Both the position numbers and the translations under genes were made by a program. The notes under the pieces were generated by a model. It saw only the letters and a list, made by a program, of their open reading frames with translations. It had not been told where the DNA came from and made no database searches. Of a stretch of DNA of 52,142 nucleotides, positions 1 to 52,142 are shown piece after piece. Source of the stretch: an uncultured Gammaproteobacteria bacterium (lineage in GTDB: Bacteria > Patescibacteriota > Patescibacteriia > UBA1558 > S5-K13). How positions within the stretch are numbered: the first letter of the stretch is position 1; the number at the start of each line of letters is the position of its first letter. The stretch lies in the NCBI GenBank assembly GCA_964386425.1, contig CAYLQO010000003.1, positions 1-52,142 on the forward strand, read 5' to 3'.

Positions 1-1186
1 CTTTTATCTCGCGACACCTTATGCATTTGCATTTTAGGTGTCTTAATTTCATTTCTCTTTCAATATTTTGACGTAAATTTGTAATATCATTTCCACCAAC
101 GATTGATTCTTTTGGAATATCACGAATCAATCTGTTTATTCTTACGTAATATGGAATAAGTTTTGTTTTTACATCAACAAGTAGATCAAGTAGTTCTTTT
201 TTTGTATAAGGTACGTATTCACGATTTTTAAACATTTTATAAAGTATTTTTGCTTCTTTAGTAACAACGCAAGGATAAATTTTTATTTGATCAGGACGAT
301 AGTCAGAATTTTCAAAAATATCCTTAAATATTTTCATATCTTTTCTAGGATTTGAAAATGGTAAATCTGGCATCAGGTGATAATCAACTTTAAGTCCTAT
401 TTCTTTACACAACTTAGTTGCTCTTATAACATCTTTTTGATTATGGCCACGCTTAATTTTTTTTAGTATTTCATCATCAGTGTGCTGAACTCCAAACTGA
501 ATTCTTGTACAAGCCTGATGACGCATTGCAATTAATTCTTTTTCATTTATAAGGTCTGGTCTTGTCTCAAGAGTTACACCAATAATTCTATATTTTGCAG
601 TTTCATTTTTCTTTAATTCTTTTTCTAGTGTTGGTTCTTTTTTGTAATTATTTTTTGGATAATCATTTACACCCTCGAAACATCTCGCAATAAACCAGTT
701 TTGGTATTTTCTTGTATAAGCATTCCAAGAACCACCAAGAACTAAAAGTTCTATTTTATCAACACTGTGACCATTTATTTCCAGTGCTTTTATGCGGTAT
801 TGAACTTGATTATATGGATCAAATTTTAATCCTTTTGCACGTTGTGCGGCTGGTTCATTTGATAAATAGCTCACTGGCATATCTTCTTCTTTCGGGCAGT
901 AAATACATGTTCCTGGACAAGAATATGGTTTTGTAAGCACAGTAAGAGGAGTAACGCCTGATATTGTTCTCGTGTTTCTTGTTGTTAAGAATTTTTCAAA
1001 TGTTTCATTTTTCTTTATTTTTTTTGCTTTCAAAAGTTCATTATAGGCCCCAAACAATACTTGATTTGTGGTTGGTTTTACTTTGAATTCTCCACAAAGT
1101 CGTTTTTTCTTTAATTCAAAATCAGCTCTATCTTTGAATTTTAGAGAAATTAGTTTTTTAATGATTTTTTGATATAATAACACCAT
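1..1186 (-). CDS. Elp3-like radical SAM protein (Elp3 family, tRNA wobble-uridine modification type); C-terminus runs off the left edge
   Basis: Absent from the ORF track because it is open at the window edge. My reverse-strand translation from ATG 1186..1184 reads MVLLYQKIIKKL...ISGVTPLTVLTKPYSCPGTCIYCPKEEDMPVSYLSNEPAAQRA...IIGVTLETRPD...RIQFGVQHTDDEILKKIKRGH...DYHLMPDLP. This gives a CxxxCxxC radical-SAM motif in Elp3-like context, with no stop down to position 2. Confidence 0.8.
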   Translation of the reverse strand, partial: MVLLYQKIIKKLISLKFKDRADFELKKKRLCGEFKVKPTTNQVLFGAYNELLKAKKIKKNETFEKFLTTRNTRTISGVTPLTVLTKPYSCPGTCIYCPKEEDMPVSYLSNEPAAQRAKGLKFDPYNQVQYRIKALEINGHSVDKIELLVLGGSWNAYTRKYQNWFIARCFEGVNDYPKNNYKKEPTLEKELKKNETAKYRIIGVTLETRPDLINEKELIAMRHQACTRIQFGVQHTDDEILKKIKRGHNQKDVIRATKLCKEIGLKVDYHLMPDLPFSNPRKDMKIFKDIFENSDYRPDQIKIYPCVVTKEAKILYKMFKNREYVPYTKKELLDLLVDVKTKLIPYYVRINRLIRDIPKESIVGGNDITNLRQNIEREMKLRHLKCKCIRCREIK

Positions 1187-1200
1187 AGATGATTTTCAAC

Positions 1201-1293
1201 TTTCTATTTTCAATTTAGTAATTGATTCACTATTTACTATTTTGCTATTTAAATTATAAATAGCCAAATAGTAAATCAATTGAAAATTAGAAA
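1201..1293. repeat. Long imperfect AT-rich palindrome, copy A of a dispersed intergenic element (arm consensus TTTTCAATTGATTTACTATTTnGCTATTTA)
   Basis: Left arm is tttctattttcaatttagtaattgattcactatttactattttgctattta. Right arm is taaatagccaaatagtaaatcaattgaaaattagaaa. The same arm sequence recurs at 12428-12510. Confidence 0.6.
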
Positions 1294-1311
1294 TTATAAA
1301 TAGTAAATAAT

Positions 1312-1953
1312 ATGGATTATAATGAATTTTCAAATGAATTTAATGCCACTCGTCAAAATCTTTGGCCAGAGCTTTTAGAATTTGAAAAATATATTAAAAA
1401 TGGTCAGAAAATTTTAGATCTTGGATGTGGAAATGGCCGACTTGTTAATTTACTGGGAAATTATGATATAGAGTATGTGGGATCAGATATTTCTTCTGAC
1501 TTACTTAATTATGCCAAAAAACAGGACTTTGGTAAAATCAAAAATTTTCAATTTATAGAATCCGACATGCTTGATTTAGAATTTCTTGATAATAGTTTTG
1601 ATATAATTTTTCTAATTGCTTCCTATCATCATCTTAGAATAAAATCGCAAAGAATCAAAATTTTAGAGAAAATGAATAAATGGCTTAAAAAAGATGGCCT
1701 TATTATAATGACAAACTGGAATTTATTTCAGAGAAAATATATAAAATATATTTTTAATTTAGAAAAAAAATCTTGGAATGATTTTTTAATTCCCTGGAAA
1801 GATAAAAATGGTGATGTAATCGCAAACAGATTTTATCACGGATTTCGATTGGGAGAGCTTGATAAATTGGCAAAAAATACTCAATTTAAAGTATTAGAAA
1901 ATAGATATTCTGACACCAAAAGAAATATTATTACAGTTTTATCAAAGAAATAG
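1312..1953 (+). CDS. Class I SAM-dependent methyltransferase
   Basis: Motif I ILDLGCGNGRL, followed by acidic-loop and post-I style motifs (YVGSDIS, IIFLIASYHHL). Confidence 0.8.
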   Translation: MDYNEFSNEFNATRQNLWPELLEFEKYIKNGQKILDLGCGNGRLVNLLGNYDIEYVGSDISSDLLNYAKKQDFGKIKNFQFIESDMLDLEFLDNSFDIIFLIASYHHLRIKSQRIKILEKMNKWLKKDGLIIMTNWNLFQRKYIKYIFNLEKKSWNDFLIPWKDKNGDVIANRFYHGFRLGELDKLAKNTQFKVLENRYSDTKRNIITVLSKK

Positions 1954-2022
1954 GACTTTATTTACCAAAAAGTCCCAAAATATGTTATAATTAAATTAAT
2001 AATATAAGTAAACAAAAACAAA

Positions 2023-3099
2023 ATGCCAGACGAAAATACAAGTAATTCACTTGGCAATTTTTCTGATTTAGATGATGAAATTTTAATAAAACAAAATGGT
2101 TCTTTTAAGATTTTTTCTCATGGAAATTTATCTGATTTTAATATAGAAATACAACCTGAAAAATCAACTACTGCTGTTTTAGACACTGGTTTAGAAGAAA
2201 AAGCATTGCAACCTCCACCTCCAATGATTTTTGATAAAAAAGGATCTGAATTTTATTTTGATATTGATGATAAAGATGAGATTGCAAAACATAAACAAAA
2301 ATTAGAAAAACTAGATTCTCAGATAAAACAGTATAGTTTGAAAAAAATTGTAGAGCGCATTATTGAATCAAATCAAATTGAATTAATTCCACAGCTTGAA
2401 GCGAAGTTTTATAATATAATTTTTTCATTTTTAAAACACACTAGAGAAAAATTGGATATTGAAGAATTGTTGTCAAAAAGAATTGTTGACCTGGGACTTG
2501 GTTTAGAAAAAGGCAAGGTAAGTAGTATCATAAAACTACTTACAGAGATAAGAGATAAAATCGATGAAACTCATGGCAGTATTTTAAATGATCTAAATGT
2601 TCAAGAATTTGTAAAGCAAAATGAATCACAAAATAAAGAATATATTTCAAATTTAGATCCAAGACAGCAAATACAAATTAAACCACTTAATTCAAATATT
2701 CCTTTCATAAGAAGAGATATAGCTCGTTCAAACACAACAAGAACCAAGATGAGTGATGTAAAACAAAAGCCAAGAATTATAAGTCCAGTAGAGGAATTAG
2801 GAGAGCTAAATATAACAATTTTTAGAAGAATATCAAACAATCCAGTTGAGGCGACACAACGTATAATGGATATAATAAATGCATTTGGAAAAGAATCAAT
2901 ACTTAAAAAAGCAATGGCAATAAAAAATTGGAGAAAAAGTGAAATTTATAAAATTTATTTAATGCTTGGTAGAGAAAGTATAGAAAAAAATCTACCAGTT
3001 AGTAAATTAATAGAACAAAAAGCCATTGCAAATGAGAAAACAATAACCCTAGACGAATTTCAGGCAATTTCAGACCTTAATAAAAAGATTAAATTTTAA
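2023..3099 (+). CDS. Hypothetical protein, first gene of the T4SS-like cluster
   Basis: 358-aa ORF with an acidic, probably disordered N-half and a lysine-rich helical C-half. The stop lies 2 nt before the next start. No recognisable catalytic motif. Confidence 0.55.
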   Translation: MPDENTSNSLGNFSDLDDEILIKQNGSFKIFSHGNLSDFNIEIQPEKSTTAVLDTGLEEKALQPPPPMIFDKKGSEFYFDIDDKDEIAKHKQKLEKLDSQIKQYSLKKIVERIIESNQIELIPQLEAKFYNIIFSFLKHTREKLDIEELLSKRIVDLGLGLEKGKVSSIIKLLTEIRDKIDETHGSILNDLNVQEFVKQNESQNKEYISNLDPRQQIQIKPLNSNIPFIRRDIARSNTTRTKMSDVKQKPRIISPVEELGELNITIFRRISNNPVEATQRIMDIINAFGKESILKKAMAIKNWRKSEIYKIYLMLGRESIEKNLPVSKLIEQKAIANEKTITLDEFQAISDLNKKIKF

Positions 3100-3101
3100 A
3101 T

Positions 3102-3560
3102 ATGAATAATTTTATTGTTCCACAATTTATTGATGTAGAGGATAGAATATTTGGTCCTGTAACAATAAGACAATTTTTAATTTGTACTGCTGGGGGTCTT
3201 TTAATTTTTGTAGCTTTTAAACTAAGTGATTTTGGTTTATTTATATTTCAAGCAATAATTATAATTCCGCTCACAATAATTTTTGCATTTGTAAGGATAA
3301 ATGGAAAAAGTTTTCATCATTTTTTAATGGATGTTCTAGTTTATTTTTTTAAAGTTCCACGTATTGCTGTTTGGCAGAAAAAAGAAATAGTAGTAAAGAA
3401 AAAAGTAAAAGAAGTTGTTAAAAAAGATAATTATAGCTTTGAACAAAAATTTTTACCAAAAGCTCGATTAAATGAAGTGTCTTTAATAGTCGATACAGGT
3501 GGAGCTTATATTGGTGAAGAAGAAAATATAAATAATTCAAATTTAAAAGCCGACAGCTAA
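3102..3560 (+). CDS. PrgI-family / VirB3-like small membrane protein
   Basis: N-terminus VPQFIDVEDRIFGPVTIRQFLICTAGGLLIF is followed by two hydrophobic helices. This is the pattern typical of PrgI-family proteins that precede VirB4 in Gram-positive-type T4SS. Assigned by eye only. Confidence 0.6.
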   Translation: MNNFIVPQFIDVEDRIFGPVTIRQFLICTAGGLLIFVAFKLSDFGLFIFQAIIIIPLTIIFAFVRINGKSFHHFLMDVLVYFFKVPRIAVWQKKEIVVKKKVKEVVKKDNYSFEQKFLPKARLNEVSLIVDTGGAYIGEEENINNSNLKADS

Positions 3561-3564
3561 TAAT

Positions 3565-4236
3565 ATGAATAACCAAAAATTACCAACAAAAAAATCAACT
3601 CAAGAAATATTAAGCATTTCAGATATTGTTGATGATATGATTATATTAAAAGATGGAACAGTAAGAGCAGTGCTTATGGTTTCTTCTATTAATTTTGCTC
3701 TGAAAAATCAAGATGAGCAAGAAAGTATAATAGATGGATATTATTCATTTTTAAATTCTTTAGCATATCCACTACAAATAGTAGTTCAGTCAAGAAATAT
3801 TGATATTGATTCTTATATTGAAAAATTAGAGAAATTATCAAAACAACAAACAAATGAACTACTACGAATGCAAACTTTAGATTATTTACAGTTTATAAAA
3901 GAACTTCTTGAACTTCAGGCAATCATGACAAAGAAGTTTTATGTTGTTGTTCCGTATTCTGCAGTATCAAATAAAAAAAGAAATTTTTTGAGTCGGGTTT
4001 CGGATCTTTTTTCTGCATCAGGAGAAATTGTAATGAAGAAAAAACAAATGGCCGAGTATAGAGATCAGCTATATAGAAGAGTTGCTCAGGTTCAGGATGG
4101 ACTAGCGTCAATAAGTTTACAAGCTGTGTCACTCGATACAACAAGTCTAATAGAACTTTATTACAATTCATATAATCCAGAAATTTCCAAAAGTCAAAAA
4201 TTAAAAGATATAGATAAATTACAAATAGAAAAATAA
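3565..4236 (+). CDS. VirB4 N-terminal-domain-like protein without an ATPase domain
   Basis: ILSISDIVDDMIILKDGTVRAVLMVSSINFALKNQDEQESIIDGYYSFLNSLAYPLQIVVQSRNIDIDSYI resembles the N-terminal region of Gram-positive VirB4/TcpF-type ATPases. No Walker motifs are present. Confidence 0.5.
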   Translation: MNNQKLPTKKSTQEILSISDIVDDMIILKDGTVRAVLMVSSINFALKNQDEQESIIDGYYSFLNSLAYPLQIVVQSRNIDIDSYIEKLEKLSKQQTNELLRMQTLDYLQFIKELLELQAIMTKKFYVVVPYSAVSNKKRNFLSRVSDLFSASGEIVMKKKQMAEYRDQLYRRVAQVQDGLASISLQAVSLDTTSLIELYYNSYNPEISKSQKLKDIDKLQIEK

Positions 4237-4255
4237 TAATTTTATTTAATATACA

Positions 4256-6121
4256 ATGTTTAAAACAAAATCAATAGAAAAACAATTAAAAACAAAAGTA
4301 GAGGAACCAAAAGAAAAACTTCCTAATATTGAAGAGCAGAAGGAGCTTCTTGAGGCGGAAAAAATTTATAGAAGAGGTGCTGTTTCTATAAAAGACCTTA
4401 TCTCCCCATCAGCCTATAAAGTTGAAAGTTCATTTTTAAGATTAAATGATAAGTTTTTAAGTACTCTTTACATTGTTACATATCCTAGATTTATAAATAT
4501 TGGATGGTTTGCACCTGTAATTAATTATTCTATTCCACTAGATTTAGCAGTTTATTATTATCCAGTTGACTCACCAAAAATTTTAAAAAAATTAAAAAAT
4601 AAGGTTGGAAATATAGAAGCTCAATTATCTCTAGATGCCGAGAAAGGTACTCCACGTGACCCACAACTCGAAACAGCATTATCAGACATAGAACAATTAC
4701 GAGATAATTTAACACAAGGTGTCGAAAAATTTTTCCAAATGGGTTTTTATGTAACTTTGTATGCTGATAACCCAGAAGACCTTGATAAAAGATTAGAAAC
4801 AGTTGAAAATATTTTTGGTTCAAAATTAATTTTTACCAAACGTTCTCTTTTTACTTCAAAACAAGGATTTAATTCTACGCTTCCAATGGGAAATGATGAA
4901 TTATATATTGTAAATAATATGAATTCATCTCCAGCTTCTGCATCTTTTCCATTTATTTCTTCAGAATTAACTGGCAATGATGGAATTTTATATGGAATAA
5001 ATAGACATAATAATAGTTTAATACTTTTTGATAGGTTTTCATTACAAAATGCAAATTATGTTGTTTTTGCAACATCAGGAGCTGGAAAATCATATGCAGT
5101 TAAATTAGAAGTGCTTCGTAGTATGATGATGGGAACTGATATTATAATTATTGATCCAGAAAAAGAATATGAACATTTGTGTGATGCAGTTGGCGGAACC
5201 TATATAAATTTATCTTTGAACTCTGAAAGTAAATTAAATCCATTTGATCTTCCTCGTGGACTTACAAAAGAAATGAGAGCCGGAGATATAATTAGAAGTG
5301 CAATTATAACTCTCAAGGGTTTGGTAAGGCTTATGGTTGGAGAACTTTCACATTTAGAGGACTCAATTGTTGATAGGGCTCTTATGGAAACATATGCAAA
5401 AAAAGATATAACCGTTGATAGTGATATAGAAAATATTGAATCACCACTTATGAAAGACTTAGAAGAAGTTTTATCTGGAATCCAGGGTGGTGATGATCTA
5501 GCTCAAAGAATAAAAAAATATACAGAAGGAACATTTTCAGGATTATTTAATAGCCCAACAAATGTAAATATGAGTAATCAATTAGTTGTTTTCAGTGTTA
5601 GAGATCTAGAAGATGAACTTCGTCCTATAGCAATTTATACAATTATAAATTATATATGGAACGTTGTAAGATCCAACATGAAGAAGAGAATATTAATTAT
5701 TGATGAGGCATGGTGGTTAATGCAACATGAAGATAGTGCTAAATTTATATTTGCACTTGTTAAAAGATGTAGAAAATATTATTTAGGAGTAACAACAATA
5801 ACCCAGGATGTTAATGATTTTTTAATGTCACCATATGGGCAGGCAATAGTTACAAATTCAGCTTTGCAACTATTATTAAAACAATCTCCAGCATCAATTG
5901 ATGTAATACAGAAAACATTTTTATTAACTCAAGAAGAAAAATATTTATTACTTCAGGGAAAAGTTGGTCAGGGAATTTTCTTTGCAGGAAGTAAACATGT
6001 CGCAATTCAAATAGAAGCATCTTATACAGAAGATCAGCTAATAACTTCAGACCCAAGGCAGTTACTTGAAATTGAAGCAGCAAAAAAAGAATTTGAGGAG
6101 TCAAATAAAAATAAAAATTAA
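4256..6121 (+). CDS. virB4: VirB4/TrbE/PrgJ-family T4SS ATPase
   Basis: Walker A FATSGAGKSYAV and Walker B RILIIDEAWWL. The N-domain pattern is LSTLYIVTYPRFINIGWFAPVINYSIPLDLAVYYYP and the C-terminal motif is GVTTITQDVNDF. Confidence 0.85.
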   Translation: MFKTKSIEKQLKTKVEEPKEKLPNIEEQKELLEAEKIYRRGAVSIKDLISPSAYKVESSFLRLNDKFLSTLYIVTYPRFINIGWFAPVINYSIPLDLAVYYYPVDSPKILKKLKNKVGNIEAQLSLDAEKGTPRDPQLETALSDIEQLRDNLTQGVEKFFQMGFYVTLYADNPEDLDKRLETVENIFGSKLIFTKRSLFTSKQGFNSTLPMGNDELYIVNNMNSSPASASFPFISSELTGNDGILYGINRHNNSLILFDRFSLQNANYVVFATSGAGKSYAVKLEVLRSMMMGTDIIIIDPEKEYEHLCDAVGGTYINLSLNSESKLNPFDLPRGLTKEMRAGDIIRSAIITLKGLVRLMVGELSHLEDSIVDRALMETYAKKDITVDSDIENIESPLMKDLEEVLSGIQGGDDLAQRIKKYTEGTFSGLFNSPTNVNMSNQLVVFSVRDLEDELRPIAIYTIINYIWNVVRSNMKKRILIIDEAWWLMQHEDSAKFIFALVKRCRKYYLGVTTITQDVNDFLMSPYGQAIVTNSALQLLLKQSPASIDVIQKTFLLTQEEKYLLLQGKVGQGIFFAGSKHVAIQIEASYTEDQLITSDPRQLLEIEAAKKEFEESNKNKN

Positions 6122-6139
6122 TTTTTTAAATAAAAATAT

Positions 6140-6703
6140 ATGACAATAAACAAAAAACTGATTATTATTTTAGTTATTATTATAATAATTGTTTTATTTG
6201 TGTTCGGGTTTTTATTTTTTATGAAAAATAAAAAACAAGAAATTCAGATTCCAATAGAGGAAAATAAAACTCAACCAATGACAGAAGTAAAAAAAGAAAA
6301 TTTTAATTCTTTAGAATTTGAAAAGCAAGCAAAAATAGATGAGAATTCGCAAATTATAACAACAGCAAGAAATTTCATAGAGCGTTATGGTTCTTGGTCA
6401 AATCATACAGAAAATTTTTATGAGCTTATTTCTCCAATGATAACTGACCGTATGTATAATCAAGCAAAAAATTATATATCTAACAATCCAAATTTTTTAG
6501 ATGACAAAAATTTTTATGGAATTACAACCAAACTTCTAAATGCGGAAATTCTAGAATCAAGTACTAATTCAGCAAAAGTATCTTTGCAATTACAACAAAC
6601 AGAATCTAAAAATGGAACAGAAAATACTTTTTATAAGCAAGCAGAATTATCACTTATTTTTACAAATAATGAATGGTTAGTTGATTCTGTAACATGGAAA
6701 TAA
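6140..6703 (+). CDS. Bitopic membrane protein; possible VirB8/TcpC-like (NTF2-like) component
   Basis: Single N-terminal TM (LIIILVIIIIIVLFVFGFLFF) followed by a ~130-aa ectodomain (ARNFIERYGSWSN...SLIFTNNEWLVDSVTW). The VirB8-like call rests on topology and size only. Confidence 0.4.
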   Translation: MTINKKLIIILVIIIIIVLFVFGFLFFMKNKKQEIQIPIEENKTQPMTEVKKENFNSLEFEKQAKIDENSQIITTARNFIERYGSWSNHTENFYELISPMITDRMYNQAKNYISNNPNFLDDKNFYGITTKLLNAEILESSTNSAKVSLQLQQTESKNGTENTFYKQAELSLIFTNNEWLVDSVTWK

Positions 6704-6707
6704 TATT

Positions 6708-7598
6708 ATGGCAGCAAAGATATCATCAGCTATAAGCAGTGGTCTAAAGACGGTTAGAAACACAGCAAAAGAAGGTGTTTCGTTTATACAAGACGCTTCT
6801 TTACCAGATGATATGAGAGAGGCAGGCTCACAGACAAGACAAGAGCAAAATCAAGCACAAGAAATGAGCACAACAGGCCAGTGGAGCAAAACGCAGGTTA
6901 ACAAAAATAGACAGGCACAATTAAATAATAATGAGAATTTAGCTTTAAGCAATACTGGTGAATTAAACAGAAAAACTCCAAATGAAGGTGAAAAAGAAGT
7001 AGATGATAAAAATCAGACACCAGAGCAAAACGAAAATATACCAAAGAATTTAGGTCCAATAGGAGAAGATAGTAGAAGAAGAAGGCTAGCACAAAAATTT
7101 CAAAATAGTAAATTAGGAAAGGGTATTCAGAATGTAAAAACAAAAGTAGCTAATCATAAAATAATGGCAAAGAAAGCAACTAGACTGGGAACATTTGCAG
7201 CATATAAGTTTTCTTGGCAATATTTAATACCTAGTTTTGGATTAACGTGGTTTTATCTAGCTTTTCATTTTTTAGCAAAATATATAATGGGAGGTCCTGG
7301 GTTTTGTCACTTTGTTTCAGTAACAAATCCAGCCGTTGCCACAAAAGAAATAATAGAAGGCAAGGACAAAATGGATTTTGGTGCTATGATAGCTTTTGTG
7401 CTTGTTGGCGTAATAATTATAACAATTTTAGCATTTGCATTTACAATGCTCTTTATAATAGTTTATGCAATGACAGAGCCACTAGCTGCTGCAAAAGAGT
7501 ATATTGAAATAATTGGTTTGTTAATAAAAGAGATTATGACGGGTGTTGTAAAAGTAATAGCTGGGGCATTAAGTTGGATTGCTGGACTATTTACTTAA
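6708..7598 (+). CDS. Polytopic membrane protein with Q/N/E-rich N-terminal half; possible VirB6/TrbL analogue
   Basis: The C-terminal half has about 4 hydrophobic helices (YLIPSFGLTWFYLAFHFL, GAMIAFVLVGVIIITILAFAFTMLFIIVYAM, VVKVIAGALSWIAGLF). The assignment is positional only. Confidence 0.4.
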   Translation: MAAKISSAISSGLKTVRNTAKEGVSFIQDASLPDDMREAGSQTRQEQNQAQEMSTTGQWSKTQVNKNRQAQLNNNENLALSNTGELNRKTPNEGEKEVDDKNQTPEQNENIPKNLGPIGEDSRRRRLAQKFQNSKLGKGIQNVKTKVANHKIMAKKATRLGTFAAYKFSWQYLIPSFGLTWFYLAFHFLAKYIMGGPGFCHFVSVTNPAVATKEIIEGKDKMDFGAMIAFVLVGVIIITILAFAFTMLFIIVYAMTEPLAAAKEYIEIIGLLIKEIMTGVVKVIAGALSWIAGLFT

Positions 7599-7639
7599 AA
7601 ATTTTAGTTTATATATTTTATAAAATAAATAATTTAAAA

Positions 7640-8890
7640 ATGCCAGAAAATACAAAAAAAATAATTTTAATATTTTTATTTATAATTATTAGCATTGGAC
7701 TTGCTTTTCTTATTTACTCTGTTTTTTTTGCTAGGAAAATAGAACCAGTCGTAAATCAAACTGGAAATGAATTAATTCCAGGAGAATTTCCTGAGGCTGG
7801 TTCAGGCGGAGCACAGGTAATAGAGCCAGGTGGAGGAGAAACCGAGCAACCAAATACGCAAACACAGACAGATACAGAAATTCCTAGCCAAGGAGAGGTT
7901 ATCAATAATTCAACGCAACTTACAAACAAAAATATTTCTGGTATAAATGATTATAGTAAAATAAATGGAGGAATAGTCTATTATGATAATGTAAATCAAG
8001 GTTTTTATAAAATAGGAGAAGACGGCAGGGTTGTAAGATTGTCTGATAGAAAATTTTATTCTGTTACAAATGCAACTTTTTCACCAACAAAAAATCAGGC
8101 AATACTAGAGTATCCAGACAAAAGAAAAGTTTTATATGATTTTGATAAAGATGAGTTTATAGCAAGATTTCCAGAACAGACTCAAGATTTCGCATTTTCT
8201 GAAACCGGAGATAAATTATCTTATAAATGGATTGATTACTATGAAGATCAAAACTATCTAGTAACCTCAAATCCAGATGCAAGTAATTTTCAATTTATAA
8301 GACCAATAGCAGACCAGGCAAAAAATATTAATAATGTTTGGAGTCCAGATGGAGAAGTTATGGCAACATTTAGAAAGCAAGCTGATTTAGAAAGACAAGA
8401 AATATATTTTATAAATGAAAATAGTAAAAATTTAAGATCTTTGCTTGTTGATGGATTTAATTTTGAAGGTGTCTGGAATACAAAAGGAGATAAGCTTTTG
8501 TATAATGTAACTGAACCAAGAAGAGATTTTAAGCCAGTATTATGGATTGCAAATGGTCAGGGGGATGGCCTTGGTTATGGAAAAGCATCTCTTGGTATAA
8601 ATACATGGGTTGATAAATGTTCTTTTAGTAATTCAGATTCTAATACTGTTTATTGTGCTGTTCCAGATTCTTTGCCAACTGGAGCAGGACTTAATCCATC
8701 TATTGCAAGTGGAAGCACATATTCAATTTATAAAATAAACATAGATAATGGAAATCAAGAATTAATTGCTCAACCTACAGTAAATAATAATAGAGTTTCA
8801 ATAGATAAAATATATACAAGTCAAAATGATTCTCAGATTTTTTATATAGATGCAATAACTGGATATTTATACACTATTAATTTACAATAA
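7640..8890 (+). CDS. Membrane-anchored TolB-like beta-propeller protein
   Basis: Start preferred at ATG 7640 (MPENTKKIILIFLFIIISIGLAFLIYSVFF signal-anchor) over the track start 7574, which overlaps the previous gene. Repeated SPTKNQ/SETGDKL/SPDGEV blade-like motifs are present. Confidence 0.55.
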   Translation: MPENTKKIILIFLFIIISIGLAFLIYSVFFARKIEPVVNQTGNELIPGEFPEAGSGGAQVIEPGGGETEQPNTQTQTDTEIPSQGEVINNSTQLTNKNISGINDYSKINGGIVYYDNVNQGFYKIGEDGRVVRLSDRKFYSVTNATFSPTKNQAILEYPDKRKVLYDFDKDEFIARFPEQTQDFAFSETGDKLSYKWIDYYEDQNYLVTSNPDASNFQFIRPIADQAKNINNVWSPDGEVMATFRKQADLERQEIYFINENSKNLRSLLVDGFNFEGVWNTKGDKLLYNVTEPRRDFKPVLWIANGQGDGLGYGKASLGINTWVDKCSFSNSDSNTVYCAVPDSLPTGAGLNPSIASGSTYSIYKINIDNGNQELIAQPTVNNNRVSIDKIYTSQNDSQIFYIDAITGYLYTINLQ

Positions 8891-8894
8891 TTTC

Positions 8895-8933
8895 ATCCCG
8901 CCAAGCTATACTTGGGCTGGATAAATAAAAAAA
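8895..8933 (+). other. GC-clamp hairpin (ATCCCG..GGAT) plus ATAAATAAAAA box ending at a start codon
   Basis: atcccgccaag-ctata-cttgggctggat, then aaataaaaaaa, then ATG 8934. Related copies are at 21508, 29997 and 31747. Confidence 0.5.
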
Positions 8934-9596
8934 ATGACAAAACATGATAAAAGAATTTCCATTGTTGTAATAATTTTAGTTTTAGTTGGAGTTAGTTTTT
9001 TGTTTTATAATTTATTTAATTTTTATAAAATTATAAAAATAAAAAATGAAAAACAAATTGTTGAAAGCATAACTGATGAAAAATATGTCCTTTCGTCATT
9101 TGTAAATGATCCAATAAAAGGTGCAAAAAATGCACAAGTAAGTATTTATTTATTTACTGATTATGAAACTAACGGAACGAAAGATATTTTAGGTGCCATA
9201 GATGAAATATTAAAAAAATATCCAAGTCAGGTTAATTTAGTTTGGAAAGATTTGCCACTTGCTATAAATATTTATTCAAAAAGTTCAGCCCTTGCATCAC
9301 GTTGTGCTCTCGAACAGAATAAATACTGGGAATACAACAGTGAATTATTAAATACAGGAGAAGATTTTTCACTTGATTTATACAAAAGTATTTCCGAGAA
9401 ATTAAAAATGGATACAAATAAATTTTTAAATTGTTATAATTCTAAGAAATATATAGAAGATATAGATAATAATATAATGGAAGCTTATGTTTTAGGGATA
9501 GAAGAGACTCCTGCTATTTTTATAAATCAGCAGAAATTTGAGGGGCAAATAACAGTCGAAAATTTAGAAAATATTATTAAATCAATGATGAAATGA
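8934..9596 (+). CDS. DsbA-like thioredoxin-fold protein lacking the CXXC active site
   Basis: Paralogous to the ORF at 30025. Shared segments include C..EQ.K[YF]W, KF..CY.SKKY and the TP..F[IV]N cis-Pro loop. However, FADFNCSYC is replaced by FTDYETNGT. An N-terminal TM anchor is present. Confidence 0.65.
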   Translation: MTKHDKRISIVVIILVLVGVSFLFYNLFNFYKIIKIKNEKQIVESITDEKYVLSSFVNDPIKGAKNAQVSIYLFTDYETNGTKDILGAIDEILKKYPSQVNLVWKDLPLAINIYSKSSALASRCALEQNKYWEYNSELLNTGEDFSLDLYKSISEKLKMDTNKFLNCYNSKKYIEDIDNNIMEAYVLGIEETPAIFINQQKFEGQITVENLENIIKSMMK

Positions 9597-11077
9597 TTTT
9601 AGAAATGCATTATATTAAATATTCTAAAAAAGTATTTTTATTTTGTATATTATTTATTTTTTTGTTTTTTAATTTCAAAAATGCCATAGCTGTTTGTCCA
9701 GAGGGTTATGAGCTTGTACCAGTTCAATATCGATGGTCAGAATATAATTATGATTTGAATGATTCTTTTAGTGATGTATCTTCTTATCCAACACAAATAT
9801 GTTATAAAAAGAGACCACCATGTGCAACTCCAGATACATGTCAAACACCAACCAACAACAATATGATGGTTGTAAATCCATGTCCTACGGAAACTGGAGA
9901 TCTTAAACAAAATTGGTGTCCCAATGATACGGTTTGTTGTTTTAAGGAAGAACAAGAGCAAATAGTAGATGGACAATTGGATATATCTGGTACTAATGTA
10001 TCCAGTAAAGATCAACAACTAGCATCTACTACTATCAAGTTTAAACCAGAAGTTGGAATTCCAGGTTTTTTAGAAGAAAAAAATGTTAGTGGATTTTTAT
10101 TTGGGGATTTTCTTACAGCATTATTTCGTTATTTAATATATCTATCTGGAGTATTTGCTGTAATTATAATAATAGCATCTGGATTTCAGTGGGTTTTAGC
10201 TGGTGGAAATAAAAGTAAAATAGAGAGAGCAAAATCAAGATTAAAAAATTCTTTAATAGGTTTTGTTTTGTGTTCCTCAAGTGTTTTAATTTTAAGTACT
10301 ATAAATTTAGATTTAATAAATATCAGACCATTGGATATCAAATATATTATTCCAATTCCCATAGTAGAGGTTAATAGGTTTGAAATGGCGTCTACTCCTT
10401 TGAAATCTGGTCCAGGTGGTAGTCATTTATTTAGTCAAGCATTGATAGATGGAATAAAAAAGCATTCAGCGACCTCTGGTATAGATCCTTGTGTTTTTTA
10501 TGCAGTTATACATCAAGAATCTGGTGGTAATGTGGGGGCATTTGGTAATGATTCTGCTGTGGCAAATTGTCAAATTATAGCTAGAAGAGCACATATATGT
10601 AACTTGTATCCAAGTTGTTGTCCAAATTTTATAAGTGGATCAACAAATAAAAGTTATGAGGCCTGTACAAATTGTACAAGCTATGTAACTAATAAAAGTA
10701 TAAGCGGTGTTAGTAAGGCTAATTGGAAAAATTATTTGACAAAAAGGGGTTATACATTTGGTTTGGGTTTAACCCAAATAACCTATTTTTCGGGATCTAG
10801 TCAATTATGTAATGGAAATAATGGATTTAAATATCAAGGGATTTGCGTTAACTTCGACGATTTATTTACTATAGATGGTTCTCTTAGTGCCTTTGCCTAT
10901 GCTTGGCCAAAATCATATTGCAAAGATGGTAATTTGTTGATGGGTTTTAGAAGATATGCGGATGGTAGTGGTACAAGTAATTGGGGTATTACTACTGGCG
11001 ATAAAAAATATGTTCGCTATACAAAATGTAAAGACTTGGGTTTTGAATATATAGCCAGTAAAGGTATTCCTAAATAA
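9593..11077 (+). CDS. Cys-rich head + T4SS pilin-like (VirB2/TrbC-type) TM hairpin + lytic transglycosylase (SLT/VirB1-like) fusion protein
   Basis: Signal peptide ends in NFKNAIA. The head (CPEGY...VCCF) carries 9 Cys. The pilin-like segment is YLIYLSGVFAVIIIIASGFQWVLAGGNKSKIERAKSRLKNSLIGFVL. The SLT catalytic context is FYAVIHQESGGNVGAFGND. An alternative start is ATG 9605. Confidence 0.65.
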   Translation: MILEMHYIKYSKKVFLFCILFIFLFFNFKNAIAVCPEGYELVPVQYRWSEYNYDLNDSFSDVSSYPTQICYKKRPPCATPDTCQTPTNNNMMVVNPCPTETGDLKQNWCPNDTVCCFKEEQEQIVDGQLDISGTNVSSKDQQLASTTIKFKPEVGIPGFLEEKNVSGFLFGDFLTALFRYLIYLSGVFAVIIIIASGFQWVLAGGNKSKIERAKSRLKNSLIGFVLCSSSVLILSTINLDLINIRPLDIKYIIPIPIVEVNRFEMASTPLKSGPGGSHLFSQALIDGIKKHSATSGIDPCVFYAVIHQESGGNVGAFGNDSAVANCQIIARRAHICNLYPSCCPNFISGSTNKSYEACTNCTSYVTNKSISGVSKANWKNYLTKRGYTFGLGLTQITYFSGSSQLCNGNNGFKYQGICVNFDDLFTIDGSLSAFAYAWPKSYCKDGNLLMGFRRYADGSGTSNWGITTGDKKYVRYTKCKDLGFEYIASKGIPK

Positions 11078-11082
11078 TTTTT

Positions 11083-12420
11083 ATGAAAACAATTTACTCA
11101 TGTTCAAAATGTGGAGCACAATTTCCCAAATGGGCTGGGAAGTGTATTGAGTGTGGTGCTTGGGGAACACTGGACAAAGAAACCATAATTGAAGATGAAA
11201 GAAAAAATAAAACAGAAAATTTAAAAGATGTAAAAATTGATTTCATAGATTTATCTAAAATAAAAAACGAACAGGTTAAAAAAATAAAAACAGGATTTTC
11301 TTGCTTTGATAAAGTAATTGGCGGAGGACTAGTTCCTTCTTCTTTAGTTTTACTTGGTGGAGAACCTGGAATTGGAAAATCCACTATAATTTCTCAAATC
11401 ATAAACAAAAATTTAAATACTTTATATGTTTCAGGAGAAGAAAATGCAAATTCAGTTAAATCTCGTTTTGACAGACTGGGGATTAGCAGCAATTCTGTAA
11501 AATTTTTAGCAGAAAATAGTATAGAGACAATTTTAGCTGGAGTTATAAAAATTAAACCCGAATTTTTAATTATTGATTCAATTCAAACACTTTATACTGG
11601 TGATGTAGAAGGTGATCCAGGTGGAATTGCACAAGTGCGTGCTTGTACAGTAAAAATTATGGAAATCGCCAGAAAGTTTAATATTGCAACTTTAATAATA
11701 AGTCATGTAAATAAATCAGGGGATTTAGCAGGACCTAAGACAATGGAGCACTTAGTTGATTGTGTGATTTATTTAGAAGGAGATCGGTTACACAGATTTA
11801 GAATTTTAAAATGTATTAAAAACAGATTTGGCTCGACTGATGAAGCAGCAATACTGGAGATGACAAAAAGCGGATTTAAAGAAGTAATAAACCCATCAAA
11901 AATTTATTTATCATCACTTTCTCCTGAAGAGTCTGGTACAGCAATTACTTCTATTATAGAAGGAAATCAGGTTTTGATGTTAGAACTTCAGGCACTTGTT
12001 AGTAAAACTAATTTTGGATATCCAAAGCGTACAGCAAGTGGTTATGATCAAAAAAGATTAGAACTTCTAATAGCAGTGCTTCAATCAAAATTAAATTTGA
12101 ATTTAAATTTATACGATGTTTATATTAATTTAACTGGTGGATTCAAAGTATCAGATCGTGCACTTGATTTAGCAGTTGCAATGGCAATTTATTCATCTTA
12201 TGAAAATAAAAAAATAATGAGTAGTTCAGTATTTTTTGGTGAGGTGGGATTAAGCGGAGAAATAAGACAAATTCCAAAAACAAAAGAGCGAATAAAAGAA
12301 GCAATTAATTTAGGATTTAAAAATATAATTATTCCGAGCTTTGATAAAAATGTAGAAATAAAAGGCGCGAAGTTAAATTGTATAAAAGATATAAAAGAAC
12401 TTAAAAAATTTTTAATTTAG
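11083..12420 (+). CDS. radA: DNA repair protein RadA/Sms
   Basis: Zn finger CSKCGAQFPKWAGKCIECGAWGT, Walker A GGEPGIGKST, the KNRFG motif, and a Lon-like C-terminal domain (GEVGLSGEIR). Confidence 0.95.
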   Translation: MKTIYSCSKCGAQFPKWAGKCIECGAWGTLDKETIIEDERKNKTENLKDVKIDFIDLSKIKNEQVKKIKTGFSCFDKVIGGGLVPSSLVLLGGEPGIGKSTIISQIINKNLNTLYVSGEENANSVKSRFDRLGISSNSVKFLAENSIETILAGVIKIKPEFLIIDSIQTLYTGDVEGDPGGIAQVRACTVKIMEIARKFNIATLIISHVNKSGDLAGPKTMEHLVDCVIYLEGDRLHRFRILKCIKNRFGSTDEAAILEMTKSGFKEVINPSKIYLSSLSPEESGTAITSIIEGNQVLMLELQALVSKTNFGYPKRTASGYDQKRLELLIAVLQSKLNLNLNLYDVYINLTGGFKVSDRALDLAVAMAIYSSYENKKIMSSSVFFGEVGLSGEIRQIPKTKERIKEAINLGFKNIIIPSFDKNVEIKGAKLNCIKDIKELKKFLI

Positions 12421-12427
12421 CAATTTA

Positions 12428-12510
12428 CAATTTTCAATTGATTTACTATTTCGCTATTTACAATTGGAAATATATAAATAATAAATCAATTGAAAATAAA
12501 AAATAGTAAA
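12428..12510. repeat. Long imperfect AT-rich palindrome, copy B of the dispersed intergenic element
   Basis: ttttcaattgatttactatttcgctattta ... taaataataaatcaattgaaaa, lying between the convergent radA and recG. The arm matches copy A at 1201-1293. Confidence 0.6.
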
Positions 12511-12517
12511 TTGTGAA

Positions 12518-14581
12518 TTATTCTAAATGTATATCAGAAGAAAGTATTTCTACTTCTTTTTTTATTTCAGGGAATTTTTCTAGTCCTTTCTCAAAAACAT
12601 ATTGAGCCCAGACATTGCATTTTTTTATTAATTCTAAATCAGATAAGTCAGCAATTTTTATACCCGTCATAAATCCAGATTGTTTAATTCCGTATAAATC
12701 TCCACTTCCACGGAATTTTAAATCAAATTCTGCGAGTTCAAATCCATCATCTGTTTTTGTAAGTATTTCAAGTCGTTTTTTGGTCTTTTCTGAATTGCTT
12801 TCAGAAAATAAAAAGCAAAATGACTGGTGTTCACCACGGCCAACGCGACCACGAAATTGGTGAAGCGATGCAAGCCCGAATCTATCAGCACCTTCAACCA
12901 TCATTATAGTTGCATTTGGAAAGTCTATTCCAACTTCAATTACAGAAGTGGAGACAAGTATTTTTGTTTCATTTAGAGAAAAGCTTTTTAAAACTTTTTG
13001 TTTTTCTGCTTCTTTCATTTTGCCATGCAAAAATCCGATTTTTAAATTTGGGAAAATTTCTGTGTTTAATTTTTCGTATTCACTAAGTACTGATTTTACT
13101 CCTAATTTATCTGATTCATTTATAAGAGGACACACTACAAAAACTTGTCTACCAGCGTTTATTTGATTATAAATAAATTCATAAGCTTTTGTTCTGTTAT
13201 GCGCGGATACAAATTTTGTAATGATTTTTTTCCGTCCAACTGGTTTTTGTAAAATTCTAGAAATATCCAAGTCACCATAGATTGTAAGAGCAAGTGATCT
13301 TGGAATTGGAGTTGCTGTCATGGACAAGAAATGTGGACTAATGTCTGACTTTTTGGTTAATTCTTGACGTTGCTTTACACCGAATCTGTGTTGTTCATCA
13401 ATAACAATAAGTCCAATATTTTTAAACTCTATATCCTTCTGAATTAAAGAATGAGTTCCTATTATAAAATCAGATTTTTTAACAAATTTAAAGACTTCAT
13501 TTTTTGTTAGTTTTTGGGCTAATTCTTTTTTGCCATTAAATAATAATCTATCAGAATTTGTAAGAAGTAAAATATTTATATTGTAGTCCTTGAAAAATTT
13601 CACAGCATTTTCAAAGTGTTGTTTTGCTAAAATTTGAGTAGGGGACATCAAAATTGTCTGAAATTTATTTAAAATCACATTGTAAGCACAGATAAAAGAT
13701 ACAATTGTTTTTCCGCTTCCAACATCACCTTCGAGAAGTCGGTTCATTGGAATTTTTTCATTAATATTTTGCAATATCTGCCAAGTTGATTTTCTTTGGT
13801 CTTCTGTTAATTCAAATGGAATTTTCGTTACAAATTCTTTTATTTGTTTTTCTTTAAATTTAATAACAGGCGCTGATAATTCAATATTTTGTTTTTTAAT
13901 ATATTTTGATAAGCATGACAGCAAAAATATTTCATCAAATGATAATCTTTTTTTAGCGAGTTCCAGTTTTTCATAATTATCTGGAAAATGAATTTGCTTT
14001 AAAGATTCTTGTAAATTTAATAATTTTTCACATTCAATAATTTCATTTGGTAATTTTTCTTTTACCAAATTTAAACAACTTAGTGATTGTTTTATTACGT
14101 ATCTTAATTGTTTTTGTGATAAATGTTCTGTTGATGGATATATTGGAATAATTCTTGCAGTGTGCGATGTATCTCTGTCAGTTTTTTCATAATTTGGATT
14201 TACAAGTGATGGTCCAAGCAGTGATTTTTTAACAACTCCTGAAACATATATTTCATCTCCAATTTGAAGTGTGTTTTTTATATATGGTTGATTAAACCAA
14301 ACAATTTGAATTTGACCAGAATTATCCTCTAAAAGCATCTCGGTTATGTTCATTCTTTTCCTGGGAGATCTTTTGTTGTTAAGTAGTATGATTTTACCTT
14401 TTATTGTGGCTGATTCCTCATTTATAAGTTCATTTATCTGTTTTAAATGTGAAAAATCTTCATATCTAAATGGATAATAAAAAATAGCATCAGACATTGT
14501 ATTTAATCCGATTTTTTCTAGTTTTTTATAGATTTTCGGACCTATTCCGTAGATTTTATCTAGAGTTGTGTTTATATTCAT
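12518..14581 (-). CDS. recG: ATP-dependent DNA helicase RecG
   Basis: Wedge/OB N-domain, Walker A GDVGSGKT, DEQHRFG box, and QFRGRVGRG motif VI. Confidence 0.9.
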   Translation of the reverse strand: MNINTTLDKIYGIGPKIYKKLEKIGLNTMSDAIFYYPFRYEDFSHLKQINELINEESATIKGKIILLNNKRSPRKRMNITEMLLEDNSGQIQIVWFNQPYIKNTLQIGDEIYVSGVVKKSLLGPSLVNPNYEKTDRDTSHTARIIPIYPSTEHLSQKQLRYVIKQSLSCLNLVKEKLPNEIIECEKLLNLQESLKQIHFPDNYEKLELAKKRLSFDEIFLLSCLSKYIKKQNIELSAPVIKFKEKQIKEFVTKIPFELTEDQRKSTWQILQNINEKIPMNRLLEGDVGSGKTIVSFICAYNVILNKFQTILMSPTQILAKQHFENAVKFFKDYNINILLLTNSDRLLFNGKKELAQKLTKNEVFKFVKKSDFIIGTHSLIQKDIEFKNIGLIVIDEQHRFGVKQRQELTKKSDISPHFLSMTATPIPRSLALTIYGDLDISRILQKPVGRKKIITKFVSAHNRTKAYEFIYNQINAGRQVFVVCPLINESDKLGVKSVLSEYEKLNTEIFPNLKIGFLHGKMKEAEKQKVLKSFSLNETKILVSTSVIEVGIDFPNATIMMVEGADRFGLASLHQFRGRVGRGEHQSFCFLFSESNSEKTKKRLEILTKTDDGFELAEFDLKFRGSGDLYGIKQSGFMTGIKIADLSDLELIKKCNVWAQYVFEKGLEKFPEIKKEVEILSSDIHLE

Positions 14582-14651
14582 TAATTTATTATATCATCGA
14601 CTATAAAAAGATTAAACTATTCATTTTTGAGTTCCCATATTATTATAAATT

Positions 14652-14660
14652 TGCTATAAT
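14652..14660 (+). promoter_or_regulatory. Extended -10 promoter element TGCTATAAT
   Basis: tgctataat lies 37 nt upstream of ATG 14697, and a GAAGGGA SD-like element sits at 14685-14691. Confidence 0.4.
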
Positions 14661-14696
14661 TATTATATAAAATTATTAAGATAAGAAGGGAAATAA

Positions 14697-17600
14697 ATGA
14701 AGTTTAAAAGTAAATCTTTATTTTTTTTAACCAGTTTTTTTATAATTGGATTTTTTATAGTACCAAAAATTTCTAGCGCATCTCTTCCGTGGACTCAATA
14801 CGCAGGTAATCCCGTCTTAAGTCAAACAACTAATAGTGGCTTTTCTTCTGTTGTAAAAGATGGATCTTTATACCATATGTATTATGGTGGAACCTCAATA
14901 AATCACGCAACATCAACAGATGGTTTGTCTTGGAATGCGAATCCCTCTAATCCACTGGAATTAACTGGGAGCGTGCCAATGGTTTGGAAAGAGGGTTCAA
15001 TTTGGTATATGTTATTTAGATCATTTGATGGTTCTTTAAATTCTGTTGCTTTAGCAACTTCTACCAATGGAATAAATTGGAATGAATATTCTTCAAATCC
15101 AGTATTAGAAGAAACATCTGGTTGGGCTTCTGGTGTCGAGGCTTGGGGAATAATAAAAGTAGAGTCAGTTTATTATATGTTTTATAGTGATTGGGAAGAA
15201 ACTAGAAAAATAGGAATTGCAACATCAACAGATCTTATAAATTGGAATAAAGATCCAAATAATCCAATATTTACGGGTGGAAGATTCTGTCCATTCCCAT
15301 TTAAATATGGTAATTATTATTATTTAATAGTTCCTCATTATACATCCGGTACAGATTATTCTGAATTAGAATTATATAGAGACACTAGTCCAACATTTTA
15401 TTCGTCCAGTAGACAATATATGGGTGTTGTAATAAGTCCTGGTACGAGTGGGGAGTGGAATGATACTGATCAAGATACGGCATTTGTTTTAACAGATGAT
15501 ATAGAAAGAGATAGTTTTGAAATTACAAACAATCAATTGTGGGTTTATTTTGCTGGATCTCCTACGAATGTCCCATCTACATGGTATACAGGATTAATAA
15601 TAGAACCAAATATACAAAGTGCTATGCCACAAAAAACAGGGGCAACATGGTCTGTTGTTGGTTCCAAGGGAATGTCTTATGGTGTTGTATATAATACGAC
15701 AATAGATATTGATAGTAATGATACGCCTTATGTCGCATATCAAGATTGGGATAAAAGTGGAAAAGCTACAGTTAAAAAGTATAACGGATCATCTTGGGTG
15801 ACAATTGGAACTGAGGGATTTGCTGGAAACGCTGCTAATTCAACTCAGGTATTTTTGCATGATGATAATCCGTATTTAATATACAGAGATAGTCTTGCAA
15901 ATGGAGCAAAAACAACATTAATGAAATACACAGACTCTACAAATTGGTACGTAGCAGGAACGGCTACTTTTTCAGATGCAAGAGCTTTATTGCCAAGTCT
16001 ATATGTGTATGATGATGGGACAGCAACTGGCACACCATACGTAGGTTATTTTAATACTTCTGATAATATTAATGGTAAGGTAATAGTTAAAAAATTAGTA
16101 AATAGTGTGTGGCAAACAGTTGGTGTTGAAGTGACGGCAAATACAGCAACATATTTTTATGTATCTTTGGTTGTTGATAGTGGCGGTACGCCATATGTCG
16201 CATTTTATGACGGCTATAATTCAAATAAATTAAGCGTTAAAAAATATAACGGATCTTCTTGGATAAGTGTTGGTAGCGCTGGTTTTTCTGCTGGACAAGC
16301 AGATTACATAAGTTTAGCACTAGATAATAATGATGTTCCATATGTAGCATATAGAGATGGCGGAACAGCTAACAAAGCGACTGTAATGAAATATAACGGA
16401 TCTTCTTGGGAAAATGTTGGTAGCGCTGGTTTTTCTGCTGGACAAGCAGATTATACATCTCTTGCGATTGATAACAATAATATTCCATACGTAGCATTTA
16501 AAGATGCTACAAATGCAAACAAAATAACAGTTATGAAATATACAAATAGTGGGGTTTCTGGTTGGTCTATTGTTGGTAGCGCTGGTTTTTCTGATGGACA
16601 GGCAGACTATACTTGGCTTGACATAGATAGTGAAAATGTGCCTTATGTCGCATTTAAAGATGTGGCTAATGCTAATAAAACAACCGTTATGAAATATGAT
16701 GGAGTTGACATAACAGCGCCTTTTATAACTGGTTTATCAAACGACACCACACCAACACAATCAAAGACGTGGACCTGGGATAGTGATGATCCCACTGCAA
16801 CGTATAGATATGTAGTAAATCAAAATGCAACACATAATTTTACAGTTGAAGCATATGGATCAACTAAAACAACAATTCAAGATAGTGGAACAGGTACATA
16901 TTATTTACACGTTCAAGCAAAAGATACAGCTGACAATACTAGTACATCAACAGTTTATGCTGTACTTGATAATACTCCCGTAGATAATACTCCACCAACT
17001 ATTACTGGTTTATCAAACGACACCACACCAACACAATCAAAGACATGGACCTGGGATAGTGATGATCCTACTGCAACATATAGATATGTAGTAAATCAAA
17101 ATGCAACACATAATTTTACAGTTGAAGCATATGGATCAACTAAAACAACAATTCAAGATAGTGGAACAGGTACATATTATTTACACGTTCAAGCAAAAGA
17201 TACAGCTGACAATACTAGTACATCAACAGTTTATGCTGTACTTGATAATACTCCCGTAGATAATACTCCACCAACTATTACTGGTTTATCAAACGACACC
17301 ACACCAACACAATCAAAGACATGGACCTGGGATAGTGATGATCCTACTGCAACATATAGATATGTAGTAAATCAAAATGCAACACATAATTTTACAGATG
17401 AAGTATATGGAACAACAACTTCAACCACTCAATCATCTGGCAATGGGACATATTATTTACACGTTCAAGCAAAAGACGAAGCAGATAATACTAGTAATAC
17501 CTCAGTATCAGCAATATTAGACAATATGGCACCCATTATTTCGGGATTATCAGATGACAACACTTCAACAGTTAGCAAAAATTGGATTTGGTCATCCGAT

Positions 17601-18533
17601 GATGAAAATGCGGTATATAGATATCATGTTACTACAACAGATTCGTTTGTTTTTAGTGATGAAGAATATTCTACAACAACATCTACAACACAATCTAGTG
17701 GTGATGGAATATATTATTTATACGTACAAGCAAAAGATATGGCTGATAATATAAGTACCTCAACAGTTTCTGCTATTCTTGATAATACAGCACCAACCAT
17801 AACTATCCTAGGTTCTAATCCAACATCAATATTTCTAGAAGAAACATATACTGATTCTGGTGCAACAGCAACAGATAATATAGATGAAAACATAGCCGTT
17901 ACAACATCAGGAACTGTAAACACATCTCAAGCTGGTACATATACTATTACATATTCAGCAATAGATATAGCAGGAAATATAAGTACTTCAACAAGAATTG
18001 TTAATGTAATAAATCGCCCCAGTTCAGCAATACCATTATTTATACTAGAATCAATGAATGATCAGAATCAAAACAATCAAAACCAAGAAGAGTATAATAA
18101 TGAAGAAGAGAGACAGGATAATAATCAAACATTGGAATATAATAATGCTATTTTTACGAATGGCTCATTTATTAAAACAAATAATGCTTCAACAGTATAT
18201 TTTATAGATACAGAAAAAAATATGAGACATGTTTATCCAAACGAAGCAGTGTGGAGATCATATTTTGGCAAAGACTTCTCATTCGTAGAAACTAAAAATA
18301 ATATTAATTTTTCTGATTATACGTTAGGAAAAAATGTAACTTTTAAAAAGGGGACATTATTTAAAATTCCATCCGTATCGAGAGTTTATTTAACGGATAA
18401 TAATGGTATAATACATTGGATTAAGACAGAAGCAAAAGCAATAGAATTATATGGTAAGAATTGGAATAAATTAGTATATGATCTAAGTGAAGCATTCTTT
18501 GGTGATTATATTGAGGGTAGTGAAGTTGAATAA
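14697..18533 (+). CDS. Large secreted multi-domain surface protein: five-bladed-propeller glycosidase-like N-domain, ~57-aa propeller-like repeats, four Ig-like ~90-aa repeats, an Ig-like (DUF5011-type) domain, an N/Q-rich linker, and two C-terminal wall-binding-like modules
   Basis: Signal peptide MKFKSKSLFFLTSFFIIGFFIVPKISSA. The N-domain has repeated ATSTDG[LI].W...NP motifs. The middle region has repeated YNGSSW..VGSAGFSAGQADY.SLA.DNN..PYVA units. Tandem TWTWDSDDPTATYRY...YYLHVQAKD.ADN units follow. Confidence 0.75.
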   Translation: MKFKSKSLFFLTSFFIIGFFIVPKISSASLPWTQYAGNPVLSQTTNSGFSSVVKDGSLYHMYYGGTSINHATSTDGLSWNANPSNPLELTGSVPMVWKEGSIWYMLFRSFDGSLNSVALATSTNGINWNEYSSNPVLEETSGWASGVEAWGIIKVESVYYMFYSDWEETRKIGIATSTDLINWNKDPNNPIFTGGRFCPFPFKYGNYYYLIVPHYTSGTDYSELELYRDTSPTFYSSSRQYMGVVISPGTSGEWNDTDQDTAFVLTDDIERDSFEITNNQLWVYFAGSPTNVPSTWYTGLIIEPNIQSAMPQKTGATWSVVGSKGMSYGVVYNTTIDIDSNDTPYVAYQDWDKSGKATVKKYNGSSWVTIGTEGFAGNAANSTQVFLHDDNPYLIYRDSLANGAKTTLMKYTDSTNWYVAGTATFSDARALLPSLYVYDDGTATGTPYVGYFNTSDNINGKVIVKKLVNSVWQTVGVEVTANTATYFYVSLVVDSGGTPYVAFYDGYNSNKLSVKKYNGSSWISVGSAGFSAGQADYISLALDNNDVPYVAYRDGGTANKATVMKYNGSSWENVGSAGFSAGQADYTSLAIDNNNIPYVAFKDATNANKITVMKYTNSGVSGWSIVGSAGFSDGQADYTWLDIDSENVPYVAFKDVANANKTTVMKYDGVDITAPFITGLSNDTTPTQSKTWTWDSDDPTATYRYVVNQNATHNFTVEAYGSTKTTIQDSGTGTYYLHVQAKDTADNTSTSTVYAVLDNTPVDNTPPTITGLSNDTTPTQSKTWTWDSDDPTATYRYVVNQNATHNFTVEAYGSTKTTIQDSGTGTYYLHVQAKDTADNTSTSTVYAVLDNTPVDNTPPTITGLSNDTTPTQSKTWTWDSDDPTATYRYVVNQNATHNFTDEVYGTTTSTTQSSGNGTYYLHVQAKDEADNTSNTSVSAILDNMAPIISGLSDDNTSTVSKNWIWSSDDENAVYRYHVTTTDSFVFSDEEYSTTTSTTQSSGDGIYYLYVQAKDMADNISTSTVSAILDNTAPTITILGSNPTSIFLEETYTDSGATATDNIDENIAVTTSGTVNTSQAGTYTITYSAIDIAGNISTSTRIVNVINRPSSAIPLFILESMNDQNQNNQNQEEYNNEEERQDNNQTLEYNNAIFTNGSFIKTNNASTVYFIDTEKNMRHVYPNEAVWRSYFGKDFSFVETKNNINFSDYTLGKNVTFKKGTLFKIPSVSRVYLTDNNGIIHWIKTEAKAIELYGKNWNKLVYDLSEAFFGDYIEGSEVE
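16728..17540 (+). repeat. In-frame tandem repeat, 276-bp period (92 aa), three copies; a fourth diverged copy follows to about 17800
   Basis: Unit starts (actggtttatcaaacgacacc) are at 16728, 17004 and 17280. I found only three differences between copies 1 and 2 by eye, all synonymous. Copy 3 appears identical to copy 2 over roughly its first 115 bp by my reading, then diverges. Confidence 0.9.
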
Positions 18534-18624
18534 AATATTATAAAATAATCTATTATTTGGGTTATTTTTTGTTTGTTTGTTTTTGATGTATAATATATAC
18601 AGTTAATAATTAATATAAAAAACT

Positions 18625-19188
18625 ATGAATGAAACGATCAAAAATTTAGCAAAAGCATTTATTGGTGAATCACAAGCAAGAAATAGATATACTTATTATG
18701 CCTCTATTGCAAAAAAAGAAGGATTTGAAGAAATTTCTGCTAATTTTACTTTGACAGCAGATCAAGAAAAAGAACATGCAAAAGTTCTCATGCAGCTTAT
18801 AAATGAACTTAATTCAAAGAGTGGAGAAGTAATAAGTATTGACGCTGAATGCCCAACTGTGCTTGGTGATACGGTTTCAAATTTAAAAGCAGCAATAGCT
18901 GGAGAAAATCATGAATACACTTCAATGTATCCAGAATTTGCTGAGGTAGCAGAGAAAGAAGGATTAAAAGATATAGCAATAAGATTAAGATGTATTGCTG
19001 AAGCAGAACAGAACCACGAGGGAAGATTCAAAAAATTTCTAGAACACTTAGAGAATAAAACTACTTTTGTAAGAACAGAAAAAGTTTATTGGGTTTGTAG
19101 AAATTGCGGATATATTCATGAATCTGAGAATGCTCCAGAAGAGTGTCCTGCATGTAAACATCCAAAAGCATATTTTGAAACAAAATAG
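18625..19188 (+). CDS. rbr: Rubrerythrin
   Basis: Ferritin-like di-iron E..H motifs (DQEKEHAKV, EAEQNHEGR) plus a C-terminal rubredoxin-like CRNCG...CPACKHP. Confidence 0.9.
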   Translation: MNETIKNLAKAFIGESQARNRYTYYASIAKKEGFEEISANFTLTADQEKEHAKVLMQLINELNSKSGEVISIDAECPTVLGDTVSNLKAAIAGENHEYTSMYPEFAEVAEKEGLKDIAIRLRCIAEAEQNHEGRFKKFLEHLENKTTFVRTEKVYWVCRNCGYIHESENAPEECPACKHPKAYFETK

Positions 19189-19257
19189 TCGCTTGTTATT
19201 AGTTAATTGTTTATGGTAGTAATAATTAACATTTACTATTAACCATTAAATAAATTT

Positions 19258-19638
19258 ATGACAAAGAAAAAACAAGTTTATAAGTGTGATATTTGTGGGA
19301 ATATTGTAGAAGTATTAAATATTGGTGCGGAATCTTTGGTTTGTTGTGGACAAGCTATGAGATTAGAGGAAGAGAAATCAGAAGACGTTGGAAATGAAAA
19401 ACATGTTCCAATAATAGAAAAAACAGATTTTGGATACAAAATAAAAGTTGGATCAGTTGAGCATCCAATGGAAGAAGCACATTTTATAGAATGGATTGAA
19501 ATAAACACTAATGATGGAAAATCAGGGAAAAAGTTTTTAAATCCTGGTGAAAAACCAGAAGCGGAATTTTATATTAAGGCAGACAAGATTACAGCTAGGG
19601 CCTATTGTAATGTTCACGGACTTTGGATTTCTAAATAA
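19258..19638 (+). CDS. dfx: Desulfoferrodoxin (2Fe superoxide reductase)
   Basis: N-terminal desulforedoxin-like CDICGN...CCGQ, the EKHVP motif, and the C-terminal YCNVHGLW. Confidence 0.9.
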
Positions 19639-19650
19639 TATTAAAACAAT

Positions 19651-21429
19651 ATGTTTGAAGAAAAAAATGAACATCAAAATGTTCAAGATTTGAATTTACA
19701 ACAAAATAATGACATGGGTATACTAAATAATCCCATACAAGTATATCCAATCAATGAGCAACAAAATAAACCAAAGAAAAAAAGATTATTTTTTATTATT
19801 CTTTTTGTTGTTGTTTTCTTGTTATTATCTGTTGCTGGATTTTTTTGGTATTACAAGGGCGAGGCAATGTATTTTTATTATAAAACACAATTTCCATGGG
19901 CTGATAGTATAAAAAATTATAAAATAGAAACTAAGTTTCAAATAATGATTCCAAAAGATTCACTAGAAGAAGCTATTTCAGATTTAATTGATAGTGGATT
20001 AATAACACAAGAACAGGCAGATAAAGTAAAATCATTTGATTCTAATTTTAACATAAGTATTGTAGATAAAAATGTTGAAATTGATTCATCTAGCAAATTT
20101 GGAGATGTAAATGTATTGCAATTTATAATTAGATATTTTTATAATGATTCAATTTACCTAAAGGCAGATACATCAAAACTATTGCAAAATATCCCAATAC
20201 CAGATAAGTGGGTTTATATATCTTTAAACAATGCCAGTGATTCTTTTGGTGGTGGTTTTATACCGATATCACAGAACTTAGTGAACAAATATTTTGCACA
20301 ATTTTCTGCTCCAGCTGGTTCAAAGAGTTTTGATACGAATATTATTAAATACATTAGTATAACTGATCCACATGAAAGTAAAGAATATAATGGCAAGCAA
20401 CTTAAAAAAATAAATTTTTCTATTAAACAGGGAAAGACAAATGATTTAATAGCATATTTGTCAGAAAAAGTACCAAAGGAAAACGCTAATCTTGTTAAAG
20501 AAACAATGTCACAGTTTAATAATTCAGAACAAAATTTAAACTTTTCCGTTTGGATAGACAAAAACACAAAAGTAATACATGGATTTGATTGTTCTGTAAA
20601 AGATTTTGATACAAGTAAATTAACCACTAGTTCTTTTTCAAAATCTAAAGACAAGGTTGATTTTAATGTCAATTTAAATATTAGTGAATTAAAAAATTAT
20701 ACAATAGAAAAACCAACAGATGCTGTTGCAATACAAGAAGTTTTTATGTCCGTTTTTTCAGGGACAACAGCAAATGTTTCAACAACGCCAATCTTAACTA
20801 ACGTTTTGAAAGATTCGGACAGTGATGGACTTTTAGATATTTATGAGCAATTGTATAATTCAGATCCAAACGATTTCGATACAGATCGTGATGGATATAA
20901 GGATGGAAATGAAGTTATAAATGGCTATAATCCAAATGGCAAAAAAAGTAGTGATAAACTAAATGATGATAAAAATATATTTTATTTTGCTTATGGATCC
21001 AATATGAATCTTGATACAATGATATCTCGCTGTGGAAAAAATAATTTTGTAGGATTTGGAGCATATTTAAATGATTATAATTTTTATTTTTATAGTCGTG
21101 GTTATGCAAATATAAAACCAGTGAAGCCATCTATTGTTCAAGGCGTTTTATATAAAATTAATCAGCAGTGTTTAAATGGTTTAGATAGAGCAGAGGGTTA
21201 TCCTAATCTTTATCAAAGACAAACCGTTAAGATAAAAAATCGTCTTGGAGATTTTGATGCTCAAGTTTATATAGTCCAAAATGACAATACAACGGGTTTC
21301 CCAACAGAGACATATTTTAATACTGTAATAGATGGTGCAATACAATATGGACTACCAAATGATTATACTCAGAATATCTATAAACTTTATGGATCTAGAC
21401 CCGTGATTTATGAAAATACAAAAAATTAA
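19651..21429 (+). CDS. Membrane-anchored protein with thrombospondin-type-3-like Ca-binding repeats and a C-terminal gamma-glutamyl cyclotransferase-like (AIG2/GGACT) domain
   Basis: TM helix LFFIILFVVVFLLLSVAGFFWYY. Asp-rich repeats DSDSDGLLD...DPNDFDTDRDGYKDGNE. GGCT signature FYFAYGSNMNLDTMISRCG, followed by GLDRAEGYPNLYQR. Confidence 0.65.
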   Translation: MFEEKNEHQNVQDLNLQQNNDMGILNNPIQVYPINEQQNKPKKKRLFFIILFVVVFLLLSVAGFFWYYKGEAMYFYYKTQFPWADSIKNYKIETKFQIMIPKDSLEEAISDLIDSGLITQEQADKVKSFDSNFNISIVDKNVEIDSSSKFGDVNVLQFIIRYFYNDSIYLKADTSKLLQNIPIPDKWVYISLNNASDSFGGGFIPISQNLVNKYFAQFSAPAGSKSFDTNIIKYISITDPHESKEYNGKQLKKINFSIKQGKTNDLIAYLSEKVPKENANLVKETMSQFNNSEQNLNFSVWIDKNTKVIHGFDCSVKDFDTSKLTTSSFSKSKDKVDFNVNLNISELKNYTIEKPTDAVAIQEVFMSVFSGTTANVSTTPILTNVLKDSDSDGLLDIYEQLYNSDPNDFDTDRDGYKDGNEVINGYNPNGKKSSDKLNDDKNIFYFAYGSNMNLDTMISRCGKNNFVGFGAYLNDYNFYFYSRGYANIKPVKPSIVQGVLYKINQQCLNGLDRAEGYPNLYQRQTVKIKNRLGDFDAQVYIVQNDNTTGFPTETYFNTVIDGAIQYGLPNDYTQNIYKLYGSRPVIYENTKN

Positions 21430-22087
21430 AAGTTTAAATAAAATATTAGATTTATTATCACAGCAGGTAGCACAATTTGATCTTCCTGCTGTTGATTTTT
21501 TGCATTCATCCCGCTCTGGCGGGATAAAAAATTTTAATAGCTTTCAAATTCTAATTTCAATTATTTTATCATCCCGTACAAATGATAAAACAACATTAAA
21601 GTCCTCATTGAAATTATTTGAAAAAGTAAACAATTATAAAGATTTAGAAAAATTAAGTTTGTTAAAAATTGAAAAATTAATTTATCCAGTTGGTTTTTAT
21701 AAAACTAAATCTAGAAATTTAAAAAAATTATGTTATGTTTTAAATAATGATTTTAACTCTGAAATTCCAGAGACCATTGATGAACTTATTAAGCTCCCAG
21801 GAGTTGGAAGAAAAACAGCAAATTTATATATTTCTACGGTTTTGAAAAAACCGGCAATTTGTGTGGATACTCATGTTCATAGGATATTAAATAGAATTGG
21901 ATATTTAAAGACAAAGACTCCGCATGAGACAGAAATTTACTTAAGGGAAAATTTGAGTAAATTATATTGGAGGAAAATAAATTTTATATTAGTATTGTTT
22001 GGTCAAAATATTTGTAGACCCATAGGACCAAAGTGTAATTTATGTAAAATTAAAAAATACTGTTTATACCATGAAACAATTAATTAA
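21410..22087 (+). CDS. nth: Endonuclease III
   Basis: ILISIILSSRTNDKTT, the HhH motif LPGVGRKTANL, catalytic region VDTHVHRI, and the 4Fe-4S motif C-x6-C-x2-C-x5-C (CRPIGPKCNLCKIKKYC). Confidence 0.9.
   Translation: MKIQKIKSLNKILDLLSQQVAQFDLPAVDFLHSSRSGGIKNFNSFQILISIILSSRTNDKTTLKSSLKLFEKVNNYKDLEKLSLLKIEKLIYPVGFYKTKSRNLKKLCYVLNNDFNSEIPETIDELIKLPGVGRKTANLYISTVLKKPAICVDTHVHRILNRIGYLKTKTPHETEIYLRENLSKLYWRKINFILVLFGQNICRPIGPKCNLCKIKKYCLYHETIN
21508..21531 (+). other. GC-clamp hairpin + A-run lying inside the nth coding region
   Basis: atcccgc-tctg-gcgggat then aaaaaa. This is the same box found 5' of starts at 8934 and 30025, and here it encodes ..SSRSGGIKN.. Confidence 0.5.
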
Positions 22088-22688
22088 AAAAATTGAAGAG
22101 CTTAGAAATTCTAAGGATAAATATTTAATTGATAAAAGATTAAAAGAATTTTTAATTTTAAATAAAAAAGGAAATAAAGAGTGGTTTTTTGAGCTTTGCT
22201 ATTGTTTGCTAACTTCAAACTGGAAAGCAAAAGAATCAATTGAAATTCAGAAAAAGCTTATTCCAGACGGATTTTTGAATTGGAATGAAAATAGATTAGC
22301 GCAGTTTTTGAAAAAATCAGGTCATAGATTTTGGCCACAGCGGGCAGACCGTATTGTTTTAGCTAGGCGTTATGAGAACATAAAAGACATTTTAATGAAC
22401 GAGAAAGACAAAAGAGCCTGGCTTGTAAAAAATATTAAAGGCCTTGGAATGAAAGAATCATCTCATTTTTTAAGAAATGTTGGAATATTTGATTTTGCGA
22501 TTTTAGATAGGCATATAATTAATAGTCTAATAGATAATAGAATAATATCTAGTCACAAAACATTAACATCAAAAAAGTATATAGAAATAGAGCAAAAAAT
22601 GGCTCAAATATGCAAAAAATTAAATATGAGTCAGGGTGAGCTTGATATATATGTTTGGTATATAAAAACAGGTAAAATTCTAAAGTAA
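22071..22688 (+). CDS. ogg: Archaeal-type 8-oxoguanine DNA glycosylase / N-glycosylase-DNA lyase (Ogg2 family)
   Basis: HhH-GPD type motif IKGLGMKESSHFLRNVGIFDFAILDRHI. The product is ~205 aa and the gene overlaps the nth stop by 17 nt. Confidence 0.8.
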   Translation: MKQLIKKIEELRNSKDKYLIDKRLKEFLILNKKGNKEWFFELCYCLLTSNWKAKESIEIQKKLIPDGFLNWNENRLAQFLKKSGHRFWPQRADRIVLARRYENIKDILMNEKDKRAWLVKNIKGLGMKESSHFLRNVGIFDFAILDRHIINSLIDNRIISSHKTLTSKKYIEIEQKMAQICKKLNMSQGELDIYVWYIKTGKILK

Positions 22689-22715
22689 TTTTCAATATTC
22701 TAATCATAGAATTTA

Positions 22716-22724
22716 TGCTATAAT
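22716..22724 (+). promoter_or_regulatory. Extended -10 promoter element TGCTATAAT, 6 nt before the pilD ATG
   Basis: tgctataat-tatggt-ATG(22731). This spacing predicts a transcript that starts at or next to the start codon. Confidence 0.4.
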
Positions 22725-22730
22725 TATGGT

Positions 22731-23504
22731 ATGTATATCATACTATTTTTCATATTAGGGGCTATTTTCGGGAGTTTTTTAAATTGCATGATTTACCGTA
22801 TACATAAAGAAAAAAGTATACTTGGGAGATCTTTTTGTCTAAGCTGCAATAAAACTCTTGAATTTTTGGATTTAATTCCTATTTTTTCATATATATTTTT
22901 ACGTGGAAAATGTAGATATTGTAAGTCAAAGTTTAGTATAGAGCATTTTTTAGTAGAATTTATTTCGGGATCATTATTCGCTTTTGGATATTGGTTCTTT
23001 TTTTCATCTGGTTTTTGGGCCTATGAAAATCTAATCACAAGCTATGCTTTTTATCTTTTATTAACTTTTTTACTTAGCTTCATATTTATTTATGATCTAA
23101 AATATTATTTAATTGTTGATGTTGTTGTTTATGTAGGGATATTTTTATCAATTGTCTTTAATGTAATTATAGGAAAAAATATTTTTAGTATTTTATACGG
23201 AGTAATTTTAGGACTTTGTTTTTTTGGAGTTCAGTATTTAATTTCAAAAGGTCGTTGGCTCGGGTCTGGTGATATATTACTGGGGGTTCTTATGGGATCA
23301 CTTTTGGGATTTAAAATAACTATTGTAGCCCTAATGATCTGTTATTTCGTGGGTTCAATAATAGGTGTGTTTTTTTTAACTTTGAAAAAGAAAAAAATGG
23401 ATTCCAGAATTCCTCTAGGGCCATTTATAGCGTTTGCAACACTTGTTTGTTTTCTTTTTGGCGAACAATTAGTAAATTGGTATTTTAATTTAATTATTTT
23501 ATGA
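22731..23504 (+). CDS. pilD: Type IV prepilin peptidase (A24 family)
   Basis: Zn-binding CLSC...CRYC N-domain. Catalytic Asp contexts are IYDLKYYLI and GSGDILLG. The protein is polytopic. Confidence 0.9.
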   Translation: MYIILFFILGAIFGSFLNCMIYRIHKEKSILGRSFCLSCNKTLEFLDLIPIFSYIFLRGKCRYCKSKFSIEHFLVEFISGSLFAFGYWFFFSSGFWAYENLITSYAFYLLLTFLLSFIFIYDLKYYLIVDVVVYVGIFLSIVFNVIIGKNIFSILYGVILGLCFFGVQYLISKGRWLGSGDILLGVLMGSLLGFKITIVALMICYFVGSIIGVFFLTLKKKKMDSRIPLGPFIAFATLVCFLFGEQLVNWYFNLIIL

Positions 23505-24088
23505 GAAAAGCATTTACACTAATGGAGGTTTTGGTTTCAATTTTTATATTTTTAGTAATTTTAGGAATAGTTATGGTTGATTATGGACACTCAAAAAAAG
23601 TAGAAGAATTAAGATTAATAACCTATGATGTGGAGGATTCTATAAGATTTGTACAGAGCATGGCACTCACTGGGCAGGAAATAAATAACCAAATACCAAC
23701 TAATGGTTATGGAATATTAATTAATAAATTAGATAATTCATATTTAATATATGGAGATAATGGTACTTTGGGTTTTAACGCTGGGGATTTACAATATTCA
23801 AAAATGGATTTACCAACAAATATAATGATTCAAGACTTAACATGTGCTGACGAGGATAATATGTATGAAGAAGGAACTGGGTCTTTTGATATAACATTTT
23901 CTGCTCCACGTTCCTCCATGGAGATATATGGTTTTTATGCTGAGCCACAAATGGGATATGAAATTTATTATAAGGGTAGTAATAAGGCTTTCTGTTTGAT
24001 TAATATTAAAAATCCAGATATTAGTGGTTCTTGGGATATAAAAATGATCCCACTATCATCTAGAATATGGACTGAATTTAATAATTAA
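23501..24088 (+). CDS. Prepilin-type N-terminal cleavage/methylation domain pseudopilin
   Basis: MRKA|FTLMEVLVSIFIFLVILGIV has Glu at +5 and Ala at -1. The start overlaps the pilD stop (ATGA). Confidence 0.7.
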   Translation: MRKAFTLMEVLVSIFIFLVILGIVMVDYGHSKKVEELRLITYDVEDSIRFVQSMALTGQEINNQIPTNGYGILINKLDNSYLIYGDNGTLGFNAGDLQYSKMDLPTNIMIQDLTCADEDNMYEEGTGSFDITFSAPRSSMEIYGFYAEPQMGYEIYYKGSNKAFCLINIKNPDISGSWDIKMIPLSSRIWTEFNN

Positions 24089-24091
24089 ATT

Positions 24092-24787
24092 ATGAATTAT
24101 TTTTTTATAAAAAAAAGTAAAGCACAGGGAATATTAGAGGTTGTAATAGCAATATATATAGCTGTTGTTGGAATTTTGTCTATTATGAATTTGGTTTTTT
24201 CTAGTATTAGGGTTGAAAGATTAAATCATAGTATGCTAATCGCTACAAATTTAGCAAGAGAGGGAATAGAAGTAGCAAGAAATATAAGAGATTCAAATTG
24301 GGTAGGTGGAAGAGAGTGGAACATTGGCCTTTTAGCAAATGGTGGAGTAGAAAGAAGTTTTATTATTTATAATAATTATTTGGCTACAGATCAAAATGGA
24401 TATAGCCTTGCACCAATAGGAATAAGTTGGAATGAGTGTATACAACAAGGAGAATTATCTCCATGTAGAGTGTTTCTGGTTTGGAAGCGTGATGAAGATT
24501 TAAATCCAGATAAGAGGAAAATGTATGTTCAGAATTTAGAAATAATTAATGACAGTAACTATAAATATTCAAGTACAAATTTTTATAGAATAATTTATAT
24601 ATATGATATTTGTTCTAGGGACCTAGATGGACTTGAAAAAATTAATAAATCATCAGACAGGGATTGTAATGTAATGTTTTCTGGTACCTCAGAGATAGGA
24701 ATGTTAATTATTTCAATAGTCGGCTGGCAAGATGGAGATTCCATGAAAACAATTCAGGTTAGTGAAGGAATATACAATTGGAAATAA
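24092..24787 (+). CDS. Pilin-like protein with a degenerate class III signal
   Basis: KSKA|QGILEVVIAIYIAVVGILSI has Glu at +5 if cleaved after Ala. It lies within the pseudopilin operon. Confidence 0.5.
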   Translation: MNYFFIKKSKAQGILEVVIAIYIAVVGILSIMNLVFSSIRVERLNHSMLIATNLAREGIEVARNIRDSNWVGGREWNIGLLANGGVERSFIIYNNYLATDQNGYSLAPIGISWNECIQQGELSPCRVFLVWKRDEDLNPDKRKMYVQNLEIINDSNYKYSSTNFYRIIYIYDICSRDLDGLEKINKSSDRDCNVMFSGTSEIGMLIISIVGWQDGDSMKTIQVSEGIYNWK

Positions 24788-24804
24788 TGATATAAATTTT
24801 AGTT

Positions 24805-25353
24805 ATGACAAAAAAAATAAAAAATAAGCCAGGGTTTACATTGCTTGAAATGATTGTTGCAACAGCCATTTTTGTTATTGTTTCTACGATTTGTATTGGA
24901 ATATATATATTAACAATGAAGGCAAATACACAAGTTATATCAATGCAAAAAATACAAAATGAGATGAGATTTGCAATGGATTATATATCGAGAGAAGTAA
25001 GACTAGGCACTATTTATTATGATTATTATGAGAATTCTGAAATACAAAATCCTGTTGATGTTTTAGTGCTCGAAGATAATTTTAGTAATAGAGTCTTTTT
25101 TAGAAGAGTGGAAAGAGAAAATGAAGACGGAGAAATTAGTGGTTTTTTACAAGTGCAATACAATAATTCTAATTGGAGCGATATTACGGGGGATAATGTT
25201 AATGTAGAAGATCTATATTTTTATATTGATCCAATAACGTCAGATGTGAAAAATCAGAATATTGTAACTATTGTTATGAGATTTTTTGATGATAGAGATG
25301 AGTCAGAGATTTTGTTACAAACAACTATAAGTGCAAGAAATTATATAAAATAA
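24805..25353 (+). CDS. Prepilin-type pseudopilin (PilW/GspJ-like)
   Basis: Canonical KNKPG|FTLLEMIVATAIFVIVS. Confidence 0.75.
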   Translation: MTKKIKNKPGFTLLEMIVATAIFVIVSTICIGIYILTMKANTQVISMQKIQNEMRFAMDYISREVRLGTIYYDYYENSEIQNPVDVLVLEDNFSNRVFFRRVERENEDGEISGFLQVQYNNSNWSDITGDNVNVEDLYFYIDPITSDVKNQNIVTIVMRFFDDRDESEILLQTTISARNYIK

Positions 25354-25355
25354 TT

Positions 25356-26225
25356 ATGAGAATTAAATTTAAAAATGGGTCAGCCCTACTTCTAGCGTTT
25401 CTTATTATGACAGCAATTTTGTCTAGTGTTTTGTATGTATCAAGATTTTCTTTAAGACAAATTATTCAATCTCAAAGCACGGATAATGCAAACATAGCTT
25501 TTTATGGAGCAGAGTCAGGAAATGAGCAGGCTATATATTATTTAAGAAAAACAGATGAACCATTTGATTCTGATTTTCTCAATTTAATAAATCCAACATT
25601 TATGCATGGGTCAGGACAAGAAGATGCAACAATAACTAGAACAGTAGCCAATACAGCACCAAGTATAAATATTGGTCTTAGAAAAAATCAATTTTTTCAA
25701 TTCGATCTTTTTGATCCTGAATATTTTTATGAGAGTAGTAAATTATCATCTTTGGAAATTTCTTGGGATGATAATTGTTCAACACCTGATGACCCGAATA
25801 ATTCCTGGATTGAACTTACAGTAAATGAGTGGTCATCTAGTTTGGGTGATGATTCTGTTAATTGGGCACAATCAGCACACCATGTTTATAAAGATTTGTT
25901 GAGTGCTTCTCCATATACAGGAGCTAATAAAATAATTCATGTTGGTGGTTCTTATTTTGATGAAGATAAAATTTATCAGTTTAGGGTCAAAGCGTTGTTT
26001 TGTGATATTTATAATTTAAATATTGTGGCCCTCGACTCTGCCGGAGAGCGATTATTATTTAAAAATATATATACAATAAAGACAGTTGCTCAATATCCTG
26101 GAAATTCAGAAAAAGGTAACAAACAAGCACTTTCTGTAAGCTTAAGAGCCCTAGATCCGTTGTCAGGACTTTTTGATTATGTAATATTCTCCGAACAATC
26201 CTTAGTAAAAGATGAACTTAGATAA
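25356..26225 (+). CDS. PilX-like minor pilin / pilus-associated protein
   Basis: FKNG|SALLLAFLIMTAILSSVLYV is a PilX-N-like hydrophobic start without Glu5. It is the last gene of the pseudopilin run. Confidence 0.5.
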   Translation: MRIKFKNGSALLLAFLIMTAILSSVLYVSRFSLRQIIQSQSTDNANIAFYGAESGNEQAIYYLRKTDEPFDSDFLNLINPTFMHGSGQEDATITRTVANTAPSINIGLRKNQFFQFDLFDPEYFYESSKLSSLEISWDDNCSTPDDPNNSWIELTVNEWSSSLGDDSVNWAQSAHHVYKDLLSASPYTGANKIIHVGGSYFDEDKIYQFRVKALFCDIYNLNIVALDSAGERLLFKNIYTIKTVAQYPGNSEKGNKQALSVSLRALDPLSGLFDYVIFSEQSLVKDELR

Positions 26226-26239
26226 AATAATTATTTAAT

Positions 26240-28234
26240 ATGGATAAGCAAGAAATAAAAAAAAGAATAGAGAAACTAAAGAAAGAAATAGAACATCATA
26301 GATATTTATATCATGTACAAGACAAATCAGAAATTTCTCAAGAAGCACTAGATTCTTTAAAAAAGGAATTATTTGATTTAGAGGTTCATTATCCAGAATT
26401 TTTGACAAAAGATTCTCCATCCATGAGGGTCTCAGGTCGCGCACTAGATAAGTTTGAAAAAATTCCACACACTTTTCCGGTTTTATCTTTGCAGGATATT
26501 TTTTCCATAGAAGAATTTTATGACTGGGAAATTAGAAATAAAAAAATTATAAATGGAAATTATGATTATTTTTGTGAATTAAAATTAGATGGGCTTACAA
26601 TTGTTTTAACATATGAAAATGGAATTTTAAAAAATGCTGCAACTCGTGGAGATGGAAAAATTGGAGAGGATGTTACAAATAATATTAGAACAATTGAAAG
26701 TATCCCGCTTAAATTGTCAGATTCAAAAAGAAAAATTCCAGACTTATTAACTGTTAGAGGGGAAGTTGTTTTAACAAAATCTTATTTTGAAAAAATTAAC
26801 AAATCAAGAGAGCGAGATGGTTTAGAACCATTTGCAAATCCAAGAAATATAGCCGCAGGAAGCATAAGACAATTAGATCCTAGCGTTACTAAACAACGCG
26901 AGTTAATATATTTTGCTTACTACTGTGATGAAAATTTAGGACAAAAAACACACATGGAAGAACATGAAATTCTTAAAGATTTTGGATTTAAAATAAGTAA
27001 TCATAATGAATATTGTAAAAATGATAAACAGGTTGAGCAGTATTTAAAAAAATGGGAATTAAAAAGAAAAAAATTGGATTATATGACAGATGGAGTTGTT
27101 ATAGTTGTAAATAATTTGGACCTAGAGAAAAAATTAGGAAATGTTGGAAAAACAGAAAGATGGATGATCGCCTATAAATTTCCAGCAGAACAAGTTACTT
27201 CCAGAGTACAAGACATTATTTTTCAAGTTGGAAGAACAGGGGCGATAACTCCGGTTGCAGTTTTAGAGCCAAGACGACTCGCTGGCTCTCTGGTAAGTCG
27301 CGCAACTCTACATAATTTTGATGAAATAAATAGACTTGATGTAAGAATTAATGATACTGTAATTTTACAAAAAGCAGGTGATGTAATTCCGGATATTGTT
27401 GAAGTTTTAAAAAGACTAAGAACTGGTAATGAGAAAAAAGTTTTTCCTCCACAGAAATGCCCATCTTGTGGATCAGAAGTTTCAAGAAAAGAGAATGAAG
27501 TAAATTACTATTGTTCAAATAAAAATTGTTATGCAATGCAAAAAGAATCAATTATTCATTTTGTTTCAAAAAAAGCTTTCAATATAGATGGGCTAGGTGG
27601 CGCAATTGTAGAACAACTAATAGAATGCGGACTTGTAAAAAATATTTCTGATATTTTTAGACTAAAAAGAGAGGATCTATTGCCACTTGAGAGATTCGCA
27701 GATAAATCAGCTGATAATTTAATAACTGCAATTTCAAACAGTAAAAAAATTAATTTTGATAGATTTATTTATTCACTTGGAATAAGACATATTGGTGATG
27801 AAATAAGTTCAATACTCGCATATAGATTTGGAAATTTAGATAAATTTTTAAAAGTTACAAAACAAGAACTCGAATCAATAAATGACATAGGACCAAAAGT
27901 ATCTCAAAGTGTATATGAATTTTTGAATAATAACAAAAATATAGATATAATTAAACAATTAGTAGAATTAGGTGTAAAAGTAGTTGGAGTAAAAACAAAA
28001 AGTCAGAAATTAAAGGATAAAATTTTAGTACTTACAGGAAGCTTAAATAATTTTAATCGCGATGATGCTAAAAAAATTATAAGAGAACTCGGTGGAAAAG
28101 TTTCATCCTCTATAAGTAAAGAAGTAGATTATTTGGTAGTTGGTGATGAGCCCGGTTCTAAATTTCAAAAAGCAGAAAAATTAGGAATAAAAATTATAGA
28201 TGAGGCTGAATTTCAAGAATTGATTAGGGATTAG
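26240..28234 (+). CDS. ligA: NAD-dependent DNA ligase
   Basis: Domain Ia N-terminus, adenylation motif CELKLDGL, Zn finger CPSCGS...CSNKNC, HhH repeats, and a BRCT C-terminus (LVLTGSL...GGKVSSSISKEVDYLVVG). Confidence 0.95.
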   Translation: MDKQEIKKRIEKLKKEIEHHRYLYHVQDKSEISQEALDSLKKELFDLEVHYPEFLTKDSPSMRVSGRALDKFEKIPHTFPVLSLQDIFSIEEFYDWEIRNKKIINGNYDYFCELKLDGLTIVLTYENGILKNAATRGDGKIGEDVTNNIRTIESIPLKLSDSKRKIPDLLTVRGEVVLTKSYFEKINKSRERDGLEPFANPRNIAAGSIRQLDPSVTKQRELIYFAYYCDENLGQKTHMEEHEILKDFGFKISNHNEYCKNDKQVEQYLKKWELKRKKLDYMTDGVVIVVNNLDLEKKLGNVGKTERWMIAYKFPAEQVTSRVQDIIFQVGRTGAITPVAVLEPRRLAGSLVSRATLHNFDEINRLDVRINDTVILQKAGDVIPDIVEVLKRLRTGNEKKVFPPQKCPSCGSEVSRKENEVNYYCSNKNCYAMQKESIIHFVSKKAFNIDGLGGAIVEQLIECGLVKNISDIFRLKREDLLPLERFADKSADNLITAISNSKKINFDRFIYSLGIRHIGDEISSILAYRFGNLDKFLKVTKQELESINDIGPKVSQSVYEFLNNNKNIDIIKQLVELGVKVVGVKTKSQKLKDKILVLTGSLNNFNRDDAKKIIRELGGKVSSSISKEVDYLVVGDEPGSKFQKAEKLGIKIIDEAEFQELIRD

Positions 28235-28263
28235 GGTTTGGGGTCTGGGGGTTGGGGCTTGGG
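28227..28263 (+). other. G-quadruplex-forming motif (seven G3-G5 runs) spanning the ligA stop codon
   Basis: GGGATTAGGGTTTGGGGTCTGGGGGTTGGGGCTTGGG. G-runs are at 28227-29, 28234-36, 28240-43, 28247-51, 28254-57 and 28261-63, and all loops are 1-4 nt. Confidence 0.6.
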
Positions 28264-28298
28264 AGATTTTTAACTTTAAAACTTTACAACTTAAAATT

Positions 28299-28571
28299 AT
28301 GTTAACAAAAAAAGAAATATCTAAAATTGCAGAACTTTCGAAAATAAAGCTCTCTGAAAGCGAAGAAACTATTTTATTTAAAGATATAAATGATATCCTA
28401 GATTATGTAAAAAAAGTTCAGAATTATAAGATTTCTAAAAAAACAAAACAAATTACTAATAAAAATAATAATTTAAGAGAAGATGAAATTTTTAATTTCG
28501 AAAATGATTTACTAGTTTCCCAATTTAGTGATAGAAAGGATAATTTATTAAGAGTCAAAAAAGTTTTTTAA
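28299..28571 (+). CDS. gatC: Asp/Glu-tRNA amidotransferase subunit C
   Basis: The 90-aa product begins MLTKKEISKIAELSKIKLSESEE and the gene lies immediately upstream of gatA. Confidence 0.85.
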   Translation: MLTKKEISKIAELSKIKLSESEETILFKDINDILDYVKKVQNYKISKKTKQITNKNNNLREDEIFNFENDLLVSQFSDRKDNLLRVKKVF

Positions 28572-28575
28572 ATTT

Positions 28576-29997
28576 ATGAGTAATATTTTTACAATAGAAA
28601 AAATTAATAATGATTTAAATGAGGGACATATTTCTTGTGTGGATCTAATAAAATCGTGTATAGAAAAAATTAAAATAGATAATCTAAATGATTTTATAAC
28701 TATTTTTGAAAACGACGCAATTGAATCTGCAAGGCTTATTGATAAAAAAATTGCGCAAGGAGAAAAATTAAATCTTTTAGAAGGAATTCCTGTTGCTATA
28801 AAAGATAATATTTTAATTAAAAATAAAAAATGCACAGCTGCTTCAAAAACCCTAGATGATTATGTTGCTTCTTATGATGCTTATGTAATAGAAAAATTAA
28901 AAAGTAGCGGAGCGATAATAATAGGAAAGACAAACATGGATGAGTTTGCAATGGGATCATCTAATGAGACATCTTTTTTTGGTCCAGTTTTAAATCCACA
29001 TGATAAAAATTGTGTTCCTGGTGGCTCCTCTGGAGGAAGTGCTGTGTCAGTAGCATCAAATCATTGTGTTATATCTTTGGGCAGTGATACTGGAGGATCA
29101 ATAAGACAGCCAGCGAGTTTTTGTGGTGTTTATGGTCTTAAGCCAAGTTATGGAAGAATTTCAAGAAATGGACTTATTTCACTTGCATCATCTCTTGATC
29201 AAATTGGAGTTATAGCTAATTCAGTAGAAGATTGTGCAATTTCATTTAACGCAATACTGGGAAGAGATAAAAAAGATATGACAAGTTTACATACAAAACA
29301 AGTTAATATTTCAAAAATTAAATCAGAATTAAAAAATATAAGCGTCGGAATACCAAAAGATTTTTATAAATTAGCAATAGATAATGATATATTAGAATCC
29401 TTTAAAAAATTAATTGAAAATTTAAAAAGTGCAAAAATAAAGATAAAAGAAATCGATATGTCTTTTATGGATGAAGCACTTTCTGTTTATTATATAATTC
29501 AGCCAGCAGAGGCATCTGCTAATTTAGCAAAATACGATGGATTTAAATATGGATTTGATTCAAAAGTATATGATTCTTTAAAAAATGCATATGAAAATAA
29601 TAGAACAATAGGTATGGGAGATGAAGTAAAGAGGAGAATTTTAATTGGAACATATGTTTTATCAAGTGGTTACAAAGATGCGTATTACAACAAAGCAAAA
29701 TTAGTTGAAGATGATATCAAAGATAAATTTAATAAAATCTTTAAGAGTGTTGATTTCATATTAACACCAACAACACCAACAAAAGCATTTAAAATAGGAG
29801 AGAAAATAAAAGACCCACTTACAATGTATTTTTCTGATATATTTACAGTTTCAGTAAACATTGCAGGTCTTCCAGCAATTTCAATTCCAATGAAATCAGA
29901 TGATCTGCCAATTGGATTACAAATTATAGGAAAATTCATGGATGAGGAAAATATATTACGTTTGGCTTGGAATTTAGACAAAAAATTTATAAATTAA
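28576..29997 (+). CDS. gatA: Asp/Glu-tRNA amidotransferase subunit A
   Basis: Amidase signature GKTNMDEFAMGSS...GGSSGGSAVSVAS...GSDTGGSIRQPASFCGVYGLKPSYGRISR. Confidence 0.95.
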   Translation: MSNIFTIEKINNDLNEGHISCVDLIKSCIEKIKIDNLNDFITIFENDAIESARLIDKKIAQGEKLNLLEGIPVAIKDNILIKNKKCTAASKTLDDYVASYDAYVIEKLKSSGAIIIGKTNMDEFAMGSSNETSFFGPVLNPHDKNCVPGGSSGGSAVSVASNHCVISLGSDTGGSIRQPASFCGVYGLKPSYGRISRNGLISLASSLDQIGVIANSVEDCAISFNAILGRDKKDMTSLHTKQVNISKIKSELKNISVGIPKDFYKLAIDNDILESFKKLIENLKSAKIKIKEIDMSFMDEALSVYYIIQPAEASANLAKYDGFKYGFDSKVYDSLKNAYENNRTIGMGDEVKRRILIGTYVLSSGYKDAYYNKAKLVEDDIKDKFNKIFKSVDFILTPTTPTKAFKIGEKIKDPLTMYFSDIFTVSVNIAGLPAISIPMKSDDLPIGLQIIGKFMDEENILRLAWNLDKKFIN

Positions 29998-30024
29998 TCC
30001 CGTAAACGGGATAAATAAAAATAT
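29997..30024 (+). other. GC-clamp hairpin plus ATAAATAAAAA box ending at a start codon
   Basis: atcccg-taaa-cgggat, then aaataaaaatat, then ATG 30025. The hairpin begins on the last base of the gatA stop codon. Confidence 0.55.
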
Positions 30025-30732
30025 ATGATAAAAATAAAAAAATGGCACATACTACTTGGAGTTTTTTTGTTTTTCTTTTTAACAGTAAGCATGCTCTTTT
30101 TAAGAAAAGTATTTATATATAAAAAAGCAATAGAAAATGGTTCGATAATAATGAATACTGATATTACGAAATATTCTTCATATAATGGAAATATTAATGT
30201 TCCAAGAGAGGAGGTATCAAGAAAAGAGCTAGAGTCAAATTTTTCGCCAAGTATTGGTTCAACAAAGCCAATTATGACAATAGTTGAATTTGCGGATTTT
30301 AATTGTTCTTATTGTTTGTCAGCATATGACGATTTAAAACTTTTTGTTGAAGAGAACAAAGATGAAGTAAAACTTATTTATAGATATTTTCCTATATCAG
30401 ATGATTTAACGCCAGAAATTACTGCAAGTTGTGCAAATGAACAAGGAAAATTTTGGGATATGCATGATAAACTTTTTGAAAATCAGAGAATTCTTAATGA
30501 AACATCATATGCAAGATTTGCAAAAGAGATTGGTCTTGATGTAGATAAATTTAAAAGCTGTTATTCATCAAAGAAATATGAATCAACAATTTCCAGTGAT
30601 ACAAGTTTGGGCTTAAAAGCCGGAGTTGATGGTACACCAACTTTTTTTGTAAATGGATATTTTATACAAGGCGTTGTAACTAAAGAAATTTGGGAGCAAT
30701 TTCTAGAAGGTGTTAAAAATGAAAATAAATAA
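30025..30732 (+). CDS. DsbA-family thiol:disulfide oxidoreductase (membrane-anchored)
   Basis: Intact active site FADFNCSYC, a cis-Pro loop GTPTFFVNG, and an N-terminal TM. Confidence 0.8.
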   Translation: MIKIKKWHILLGVFLFFFLTVSMLFLRKVFIYKKAIENGSIIMNTDITKYSSYNGNINVPREEVSRKELESNFSPSIGSTKPIMTIVEFADFNCSYCLSAYDDLKLFVEENKDEVKLIYRYFPISDDLTPEITASCANEQGKFWDMHDKLFENQRILNETSYARFAKEIGLDVDKFKSCYSSKKYESTISSDTSLGLKAGVDGTPTFFVNGYFIQGVVTKEIWEQFLEGVKNENK

Positions 30733-31494
30733 ATGATAGACGTAAATCCAAATCCAACATTAATTAAATTTGGGACCATAAATGTTTATTTTTATGGAAT
30801 TATAATTGTGTTTGGAATTTTGTTGAGTATGTATTTAATTGAGAAATTTTCAAAAAACAGAGGTGTAGAAAAAAAACATTTAGAAAATTTATATTTTTAT
30901 CTTATTATTTTTGGAATAATAGGCGCAAGAATTTATTCAATTTTATTCTTTGATTTTGATTATTATAAATATAATATTGTCGAGATATTTAAAATTTGGC
31001 ATGGAGGAATTGCGATTCAAGGAGCTATAATTGCAGGAATAATAACAGTTTATTTTTATTGTAACAAAAATAAACTAGACACGTTAAAATATTTAGATAT
31101 TTTTGCTCTTGTTATGCCCCTTGGGCAGGCAATAGGAAGGTGGGGAAATTTTTTTAATGAAGAATTATACGGAAAAATTTCGAGTGTTCCTTGGGCAATA
31201 TACATACAAAAAACAGGATTTCATCATCACCCAATATTTATTTATGAATTTATATTGAATTTAATTTTATTTTTTGTTTTATTGAAGATATTTAAGAGGT
31301 TTGGGGCTAGTAGTGGAGTGGTGTTTCTTTCATATATAATGGGATATGGAATAATAAGGTTTTTTATGGAGTTTTTAAGGATGGATTTGACTTGGGAGAT
31401 TTTTGGTATTAGATTTCCACAGATTATTGCCCTAATTTTTATCTTATTTTCAGGGTACTTTTTGTTTATTGACAAAAAGTATAAAAAGTTGTAA
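30733..31494 (+). CDS. lgt: Prolipoprotein diacylglyceryl transferase
   Basis: Signature GRWGNFFNEELYG and the HP.F.YE motif (HHHPIFIYEF). The protein is polytopic and its start abuts the dsbA-like stop. Confidence 0.9.
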   Translation: MIDVNPNPTLIKFGTINVYFYGIIIVFGILLSMYLIEKFSKNRGVEKKHLENLYFYLIIFGIIGARIYSILFFDFDYYKYNIVEIFKIWHGGIAIQGAIIAGIITVYFYCNKNKLDTLKYLDIFALVMPLGQAIGRWGNFFNEELYGKISSVPWAIYIQKTGFHHHPIFIYEFILNLILFFVLLKIFKRFGASSGVVFLSYIMGYGIIRFFMEFLRMDLTWEIFGIRFPQIIALIFILFSGYFLFIDKKYKKL

Positions 31495-31544
31495 AATTAA
31501 GTATTAAAATAATTTATCAAATTGATTTTTGATAAAATAAAGTT

Positions 31545-31742
31545 ATGATTAAAAAAACATCAAAAAAAGACGATAAAATTGACTTAAATCAAGCAAAACT
31601 AGAAATAGACAAACAGTTTGATATTTTTATGTCTGAACTTCAAATAATTAAACGCAGAAAAAATGAAATTATGAAAAAAATAGATTCAATTATTTCAAAA
31701 AATAAATTAGATAATATAAGAAAGAAATATTTAAATAATTAA
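31545..31742 (+). CDS. Small lysine-rich coiled-coil protein (hypothetical)
   Basis: 65-aa ORF directly upstream of the giant ORF. No motif recognised. Confidence 0.4.
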   Translation: MIKKTSKKDDKIDLNQAKLEIDKQFDIFMSELQIIKRRKNEIMKKIDSIISKNKLDNIRKKYLNN

Positions 31743-31746
31743 TTTA

Positions 31747-31773
31747 CGCCGTTTTAGGCGGACTAATAAATAT
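31747..31773 (+). other. Weaker relative of the GC-clamp hairpin + A-box, ending at a start codon
   Basis: cgcc-gtttta-ggcg, then gactaataaatat, then ATG 31774. Confidence 0.35.
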
Positions 31774-34700
31774 ATGGGAGAAAAAATACCACAACAAAGG
31801 GGGGAAAAATATATTGCTTTTATAGAAAACAATAATGATCTTGAAAATTATAAAATTGAAAAATTAGAACAAATACAGCAAGAAGGAAACGCTGTTAAGC
31901 AAGAAATACAAAATGAAATAGATACTTTGCAGAGATTAATTGATGGACTAAGGACTACCGATGAAAATGCATATAGTTTGCCGCTTCGAGATTTAGATGA
32001 TCTTCGATTGTTGATTGATAGAAAAATGGAAAAAGTTAAAGATGCTATAAATAAAATTATTAGTGAGATTCCAAAATCACAGGAAGGTACTACTATAGAA
32101 ACAACACAAGAAAATACACCATTAGAACAATCAAAAGAGACAAAACAGGAAGAAATAAAATTTGATATAAAAAGAGAATATAATGATTTTATAAAAGTAG
32201 ATCTTACAACAAATGATGAAAATTATTTAAAAAATTATCTAGAAAAAGGTAAAATAATTTTAAATTTTATAGATAGTTTAGATGAGCAGGAAAAAGAAAA
32301 ATATAAAAGTGAATACGATACAGTAAGTGTTATTATAGAAGATATAGAAAAAATATTAAGTAAAAGAAATGAAATTAATCAGACAGAAGAAGATTATAAA
32401 CAAGAACAAATCCAAGAAGAAGAAACACAAGAAAATGAAAAGAATATAGAATCAAAATCTATAAATGATAAGAAAATGCAAATTTTTGAGAAATTATCTG
32501 AATTTGGAGATTTTACAGACGGACAAAAACATCTTATTATAGAAAATTTTTTACAATTAAAATTTGATATTATAAAAGAAGATGCCCAGCGTGATTTTAG
32601 AGATGACACACAGGAACAATTATCAAAAGTAAAAGATGGTAAAAATTGGTTAGGAAGACAAGTCTCTAAAGCACAAAAGATATGGGTTGGTGCAAAGCAA
32701 TCATTTAAAAAAGAAGTTGTAATAGCAAAAACTGAAAAAAATTATACTAAAGATTTTTTAAACAAAGAATTAAATGAAGAAGATTTAAAAACTCTACAAA
32801 TGTTAGCAGAAGGAGTTTTAAAAAGTAATGTTGATGCAAAAGTAGATGAAAAAGGAAAATTAGAAATTTTATACGCTGGTAATTTAGATAAATATAATCT
32901 AACAGAAGAACAAAAGAAATTAGCTGATGATTTTAATCATATTGCAACAGAGTTTTCTCAAATGCCGTATGAGTGGTCACTTGATACGGCAAGAAATAAT
33001 CAAAGAAGAGAATTTAGAAAAAAAGAATGTGAATTTTATGACTTGTTTCATAAATTGAATGATGTGTTTGCAGAGTTTGATTTTGAAAATTATGAAAGTA
33101 ATAGCGCTAATATTCTAAGCAATGTTAAATTAAACCAATTTTTAAATCAAAATCAAGATATAGAAAAACAAATTGAAAAATTAAAAAATCAGAATGTCTG
33201 GTTAAAAGCATTTAAAAATGAATTTGTAGCAAAGGGTGGTTGGATGTTTGCCGGTGCTTTAACAAGAACTCTAACTATGAGCGGAATTGGATTTATAGGA
33301 GGTCTTATTGGTGCTGGAGCGATAGGAGCTATGAGAAGTCGAGATATGGGTAAAAAAGAATTAACACAAGTTGATAAAAATGCAAGAAGAGGAATAGATG
33401 ATAGTAAAAAAAGAAATGTTGTTGATTTAGAAAGCACAACAAATAAGATTTTTTATAAAAGAGATGAAAATGGAAACATAGAAGTTGATGAAAACAATAA
33501 TCCAATAATTGATAAGCAGATAGAAATTACAACAGGGCTTGTTGATAAAATGCAAAAATTAATAGATAAAATTAACACGGAACAAGATGATAATAAAAAA
33601 CGTGAATATGCAAGAATGTTACAAAATAGAATTGACTATACCGAAGATAAACTTAATGCTGGTTTAATTAATTTTGGAGACAAAGAAAATAGACTATCTA
33701 ATCAATATAGATTTTTAGAAGTTCTAAATTTAGCAAAAACAACAGCATATATAGCAATTGATCCAGAGAAGACAGCTTTGGTGAGTGAAAAACTTGGAAA
33801 ATTATTGTCAATAACAGAAAAGGAAATAAAACAAGAAAGGAACGCTTTCTTATTAAAGAAGGCGGAGCAAGGCGCCATTATAAGTGCTACTGCATTTGTA
33901 GCTGGTTATGGAGCTAGAGTTTTATTAGAAAATATGGGTATATTAGCTCATAATATTGATGGATTAGATGACGTATCAAAATTAATTAAAAATGGTCATC
34001 TAACAGATAAAGATATAGATGCCATATTTAGCAATCCTAAACTAGTCAAAAATGAAGATGTTGTTAATGCAATTATAAATAGTAAAAAAGATTTGACAGG
34101 ACACATAGACAAACTATTAGAAACCTATCCAGCTGCAAGACAAAACACAAGCTTTCTTGAAAATCTTAGAGATAATTTAACAACAAGTAAATCTGATAAA
34201 GGATATTTAAACAAATTAATTGAAAATAATTTAACTCAACAAAATGTTGTTCCATCCGGAAAGGGCGTTTTGGAGAATTTAGATTTATCTAACATGAATG
34301 CAAATCAAATTCATGAGCTTGCAAGTCAGGGTACAAGTGTTTCTCATGGGGGAAGCGTTTCAGAAACTCTTGATATTGGAATGACGCAGGGTTCAAAGAT
34401 GACTTTAATTACATTTGATGAGTCAGGAAATCCAGTAGTTCATGAAAATTTTGATGCAAATGTAATTTTAGAAGGTGCAAAAATAATTAAACAAGGAAAT
34501 AAAATATTTGCTATTGATGAAAAAAATTCTTATGAAAGTTTTTATAAATATTATGCAGATCATCCAGAAGAAATTATGAAACATATTAAATTAAAAGGAC
34601 ATACAGTTGAAGATGTGGTAAAAATTCCTAGAGTACAAGAACCTGATGTAGTACAAAATATGCCAGGAGTTGGCGCTACTGATAATTTCGATCAATTATC

Positions 34701-36210
34701 ACAAGCACATGATCAATTGGATCAAAGTATTATCTCTACACAAAATAATATTGCAACAATAGAAGACAAATTGAATGATCCAAATGTTTTAGACAATCCT
34801 GATATAAAAAGTCAGTTTGAAAATGAACTACAGCTTCAAAAAGATTTATTATTACAACAAGAGCAAACAGCAAAAGATTTTGATTTACAGATAGAGAATT
34901 TAGAAAATTTATCACCAAAAACATCTGTACCAGGAACAGAATCAATAGAATTTAATTCTAATGGAATTCCAAAAATTAATAATTATGATGACCTACCAAG
35001 TGTTTTAAAAAATGTTGGTGATGATGTGCCAACTAAAGTTGATATGAATGGTCAGGAAATTTTAATTACAAAAGAATTTGTAAATGGACAGCCAGAGTTT
35101 TATGCAGATATAAATAATGATGGAATACTAGAACAGATTAATCCACAAAATTTTCCTGAAAACATTTCTAGTGCTGTTGAAAATGCACCAACTATTTCAA
35201 CAGGATCCCAAGAACTTGTTGAAAATATAACAAATCGTCCACTTACAACATCCAATATAGATTACCAGGATTTATTAGATGGTGATAAAGATACTATAAA
35301 AGAGTTTATTAAATACGATAGACCTGGTGGATTGTGGAATACAGGCGGTAATAAAGACTTTGGTTATGATATAGATACAATATATTATAATGCAAATTTA
35401 TCACCGGAAGAAAAAATACACATTTTAACTAATATAAAAAATGGTTTAGAAGATACTTCATTAACTAGTAATATTAAAAACGATTCTCTAAGAGATAGTG
35501 TTGAAAGAACACACGAATTATTAAAAACTCAGATAGACCATGATGTATCGTTATTACAACATAAAGATGGAACTCCATTATCAGATATTTCTAATTTGGG
35601 TACGGGGAAAACCACCGATAGAGTAGCAGATGCTTTTAGCAATTTAGATCATGCTGCTAACATAAAAGAAACTTTTTACAATCCAAATATTTCTAGTCAT
35701 GATAAAATTGGTGCAATAGTTTCTCAAATGCAGGACATTCCAGATGGTAAGTCGGCTAGTTTTGAAGATATGGTGTTTACAAAAACCGGTGGTAAAGTAT
35801 TCTATCAAGTAGATAGCAATCATGCCATAGAATTAACTGACAGAAACTTGGATAGAATTATGGACTGGAGACATGAAGCGTTTTCTAAGATTGACTTGTC
35901 AAAGTTAAATCAAACAAAGATTCCAGATTTTAATCTAATTGATGATGTAGATAATGCAGAGAAAGCATTAAATACATTTTTGAGTAATGAGACATATTCT
36001 AATAAAATTGATGCATTAAAAAATGTAATAGACAAGGGTGAACAACTTACAGTTGGTTCGGCTACATTTGCAAGAAAAGGAAATGATTTTTATTATGTTT
36101 TGTCAGATAATAAAGGAATTAAGCTAATCCCAGAAAATATTGATAAAATTAATCAGATGCTTTCAAATGCAAGACAGGAAGTTCTAAGAGATATAGCAGA
36201 AGGAAAATAA
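31774..36210 (+). CDS. Giant (1478 aa) coiled-coil membrane protein, function unknown
   Basis: The first ~480 aa are E/K/Q-rich coiled coil. Gly-rich hydrophobic segment: GGWMFAGALTRTLTMSGIGFIGGLIGAGAIGAM. Second hydrophobic stretch: AIISATAFVAGYGARVLL. The ~750-aa C-region holds two related ~70-aa modules (about 35661-35880 and 35970-36185). No NTPase or enzyme motif was seen. Confidence 0.7.
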   Translation: MGEKIPQQRGEKYIAFIENNNDLENYKIEKLEQIQQEGNAVKQEIQNEIDTLQRLIDGLRTTDENAYSLPLRDLDDLRLLIDRKMEKVKDAINKIISEIPKSQEGTTIETTQENTPLEQSKETKQEEIKFDIKREYNDFIKVDLTTNDENYLKNYLEKGKIILNFIDSLDEQEKEKYKSEYDTVSVIIEDIEKILSKRNEINQTEEDYKQEQIQEEETQENEKNIESKSINDKKMQIFEKLSEFGDFTDGQKHLIIENFLQLKFDIIKEDAQRDFRDDTQEQLSKVKDGKNWLGRQVSKAQKIWVGAKQSFKKEVVIAKTEKNYTKDFLNKELNEEDLKTLQMLAEGVLKSNVDAKVDEKGKLEILYAGNLDKYNLTEEQKKLADDFNHIATEFSQMPYEWSLDTARNNQRREFRKKECEFYDLFHKLNDVFAEFDFENYESNSANILSNVKLNQFLNQNQDIEKQIEKLKNQNVWLKAFKNEFVAKGGWMFAGALTRTLTMSGIGFIGGLIGAGAIGAMRSRDMGKKELTQVDKNARRGIDDSKKRNVVDLESTTNKIFYKRDENGNIEVDENNNPIIDKQIEITTGLVDKMQKLIDKINTEQDDNKKREYARMLQNRIDYTEDKLNAGLINFGDKENRLSNQYRFLEVLNLAKTTAYIAIDPEKTALVSEKLGKLLSITEKEIKQERNAFLLKKAEQGAIISATAFVAGYGARVLLENMGILAHNIDGLDDVSKLIKNGHLTDKDIDAIFSNPKLVKNEDVVNAIINSKKDLTGHIDKLLETYPAARQNTSFLENLRDNLTTSKSDKGYLNKLIENNLTQQNVVPSGKGVLENLDLSNMNANQIHELASQGTSVSHGGSVSETLDIGMTQGSKMTLITFDESGNPVVHENFDANVILEGAKIIKQGNKIFAIDEKNSYESFYKYYADHPEEIMKHIKLKGHTVEDVVKIPRVQEPDVVQNMPGVGATDNFDQLSQAHDQLDQSIISTQNNIATIEDKLNDPNVLDNPDIKSQFENELQLQKDLLLQQEQTAKDFDLQIENLENLSPKTSVPGTESIEFNSNGIPKINNYDDLPSVLKNVGDDVPTKVDMNGQEILITKEFVNGQPEFYADINNDGILEQINPQNFPENISSAVENAPTISTGSQELVENITNRPLTTSNIDYQDLLDGDKDTIKEFIKYDRPGGLWNTGGNKDFGYDIDTIYYNANLSPEEKIHILTNIKNGLEDTSLTSNIKNDSLRDSVERTHELLKTQIDHDVSLLQHKDGTPLSDISNLGTGKTTDRVADAFSNLDHAANIKETFYNPNISSHDKIGAIVSQMQDIPDGKSASFEDMVFTKTGGKVFYQVDSNHAIELTDRNLDRIMDWRHEAFSKIDLSKLNQTKIPDFNLIDDVDNAEKALNTFLSNETYSNKIDALKNVIDKGEQLTVGSATFARKGNDFYYVLSDNKGIKLIPENIDKINQMLSNARQEVLRDIAEGK

Positions 36211-36225
36211 TAATAAGTTTTTTTG

Positions 36226-36258
36226 AAAAGACGTCGTATTCATACGGCGTCTTTTTTT
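36226..36258 (+). terminator. Rho-independent terminator of the giant ORF
   Basis: gacgtcgta-ttca-tacggcgtc (one G-U pair) followed by T7. Confidence 0.8.
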
Positions 36259-36332
36259 ATGTTGATAAAGCATCTTTTTATTTTTAATTTTTAGATGTAT
36301 CTTAAAGTTATAATAAAAATTGATAAAAATTT

Positions 36333-36863
36333 ATGTGGAAAAAAATTTTAATTATTATTGCAATATTATTATTTATATCCCTTATTGTGTATATTGCAGT
36401 AATTGATTATAAAAATCAAAATAATGTAGAGAGTAATAATTTAGAACACAAAAAAGAAGTACAAAAACCACAATCAGAAAATTGCATTGGTACAATTGAG
36501 GGAGAATTCATGTTTCCATCATCAATGATTCCAACGGGTTCTGTGGTTTGTGCAAAAAATTTAGAAACAAACAATTATTATTGTACACCTAATCAAATTG
36601 TTGATTTAAAATATAGAAATAAAAAAGGTTACAAATTAGAAGTTCCAAGTGGTACGTATGTTGTTAGTGGAATTTTTCCATTTTTTGATGACCCAAATAC
36701 AAATTTACCATTTGAATATAAATATACTGGAGAGAGCTGTGATATTGAAAGCTGTGTAGATGTAAACACATCAATTAGTGTTGATTGTGAGACTATTTCA
36801 GATATTGATTTATCTCAGTATGGTGTATTAAATATTTTTGATATATTTTTTCATAAAAAATAA
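36333..36863 (+). CDS. Membrane-anchored Cys-containing hypothetical protein (carboxypeptidase-regulatory-like beta-sandwich suspected)
   Basis: N-terminal TM ILIIIAILLFISLIVYIAVI. The ectodomain has GTIEGEF...VPSGTYVVSG. A TATAAT lies at 36309-36314. Confidence 0.55.
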   Translation: MWKKILIIIAILLFISLIVYIAVIDYKNQNNVESNNLEHKKEVQKPQSENCIGTIEGEFMFPSSMIPTGSVVCAKNLETNNYYCTPNQIVDLKYRNKKGYKLEVPSGTYVVSGIFPFFDDPNTNLPFEYKYTGESCDIESCVDVNTSISVDCETISDIDLSQYGVLNIFDIFFHKK

Positions 36864-36958
36864 TGTAGATTAAAAATTAAATAAAAGCGAGGAAAAGCGA
36901 TTTATTAATTCTTGTTAATTTTAACAAGAGAATGTGTTTTTTAATTTCAAAATCAGGG

Positions 36959-37004
36959 TCGCCAAATTTAAATCTGATTTATTAGATTTTTTGGCGATTT
37001 TTTT
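36959..37004 (+). terminator. Strong hairpin + T7 (intrinsic terminator) upstream of the M23 gene
   Basis: tcgccaaa-ttt-aaatct ... agattt-tttggcga followed by ttttttt. A weaker hairpin (tcttgttaa/ttaacaaga) lies at 36910-36929. Confidence 0.7.
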
Positions 37005-37053
37005 ATTCATAAAATATTGTTAAAGAAAATGAGAAATTTTCATAGGAGGAAAA

Positions 37054-39642
37054 ATGAAAGCTCTCATTCTAGCTCTCGTAATAATCACAATGTGTTGTGG
37101 TTATGTATTTGGTGTGGATCATATATTCACACTTCCGATTCAGGGAAATTTCACAATTACTTCTGGTTGGCAATATCCACCTAATTATGGTAATGGCTAT
37201 AATTATGGAATTGATTATTCTGCCATAGAAGGAACCAAAATTCTTGCAGCCTATGGTGGACAAGTTGTCGAAGTTCAAGAAAGTATTCCCGATGGAACGG
37301 GAACAGACTATGGAAATTACATTGTAATTAATCATGGAAATGGTCACAGAACAAAATATGCGCATATGTTATATAACAGCGCAAATGTTTCTGTGGGAGA
37401 ATGTGTTTATCAAGGTAAATTTATTGGTAGAGTTGGTGATACGGGAAATTCTACTGGACCACATCTTCATTTTGAGGACTGGTATAATGATATGCGAATT
37501 GATACTTATGGTTGGTATAGTAATGATGTCTTACTATATCAAAACGGTTGCAATCCAAATGAATATTATTTTGTTTCTAATCCACCAACTCTTCCTGGTG
37601 TAGCAATGTCACAATCAAGAATTCTTCCGGATGATTTATTGGTTCATTTAACTGGAACTGGTAATTACTACTTAATACAAGATGGTGTTATGAAGCAATT
37701 TCCAAGTGAAACCCCATTCTATACATGGGGATTTGATTGGAGTCATGCAGTTTCAATAACCCAGGAGGAATTCAATTCATTTTCAACAGGACAAAATGTT
37801 AATCCAAAAGTAGGAACTTGTGTTTATGATGAGAATTCTCAAAGATGGGTATTTGATTACACTTCAAATAATTCAACCGTGATTGTAAAAAGAAGAGTGA
37901 ATAACTGGCAACAATTAGGATACTCTGTTGATGTTTGGATTCCAACAACAAGTTCATATTTATCCCAATTTGCAGAAGGATCCGAACTTATATCTTCAAG
38001 TGATTATCCATATGGAACAGTACTTCGATCTGCAAATAACATGAATGAACGATATGTCATTAAACGTGGAGTTGAGGTTTCTTCTTCTTATACAGGACAA
38101 AAGGTTCTATTGCGATTGCTTTCTGATAATGTTTATGCAATTAATTATTATCATCCAAATTTTAATATCATAGCCACTCAAGCGGTTTTAAATTATTATC
38201 AAATAGCACCATTTGTGAGTTATGAAAAAATTATGGATGGAAAATTAATTTCAGGATCTGGTCCAGCATGTTATTACATAGAAAATGGATTGCGTCGTCT
38301 TATTACAGATGAAGTAACTTTTAACACATATGGATTTAATTTTGCTAATGTTTATGAAGTAACAGATAGTGATGTAAATTCATTTCAATCAGGAGATAAT
38401 ATTCAGTATTTTGCAGGTGGTGGAACAGAAAATTATCAAGGTGGAGTCCTTGAAGATGGCGGATTTGATTCCGGAACCTGTAATTATTGGCTTTTTAATG
38501 ATAGTAGAGATAATGCGAGTTTTGATATGACAACTGGTGATTGTATTGATGGACTTTTTAAAGCAGAAATTGATATTGGTGATTCAGGAATGTTTTACGA
38601 AGAAGAATTAATGCAACTTGTATCAGTTCAAGCCGGAAGAACGTATAATTTATCTTTCTATGCAAAAGCCAGTCCAATATCAGGAATAAAAGTTTGTCTT
38701 CAAAACAATAGTGATCCGTGGAATAATTACGGTTTATGGAAAGAAATAAATCTTAGTTCCATGTGGACAAAATATCAATATATTTTTCAGGCAAATGTGA
38801 CTGATGAATTGGCGCGTCTTGATTTCATGCTTGGCGAGTGCGCTGGATATAAATATTTTGATAATATTGTCTTTGAGGAAGTGACAAACATTATACCACC
38901 AGAAAATAATTTCATTGCAAATTCTGATTTTGAATTAGGACATTTTGCTCCTTTTTCAGTGGGAGATTTAAATTCCACAGCAAGTTATTATGTGGATGAA
39001 TCTGTTTACCACGATGGAACTTATTCAATGTTTATTGATCCAAACCAAAATGGTTTGCACTATGAAGTTCAACTTTATCAGAATGTTGATATTTCTTCTA
39101 GTACACAATATACTTTGTCTTTTTGGGCAAAGGCACAATCTCAAAGAGATATTCAGGTAGAGCTTTATAATGATAATTCTCCATGGAATAATTTTGGCCT
39201 TTGGCAAGTTGTAAATGTTACTACTCAGTGGCAGAATTATTCTGTAAATTTCACAGCCACAAGTTCTGGTACAGCACGTATTTCCTGGAATTTGGGAGAA
39301 CAGGATATCCAAATATGGTTTGATGATATAAGCTTGTCCTTAACTCAACAATCATTTGTAAATGTATTTGATAATAAATTCAAAATATATCCCAATCCAT
39401 TTAATTCAATTGCAAGTATTAGTTTTGAAACAGAAAAGGATTCGGATGTTGAAGTTCATATTTACAATGTAAAAGGACAGCTTGTTCGCACTCTAATCTC
39501 TTCTAAATTAAAGTCAGGTAAAAACACAATAAACTGGGATTCGAAAGACAATTCTGGAAATATTTGTTCAAGTGGTGTATATATATGCCGTATAAAAACA
39601 AATGATTTCTCAGTAAGTAAAAAAATAATTTTCAGTAAATGA
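37054..39642 (+). CDS. Secreted M23 metallopeptidase with three wall-binding-like modules, two CBM4/9/22-like modules and a T9SS-type (Por secretion tail / FlgD-Ig-like) C-terminal domain
   Basis: Signal peptide MKALILALVIITMCCGYVFG. M23 motifs GIDYSA, GNYIVINHGNGHRTKYAHM and TGPHLHFE. C-terminus IYPNPFNSIASISFETEKDSDVEVHIYNVKGQLVRTLIS...GKNTINWDSKDNSGN..SSGVYICRIK. A canonical SD (taGGAGGaaaaATG) precedes the start. Confidence 0.85.
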   Translation: MKALILALVIITMCCGYVFGVDHIFTLPIQGNFTITSGWQYPPNYGNGYNYGIDYSAIEGTKILAAYGGQVVEVQESIPDGTGTDYGNYIVINHGNGHRTKYAHMLYNSANVSVGECVYQGKFIGRVGDTGNSTGPHLHFEDWYNDMRIDTYGWYSNDVLLYQNGCNPNEYYFVSNPPTLPGVAMSQSRILPDDLLVHLTGTGNYYLIQDGVMKQFPSETPFYTWGFDWSHAVSITQEEFNSFSTGQNVNPKVGTCVYDENSQRWVFDYTSNNSTVIVKRRVNNWQQLGYSVDVWIPTTSSYLSQFAEGSELISSSDYPYGTVLRSANNMNERYVIKRGVEVSSSYTGQKVLLRLLSDNVYAINYYHPNFNIIATQAVLNYYQIAPFVSYEKIMDGKLISGSGPACYYIENGLRRLITDEVTFNTYGFNFANVYEVTDSDVNSFQSGDNIQYFAGGGTENYQGGVLEDGGFDSGTCNYWLFNDSRDNASFDMTTGDCIDGLFKAEIDIGDSGMFYEEELMQLVSVQAGRTYNLSFYAKASPISGIKVCLQNNSDPWNNYGLWKEINLSSMWTKYQYIFQANVTDELARLDFMLGECAGYKYFDNIVFEEVTNIIPPENNFIANSDFELGHFAPFSVGDLNSTASYYVDESVYHDGTYSMFIDPNQNGLHYEVQLYQNVDISSSTQYTLSFWAKAQSQRDIQVELYNDNSPWNNFGLWQVVNVTTQWQNYSVNFTATSSGTARISWNLGEQDIQIWFDDISLSLTQQSFVNVFDNKFKIYPNPFNSIASISFETEKDSDVEVHIYNVKGQLVRTLISSKLKSGKNTINWDSKDNSGNICSSGVYICRIKTNDFSVSKKIIFSK

Positions 39643-39648
39643 AAATTC

Positions 39649-39688
39649 GAGCTCTCTGAATATAATTTTCAGGGAGCTTTTTCTTTTT
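39649..39688 (+). terminator. Rho-independent terminator of the M23 gene
   Basis: agctctctgaa-tataatt-ttcagggagct (11 bp, one G-U pair) followed by tttttcttttt. Confidence 0.8.
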
Positions 39689-39690
39689 CT

Positions 39691-39744
39691 CGCCCTGCCC
39701 GTATGGGTTTTGCAATGCAACACCCGTACATTTTGGGCAGGGCG
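39691..39744 (+). other. GC-rich 54-nt extended hairpin (orphan structured element)
   Basis: The outer stem is a perfect 10 bp, cgccctgccc/gggcagggcg. The inner stem is 8 bp, gtatgggt/acccgtac, with one G-U pair. The apex is ttgcaatgcaa. Confidence 0.5.
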
Positions 39745-39825
39745 GGAAATAGATGTATTTTCTATAAATTATTGATATAATTAAATCATGATAATTAACC
39801 CCGTAAATGAACTAAATATAAATTT

Positions 39826-40362
39826 ATGAAAAAAATTATACAAAAATTATTTTGGCTCATTGCTTTTATTGTAGTAAGTTTTATTTTTCAATTTACAGAT
39901 GTTAATTTTGATTCTGAAAATATTTCACATGTTTTGATTTTATGTGTTGTATTTACAGGCGGTGTTATTTGGGTATTGATAGCTTTAAATAAAAAAGAAA
40001 TTCCCAACGAAATCAAATCACCAGAAAAATATGTAAACCTTGGAACTGGGATTGACTGGTTTAAACAATATGAAGAAAGCAAAAAACAAACACTAAGTGA
40101 TTTTTTTAATCTTCGCAAAGAAAATAAGATTAAAATAAAGGCGGTAATTTCAAAAACAGGTTTTTATCAAACAAAAGAGGGTAAACGTTGGACTGTTATT
40201 GCCAAATATTTTCAACATTTTAATAAAAATGATAAAAAAGAATATACTTTTTATTGTCCGGGATTTGATTATGACCCAATTAATGATTTTCAAGAAGGGG
40301 ACTCAATTACTGTATGGGTAGATAAAAATGACTATTCTAAATATGATATAAAAGCTTATTAA
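39826..40362 (+). CDS. Two-TM hypothetical protein with small C-terminal beta domain (DUF3592-like)
   Basis: TM helices LFWLIAFIVVSFIF and VLILCVVFTGGVIWVLIAL, then ...YTFYCPGFDYDPINDFQEGDSITVWVDKND. Confidence 0.5.
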   Translation: MKKIIQKLFWLIAFIVVSFIFQFTDVNFDSENISHVLILCVVFTGGVIWVLIALNKKEIPNEIKSPEKYVNLGTGIDWFKQYEESKKQTLSDFFNLRKENKIKIKAVISKTGFYQTKEGKRWTVIAKYFQHFNKNDKKEYTFYCPGFDYDPINDFQEGDSITVWVDKNDYSKYDIKAY

Positions 40363-40373
40363 TAAAACATATT

Positions 40374-41270
40374 ATGAAAAACAAAATTTTAATCATTTTC
40401 CTATTTATTTTCACAGTTGCAATACCTGCGAATTGTTTTGCTTTAGAGAAAAAAGAAAATTATATTGACTTTACCTCTTGGTATAAGGAAAAAACAGGAA
40501 AAGATATTCCATTTCAATCAGCTTCTGTTATTGAGTACGAAACACTAAACCCACTTTATTATCACAGAGAAGAATTACAAATACAGAGCGCAAGTTTAAT
40601 GAAACTAATAACTGCAAGTGAATTTGTAAAACATTTTCCACTTTGGAATAAAACTTATAATTTAACTTGGCAAGATAGTGAGGGAGATCTTCGTGGATTT
40701 GTAGGGCCTAAAGATTCTTTTGTAACTCTAAAATTAAAATCAACTGAAAGAATAAAAATAAAAGATATTTTTGCAAGCACACTAATAGCTTCAGCAAATA
40801 ATTGTGCAAATAAATTATCAAAAATTACAGAAATTTCAAAAACTCAATTTTTAGAAAATATGAGAAAATTAGCAAGTGATTGGGGACTTACAAAAACCAT
40901 TGTTGATGATCCATCGGGACTTTCTATGAAAAATTTAACAAGCGCAAGAGACATGGCGATAATATCGTGTCATGCTTTTAGTAATGAAACAATTTCTGAA
41001 TATGCAAAAAAACCACAATATACTTTTACAACAAGAGAGGGAAGACAAATAAATTTAAAGCATACTGTATATGATTTGAGAAATAATCCTCAAAATTATT
41101 TTGGTGCAAAAACTGGATTTTTAAATGAAACAAGATTTCATGTCACAGCAGGATATATTACACCAATGAAGAAAAAACTTTGTGTTGCAGTTTTGTCGGT
41201 TGATAAAAGAAATGATTGTGAAGATGCAATTGTGAAGATGGGCGAGTGGGTTGATGAAATGTACAAATAA
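40374..41270 (+). CDS. D-alanyl-D-alanine carboxypeptidase (S11 / PBP5-like)
   Basis: SxxK (SASLMK), SxN (IASANN) and KTG (AKTGF) motifs, with a signal peptide. Confidence 0.8.
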   Translation: MKNKILIIFLFIFTVAIPANCFALEKKENYIDFTSWYKEKTGKDIPFQSASVIEYETLNPLYYHREELQIQSASLMKLITASEFVKHFPLWNKTYNLTWQDSEGDLRGFVGPKDSFVTLKLKSTERIKIKDIFASTLIASANNCANKLSKITEISKTQFLENMRKLASDWGLTKTIVDDPSGLSMKNLTSARDMAIISCHAFSNETISEYAKKPQYTFTTREGRQINLKHTVYDLRNNPQNYFGAKTGFLNETRFHVTAGYITPMKKKLCVAVLSVDKRNDCEDAIVKMGEWVDEMYK

Positions 41271-41275
41271 TTTGT

Positions 41276-41342
41276 TCCATTTGCCATTAGCTAAGGCCGA
41301 ATGGAAATAAAAAAATAGTGTTTTTTCAAAAATACTATTTTT
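41276..41342. terminator. Two hairpins between convergent genes (putative bidirectional termination region)
   Basis: tccatttgcc...ggccgaatgga and aaaaatagt...actattttt, flanked by A- and T-runs. Confidence 0.45.
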
Positions 41343-41350
41343 ATTTCATG

Positions 41351-42631
41351 CTAATTCTTATTTCGTAGAGCTACTATTGGATCAAGTTCTGCGGCTTTTT
41401 TTGCAGGGAAAACTCCAAATATTAAACCAGAAGAAACTGCAAAAATTAAAGATACAAAAAGAGCATAAATTGGCATTTTAAAGCTCCAGGAGAGTCCATA
41501 AGCATTTGCTCCCCAAGTTATTAGTAATGATAGTAAAATACCCAAAATAATGCCTAAAATTGCCCCCAGAATTGATATTATTACTGCTTCCATGAGAAAT
41601 TGCCACATAATATCTTTGTATTTTGCACCAATTGCTTTTCTAAGCCCAATTTCAAATGTTCTCTCACTTACAACAACATACATTATATTCATAATTCCTA
41701 CACCACCCACAACAAGAGAAACCATTACAATTGCAAGAAGTAGGGCGGTGATATATTTTGTAATATCATTTGCTGTTTTCATCATTTCTTCCATTGTCAC
41801 AACAGCAAAATCATCTACGCCCGCTATGTCAAGAGGATTATCTATATCATGATTTTCTCTTAAAATAATTTTCATTTCTTTTGCTGTAGTATCTGCAATT
41901 TCTGGATTTTTTAATTTGTGTATAGCATACATTAAATAATCTATTCCCATAACTTTTTTCTGAAGAGTTTGTACAGGAAGATATATATAACTATCAAAAT
42001 CCATTCCCATAACAGCTCCTTTTTCTTTCATTGTACCTATGACTCTGTATTTTGATTTTCCTAAATTTATGTAATTTCCTATTGCATCCGAATCACCGAA
42101 CAAAGTTTCTTTCATTTTTGATCCAAGTACAACAACTTTTGCAAGTGACTCATCTTCTGCATCAGTAAAAAATCTACCTTCATCTATTTCGCTTTTATCA
42201 ATATTTATAAAATCAGCACCAACCCCCCAGAGAGATGCTTTTTTTCTTTTATTTCCATAAGTTGCAAGTTCCTGACCCATTAGAGAACCATAACCGCCAT
42301 CTATATTTGATAATTTATTTATGTCTCCTACATCTTTTAATGTTAATGTTGTTATCTGAACACCTTGAGCCATACTCATTGCTGATTGAGTGTTTGCTTC
42401 TGCACCTACTTTGTTTTTTCCTACTGGAACTCTTATTTCAGTTTCAATAACATCTGTGCCAAAAGCTTCAATTTGTTTTACAATTAAATCTTTAATACCC
42501 TCTCCAGCTGAAAAAACAACAACAATGCTCATCACCCCAATTACCATACCTAAAACAGTTAGAAGCGTTCTTCCTTTATTTGCTTTCATTGATTGAATAG
42601 CTAATTTTATTGAATTTTTTATTTCTATCAT
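41351..42631 (-). CDS. MacB/FtsX-type ABC permease (second of two)
   Basis: Start preferred at ATG 42631 (MIEIKNSIKLAIQSMKANKGRTLLTVLGMVIGV), 1 nt after the upstream stop, rather than the track start 42697. C-terminal FtsX motif: GVGIMNIMYVVVSERTFEIGLRKAIGAK. Confidence 0.8.
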   Translation of the reverse strand: MIEIKNSIKLAIQSMKANKGRTLLTVLGMVIGVMSIVVVFSAGEGIKDLIVKQIEAFGTDVIETEIRVPVGKNKVGAEANTQSAMSMAQGVQITTLTLKDVGDINKLSNIDGGYGSLMGQELATYGNKRKKASLWGVGADFINIDKSEIDEGRFFTDAEDESLAKVVVLGSKMKETLFGDSDAIGNYINLGKSKYRVIGTMKEKGAVMGMDFDSYIYLPVQTLQKKVMGIDYLMYAIHKLKNPEIADTTAKEMKIILRENHDIDNPLDIAGVDDFAVVTMEEMMKTANDITKYITALLLAIVMVSLVVGGVGIMNIMYVVVSERTFEIGLRKAIGAKYKDIMWQFLMEAVIISILGAILGIILGILLSLLITWGANAYGLSWSFKMPIYALFVSLIFAVSSGLIFGVFPAKKAAELDPIVALRNKN

Positions 42632-42632
42632 A

Positions 42633-43886
42633 TTATTCGTATCGTAGTGCTTCAATTGGATCAAGTTTAGAGGCTTTTTTAGCTGGGTATAGTCCAAAAA
42701 TTATTCCTATGGAACTTGAAACTAATATACCAGCTATTATTGAAAATATTGAAACATGAAATCCCCAATTATAATCAAGCGCTTGTGCTACTACGCTCAC
42801 AAGCAGAGAAACAAGCACCCCAAATATTATTCCTATAATTCCACCAGAGAGAGTTATTATTGTTGATTCTATTAAAAATTGTACTAAAACATTATTATTT
42901 TTTGCACCAATTGCTTTTCTAAGACCTATTTCATTTGTTCGCTCTGTAACATTTACAAGCATTATATTCATAATTCCAATCCCACCTACAACAAGAGAAA
43001 TTGCTGCCATTGCAGCTAGAAAAAATTTTAAAGCATTCGTAACTGTTTCAACAGCTTCGAGTGCCTCTGCCGGACTTCTGACAGTGAAGTCATCATCTTT
43101 TCCCGAACTATCTCTTATATCATGTCTTTCTCGAAGAGTCATTTCAGCATCTTTCATTGCAAGAGGAACATTTTCTTCACTATTAACCTTGGCTCTTATA
43201 ATTCCTACAGCATCTGAAGAGACAATTAATTTTTGCATTGTTTTTATGGGAATAAAAATTTTATCATCATAATTTTGAAAAGCAACGGTTCCTTTTTCCT
43301 CCAGTATTCCTATCACCTCAAAAACTTGTTTTTTAATTTTTATCTTTTGTCCTATGGCATCAGAATTACCAAATAAATCTTCCTTTGCCTGACTTCCTAG
43401 AACTGCTACTTTTGCTAAATTACTTTCTTCATCAACTGTAAAAAATCTTCCATTTTCTACATTAAAGTTATTCATTGTTAAATGACCCACATTTGTTCCT
43501 GTTATGTCAAAGCTAGAGCTATGAGAACCCCAAGAAACATTTGCATTTGTATTTGAGTACGCTGCAACATTTGTTATATACTGGGAATTTTTTTTCTCAA
43601 GAAGCGCTTTTGCGTCTTCGTAGGTTAGAGTTGTTATAACTATTCCCATAACAGAGGCTGGTGGTCCATTTTCTTCTGATTTGCCAGGCATGATACTGAT
43701 TGTGTCAGTACCAAGTGTTTTAATTTCAGAAAGAATTAAATCTTGTGCACCACTTCCTATTGAAGTAATAATAATAACAGCGGAAACACCAATAATAATT
43801 CCAAGCATAGTTAAAAAACTCCTGGTCTTATTACTTAGAAGGGAGTTTAGAGCAAGTCTTGCACATTGTTTGATGAAATCAAGCAT
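42633..43886 (-). CDS. MacB/FtsX-type ABC permease (first of two)
   Basis: N-terminal TM, periplasmic MacB-PCD-like region, and FtsX motif GIGIMNIMLVNVTERTNEIGLRKAIGAK. Confidence 0.85.
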   Translation of the reverse strand: MLDFIKQCARLALNSLLSNKTRSFLTMLGIIIGVSAVIIITSIGSGAQDLILSEIKTLGTDTISIMPGKSEENGPPASVMGIVITTLTYEDAKALLEKKNSQYITNVAAYSNTNANVSWGSHSSSFDITGTNVGHLTMNNFNVENGRFFTVDEESNLAKVAVLGSQAKEDLFGNSDAIGQKIKIKKQVFEVIGILEEKGTVAFQNYDDKIFIPIKTMQKLIVSSDAVGIIRAKVNSEENVPLAMKDAEMTLRERHDIRDSSGKDDDFTVRSPAEALEAVETVTNALKFFLAAMAAISLVVGGIGIMNIMLVNVTERTNEIGLRKAIGAKNNNVLVQFLIESTIITLSGGIIGIIFGVLVSLLVSVVAQALDYNWGFHVSIFSIIAGILVSSSIGIIFGLYPAKKASKLDPIEALRYE

Positions 43887-43889
43887 AAA

Positions 43890-44603
43890 TTATTTTATTC
43901 CGTCTTCATTTTTTGCTACACGTCTTTTCTCAACTTTATAATCCTCAGTTATAAGCCCATCTACTATTTTTATAATTCTATCAGCGTGTTCAGCAGTATA
44001 AGTTTCATGAGTTACAAGAATTATTGTGTGTCCTTTATCATTTAATTCTTGTAATATCTCCATTATTTGTTTTCCTGATTTTGAGTCCAAATTTCCAGTT
44101 GGTTCATCAGCAAATATTACATCAGGATTATTAACTAGAGCACGAGCAATAGCTACTCTTTGTTTTTCTCCACCGGAAATTTGATTTGTGAAGTGGTGAA
44201 TTCTATGAGAAAGTCCTACGCTTTCAAGTACTTGCTTTGCTTTTTCACTATGGTTAGTTTTATCGCTCGAATAAATAAGGGGAAGTATTACGTTATCAAT
44301 TACTTGTGTTTTTGGGAGTAAATGAAATGCTTGAAAAACAAATCCTATTTTTTTGTTTCTTAAATTTGCGAGTTCATCATCATTAAGTTTTGATACGTCT
44401 TGGTCTTCAAATAAATAAGTTCCAGTTGTTGGTCTGTCTAAAAGTCCTAAAATATGCATGAGTGTTGATTTTCCACTTCCTGATGGACCCATAATAGAAA
44501 CAAATTCACCATGCGCTATATTAAAAGATAGTCCATGCAATATTTCAGTGGCTATCTCATCATTGCAATATTCTTTTGTTATGTTTTTTAATTGTATAAG
44601 CAT
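43890..44603 (-). CDS. ABC transporter ATP-binding protein (MacB/LolD type)
   Basis: Walker [10 protein letters not shown], signature [15 protein letters not shown], and Walker [13 protein letters not shown]. Confidence 0.95.
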
Positions 44604-46288
44604 TATTTTTTTACAGTTGTTGAGGTTATTATTTCTTGTCCTTCAGATAGACCAGATAATATTTCAACCATTCCATCATCCCCATAAATTCCTGTTTTTA
44701 CAGAAATTTCTTTTACTTGTTTATTTTCTAGTATTTTAACAAATTTTCCATCTCCATTTTTTTCTACAATAGCACGGGATGGAATAACCAAAACATTTGC
44801 CTTATCTTTAGTTGTAATTATTACATTTGCTGTCATTCCTGGTTTTATATTTTCCATTAATTCTTCTGGAATATCAAAAGCTATTTTTATTTTATAATAA
44901 ATTACATCTTGAATAATTGTTTCAGCTGGATCTATATTGTATACTTTTCCATATAATTTTTCTTCAGATGATAGAGCATCGAGAGTTATTTCTGCTGGGT
45001 CATCAATTTTTACTTTTGTGATATCTGACTCAGAAATATCAACCTCAATTTCTAATTTATTTTCTGATAACATTTTAACAACTGATTTTGTGGCCATAAC
45101 TTGTTCTCCTTTTTTGTATGCTACATCAGTTATAATTCCATCAATAGGTGCTCTTATTATGCTTTTTTCAATTTGATTTTGTATTGACTCTAGACTTGCC
45201 TCAGCTTGCCTTACTTGGGCTTGATATAGAGTAATGTCTTGGACTCTTGCAGGAGCTTTTAATTCTTCAAATTGTGCTTTTGCAAGTTGTAGGGCACTAT
45301 AATATGAATCTACTTTTGATTGAGCCACTGCTATCAATTGACTTCCTGATATTGTTGTCCCGTTATTATTTAGTTCTGTATTATTTAAAGTATCAAGTGC
45401 TGTCTGAATAGAGGATAAAGATGTTGATATTGCTGTTTGCTGTGTACTAATGATGGATTTATATGCATCAAGTTCAGTTTGTGTAAATTGATATGAAACA
45501 ATTGAGTATTCAAGTGTCTGATAACAACTCGTAAGAGTATTAAATGTTAAATTTAGTGAATTTATTGTTTGGTTTAATGCTGATCTTATATCAGTTCTGT
45601 TTTTTGTGTTTTTAGCTGTATTTATAGATGATTTAGTATTTAATATAGAAATTTTTGCATCATTATAAGAATTTTTTGTTTTATTTAATGAGTTTATATT
45701 TGATGCGCCTAATAGATATTGAGCGTCACTATCATTTAAAATTGTATTTACATTATCAATTGCTATTTGAGCTTTTGAAATATTTGTGTCCATTGAAATA
45801 AGAGCATCTGTTTCTGCTTGTTTTGAACTATTAATTACACTTACTCTAACTTCATTTAATTCATTCAATGCTGATTCATATTCTTTTTGTGTTTTATCTA
45901 CGCTTGTTTGTTTGGTATTTATTTCATATTGCGTTGCTCCATATGTTAGTTTGCTAAGATTTGCTTTTGCAATATCTAGGCTCGCATTAGCATTTTTTGC
46001 ATTAATTGCTAAATCTCTATAATCTAGTTCTGCTAAAATTTGATTTTCTTTTACTTTATCGCCATTTTTTACAAGAATTTTTGATATTTTTCCTAGATTT
46101 TGAAAATTTAGCTCTATCTCATCGGCTGATTTAATGGTTCCTGTTTCACTTACAGTTTGTTTAAGGTCTTTTTTTTGTACTTTTTCAGTATTATAAGTAG
46201 TGTCCGATTTTTTAAAAATGATGCTAGATACTATTATAAGTATAATAATAGAGGACGCTATAATTACTATTTTCTTCTTTTTTGTCAT
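44603..46288 (-). CDS. HlyD/MacA-family periplasmic adaptor (long coiled-coil)
   Basis: N-terminal TM, lipoyl-like GDKVKENQILAELD, a very long S/T/N/Q-rich helical hairpin, and a C-terminal beta-barrel. The stop overlaps the ABC start (TAATG). Confidence 0.8.
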   Translation of the reverse strand: MTKKKKIVIIASSIIILIIVSSIIFKKSDTTYNTEKVQKKDLKQTVSETGTIKSADEIELNFQNLGKISKILVKNGDKVKENQILAELDYRDLAINAKNANASLDIAKANLSKLTYGATQYEINTKQTSVDKTQKEYESALNELNEVRVSVINSSKQAETDALISMDTNISKAQIAIDNVNTILNDSDAQYLLGASNINSLNKTKNSYNDAKISILNTKSSINTAKNTKNRTDIRSALNQTINSLNLTFNTLTSCYQTLEYSIVSYQFTQTELDAYKSIISTQQTAISTSLSSIQTALDTLNNTELNNNGTTISGSQLIAVAQSKVDSYYSALQLAKAQFEELKAPARVQDITLYQAQVRQAEASLESIQNQIEKSIIRAPIDGIITDVAYKKGEQVMATKSVVKMLSENKLEIEVDISESDITKVKIDDPAEITLDALSSEEKLYGKVYNIDPAETIIQDVIYYKIKIAFDIPEELMENIKPGMTANVIITTKDKANVLVIPSRAIVEKNGDGKFVKILENKQVKEISVKTGIYGDDGMVEILSGLSEGQEIITSTTVKK

Positions 46289-46334
46289 ATGATTTATTTA
46301 ATATTTTATTGTTTTATTAATTATATCAATTTTA

Positions 46335-46793
46335 TTAATTTTTTGATAGATTCTTTGTTTTGATAATTTTTTCTATTATTTTAGAATTTAATTTGCAAAA
46401 AATTGATAATTCTTTATCTGTTAGACCATCAAATAACGAATACAGATTTTTTAATAATTTGGCTTCTATATAATTTATATGTTTTTTTGTATCTTTGGAA
46501 AGTTTTATTTTTACGTTTCTTCTATCAGAAGAGGAGACCCTCCTATTTATATATTTATTTTTTACTAAATTGTTTATAATTTGTGTGGTGGCGCTACTTG
46601 TTATTCCCAGTATTTTTGAAATCTCTTTTATTCCTATATTTTCTTCATTTTTTATAAGTTCTAAGACAATAAATTGAGCGTTTGTTATTGGTTTATTTTT
46701 ACAATAACATAGTGGTTCATTATTCAATATTCGTCTTATTTTATGCATGTTTTCTAATATTTCTTTGATTTGTTTTTTTCTGTTATTTTTCAT
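46335..46793 (-). CDS. MarR-family transcriptional regulator
   Basis: Winged-HTH ITNAQFIVLELIKNEENIGIKEISKILGITSSATTQIINNLVKNKYINRRVSSSDRRNVKIKLS. Confidence 0.85.
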   Translation of the reverse strand: MKNNRKKQIKEILENMHKIRRILNNEPLCYCKNKPITNAQFIVLELIKNEENIGIKEISKILGITSSATTQIINNLVKNKYINRRVSSSDRRNVKIKLSKDTKKHINYIEAKLLKNLYSLFDGLTDKELSIFCKLNSKIIEKIIKTKNLSKN

Positions 46794-46902
46794 ATTAATA
46801 TTAATAATATTTAATCTACTTAATATTTTAGCACCTTAACTATTTTTAGTCAAATAAAAAATAAAGAGATGAGTCTCTCTTTATTTTTTATTTGGATTCT
46901 TT

Positions 46903-46979
46903 TGGCGGGATGGAAGGGACTCGAACCCTCGACCTCTTGCGTGACAGGCAAGCGTTCTAACCAACTGAACTACCACCCC
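46903..46979 (-). tRNA. tRNA-Asp (GTC), CCA encoded
   Basis: Reverse complement: GGGGTGGTAGTTCAGTTGGTTAGAACGCTTGCCTGTCACGCAAGAGGTCGAGGGTTCGAGTCCCTTCCATCCCGCCA. It has a 7-bp acceptor stem, a D-arm, anticodon loop CTGTCAC and a TTCGAGT T-loop. Confidence 0.9.
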
Positions 46980-47002
46980 AACAAAAGAATCCACGAGGAT
47001 TC

Positions 47003-47350
47003 TTATTTTTTAACTTGTTTTACTATTTTTTCAAATATATCTGGATTTTTTTCTGCTATTTCAGAAAGAATTTTTCTATCTAGTTCTATATTTGCCTTTT
47101 TTAACATATCTATAAACTTACTATAAGACAAATCATATTTTCTAAGTGCTGCATTGAGTTTTATTAGCCATAAAGATCTCATTGCTCCCTTTTTCTTTCT
47201 TCTATCATGAAGTGCATGTTGACCAGCCTTATGAATAGCGGTTTTTGCTGCTCTTATTGTAGATTTTCTTCTCCATTTATATCCTTTTGCTTTTTTTAGT
47301 ATATTTCTTCTTTTTTTAAGATGAATTACACCTCTTTTTACTCTTGGCAT
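47003..47350 (-). CDS. rplT: 50S ribosomal protein L20
   Basis: MPRVKRGVIHLKKRRNILKKAKGY... Confidence 0.95.
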   Translation of the reverse strand: MPRVKRGVIHLKKRRNILKKAKGYKWRRKSTIRAAKTAIHKAGQHALHDRRKKKGAMRSLWLIKLNAALRKYDLSYSKFIDMLKKANIELDRKILSEIAEKNPDIFEKIVKQVKK

Positions 47351-47391
47351 ATGATTATTCTTTAATTAAGCACTAAAACAATGCTTAAATA

Positions 47392-47577
47392 TTATAATTT
47401 ACTTATGTTTTTTAGATAAACCTTTGAAACTTTTATGTCTCTTCTCTTGTTTCTCTTTGCTTTTCCGGTTTCTCCTGCGTTAAAATGGTCCTGAGATTTA
47501 CTTCTTCTTATAACTTTTCCATTTTTTGTTACCCTTATCCTCTTGGATAATGTTTTATATGTTTTTAATTTTGGCAT
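47392..47577 (-). CDS. rpmI: 50S ribosomal protein L35
   Basis: MPKLKTYKTLSKRIRVTKNGKV.. Confidence 0.95.
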   Translation of the reverse strand: MPKLKTYKTLSKRIRVTKNGKVIRRSKSQDHFNAGETGKAKRNKRRDIKVSKVYLKNISKL

Positions 47578-47660
47578 ATATTTTAGTTATAAAGTACTAA
47601 GTTATAAAGTATCAAGTCATGCTATTTTCATAGCTTTTAGCTTTATAACTCTTAACTTTC
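47578..47660 (-). promoter_or_regulatory. infC-rpmI intercistronic leader with mutually exclusive pairings (candidate L20-responsive leader)
   Basis: In the transcript, one AGUUAUAAAG (47650-47641) can pair with either of two ACUUUAUAACU copies (47610-47600 or 47595-47585). A small GCUAU-GAAA-AUAGC hairpin lies between them. The distal copy ends 7 nt before the rpmI AUG. Confidence 0.35.
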
Positions 47661-48194
47661 TTATTTAGATTTTATTATCATTGATAGCTTTCCAGCCATA
47701 TAATTTAGGTCTTGTTCTACTACGATATTATCTATTATTTCAGACAAAAACTCATTTACCACATCTTTTGCCTTATTTACGTACTGTTTTTCTCTGCCTC
47801 TTAGCATCAATTCTATACGAACTTTATCTTTTTGGGCTAAAAATTTCTTTGCTTGCTTTCTTTTTACTTCCAAATCATGTTTTCCTATTGTTAAAGATAG
47901 TCTTATGCCCTTTATTTCAACCTTTTTGGGTTTATTAGTCTTCTGTTTTTTTGATATATTATATTGAAATTGTCCAAAATCTCCTATTTTGCATACTGGA
48001 GGGTTTGTATTTGGGGAAACTTCAATTAGATCAAATCCCATTTCTTGTGCTTTTGTAATAGCGGAATATGTATCCATTATTCCTAGTTTTTCTCCATCGG
48101 AACCTATTACAAATACCTTGTCTATCCTTATTTGGTTATTAATTCTGTATTTTTTAGAATTATTGGTATTTCTATTGTTAGAAAATTTGTTTAT
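47661..48194 (-). CDS. infC: Translation initiation factor IF-3, probably with a non-AUG start
   Basis: The track ORF (from ATG 48077) begins mid-N-domain (MDTYSAITKAQEMGFDLIEV). The frame stays open upstream to 48209. It encodes ..NKFSNNRNTNNSKKYRINNQIRIDKVFVIGSDGEKLGI, matching the conserved IF3 N-terminus (RIN..IR...V.vI...G..lG). Candidate starts are ATA 48194 or ATT 48143. Confidence 0.8.
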   Translation of the reverse strand: MNKFSNNRNTNNSKKYRINNQIRIDKVFVIGSDGEKLGIMDTYSAITKAQEMGFDLIEVSPNTNPPVCKIGDFGQFQYNISKKQKTNKPKKVEIKGIRLSLTIGKHDLEVKRKQAKKFLAQKDKVRIELMLRGREKQYVNKAKDVVNEFLSEIIDNIVVEQDLNYMAGKLSMIIKSK

Positions 48195-48255
48195 ATATTT
48201 CTTGGTTAATTATTAGGTCATATTCATTATATCAAAGATTTTAACTTTTTAATAA

Positions 48256-48646
48256 TGGTGGAGATGAGGGGACTTAAACCCCTGTCTGCCTAAGAATCCA
48301 TTCTTTATCTACAAGCTTATCTTATTTTGAAATTTCTATAAATAACTAGAAATAAGAAAAATATTATTTATATATTCCATTGGTTTTCATTATGACACAT
48401 GGAAATTGTCATAATATAACTCGAAAATATGACACCCTCGTAAACCCCCATCGAGTATGAAAGTAGAGGATGGCTTAATTTTTAAAAAAGATTAAGCAAT
48501 TGAAAAGTTGAAAGCTGGACCATTGAAGGCAACTTTAACTTTTTCTATAAATGATTTGACATTTATTGTTTAGCGTTTTTTACAAGTTTCGCAAAACTTG
48601 GCTTGCCAAAGAACAAATTTTTTATGCATCAAATTTATGCATCCCC
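48256..48646 (-). ncRNA. ssrA: tmRNA (ssrA)
   Basis: The 5' end GGGGATG pairs with the 3' end CATCTCC-A-CCA and includes the G3-U70 Ala identity pair. The T-arm is GGGGTTTAAGTCCCC. An internal tag frame ends ..GCC TTC AAT GGT CCA GCT TTC AAC TTT TCA ATT GCT TAA (AFNGPAFNFSIA*). smpB lies immediately upstream, and a TATAAT sits at 48660-48655. Confidence 0.85.
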
Positions 48647-48962
48647 ATAAAAAAATTATACAATTTTATCTGTATAATTTATAGGATTAGTATACAGCAA
48701 TTTTTTGTGTTTGTCAATTCTTTATAGATAAATATTTTATTAGATTATTTAAAAATAGAGGAGTGTCTTTTTAAGAAAAAAATGCAAAACCTATTTTTTA
48801 GGTATTAAGGTTTTTTATGTTTTTAAGAATTTTGAAGATAAGAATTTTGTAAATTTTTAGCTATTTTTAATTGAACACAAAATTTGTACAAAGTCTGTTT
48901 TTTAAAATTTTTGAAATTAATTTTTTTATATAGCCAATAATTTTTTATAAGAAAATATTTTT

Positions 48963-48987
48963 AAAAAATTCTGAAATATGTTCAGAA
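48963..48987 (-). terminator. Rho-independent terminator after smpB
   Basis: ttctgaa-catat-ttcagaa (minus-strand reading) followed by T6. Confidence 0.6.
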
Positions 48988-49015
48988 TGAAAATAGAAAA
49001 ATTTAAGTAAAAATT

Positions 49016-49474
49016 TTAAGTATGAAGTTTATAATTTTTTTGTAAATCTTTTTTGGTTTCTCTTTTTTTAATTGCTTCTCTTTTTTCAAATTTTTTCTTT
49101 CCGCGGACAACAACAACTTCAACTTTTATAAAATTATTTTTCGTATAAATTTTTTTAGGAATAGCAGTGTAAGATTTTTCTTTTAAAAGAGAATTTAATT
49201 TTTGAATTTCTTTTTTGTTTAGTAATAATTTTATTTCACGATTTATTTTATGCTTGATTAAATTTATATTAGATTTTTTGTAAATAGAAATTTTAAAGTT
49301 ATAAAGAAAAACCTCAAGATCTTTAGAAAATTTAACATATGAATCTTTCATATCGAAATTAGAATTTTTTATTGACTTAACCTCGTCTCCAAACAAAACT
49401 AAACCAGCATCAAATTTTTCTTTGATCTCATATTCATAGTCGACCTTTTTATTTACACTTATTAATTTTTCCAT
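49016..49474 (-). CDS. smpB: SsrA-binding protein
   Basis: N-terminus ..VNKKVDYEYEIKEKFDAGLVLFGDEVKSIK and basic C-tail RGKKKFEKREAIKKRETKKD. Confidence 0.9.
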   Translation of the reverse strand: MEKLISVNKKVDYEYEIKEKFDAGLVLFGDEVKSIKNSNFDMKDSYVKFSKDLEVFLYNFKISIYKKSNINLIKHKINREIKLLLNKKEIQKLNSLLKEKSYTAIPKKIYTKNNFIKVEVVVVRGKKKFEKREAIKKRETKKDLQKNYKLHT

Positions 49475-49733
49475 ATCACATTTTTGCTTATTTATAATTT
49501 CAGTATAGCTCTTTTAGGTAAAATTAGGAAGTTCAATTAGCACAAATTTGATTTAGAATTTTGCAATATCGGATCCCATATTTTTGGACTATTTTTGATC
49601 TAAATATGATCTGAAAGATCAACTAAAATTTGACTACTATACATATAAAATCTTTTAGGTTATAAAATATGTAATTTTTTATCAAAAAAACATATATTTT
49701 TGTATAAAATTATTTTTAGAACAGATAATTCAC

Positions 49734-49840
49734 CCGATATCACTTTAGCCTTTATTTAAGCCACAAAAATAATATATCGGATAAAAAAAATAATATATCG
49801 GATAATAACTATTGTATATATCGGATAAAGTCATTATAAT
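49734..49840 (+). promoter_or_regulatory. Triple direct repeat (AATA)ATATATCGGATAA plus one inverted half-site, overlapping a predicted sigma70-type promoter
   Basis: An identical 17-mer AATAATATATCGGATAA occurs at 49768-49784 and 49789-49805. A 13-mer ATATATCGGATAA occurs at 49816-49828. An inverted CCGATA occurs at 49734-49739. The predicted promoter is TTGTAT (49812-49817), a 17-nt spacer, then TATAAT (49835-49840). Confidence 0.45.
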
Positions 49841-49915
49841 TATATATATAATATAGAAGCTGAAAAACAATAAAATCAAAATAACAAAAATAAAATAGAA
49901 TATTAGCTTGTCAAT

Positions 49916-52142
49916 ATGAACGAACAAAATAAAAACCAAAACGCAGTATATATTACTTTGTCGGAGGCAACAAAGTATTGTTCATATTCACAAGAATATT
50001 TATCTCTTCGTGCAAGACAAGGAAAATTAAAATCTATAAAAATTGGTAGAAATTGGAAAACCACAAAAGAGTGGGTAGAGGAATATGAGAAAGAAAATTT
50101 AGTAGAAGAATATCCAAATAAACAATTAGTCGAGGAAGAAATTTATATACCACTTTCTGAAGCAATAAAGTATTGTTCATATTCACAAGAATATTTATCT
50201 CTTCGTGCAAGACAAGGAAAATTAAAGGCAAAGAAAATTGATGGAACTTGGTTTACAAAAAAAAGTTATTTGAAAGAATACGAAGAAAAAAACAATGAGA
50301 TAAATTTTCAAATTCAATACGGAGATATTTCTCTTAATAAGAAACCAAATTTATCAGATAGACTTTTGACAGAGTTTAAACTTTTTAATGAAGAAAAATT
50401 TACAGAAGGTTTTTATAATGTCGTTGACATGATTAAAAATTTTAGTTTCTCATTGTTTTCATTTTTTAGATCTTTAAATTTCAAAAAACATTCAAATATA
50501 AAATCTCCGAAATTTGAACTTCAGAGAAGGTACTCGCTTAATCAATTAGTGAGATCTGTAAATTTTTTAGTTGTAACTTTTTTATTAATTTTAACAACAA
50601 GAATTTTTGTTCCACTCGCCTTTGGTGTTTATAGAGAAAATCAAAATAGCATAGAAAGAATTTTGTCTCTTTCTTCAGAGAAAATTTTTAATACTCATGA
50701 ATATGAAATTTTAAATATCAAAAATGAACTATCTGATTTAGGAAAATTTATTGCTGATGAATATAAAAATATTCCACATGAATTTCAAGTAGCCTATAAT
50801 GAAATTTCATATAGAGTAAATTCATTTAAACTTTTAGGAGACAACCAATTAAATAATTTTAATTTATTAAATTATGATAAAAATAATTATGATAAATTAG
50901 CTTATTCTATCTCTGACATTTTATCTTCTTTTGATGTGGCAAGATCATTGGATGAAAAAGAAAACTATTATATAGAAAACAATTTACCACATAAAACTCT
51001 CGGTACAAAAGTTTTTGGTGTAAGTGAATTAACTAGTAGCGTTTCTTCAAAAAAAACATTTTCACAAAAAATTATTAGTTTTATTGTTTCTTTAAATAAA
51101 TACAGGGATTATCCGGAATATATATCAGAAAACTTTGCCCATAAATTTGTATCAACAAGCTCAATTTTTTGGGATGGTGTTATTCAGTTTATAAAAGATG
51201 TTGCTGGAACACAGGAAATAAAGTATGTGTATCTTGGCAATATGACAGGTACTTCAACTCCAATTATTCAAAACTACTATACAATCAACGGAGAAACAAA
51301 AGTTTTACAAAATACAATTATAGTGAAAGGTGAAAAGGGTGAGGCTGGAGAAAAAGGTGAAAAGGGTGAGGCTGGAGAAAAAGGTGAAAAGGGAAGTGAT
51401 GGAAGTTTCACAAGTGGTGTTTATAATTTTGTTGGTGGCGGAACTACGATAGTTCAAAATGGGGCGTCTTTATCTGATAATAATACATGGACAGGAATAA
51501 ATACTTTTGTCGGTCTTGTAAACTTATCATCAGATCTATCTTCTTCTGGAGATGTAATCGTAACTGGAGATTCTTCATTTGCAACAACAACAGCAACAGG
51601 ACTTACATTATCAGACAATGGACTAATTATTTCATCATCAACTCCAGCTGTAACAGTAGATACTTTATACAATTTGGGCGGGGATCTTTATTGGAATGGT
51701 TCTGTTGTTGGATCTGGAACATTAGCAGATGGAAATGTAAGTGGAGATATGCTTTATTGGTCTGGCTCCTCATGGACACCAACATCAACATTATCTATTT
51801 CTGATACAAAAATTACACTTGCAAAAGATTTAGAGGTTTCTGGTAATTCCACTATAACCGGTAATTTTAATATTTCAGGTGTTTCTACTTTAGCAACAAC
51901 AACAGTATTGGGATTAACTGCAACAAATAATGGAGTCACACTTTCAGAATCAACACCAGCATCAACAACAAATACACTTTACAATATTGGTGGTTCATTA
52001 TATTGGAATGGTATGGCCATAGGATCTAGTGGTTTGGAGTCAGATCCTATATGGACTGCTGCATCAACATCATATGCACTACTTGCTGGTGCTAACTTTA
52101 CAGGAGATATATCAGTAGGAGGATTTGCAACAATAACAGCAG
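49916..52142 (+). CDS. Membrane-tethered protein: two excisionase-type HTH domains, one TM helix, a collagen-like G-X-Y tract and fibre-like repeats; runs off the right edge
   Basis: Absent from the ORF track because no stop is reached; I checked the frame codon by codon from ATG 49916. HTH 1: ITLSEATKYCSYSQEYLSLRARQGKLKSIKIGRNWKTTKEWVEEY. HTH 2: IPLSEAIKYCSYSQEYLSLRARQGKLKAKKIDGTWFTKKSYLKEY. TM helix: VNFLVVTFLLILTTRIFVPLAFGV. Collagen-like tract: GEKGEAGEKGEKGEAGEKGEKGSDG. Repeated fibre motif: TLYN[LI]GG.LYWNG. Confidence 0.8.
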   Translation, partial: MNEQNKNQNAVYITLSEATKYCSYSQEYLSLRARQGKLKSIKIGRNWKTTKEWVEEYEKENLVEEYPNKQLVEEEIYIPLSEAIKYCSYSQEYLSLRARQGKLKAKKIDGTWFTKKSYLKEYEEKNNEINFQIQYGDISLNKKPNLSDRLLTEFKLFNEEKFTEGFYNVVDMIKNFSFSLFSFFRSLNFKKHSNIKSPKFELQRRYSLNQLVRSVNFLVVTFLLILTTRIFVPLAFGVYRENQNSIERILSLSSEKIFNTHEYEILNIKNELSDLGKFIADEYKNIPHEFQVAYNEISYRVNSFKLLGDNQLNNFNLLNYDKNNYDKLAYSISDILSSFDVARSLDEKENYYIENNLPHKTLGTKVFGVSELTSSVSSKKTFSQKIISFIVSLNKYRDYPEYISENFAHKFVSTSSIFWDGVIQFIKDVAGTQEIKYVYLGNMTGTSTPIIQNYYTINGETKVLQNTIIVKGEKGEAGEKGEKGEAGEKGEKGSDGSFTSGVYNFVGGGTTIVQNGASLSDNNTWTGINTFVGLVNLSSDLSSSGDVIVTGDSSFATTTATGLTLSDNGLIISSSTPAVTVDTLYNLGGDLYWNGSVVGSGTLADGNVSGDMLYWSGSSWTPTSTLSISDTKITLAKDLEVSGNSTITGNFNISGVSTLATTTVLGLTATNNGVTLSESTPASTTNTLYNIGGSLYWNGMAIGSSGLESDPIWTAASTSYALLAGANFTGDISVGGFATITA
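49972..50226 (+). repeat. Pair of perfect 60-bp direct repeats (49972-50031 and 50167-50226), 195 bp apart, encoding the two HTH cores
   Basis: aaagtattgttcatattcacaagaatatttatctcttcgtgcaagacaaggaaaattaaa is present twice without a mismatch. Confidence 0.9.
51329..51403 (+). repeat. 27-bp tandem repeat (about 2.4 copies) encoding a collagen-like G-X-Y tract
   Basis: ggtgaaaagggtgaggctggagaaaaa occurs twice, followed by ggtgaaaaggga. Confidence 0.9.

Follow-up and report, generated by a model that had tools for sequence, protein, structure and literature searches.

The locus at 2023–11077 of the DNA stretch analysed here (the window, 52,142 nt) raises the question of what purpose is served by nine genes that include a VirB4-type ATPase and are accompanied by no recognisable genes for conjugative DNA transfer in the surrounding sequence. 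The cluster is T4SS-like and chromosomal, and its host is an ultrasmall bacterium of the Patescibacteria class ABY1. Its best explanation, held here with high confidence, combines descent from monoderm (MPF-FATA) conjugation systems, loss of the conjugative use, and the T4SS assignments described below.

All nine ORFs are intact and densely spaced on the + strand, in agreement with the coordinates, co-directionality and spacing given by the first-pass annotation. Successive gaps from ORF1 to ORF6 measure 2, 4, 19, 18 and 4 nt; ORF6 and ORF7 overlap by 25 nt if ORF7 begins at TTG 7574 and are separated by 41 nt if it begins at ATG 7640, as annotated on the source contig (L001), while ORF7 and ORF8 are 43 nt apart and ORF8 and ORF9 overlap by 4 nt. 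The GC fraction of the cluster (0.26–0.30) is the same as that of the remainder of the window, and its composition is native to the genome. Within the 69-nt gap between a methyltransferase gene and ORF1, a promoter-like site at 1962..1991 (+ strand; TTACCA, 18 nt, TG-TATAAT) matches the consensus at 10/12 positions and carries an extended -10 TG. Such sites are not enriched across the region (80 found, 89 expected from shuffled sequence), and this one is suggestive as a candidate operon promoter by its position alone.

ORF1 (2023..3099, +), the conserved first gene of the cluster, encodes a 358-aa protein with no TM segment and no Cys that is predicted to be cytoplasmic. It has no match in Pfam, NCBIfam or PHROGs; its AlphaFold model (pLDDT 71) contains a confident helical C-terminal domain (residues 255–355) and finds no fold match in the PDB (best E 1.1). 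The family is large and unannotated, comprising 2,529 clusters at 50% identity, and ten long members carry no Pfam domain. ORF2 (3102..3560, +; 152 aa) shows a hydrophobic hairpin at about residues 20–64 in a TM scan and matches PrgI at E 2.1e-5 and 25.4 bits, just below the Pfam cut-off of 27, as well as TcpE (E 0.002). PrgI is nonetheless matched by 67/69 ORF2 orthologues (best E 4.8e-12), which supports the earlier proposal of a small PrgI/VirB3-like membrane protein.

ORF3 (3565..4236, +; 223 aa), previously described as an ATPase-less protein resembling the VirB4 N-terminal region, is indeed TrsD-like (NCBIfam TrsD, E 3.6e-9), and PF26593 on the source contig annotates it as TraC-like. 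ORF4 (4256..6121, +; 621 aa) is a VirB4-type ATPase of the monoderm (MPF-FATA, CD1110) kind: it scores 357.6 bits against NF045971 conju_CD1110, exceeding the curated cut-off of 325, matches P-loop_TraG in Pfam (E 1.8e-30), and displays the Walker A (ATSGAGKSY) and Walker B (ILIIDEAW) motifs reported earlier. Against the VirB4_plasma model of 894 positions, ORF3 covers 99–244 and ORF4 covers 287–893; because these are complementary stretches of one VirB4 model, the two ORFs together represent a split VirB4, with ORF3 as a separate ATPase-less N-terminal domain. ORF5 (6140..6703, +; 187 aa) is a bitopic protein composed of an N-terminal TM helix, a linker and an NTF2-like domain. Its AlphaFold model, built from 14 sequences, reaches pLDDT 81.4, and a Foldseek search of the PDB places the PrgL VirB8 domain 7aed first (E 2.8e-5), with TcpC 3ub1, CagV 6iqt, Rickettsia VirB8 4o3v, TraH of pIP501 (5aiw) and TrwG of R388 among the other top matches. 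The sequence profile reaches PrgL at E 8.8 only, and it is the predicted structure that upgrades ORF5 from the initial likeness in topology to a VirB8-like fold.

The envelope-facing half of the cluster begins with ORF6 (6708..7598, +; 296 aa), in which a TM scan shows 3–4 TM helices after a hydrophilic, low-complexity N-terminal stretch of about 155 aa. ORF6 has no match in Pfam, NCBIfam or the PDB, and tblastn recovers it in the closest relatives only. By hhalign, its C-terminal TM region resembles the short polytopic proteins that more distant relatives encode in the corresponding place (probability 93%, E 2.6e-7), and it gives no alignment with pilin-type polytopic proteins; at the level of sequence, ORF6 belongs to a fast-evolving family of small polytopic proteins always located directly 3′ of the VirB8-like gene. 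The suggestion that it might be a VirB6 analogue finds no support, as it has only 3–4 TM helices, matches no VirB6 model and is favoured by none of the Pfam, NCBIfam, PDB and hhalign tests; no VirB6 is identified in the cluster. ORF7 (7640..8890, +) encodes 416 aa, or 438 aa from TTG 7574, and consists of an N-terminal membrane anchor and a PD40/TolB-like β-propeller that is predicted to be extracytoplasmic and has two invariant Cys. Pfam matches nothing in the window protein itself; the TolB-like propeller assignment is supported at the family level, through a profile of 25 orthologues that matches TolB 7mx5 at E 0.035 and through β-propeller Pfam matches in 10/25 orthologues, with PD40 in 6/25 (best E 9.7e-8).

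ORF8 (8934..9596, +; 220 aa) is a membrane-anchored DsbA-like thioredoxin-fold protein (Thioredoxin_4, E 4.4e-17; DSBA, E 8e-8) that has lost its active site and reads YETNGT where CxxC is expected, as the first-pass annotation had noticed. An alignment of 36 cluster-linked homologues from other contigs shows CxxC in 33; besides the window protein, only the two relatives nearest to it (L002 and L004) lack the motif altogether, and a further homologue (L079) retains the first Cys alone. A second DsbA-like gene, with CSYC, is present at 30025–30732.

ORF9 (9593..11077, +; 494 aa, 21 Cys) comprises a signal peptide, a Cys-rich N-terminal domain, a pilin hairpin and, at the C-terminus, a further domain of about 250 aa. 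Sequence criteria firmly support the pilin assignment: T4SS_pilin is matched at E 1e-8 and 35.6 bits (cut-off 26.6), and the VirB2-like hairpin spans residues 174–236. The lytic transglycosylase half proposed earlier stands as probable, since the matches of the window protein are weak. Its C-terminal domain carries the motifs HQESGG and GLGLTQIT, resembles EmtA weakly (E 0.4) and can be aligned by hhalign to relatives that bear SLT (probability 50%, E 1.7e-4); the genes that relatives have in place of ORF9 encode pilin plus SLT (E 9e-18 to 6.5e-19) or pilin plus Peptidase_M15_4 (E 5.6e-20). The domain is thus probably a divergent lytic transglycosylase, and ORF9 would in effect be a VirB2–VirB1 fusion with a probable transglycosylase half. 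No small free-standing pilin occurs in the window, where ORF9 carries the sole pilin hairpin.

The Pfam scan, which covered all window ORFs of at least 100 aa and a 74-aa ORF at 712–936 and left a few ORFs without any match, detects no relaxase, VirD4-type coupling protein, VirB11, integrase or replication protein. The same five gene classes are absent from the Pfam annotation recorded for the 5 kb of source contig that precede the window, so that about 57 kb of contig was searched in total. These absences agree with the first-pass annotation and speak against an integrative and conjugative element (ICE); judged from sequence, the cluster is not an ICE or mobile element. A coupling protein could reside elsewhere in the genome, outside the approximately 57 kb searched, and many CPR genomes encode VirD4 homologues at loci far away from virB4 (PMC12102498). 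As stated earlier, radA (11083..12420, +; sequence and Pfam annotation on the source contig) follows directly, 5 nt 3′ of ORF9. The gap contains no intrinsic terminator, and radA is possibly co-transcribed with the cluster. Both radA and recG are conserved neighbours, and recG (12518..14581, −) is convergent with radA.

The arrangement is strongly conserved. ORF1, ORF2, ORF3 and the VirB4 gene are colinear in 67/68 related ABY1 loci with enough upstream flank, a regularity that speaks against mere chance as the origin of the arrangement. Among 427 ORF4 relatives in GTDB genomes, the top 80 come from CPR/ABY1 MAGs and share 66–91% identity, with names of Falkow-, Komeili-, Kerfeld- or Magasanikbacteria, whereas the best plasmid VirB4 proteins, from Bacillota and Actinomycetota, share just 28–36% identity with ORF4. 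The propeller and pilin-domain genes occur together in 18 loci, neither occurs in 21, and no locus has one alone; moreover, different lineages fuse the pilin hairpin to different wall-hydrolase domains.

Gram-positive conjugation systems of the pGO1/pSK41/pIP501 type (TrsC–TrsD–TrsE; TraG hydrolase; VirB8-like TraM and TraH) have the gene order VirB3-like, TrsD-like, VirB4, which the window cluster shares together with VirB8-like NTF2 proteins and a membrane-anchored SLT-type hydrolase, probable in the window. These plasmids lack pilins and possess a relaxase, a coupling protein and oriT, all absent from the window, where the hydrolase is instead anchored by a VirB2-like hairpin. The Prg/Pcf system of Enterococcus faecalis pCF10 (PrgI, PrgJ, PrgL, PrgK) shares the PrgI family and supplies, in the PrgL VirB8 domain, the closest structure to ORF5, but its coupling protein PcfC, relaxase PcfG, adhesin PrgB and VirB6 (PrgH) have no counterparts found at the window. 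The top-scoring plasmid-collection match to ORF4 (34% identity, 365 bits) lies on an 898-kb Pontibacillus sp. replicon (NZ_CP062975), typed non-mobilizable, whose relaxase-less cluster likewise contains a CD1110-family VirB4, adjoined by a pilin-like gene of the Mbov_0395 family and by a large gene for a peptidoglycan metalloendopeptidase. It belongs to another phylum, keeps pilin and hydrolase as separate genes and has no annotated propeller or DsbA-like gene.

Closer still are the published ABY1-class T4SSs, from which the window cluster shows no essential difference: VirB4 with a TrsD-like partner, VirB3/PrgI, a VirB8-like protein and a VirB2-like pilin domain near virB4 are shared, as are the chromosomal location, the lack of a nearby relaxase or coupling protein, and recG and radA at the locus (PMC12102498). 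Across the Patescibacteria clade of T4SSs, relaxases are absent and the VirB8-like protein is almost exclusive to ABY1 (PMC12102498). The T4SS of Ca. Southlakia epibionticum ML1 (SEML1_0006–0019; Wang et al. 2023, PMC10633639) is also chromosomal, with monoderm-type subunits and pilin-domain proteins and without a recognisable coupling protein or relaxase in the cluster. It differs in having six small pilins of divergent sequence in an array and, 3′ of virB4, genes for peptidase and lysozyme, where the window has one 494-aa pilin–hydrolase fusion and no free-standing pilin. Additionally, genome-wide structure-based annotation finds no VirB8 homologue in Southlakia (PMC12102498), whereas ORF5 has a predicted VirB8 fold.

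Three other explanations were weighed. That VirB4 alone is T4SS-related and its neighbours are unrelated envelope genes adjoining by chance draws on the lack of direct family matches for ORF1, ORF6 and ORF7; it is refuted by the separate T4SS assignments of ORF2, ORF3, ORF5 and ORF9, which in the profile searches extend beyond VirB4 to ORF2, ORF3 and ORF9, by the conserved synteny and by the perfect propeller/pilin-domain co-occurrence, and its probability is negligible. A functionless, decaying ICE remnant that has shed its relaxase, coupling protein and integrase would fit a VirB4 lineage from monoderm conjugation systems, indicated both by PMC12102498 and by the present matches, the missing CXXC of ORF8 and the lack of a recognisable VirB6. 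Yet the tight packing of nine intact ORFs, the near-universal core colinearity and high VirB4 identity among relatives, the native composition, the CXXC kept by 33 other ORF8 orthologues and the essentiality of the Saccharibacteria homologue largely refute decay, which is very improbable.

The third explanation, a DNA or nucleotide import machine like ComB (Helicobacter) or Ced (Sulfolobales) that passes DNA to RadA and RecG, is more substantial, though still unlikely. It accounts for the 5-nt, terminator-free junction with radA, which lies 3′ of the cluster in 18 of the 39 relatives whose flank extends for 8 kb or more, often 0–250 nt past the last cluster gene and followed by recG, and for the linkage of ABY1 T4SS loci to comF, recG and radA (PMC12102498). 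DNA export is unlikely because relaxase and coupling protein are absent from the approximately 57 kb, and ComB-like uptake has been proposed for the Saccharibacteria T4SS (PMC11665869); ComB of H. pylori is itself a relaxase- and coupling-protein-less T4SS serving a non-conjugative purpose. It is, however, a diderm system with VirB7-, VirB9- and VirB10-type parts, none of which is present in the window cluster, and ORF4 scores only 45 bits against CedB (cut-off 700). No comF or comEC is found among the Pfam-scanned window ORFs, and about half of the ABY1 relatives have no radA within 8–10 kb. In other CPR classes the T4SS cluster adjoins dnaA and dnaN (PMC12102498), so the radA/recG adjacency looks like a class-specific chromosomal position. 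Moreover, competence in S. epibionticum needs ComEC and type IV pili and is dispensable, while its T4SS is essential.

The explanation favoured here remains a minimal T4SS core of Gram-positive style in a CPR genome, which is not a conjugative element, as the first-pass annotation had proposed and as assignments and synteny support. Its cytoplasmic-membrane core consists of the VirB3/PrgI-like ORF2, the split VirB4 (ORF3 TrsD-like N-domain and ORF4 ATPase) and the VirB8-like ORF5. The envelope module comprises ORF6 as a small polytopic protein, ORF7 as an anchored PD40 propeller, the DsbA-like ORF8 and the ORF9 pilin hairpin with its wall-hydrolase-type domain. The VirB4/TrsD ATPase would dock on VirB3 and VirB8 and drive channel assembly through a single membrane and wall. 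In such an assembly ORF9 may open peptidoglycan locally, in its own wall or that of the host, while ORF7 and ORF8 may aid the folding or holding of Cys-rich extracellular parts.

The system as such was described between 2023 and 2025 (Wang 2023 Cell, PMC10633639; Quinonero-Coronel 2025 Microb Genom, PMC12102498; a 2025 FEMS review), and the window cluster is a new example rather than a discovery; effector delivery, ComB-like uptake and radA/recG linkage are all in print (PMC10633639, PMC11665869, PMC12102498). The main text of PMC12102498, supplementary tables aside, does not mention pilin hairpins fused to interchangeable wall-hydrolase domains, the co-occurrence of propeller and pilin-domain units, the conserved ORF1 family or the loss of the DsbA-like CXXC in this lineage. 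The modest additions made here are the variable wall-hydrolase fusions, the perfect propeller/pilin co-occurrence and the large ORF1 family (~2,500 clusters). By homology with the Saccharibacteria T4SS, which is essential for epibiotic growth (PMC10633639), an essentiality shown in Southlakia alone and in another class (Saccharimonadia), the cluster most likely mediates macromolecule exchange with a host cell. Protein or effector export may be its role, at somewhat less than an even chance, while import of DNA, nucleotides or other host material, and likewise adhesion or another role, would each be a rather unlikely form of that association.

The nine genes of the T4SS-like cluster (ORF1-ORF9, 2023-11077) were all located on the + strand where the first-pass annotation had set them, separated by gaps of 2-43 nt or joined by one of two short overlaps, with radA starting 5 nt past the end of ORF9 and recG lying convergent beyond it. 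The cluster is real, was correctly read and belongs to the T4SS already published for Patescibacteria. Its GC content is uniformly low (0.26-0.30) and the same as that of its flanks, where the housekeeping genes are conserved among relatives. A promoter and terminator scan performed overall no better than on shuffled sequence and placed no terminator between ORF9 and radA.

A Pfam scan of all window ORFs of at least 100 aa, together with a 74-aa ORF at 712-936, returned no relaxase, coupling protein, VirB11, integrase or replication gene in the 52-kb window, and no scanned ORF matched any family of the VirD4/TcpA coupling-protein type. Likewise, no relaxase or coupling protein appears among the Pfam annotations of the additional ~5 kb upstream on the source contig (L001), which encodes folD, SHMT, a WG-repeat protein, a radical-SAM enzyme and a methyltransferase. 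The window scan agrees with the gene absences first read from the sequence, and the accompanying view that the cluster is not a conjugative element matches the published one. An ICE or plasmid was rejected on the lack of a relaxase, T4CP, integrase and replication gene at the locus, the GC match to the flanks and the conserved synteny. The rest of the window is of housekeeping and envelope character, comprising rubrerythrin, desulfoferrodoxin, two DNA glycosylases, ligA, gatA, a prepilin peptidase with pseudopilins, a second DsbA-like gene, lgt, an M23 peptidase, a MacB-type ABC exporter, L20, IF3, smpB, tmRNA and tRNA-Asp.

Several of these neighbouring regions carry features of their own. 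Type IV pilus/competence-pilus genes lie 12 kb from the T4SS cluster (22731-26225, +), where a prepilin peptidase (A24) is followed by at least two pseudopilins with N-methyl motifs and two ORFs without a match; in Saccharibacteria, type IV pilus machinery serves both competence and adhesion to the host. The region 14697-18533 (+) encodes a surface protein of 1,278 aa with Ig-like and macroglobulin-like domains; within it, a 276-bp repeat occurs in 2.8 copies at 94% identity (16724-17496), and repeats of 147 and 156 bp lie at 16242-16697. Farther along, a 1,478-aa ORF at 31774-36210 (+) precedes a 176-aa ORF, neither with a Pfam match, and at 37054-39642 (+) lies an 862-aa protein combining Peptidase_M23, two CBM_4_9 domains and a C-terminal Por_Secre_tail. 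This last domain is the sorting domain of type IX secretion and would not be expected in a monoderm CPR bacterium; we know of no type IX secretion system in such organisms. The tmRNA (Rfam, 91.8 bits) and smpB genes lie on the - strand at 48256-48646 and 49016-49474, respectively, with an AT-rich gap of ~370 nt between them. Finally, the region of lowest GC (0.23) holds an open frame that runs past the window end (49907-52142, +; at least 745 aa). It encodes two N-terminal copies of a '...SEA.KYCSYSQEYLSLRARQGKLK...' segment, together with a hydrophobic stretch and a collagen-like run, the latter formed by a perfect 27-bp tandem repeat (51326-51393) encoding KGEKGEAGE.

Scanning the VirB4 protein against one genome per GTDB species identified 427 loci encoding relatives, the best 80 of the 427, all from CPR or unclassified MAGs, at 66-91% identity. 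Where named, these best 80 are Falkowbacteria, Komeilibacteria, Kerfeldbacteria, Magasanikbacteria, 'Parcubacteria group' and 'Patescibacteria group' MAGs, and the named groups belong to the ABY1 class of Patescibacteria, of which we know no cultivated member. 'Uncultured Gammaproteobacteria bacterium' is the title under which the MAGs of many closest relatives were deposited (binchicken and SRP co-assemblies); this looks like a labelling problem, gene content and VirB4 being clearly those of Patescibacteria. The synteny check proposed for Patescibacteria genomes came out in favour of a conserved core: tblastn of the window proteins against the best 80 loci recovered the colinear order ORF1-ORF2-ORF3-VirB4 in 67 of the 68 whose upstream sequence was long enough. 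In the 39 loci having at least 8 kb downstream, tblastn detected ORF5 in at least 30, the thioredoxin-fold gene in at least 25, the propeller and radA in at least 18 each and an ORF9 homologue in at least 15; with several of the proteins evolving fast, each count is a minimum. A reading in which VirB4 alone is T4SS-related is ruled out by this synteny and by the component evidence.

The membrane core consists of a VirB3-like protein, a split VirB4 and a VirB8-like protein. ORF4 (4256-6121) scores 357.6 bits against NCBIfam NF045971 (VirB4-like conjugal transfer ATPase, conju_CD1110), above the curated cut-off of 325, and matches P-loop_TraG at E 1.8e-30 with readable Walker A and B motifs. Its identity to plasmid VirB4 proteins does not exceed 36%; the best of them, at 28-36%, are all from Bacillota or Actinomycetota. 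The preceding ORF3 (3565-4236), whose gene is present in essentially all 80 best relatives, matches TrsD at E 3.6e-9 and is listed as PF26593 TraC-like in the L001 record. On the mycoplasma VirB4 model (VirB4_plasma), ORF3 covers positions 99-244 and ORF4 positions 287-893, so the two genes together represent one split VirB4. ORF2 (3102-3560) reaches 25.4 bits on Pfam PrgI, slightly under the cut-off of 27, and PrgI is matched by 67 of its 69 orthologues (best E 4.8e-12), identifying a VirB3/PrgI-like protein. For ORF5 (6140-6703), a sequence search with a profile of 63 orthologues gave PrgL only at E 8.8. The AlphaFold model (14 homologues, pLDDT 81) has a predicted TM helix followed by an NTF2-like domain, and its Foldseek comparison with the PDB is led by the VirB8 domain of PrgL, TcpC, CagV and Rickettsia VirB8 (E 3e-5 to 1e-4), with TraH of pIP501 and TrwG of R388 also among the best matches. 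The modelled ORF5 structure is thus a VirB8-like fold, providing a handle where sequence searches usually fail.

Two further proteins of the cluster matched no known family. ORF1 (2023-3099), the first cluster gene, encodes a protein without TM segments or cysteines that is predicted to be cytoplasmic; it has no match in Pfam, NCBIfam, PHROGs or a PDB sequence-profile search, and its predicted model has no fold match in the PDB (Foldseek). It is the first gene of the operon in 67 of 68 relatives, and its profile retrieves 2,529 clusters at 50% identity from a library of 1.84 billion proteins, 1,477 of them at E <= 1e-30; ten long family members are likewise without a Pfam domain. A role as coupling-protein stand-in was considered and gained no support; ORF1 has no P-loop. 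ORF6 (6708-7598) is a small polytopic protein with a low-complexity N-terminal half, 3-4 TM helices and a conserved position. Its TM region aligns (hhalign probability 93%) with short polytopic proteins that more distant relatives encode after their VirB8-like gene. No VirB6, TrbL or PrgH model or structure was matched, so the VirB6 analogue suggested by the first-pass annotation gained no support. A divergent pilin-type polytopic protein was also tried for ORF6 and discarded, since ORF6 failed to align with the larger proteins of that type in those relatives (hhalign probability <1%). Many ABY1 relatives (L017, L019, L021, L037, L054, L057, L061 and L078) encode a second large pilin-domain protein of a different kind, 1-2 kb downstream of virB4 and between the VirB8-like and propeller genes; it measures ~330-480 aa, has 4-6 TM helices and finds no counterpart in the window. 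In those relatives, the second protein might act as the VirB6-like channel component that is otherwise missing.

The extracytoplasmic partners of the core are a propeller, a DsbA-like protein and a pilin-anchored protein of hydrolase type. ORF7 (7574/7640-8890) carries an N-terminal anchor; its orthologue profile matches TolB at E 0.035, and 10 of 25 orthologues match a beta-propeller family and 6 of 25 PD40, assigning it by sequence, at family level, to the PD40/TolB-like propellers. ORF8 (8934-9596) is DsbA-like (Thioredoxin_4, E 4e-17) and has YETNGT at the CxxC site. The CxxC is kept in 33 of 36 proteins from other contigs, and only ORF8 of the window and the two relatives closest to it have lost it completely. 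Directly upstream of lgt (region 30025-31494) lies another DsbA-like gene (30025-30732, +) whose CSYC is intact, and this paralogue may supply the oxidoreductase activity lost by ORF8 in this lineage.

ORF9 (9593-11077; 494 aa, 21 Cys) comprises a signal peptide, a Cys-rich N-terminal domain, a pilin hairpin and a C-terminal domain of ~250 aa. The hairpin exceeds the Pfam cut-off for T4SS_pilin (PF18895; 35.6 bits against 26.6), which upholds the pilin half of the proposed pilin-transglycosylase fusion. A hairpin HMM search detected no further small pilins in the window; with its single hairpin, in ORF9, this ABY1 form therefore lacks the small-pilin array of Saccharibacteria. The other half of the proposed fusion stands as probable only: the C-terminal domain bears HQESGG and GLGLTQIT motifs reminiscent of lytic transglycosylases and aligns with SLT-bearing relatives (hhalign probability 50%, E 1.7e-4). 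The assignment as a probable lytic transglycosylase goes no higher because the single-sequence search reached EmtA at just E 0.4, the PDB profile search gave spurious Cys-rich matches only, and hhalign placed the GLGLT motif otherwise than the reading by eye. The genomic context argues more strongly for a wall hydrolase: genes at the ORF9 position in other ABY1 genomes combine T4SS_pilin with SLT (E 9e-18, 3e-15 and 6.5e-19) or with Peptidase_M15_4 (E 5.6e-20), and closer relatives have VanY/M15-like or NlpC/P60-like ends. The hairpin is therefore an anchor for interchangeable wall hydrolases.

The distribution of these envelope genes separates the loci into two types. Propeller and pilin-domain genes occur together in 18 of the 39 loci, are both missing from 21 and are found singly in none; all pilin-domain ORFs at the 39 loci are large (252-1010 aa). 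At loci without the module, the DsbA-like gene directly follows the VirB8-like gene and radA comes next. The ABY1 T4SS may accordingly exist in two forms, a bare membrane core and a core extended by an all-or-none envelope module. Such a module may comprise the small polytopic protein, the anchored PD40 propeller, the DsbA-like protein and large pilin-hairpin proteins, the last of which may bear swappable wall-cutting domains (SLT, M15 or NlpC/P60) at their extracellular end.

The cluster shares its principal features with the published Patescibacteria system, in organisms described in the literature as monoderm. Quinonero-Coronel et al. (2025; PMC12102498) found VirB4 in 2,417 of 3,035 Patescibacteria genomes, almost all in one clade nested within MPF-FATA, with TrsD, VirB3/PrgI, VirB6 and pilins near virB4. 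In the same survey, VirB8 homologues were nearly confined to ABY1 within Patescibacteria, relaxases occurred in 103 genomes only, coupling proteins were seldom near virB4, and comF, recG and radA were common at ABY1 T4SS loci. The window has the corresponding MPF-FATA-type VirB4 (ORF4), a TrsD-like gene beside it, the VirB3/PrgI-like protein, the mainly ABY1 VirB8-like component (ORF5), a VirB2-like pilin domain near virB4, here embedded in ORF9, and recG and radA directly downstream of a locus without relaxase or coupling protein. Wang et al. (2023; PMC10633639) described the T4SS of the Saccharibacteria species Southlakia epibionticum as unusual and Gram-positive-like, with pilins and no recognisable coupling protein or relaxase; its array of small pilins differs from the lone ORF9 hairpin. 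A 2025 FEMS review lists the Patescibacteria system as a new T4SS type.

Other known systems are more distant. The diderm ComB core, ComB7/B9/B10 (VirB7/9/10), has no family match here in Pfam or NCBIfam, and in comparison with the crenarchaeal Ced system ORF4 reaches 45.1 bits on CedB, under the cut-off of 700, with no CedA-like match. The top-scoring plasmid match, a CD1110-family VirB4 34% identical to ORF4, is encoded by Pontibacillus NZ_CP062975.1 (L082, 351801-361354) on an 898-kb replicon typed as non-mobilizable. No relaxase is annotated near this VirB4; its neighbours are a Mbov_0395-family pilin-like gene, a 1,050-aa peptidoglycan metalloendopeptidase and several hypothetical genes, and flagellar genes adjoin. 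Relaxase-less, pilin-bearing relatives therefore also exist in Firmicutes.

With respect to function, the ATPase would power the building of a channel through the single membrane and the wall, the hydrolase would open peptidoglycan, and the machine would trade macromolecules with the host cell. The two roles suggested by the first-pass annotation, effector delivery and ComB-like uptake, are already published: a 2024 PNAS perspective (PMC11665869) names both and calls the role of the T4SS completely unknown. We favour export or host manipulation over DNA import. In S. epibionticum, the one genetically tractable relative, competence depends on ComEC and type IV pili and is dispensable (PMC10633639; 2025 FEMS review), whereas the T4SS is essential for epibiotic growth by Tn-seq, as established for that species only (PMC10633639). 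The position of radA, 5 nt after ORF9 with no terminator between, speaks for import by the cluster's machine; however, dnaA and dnaN, not radA, adjoin the cluster in other CPR classes (PMC12102498), and in roughly half of the ABY1 relatives no radA appears within 8-10 kb. On these grounds, import is judged unlikely. A more elaborate version, in which pilin-anchored hydrolases form a working tip breaching the wall of the host and not the cell's own, host DNA or nucleotides are imported to a co-transcribed RadA and ORF1 replaces the coupling protein, is more doubtful still and must be considered highly speculative.

A large part of bacterial diversity belongs to Patescibacteria, and no T4SS before theirs had been shown to be essential for the growth of the cell that carries it. 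The VirB8 fold, split VirB4, modular pilin-hydrolase fusion, all-or-none module, ORF1 family and lost CXXC are useful annotations rather than a new system, and they leave the published picture unchanged. Collectively, the window provides a clean ABY1 example that is fully resolved and in which most parts have an assignment, offering the field handles in the split VirB4, the hairpin-anchored swappable hydrolases, the unit-like module and the huge operon-leading ORF1 family.
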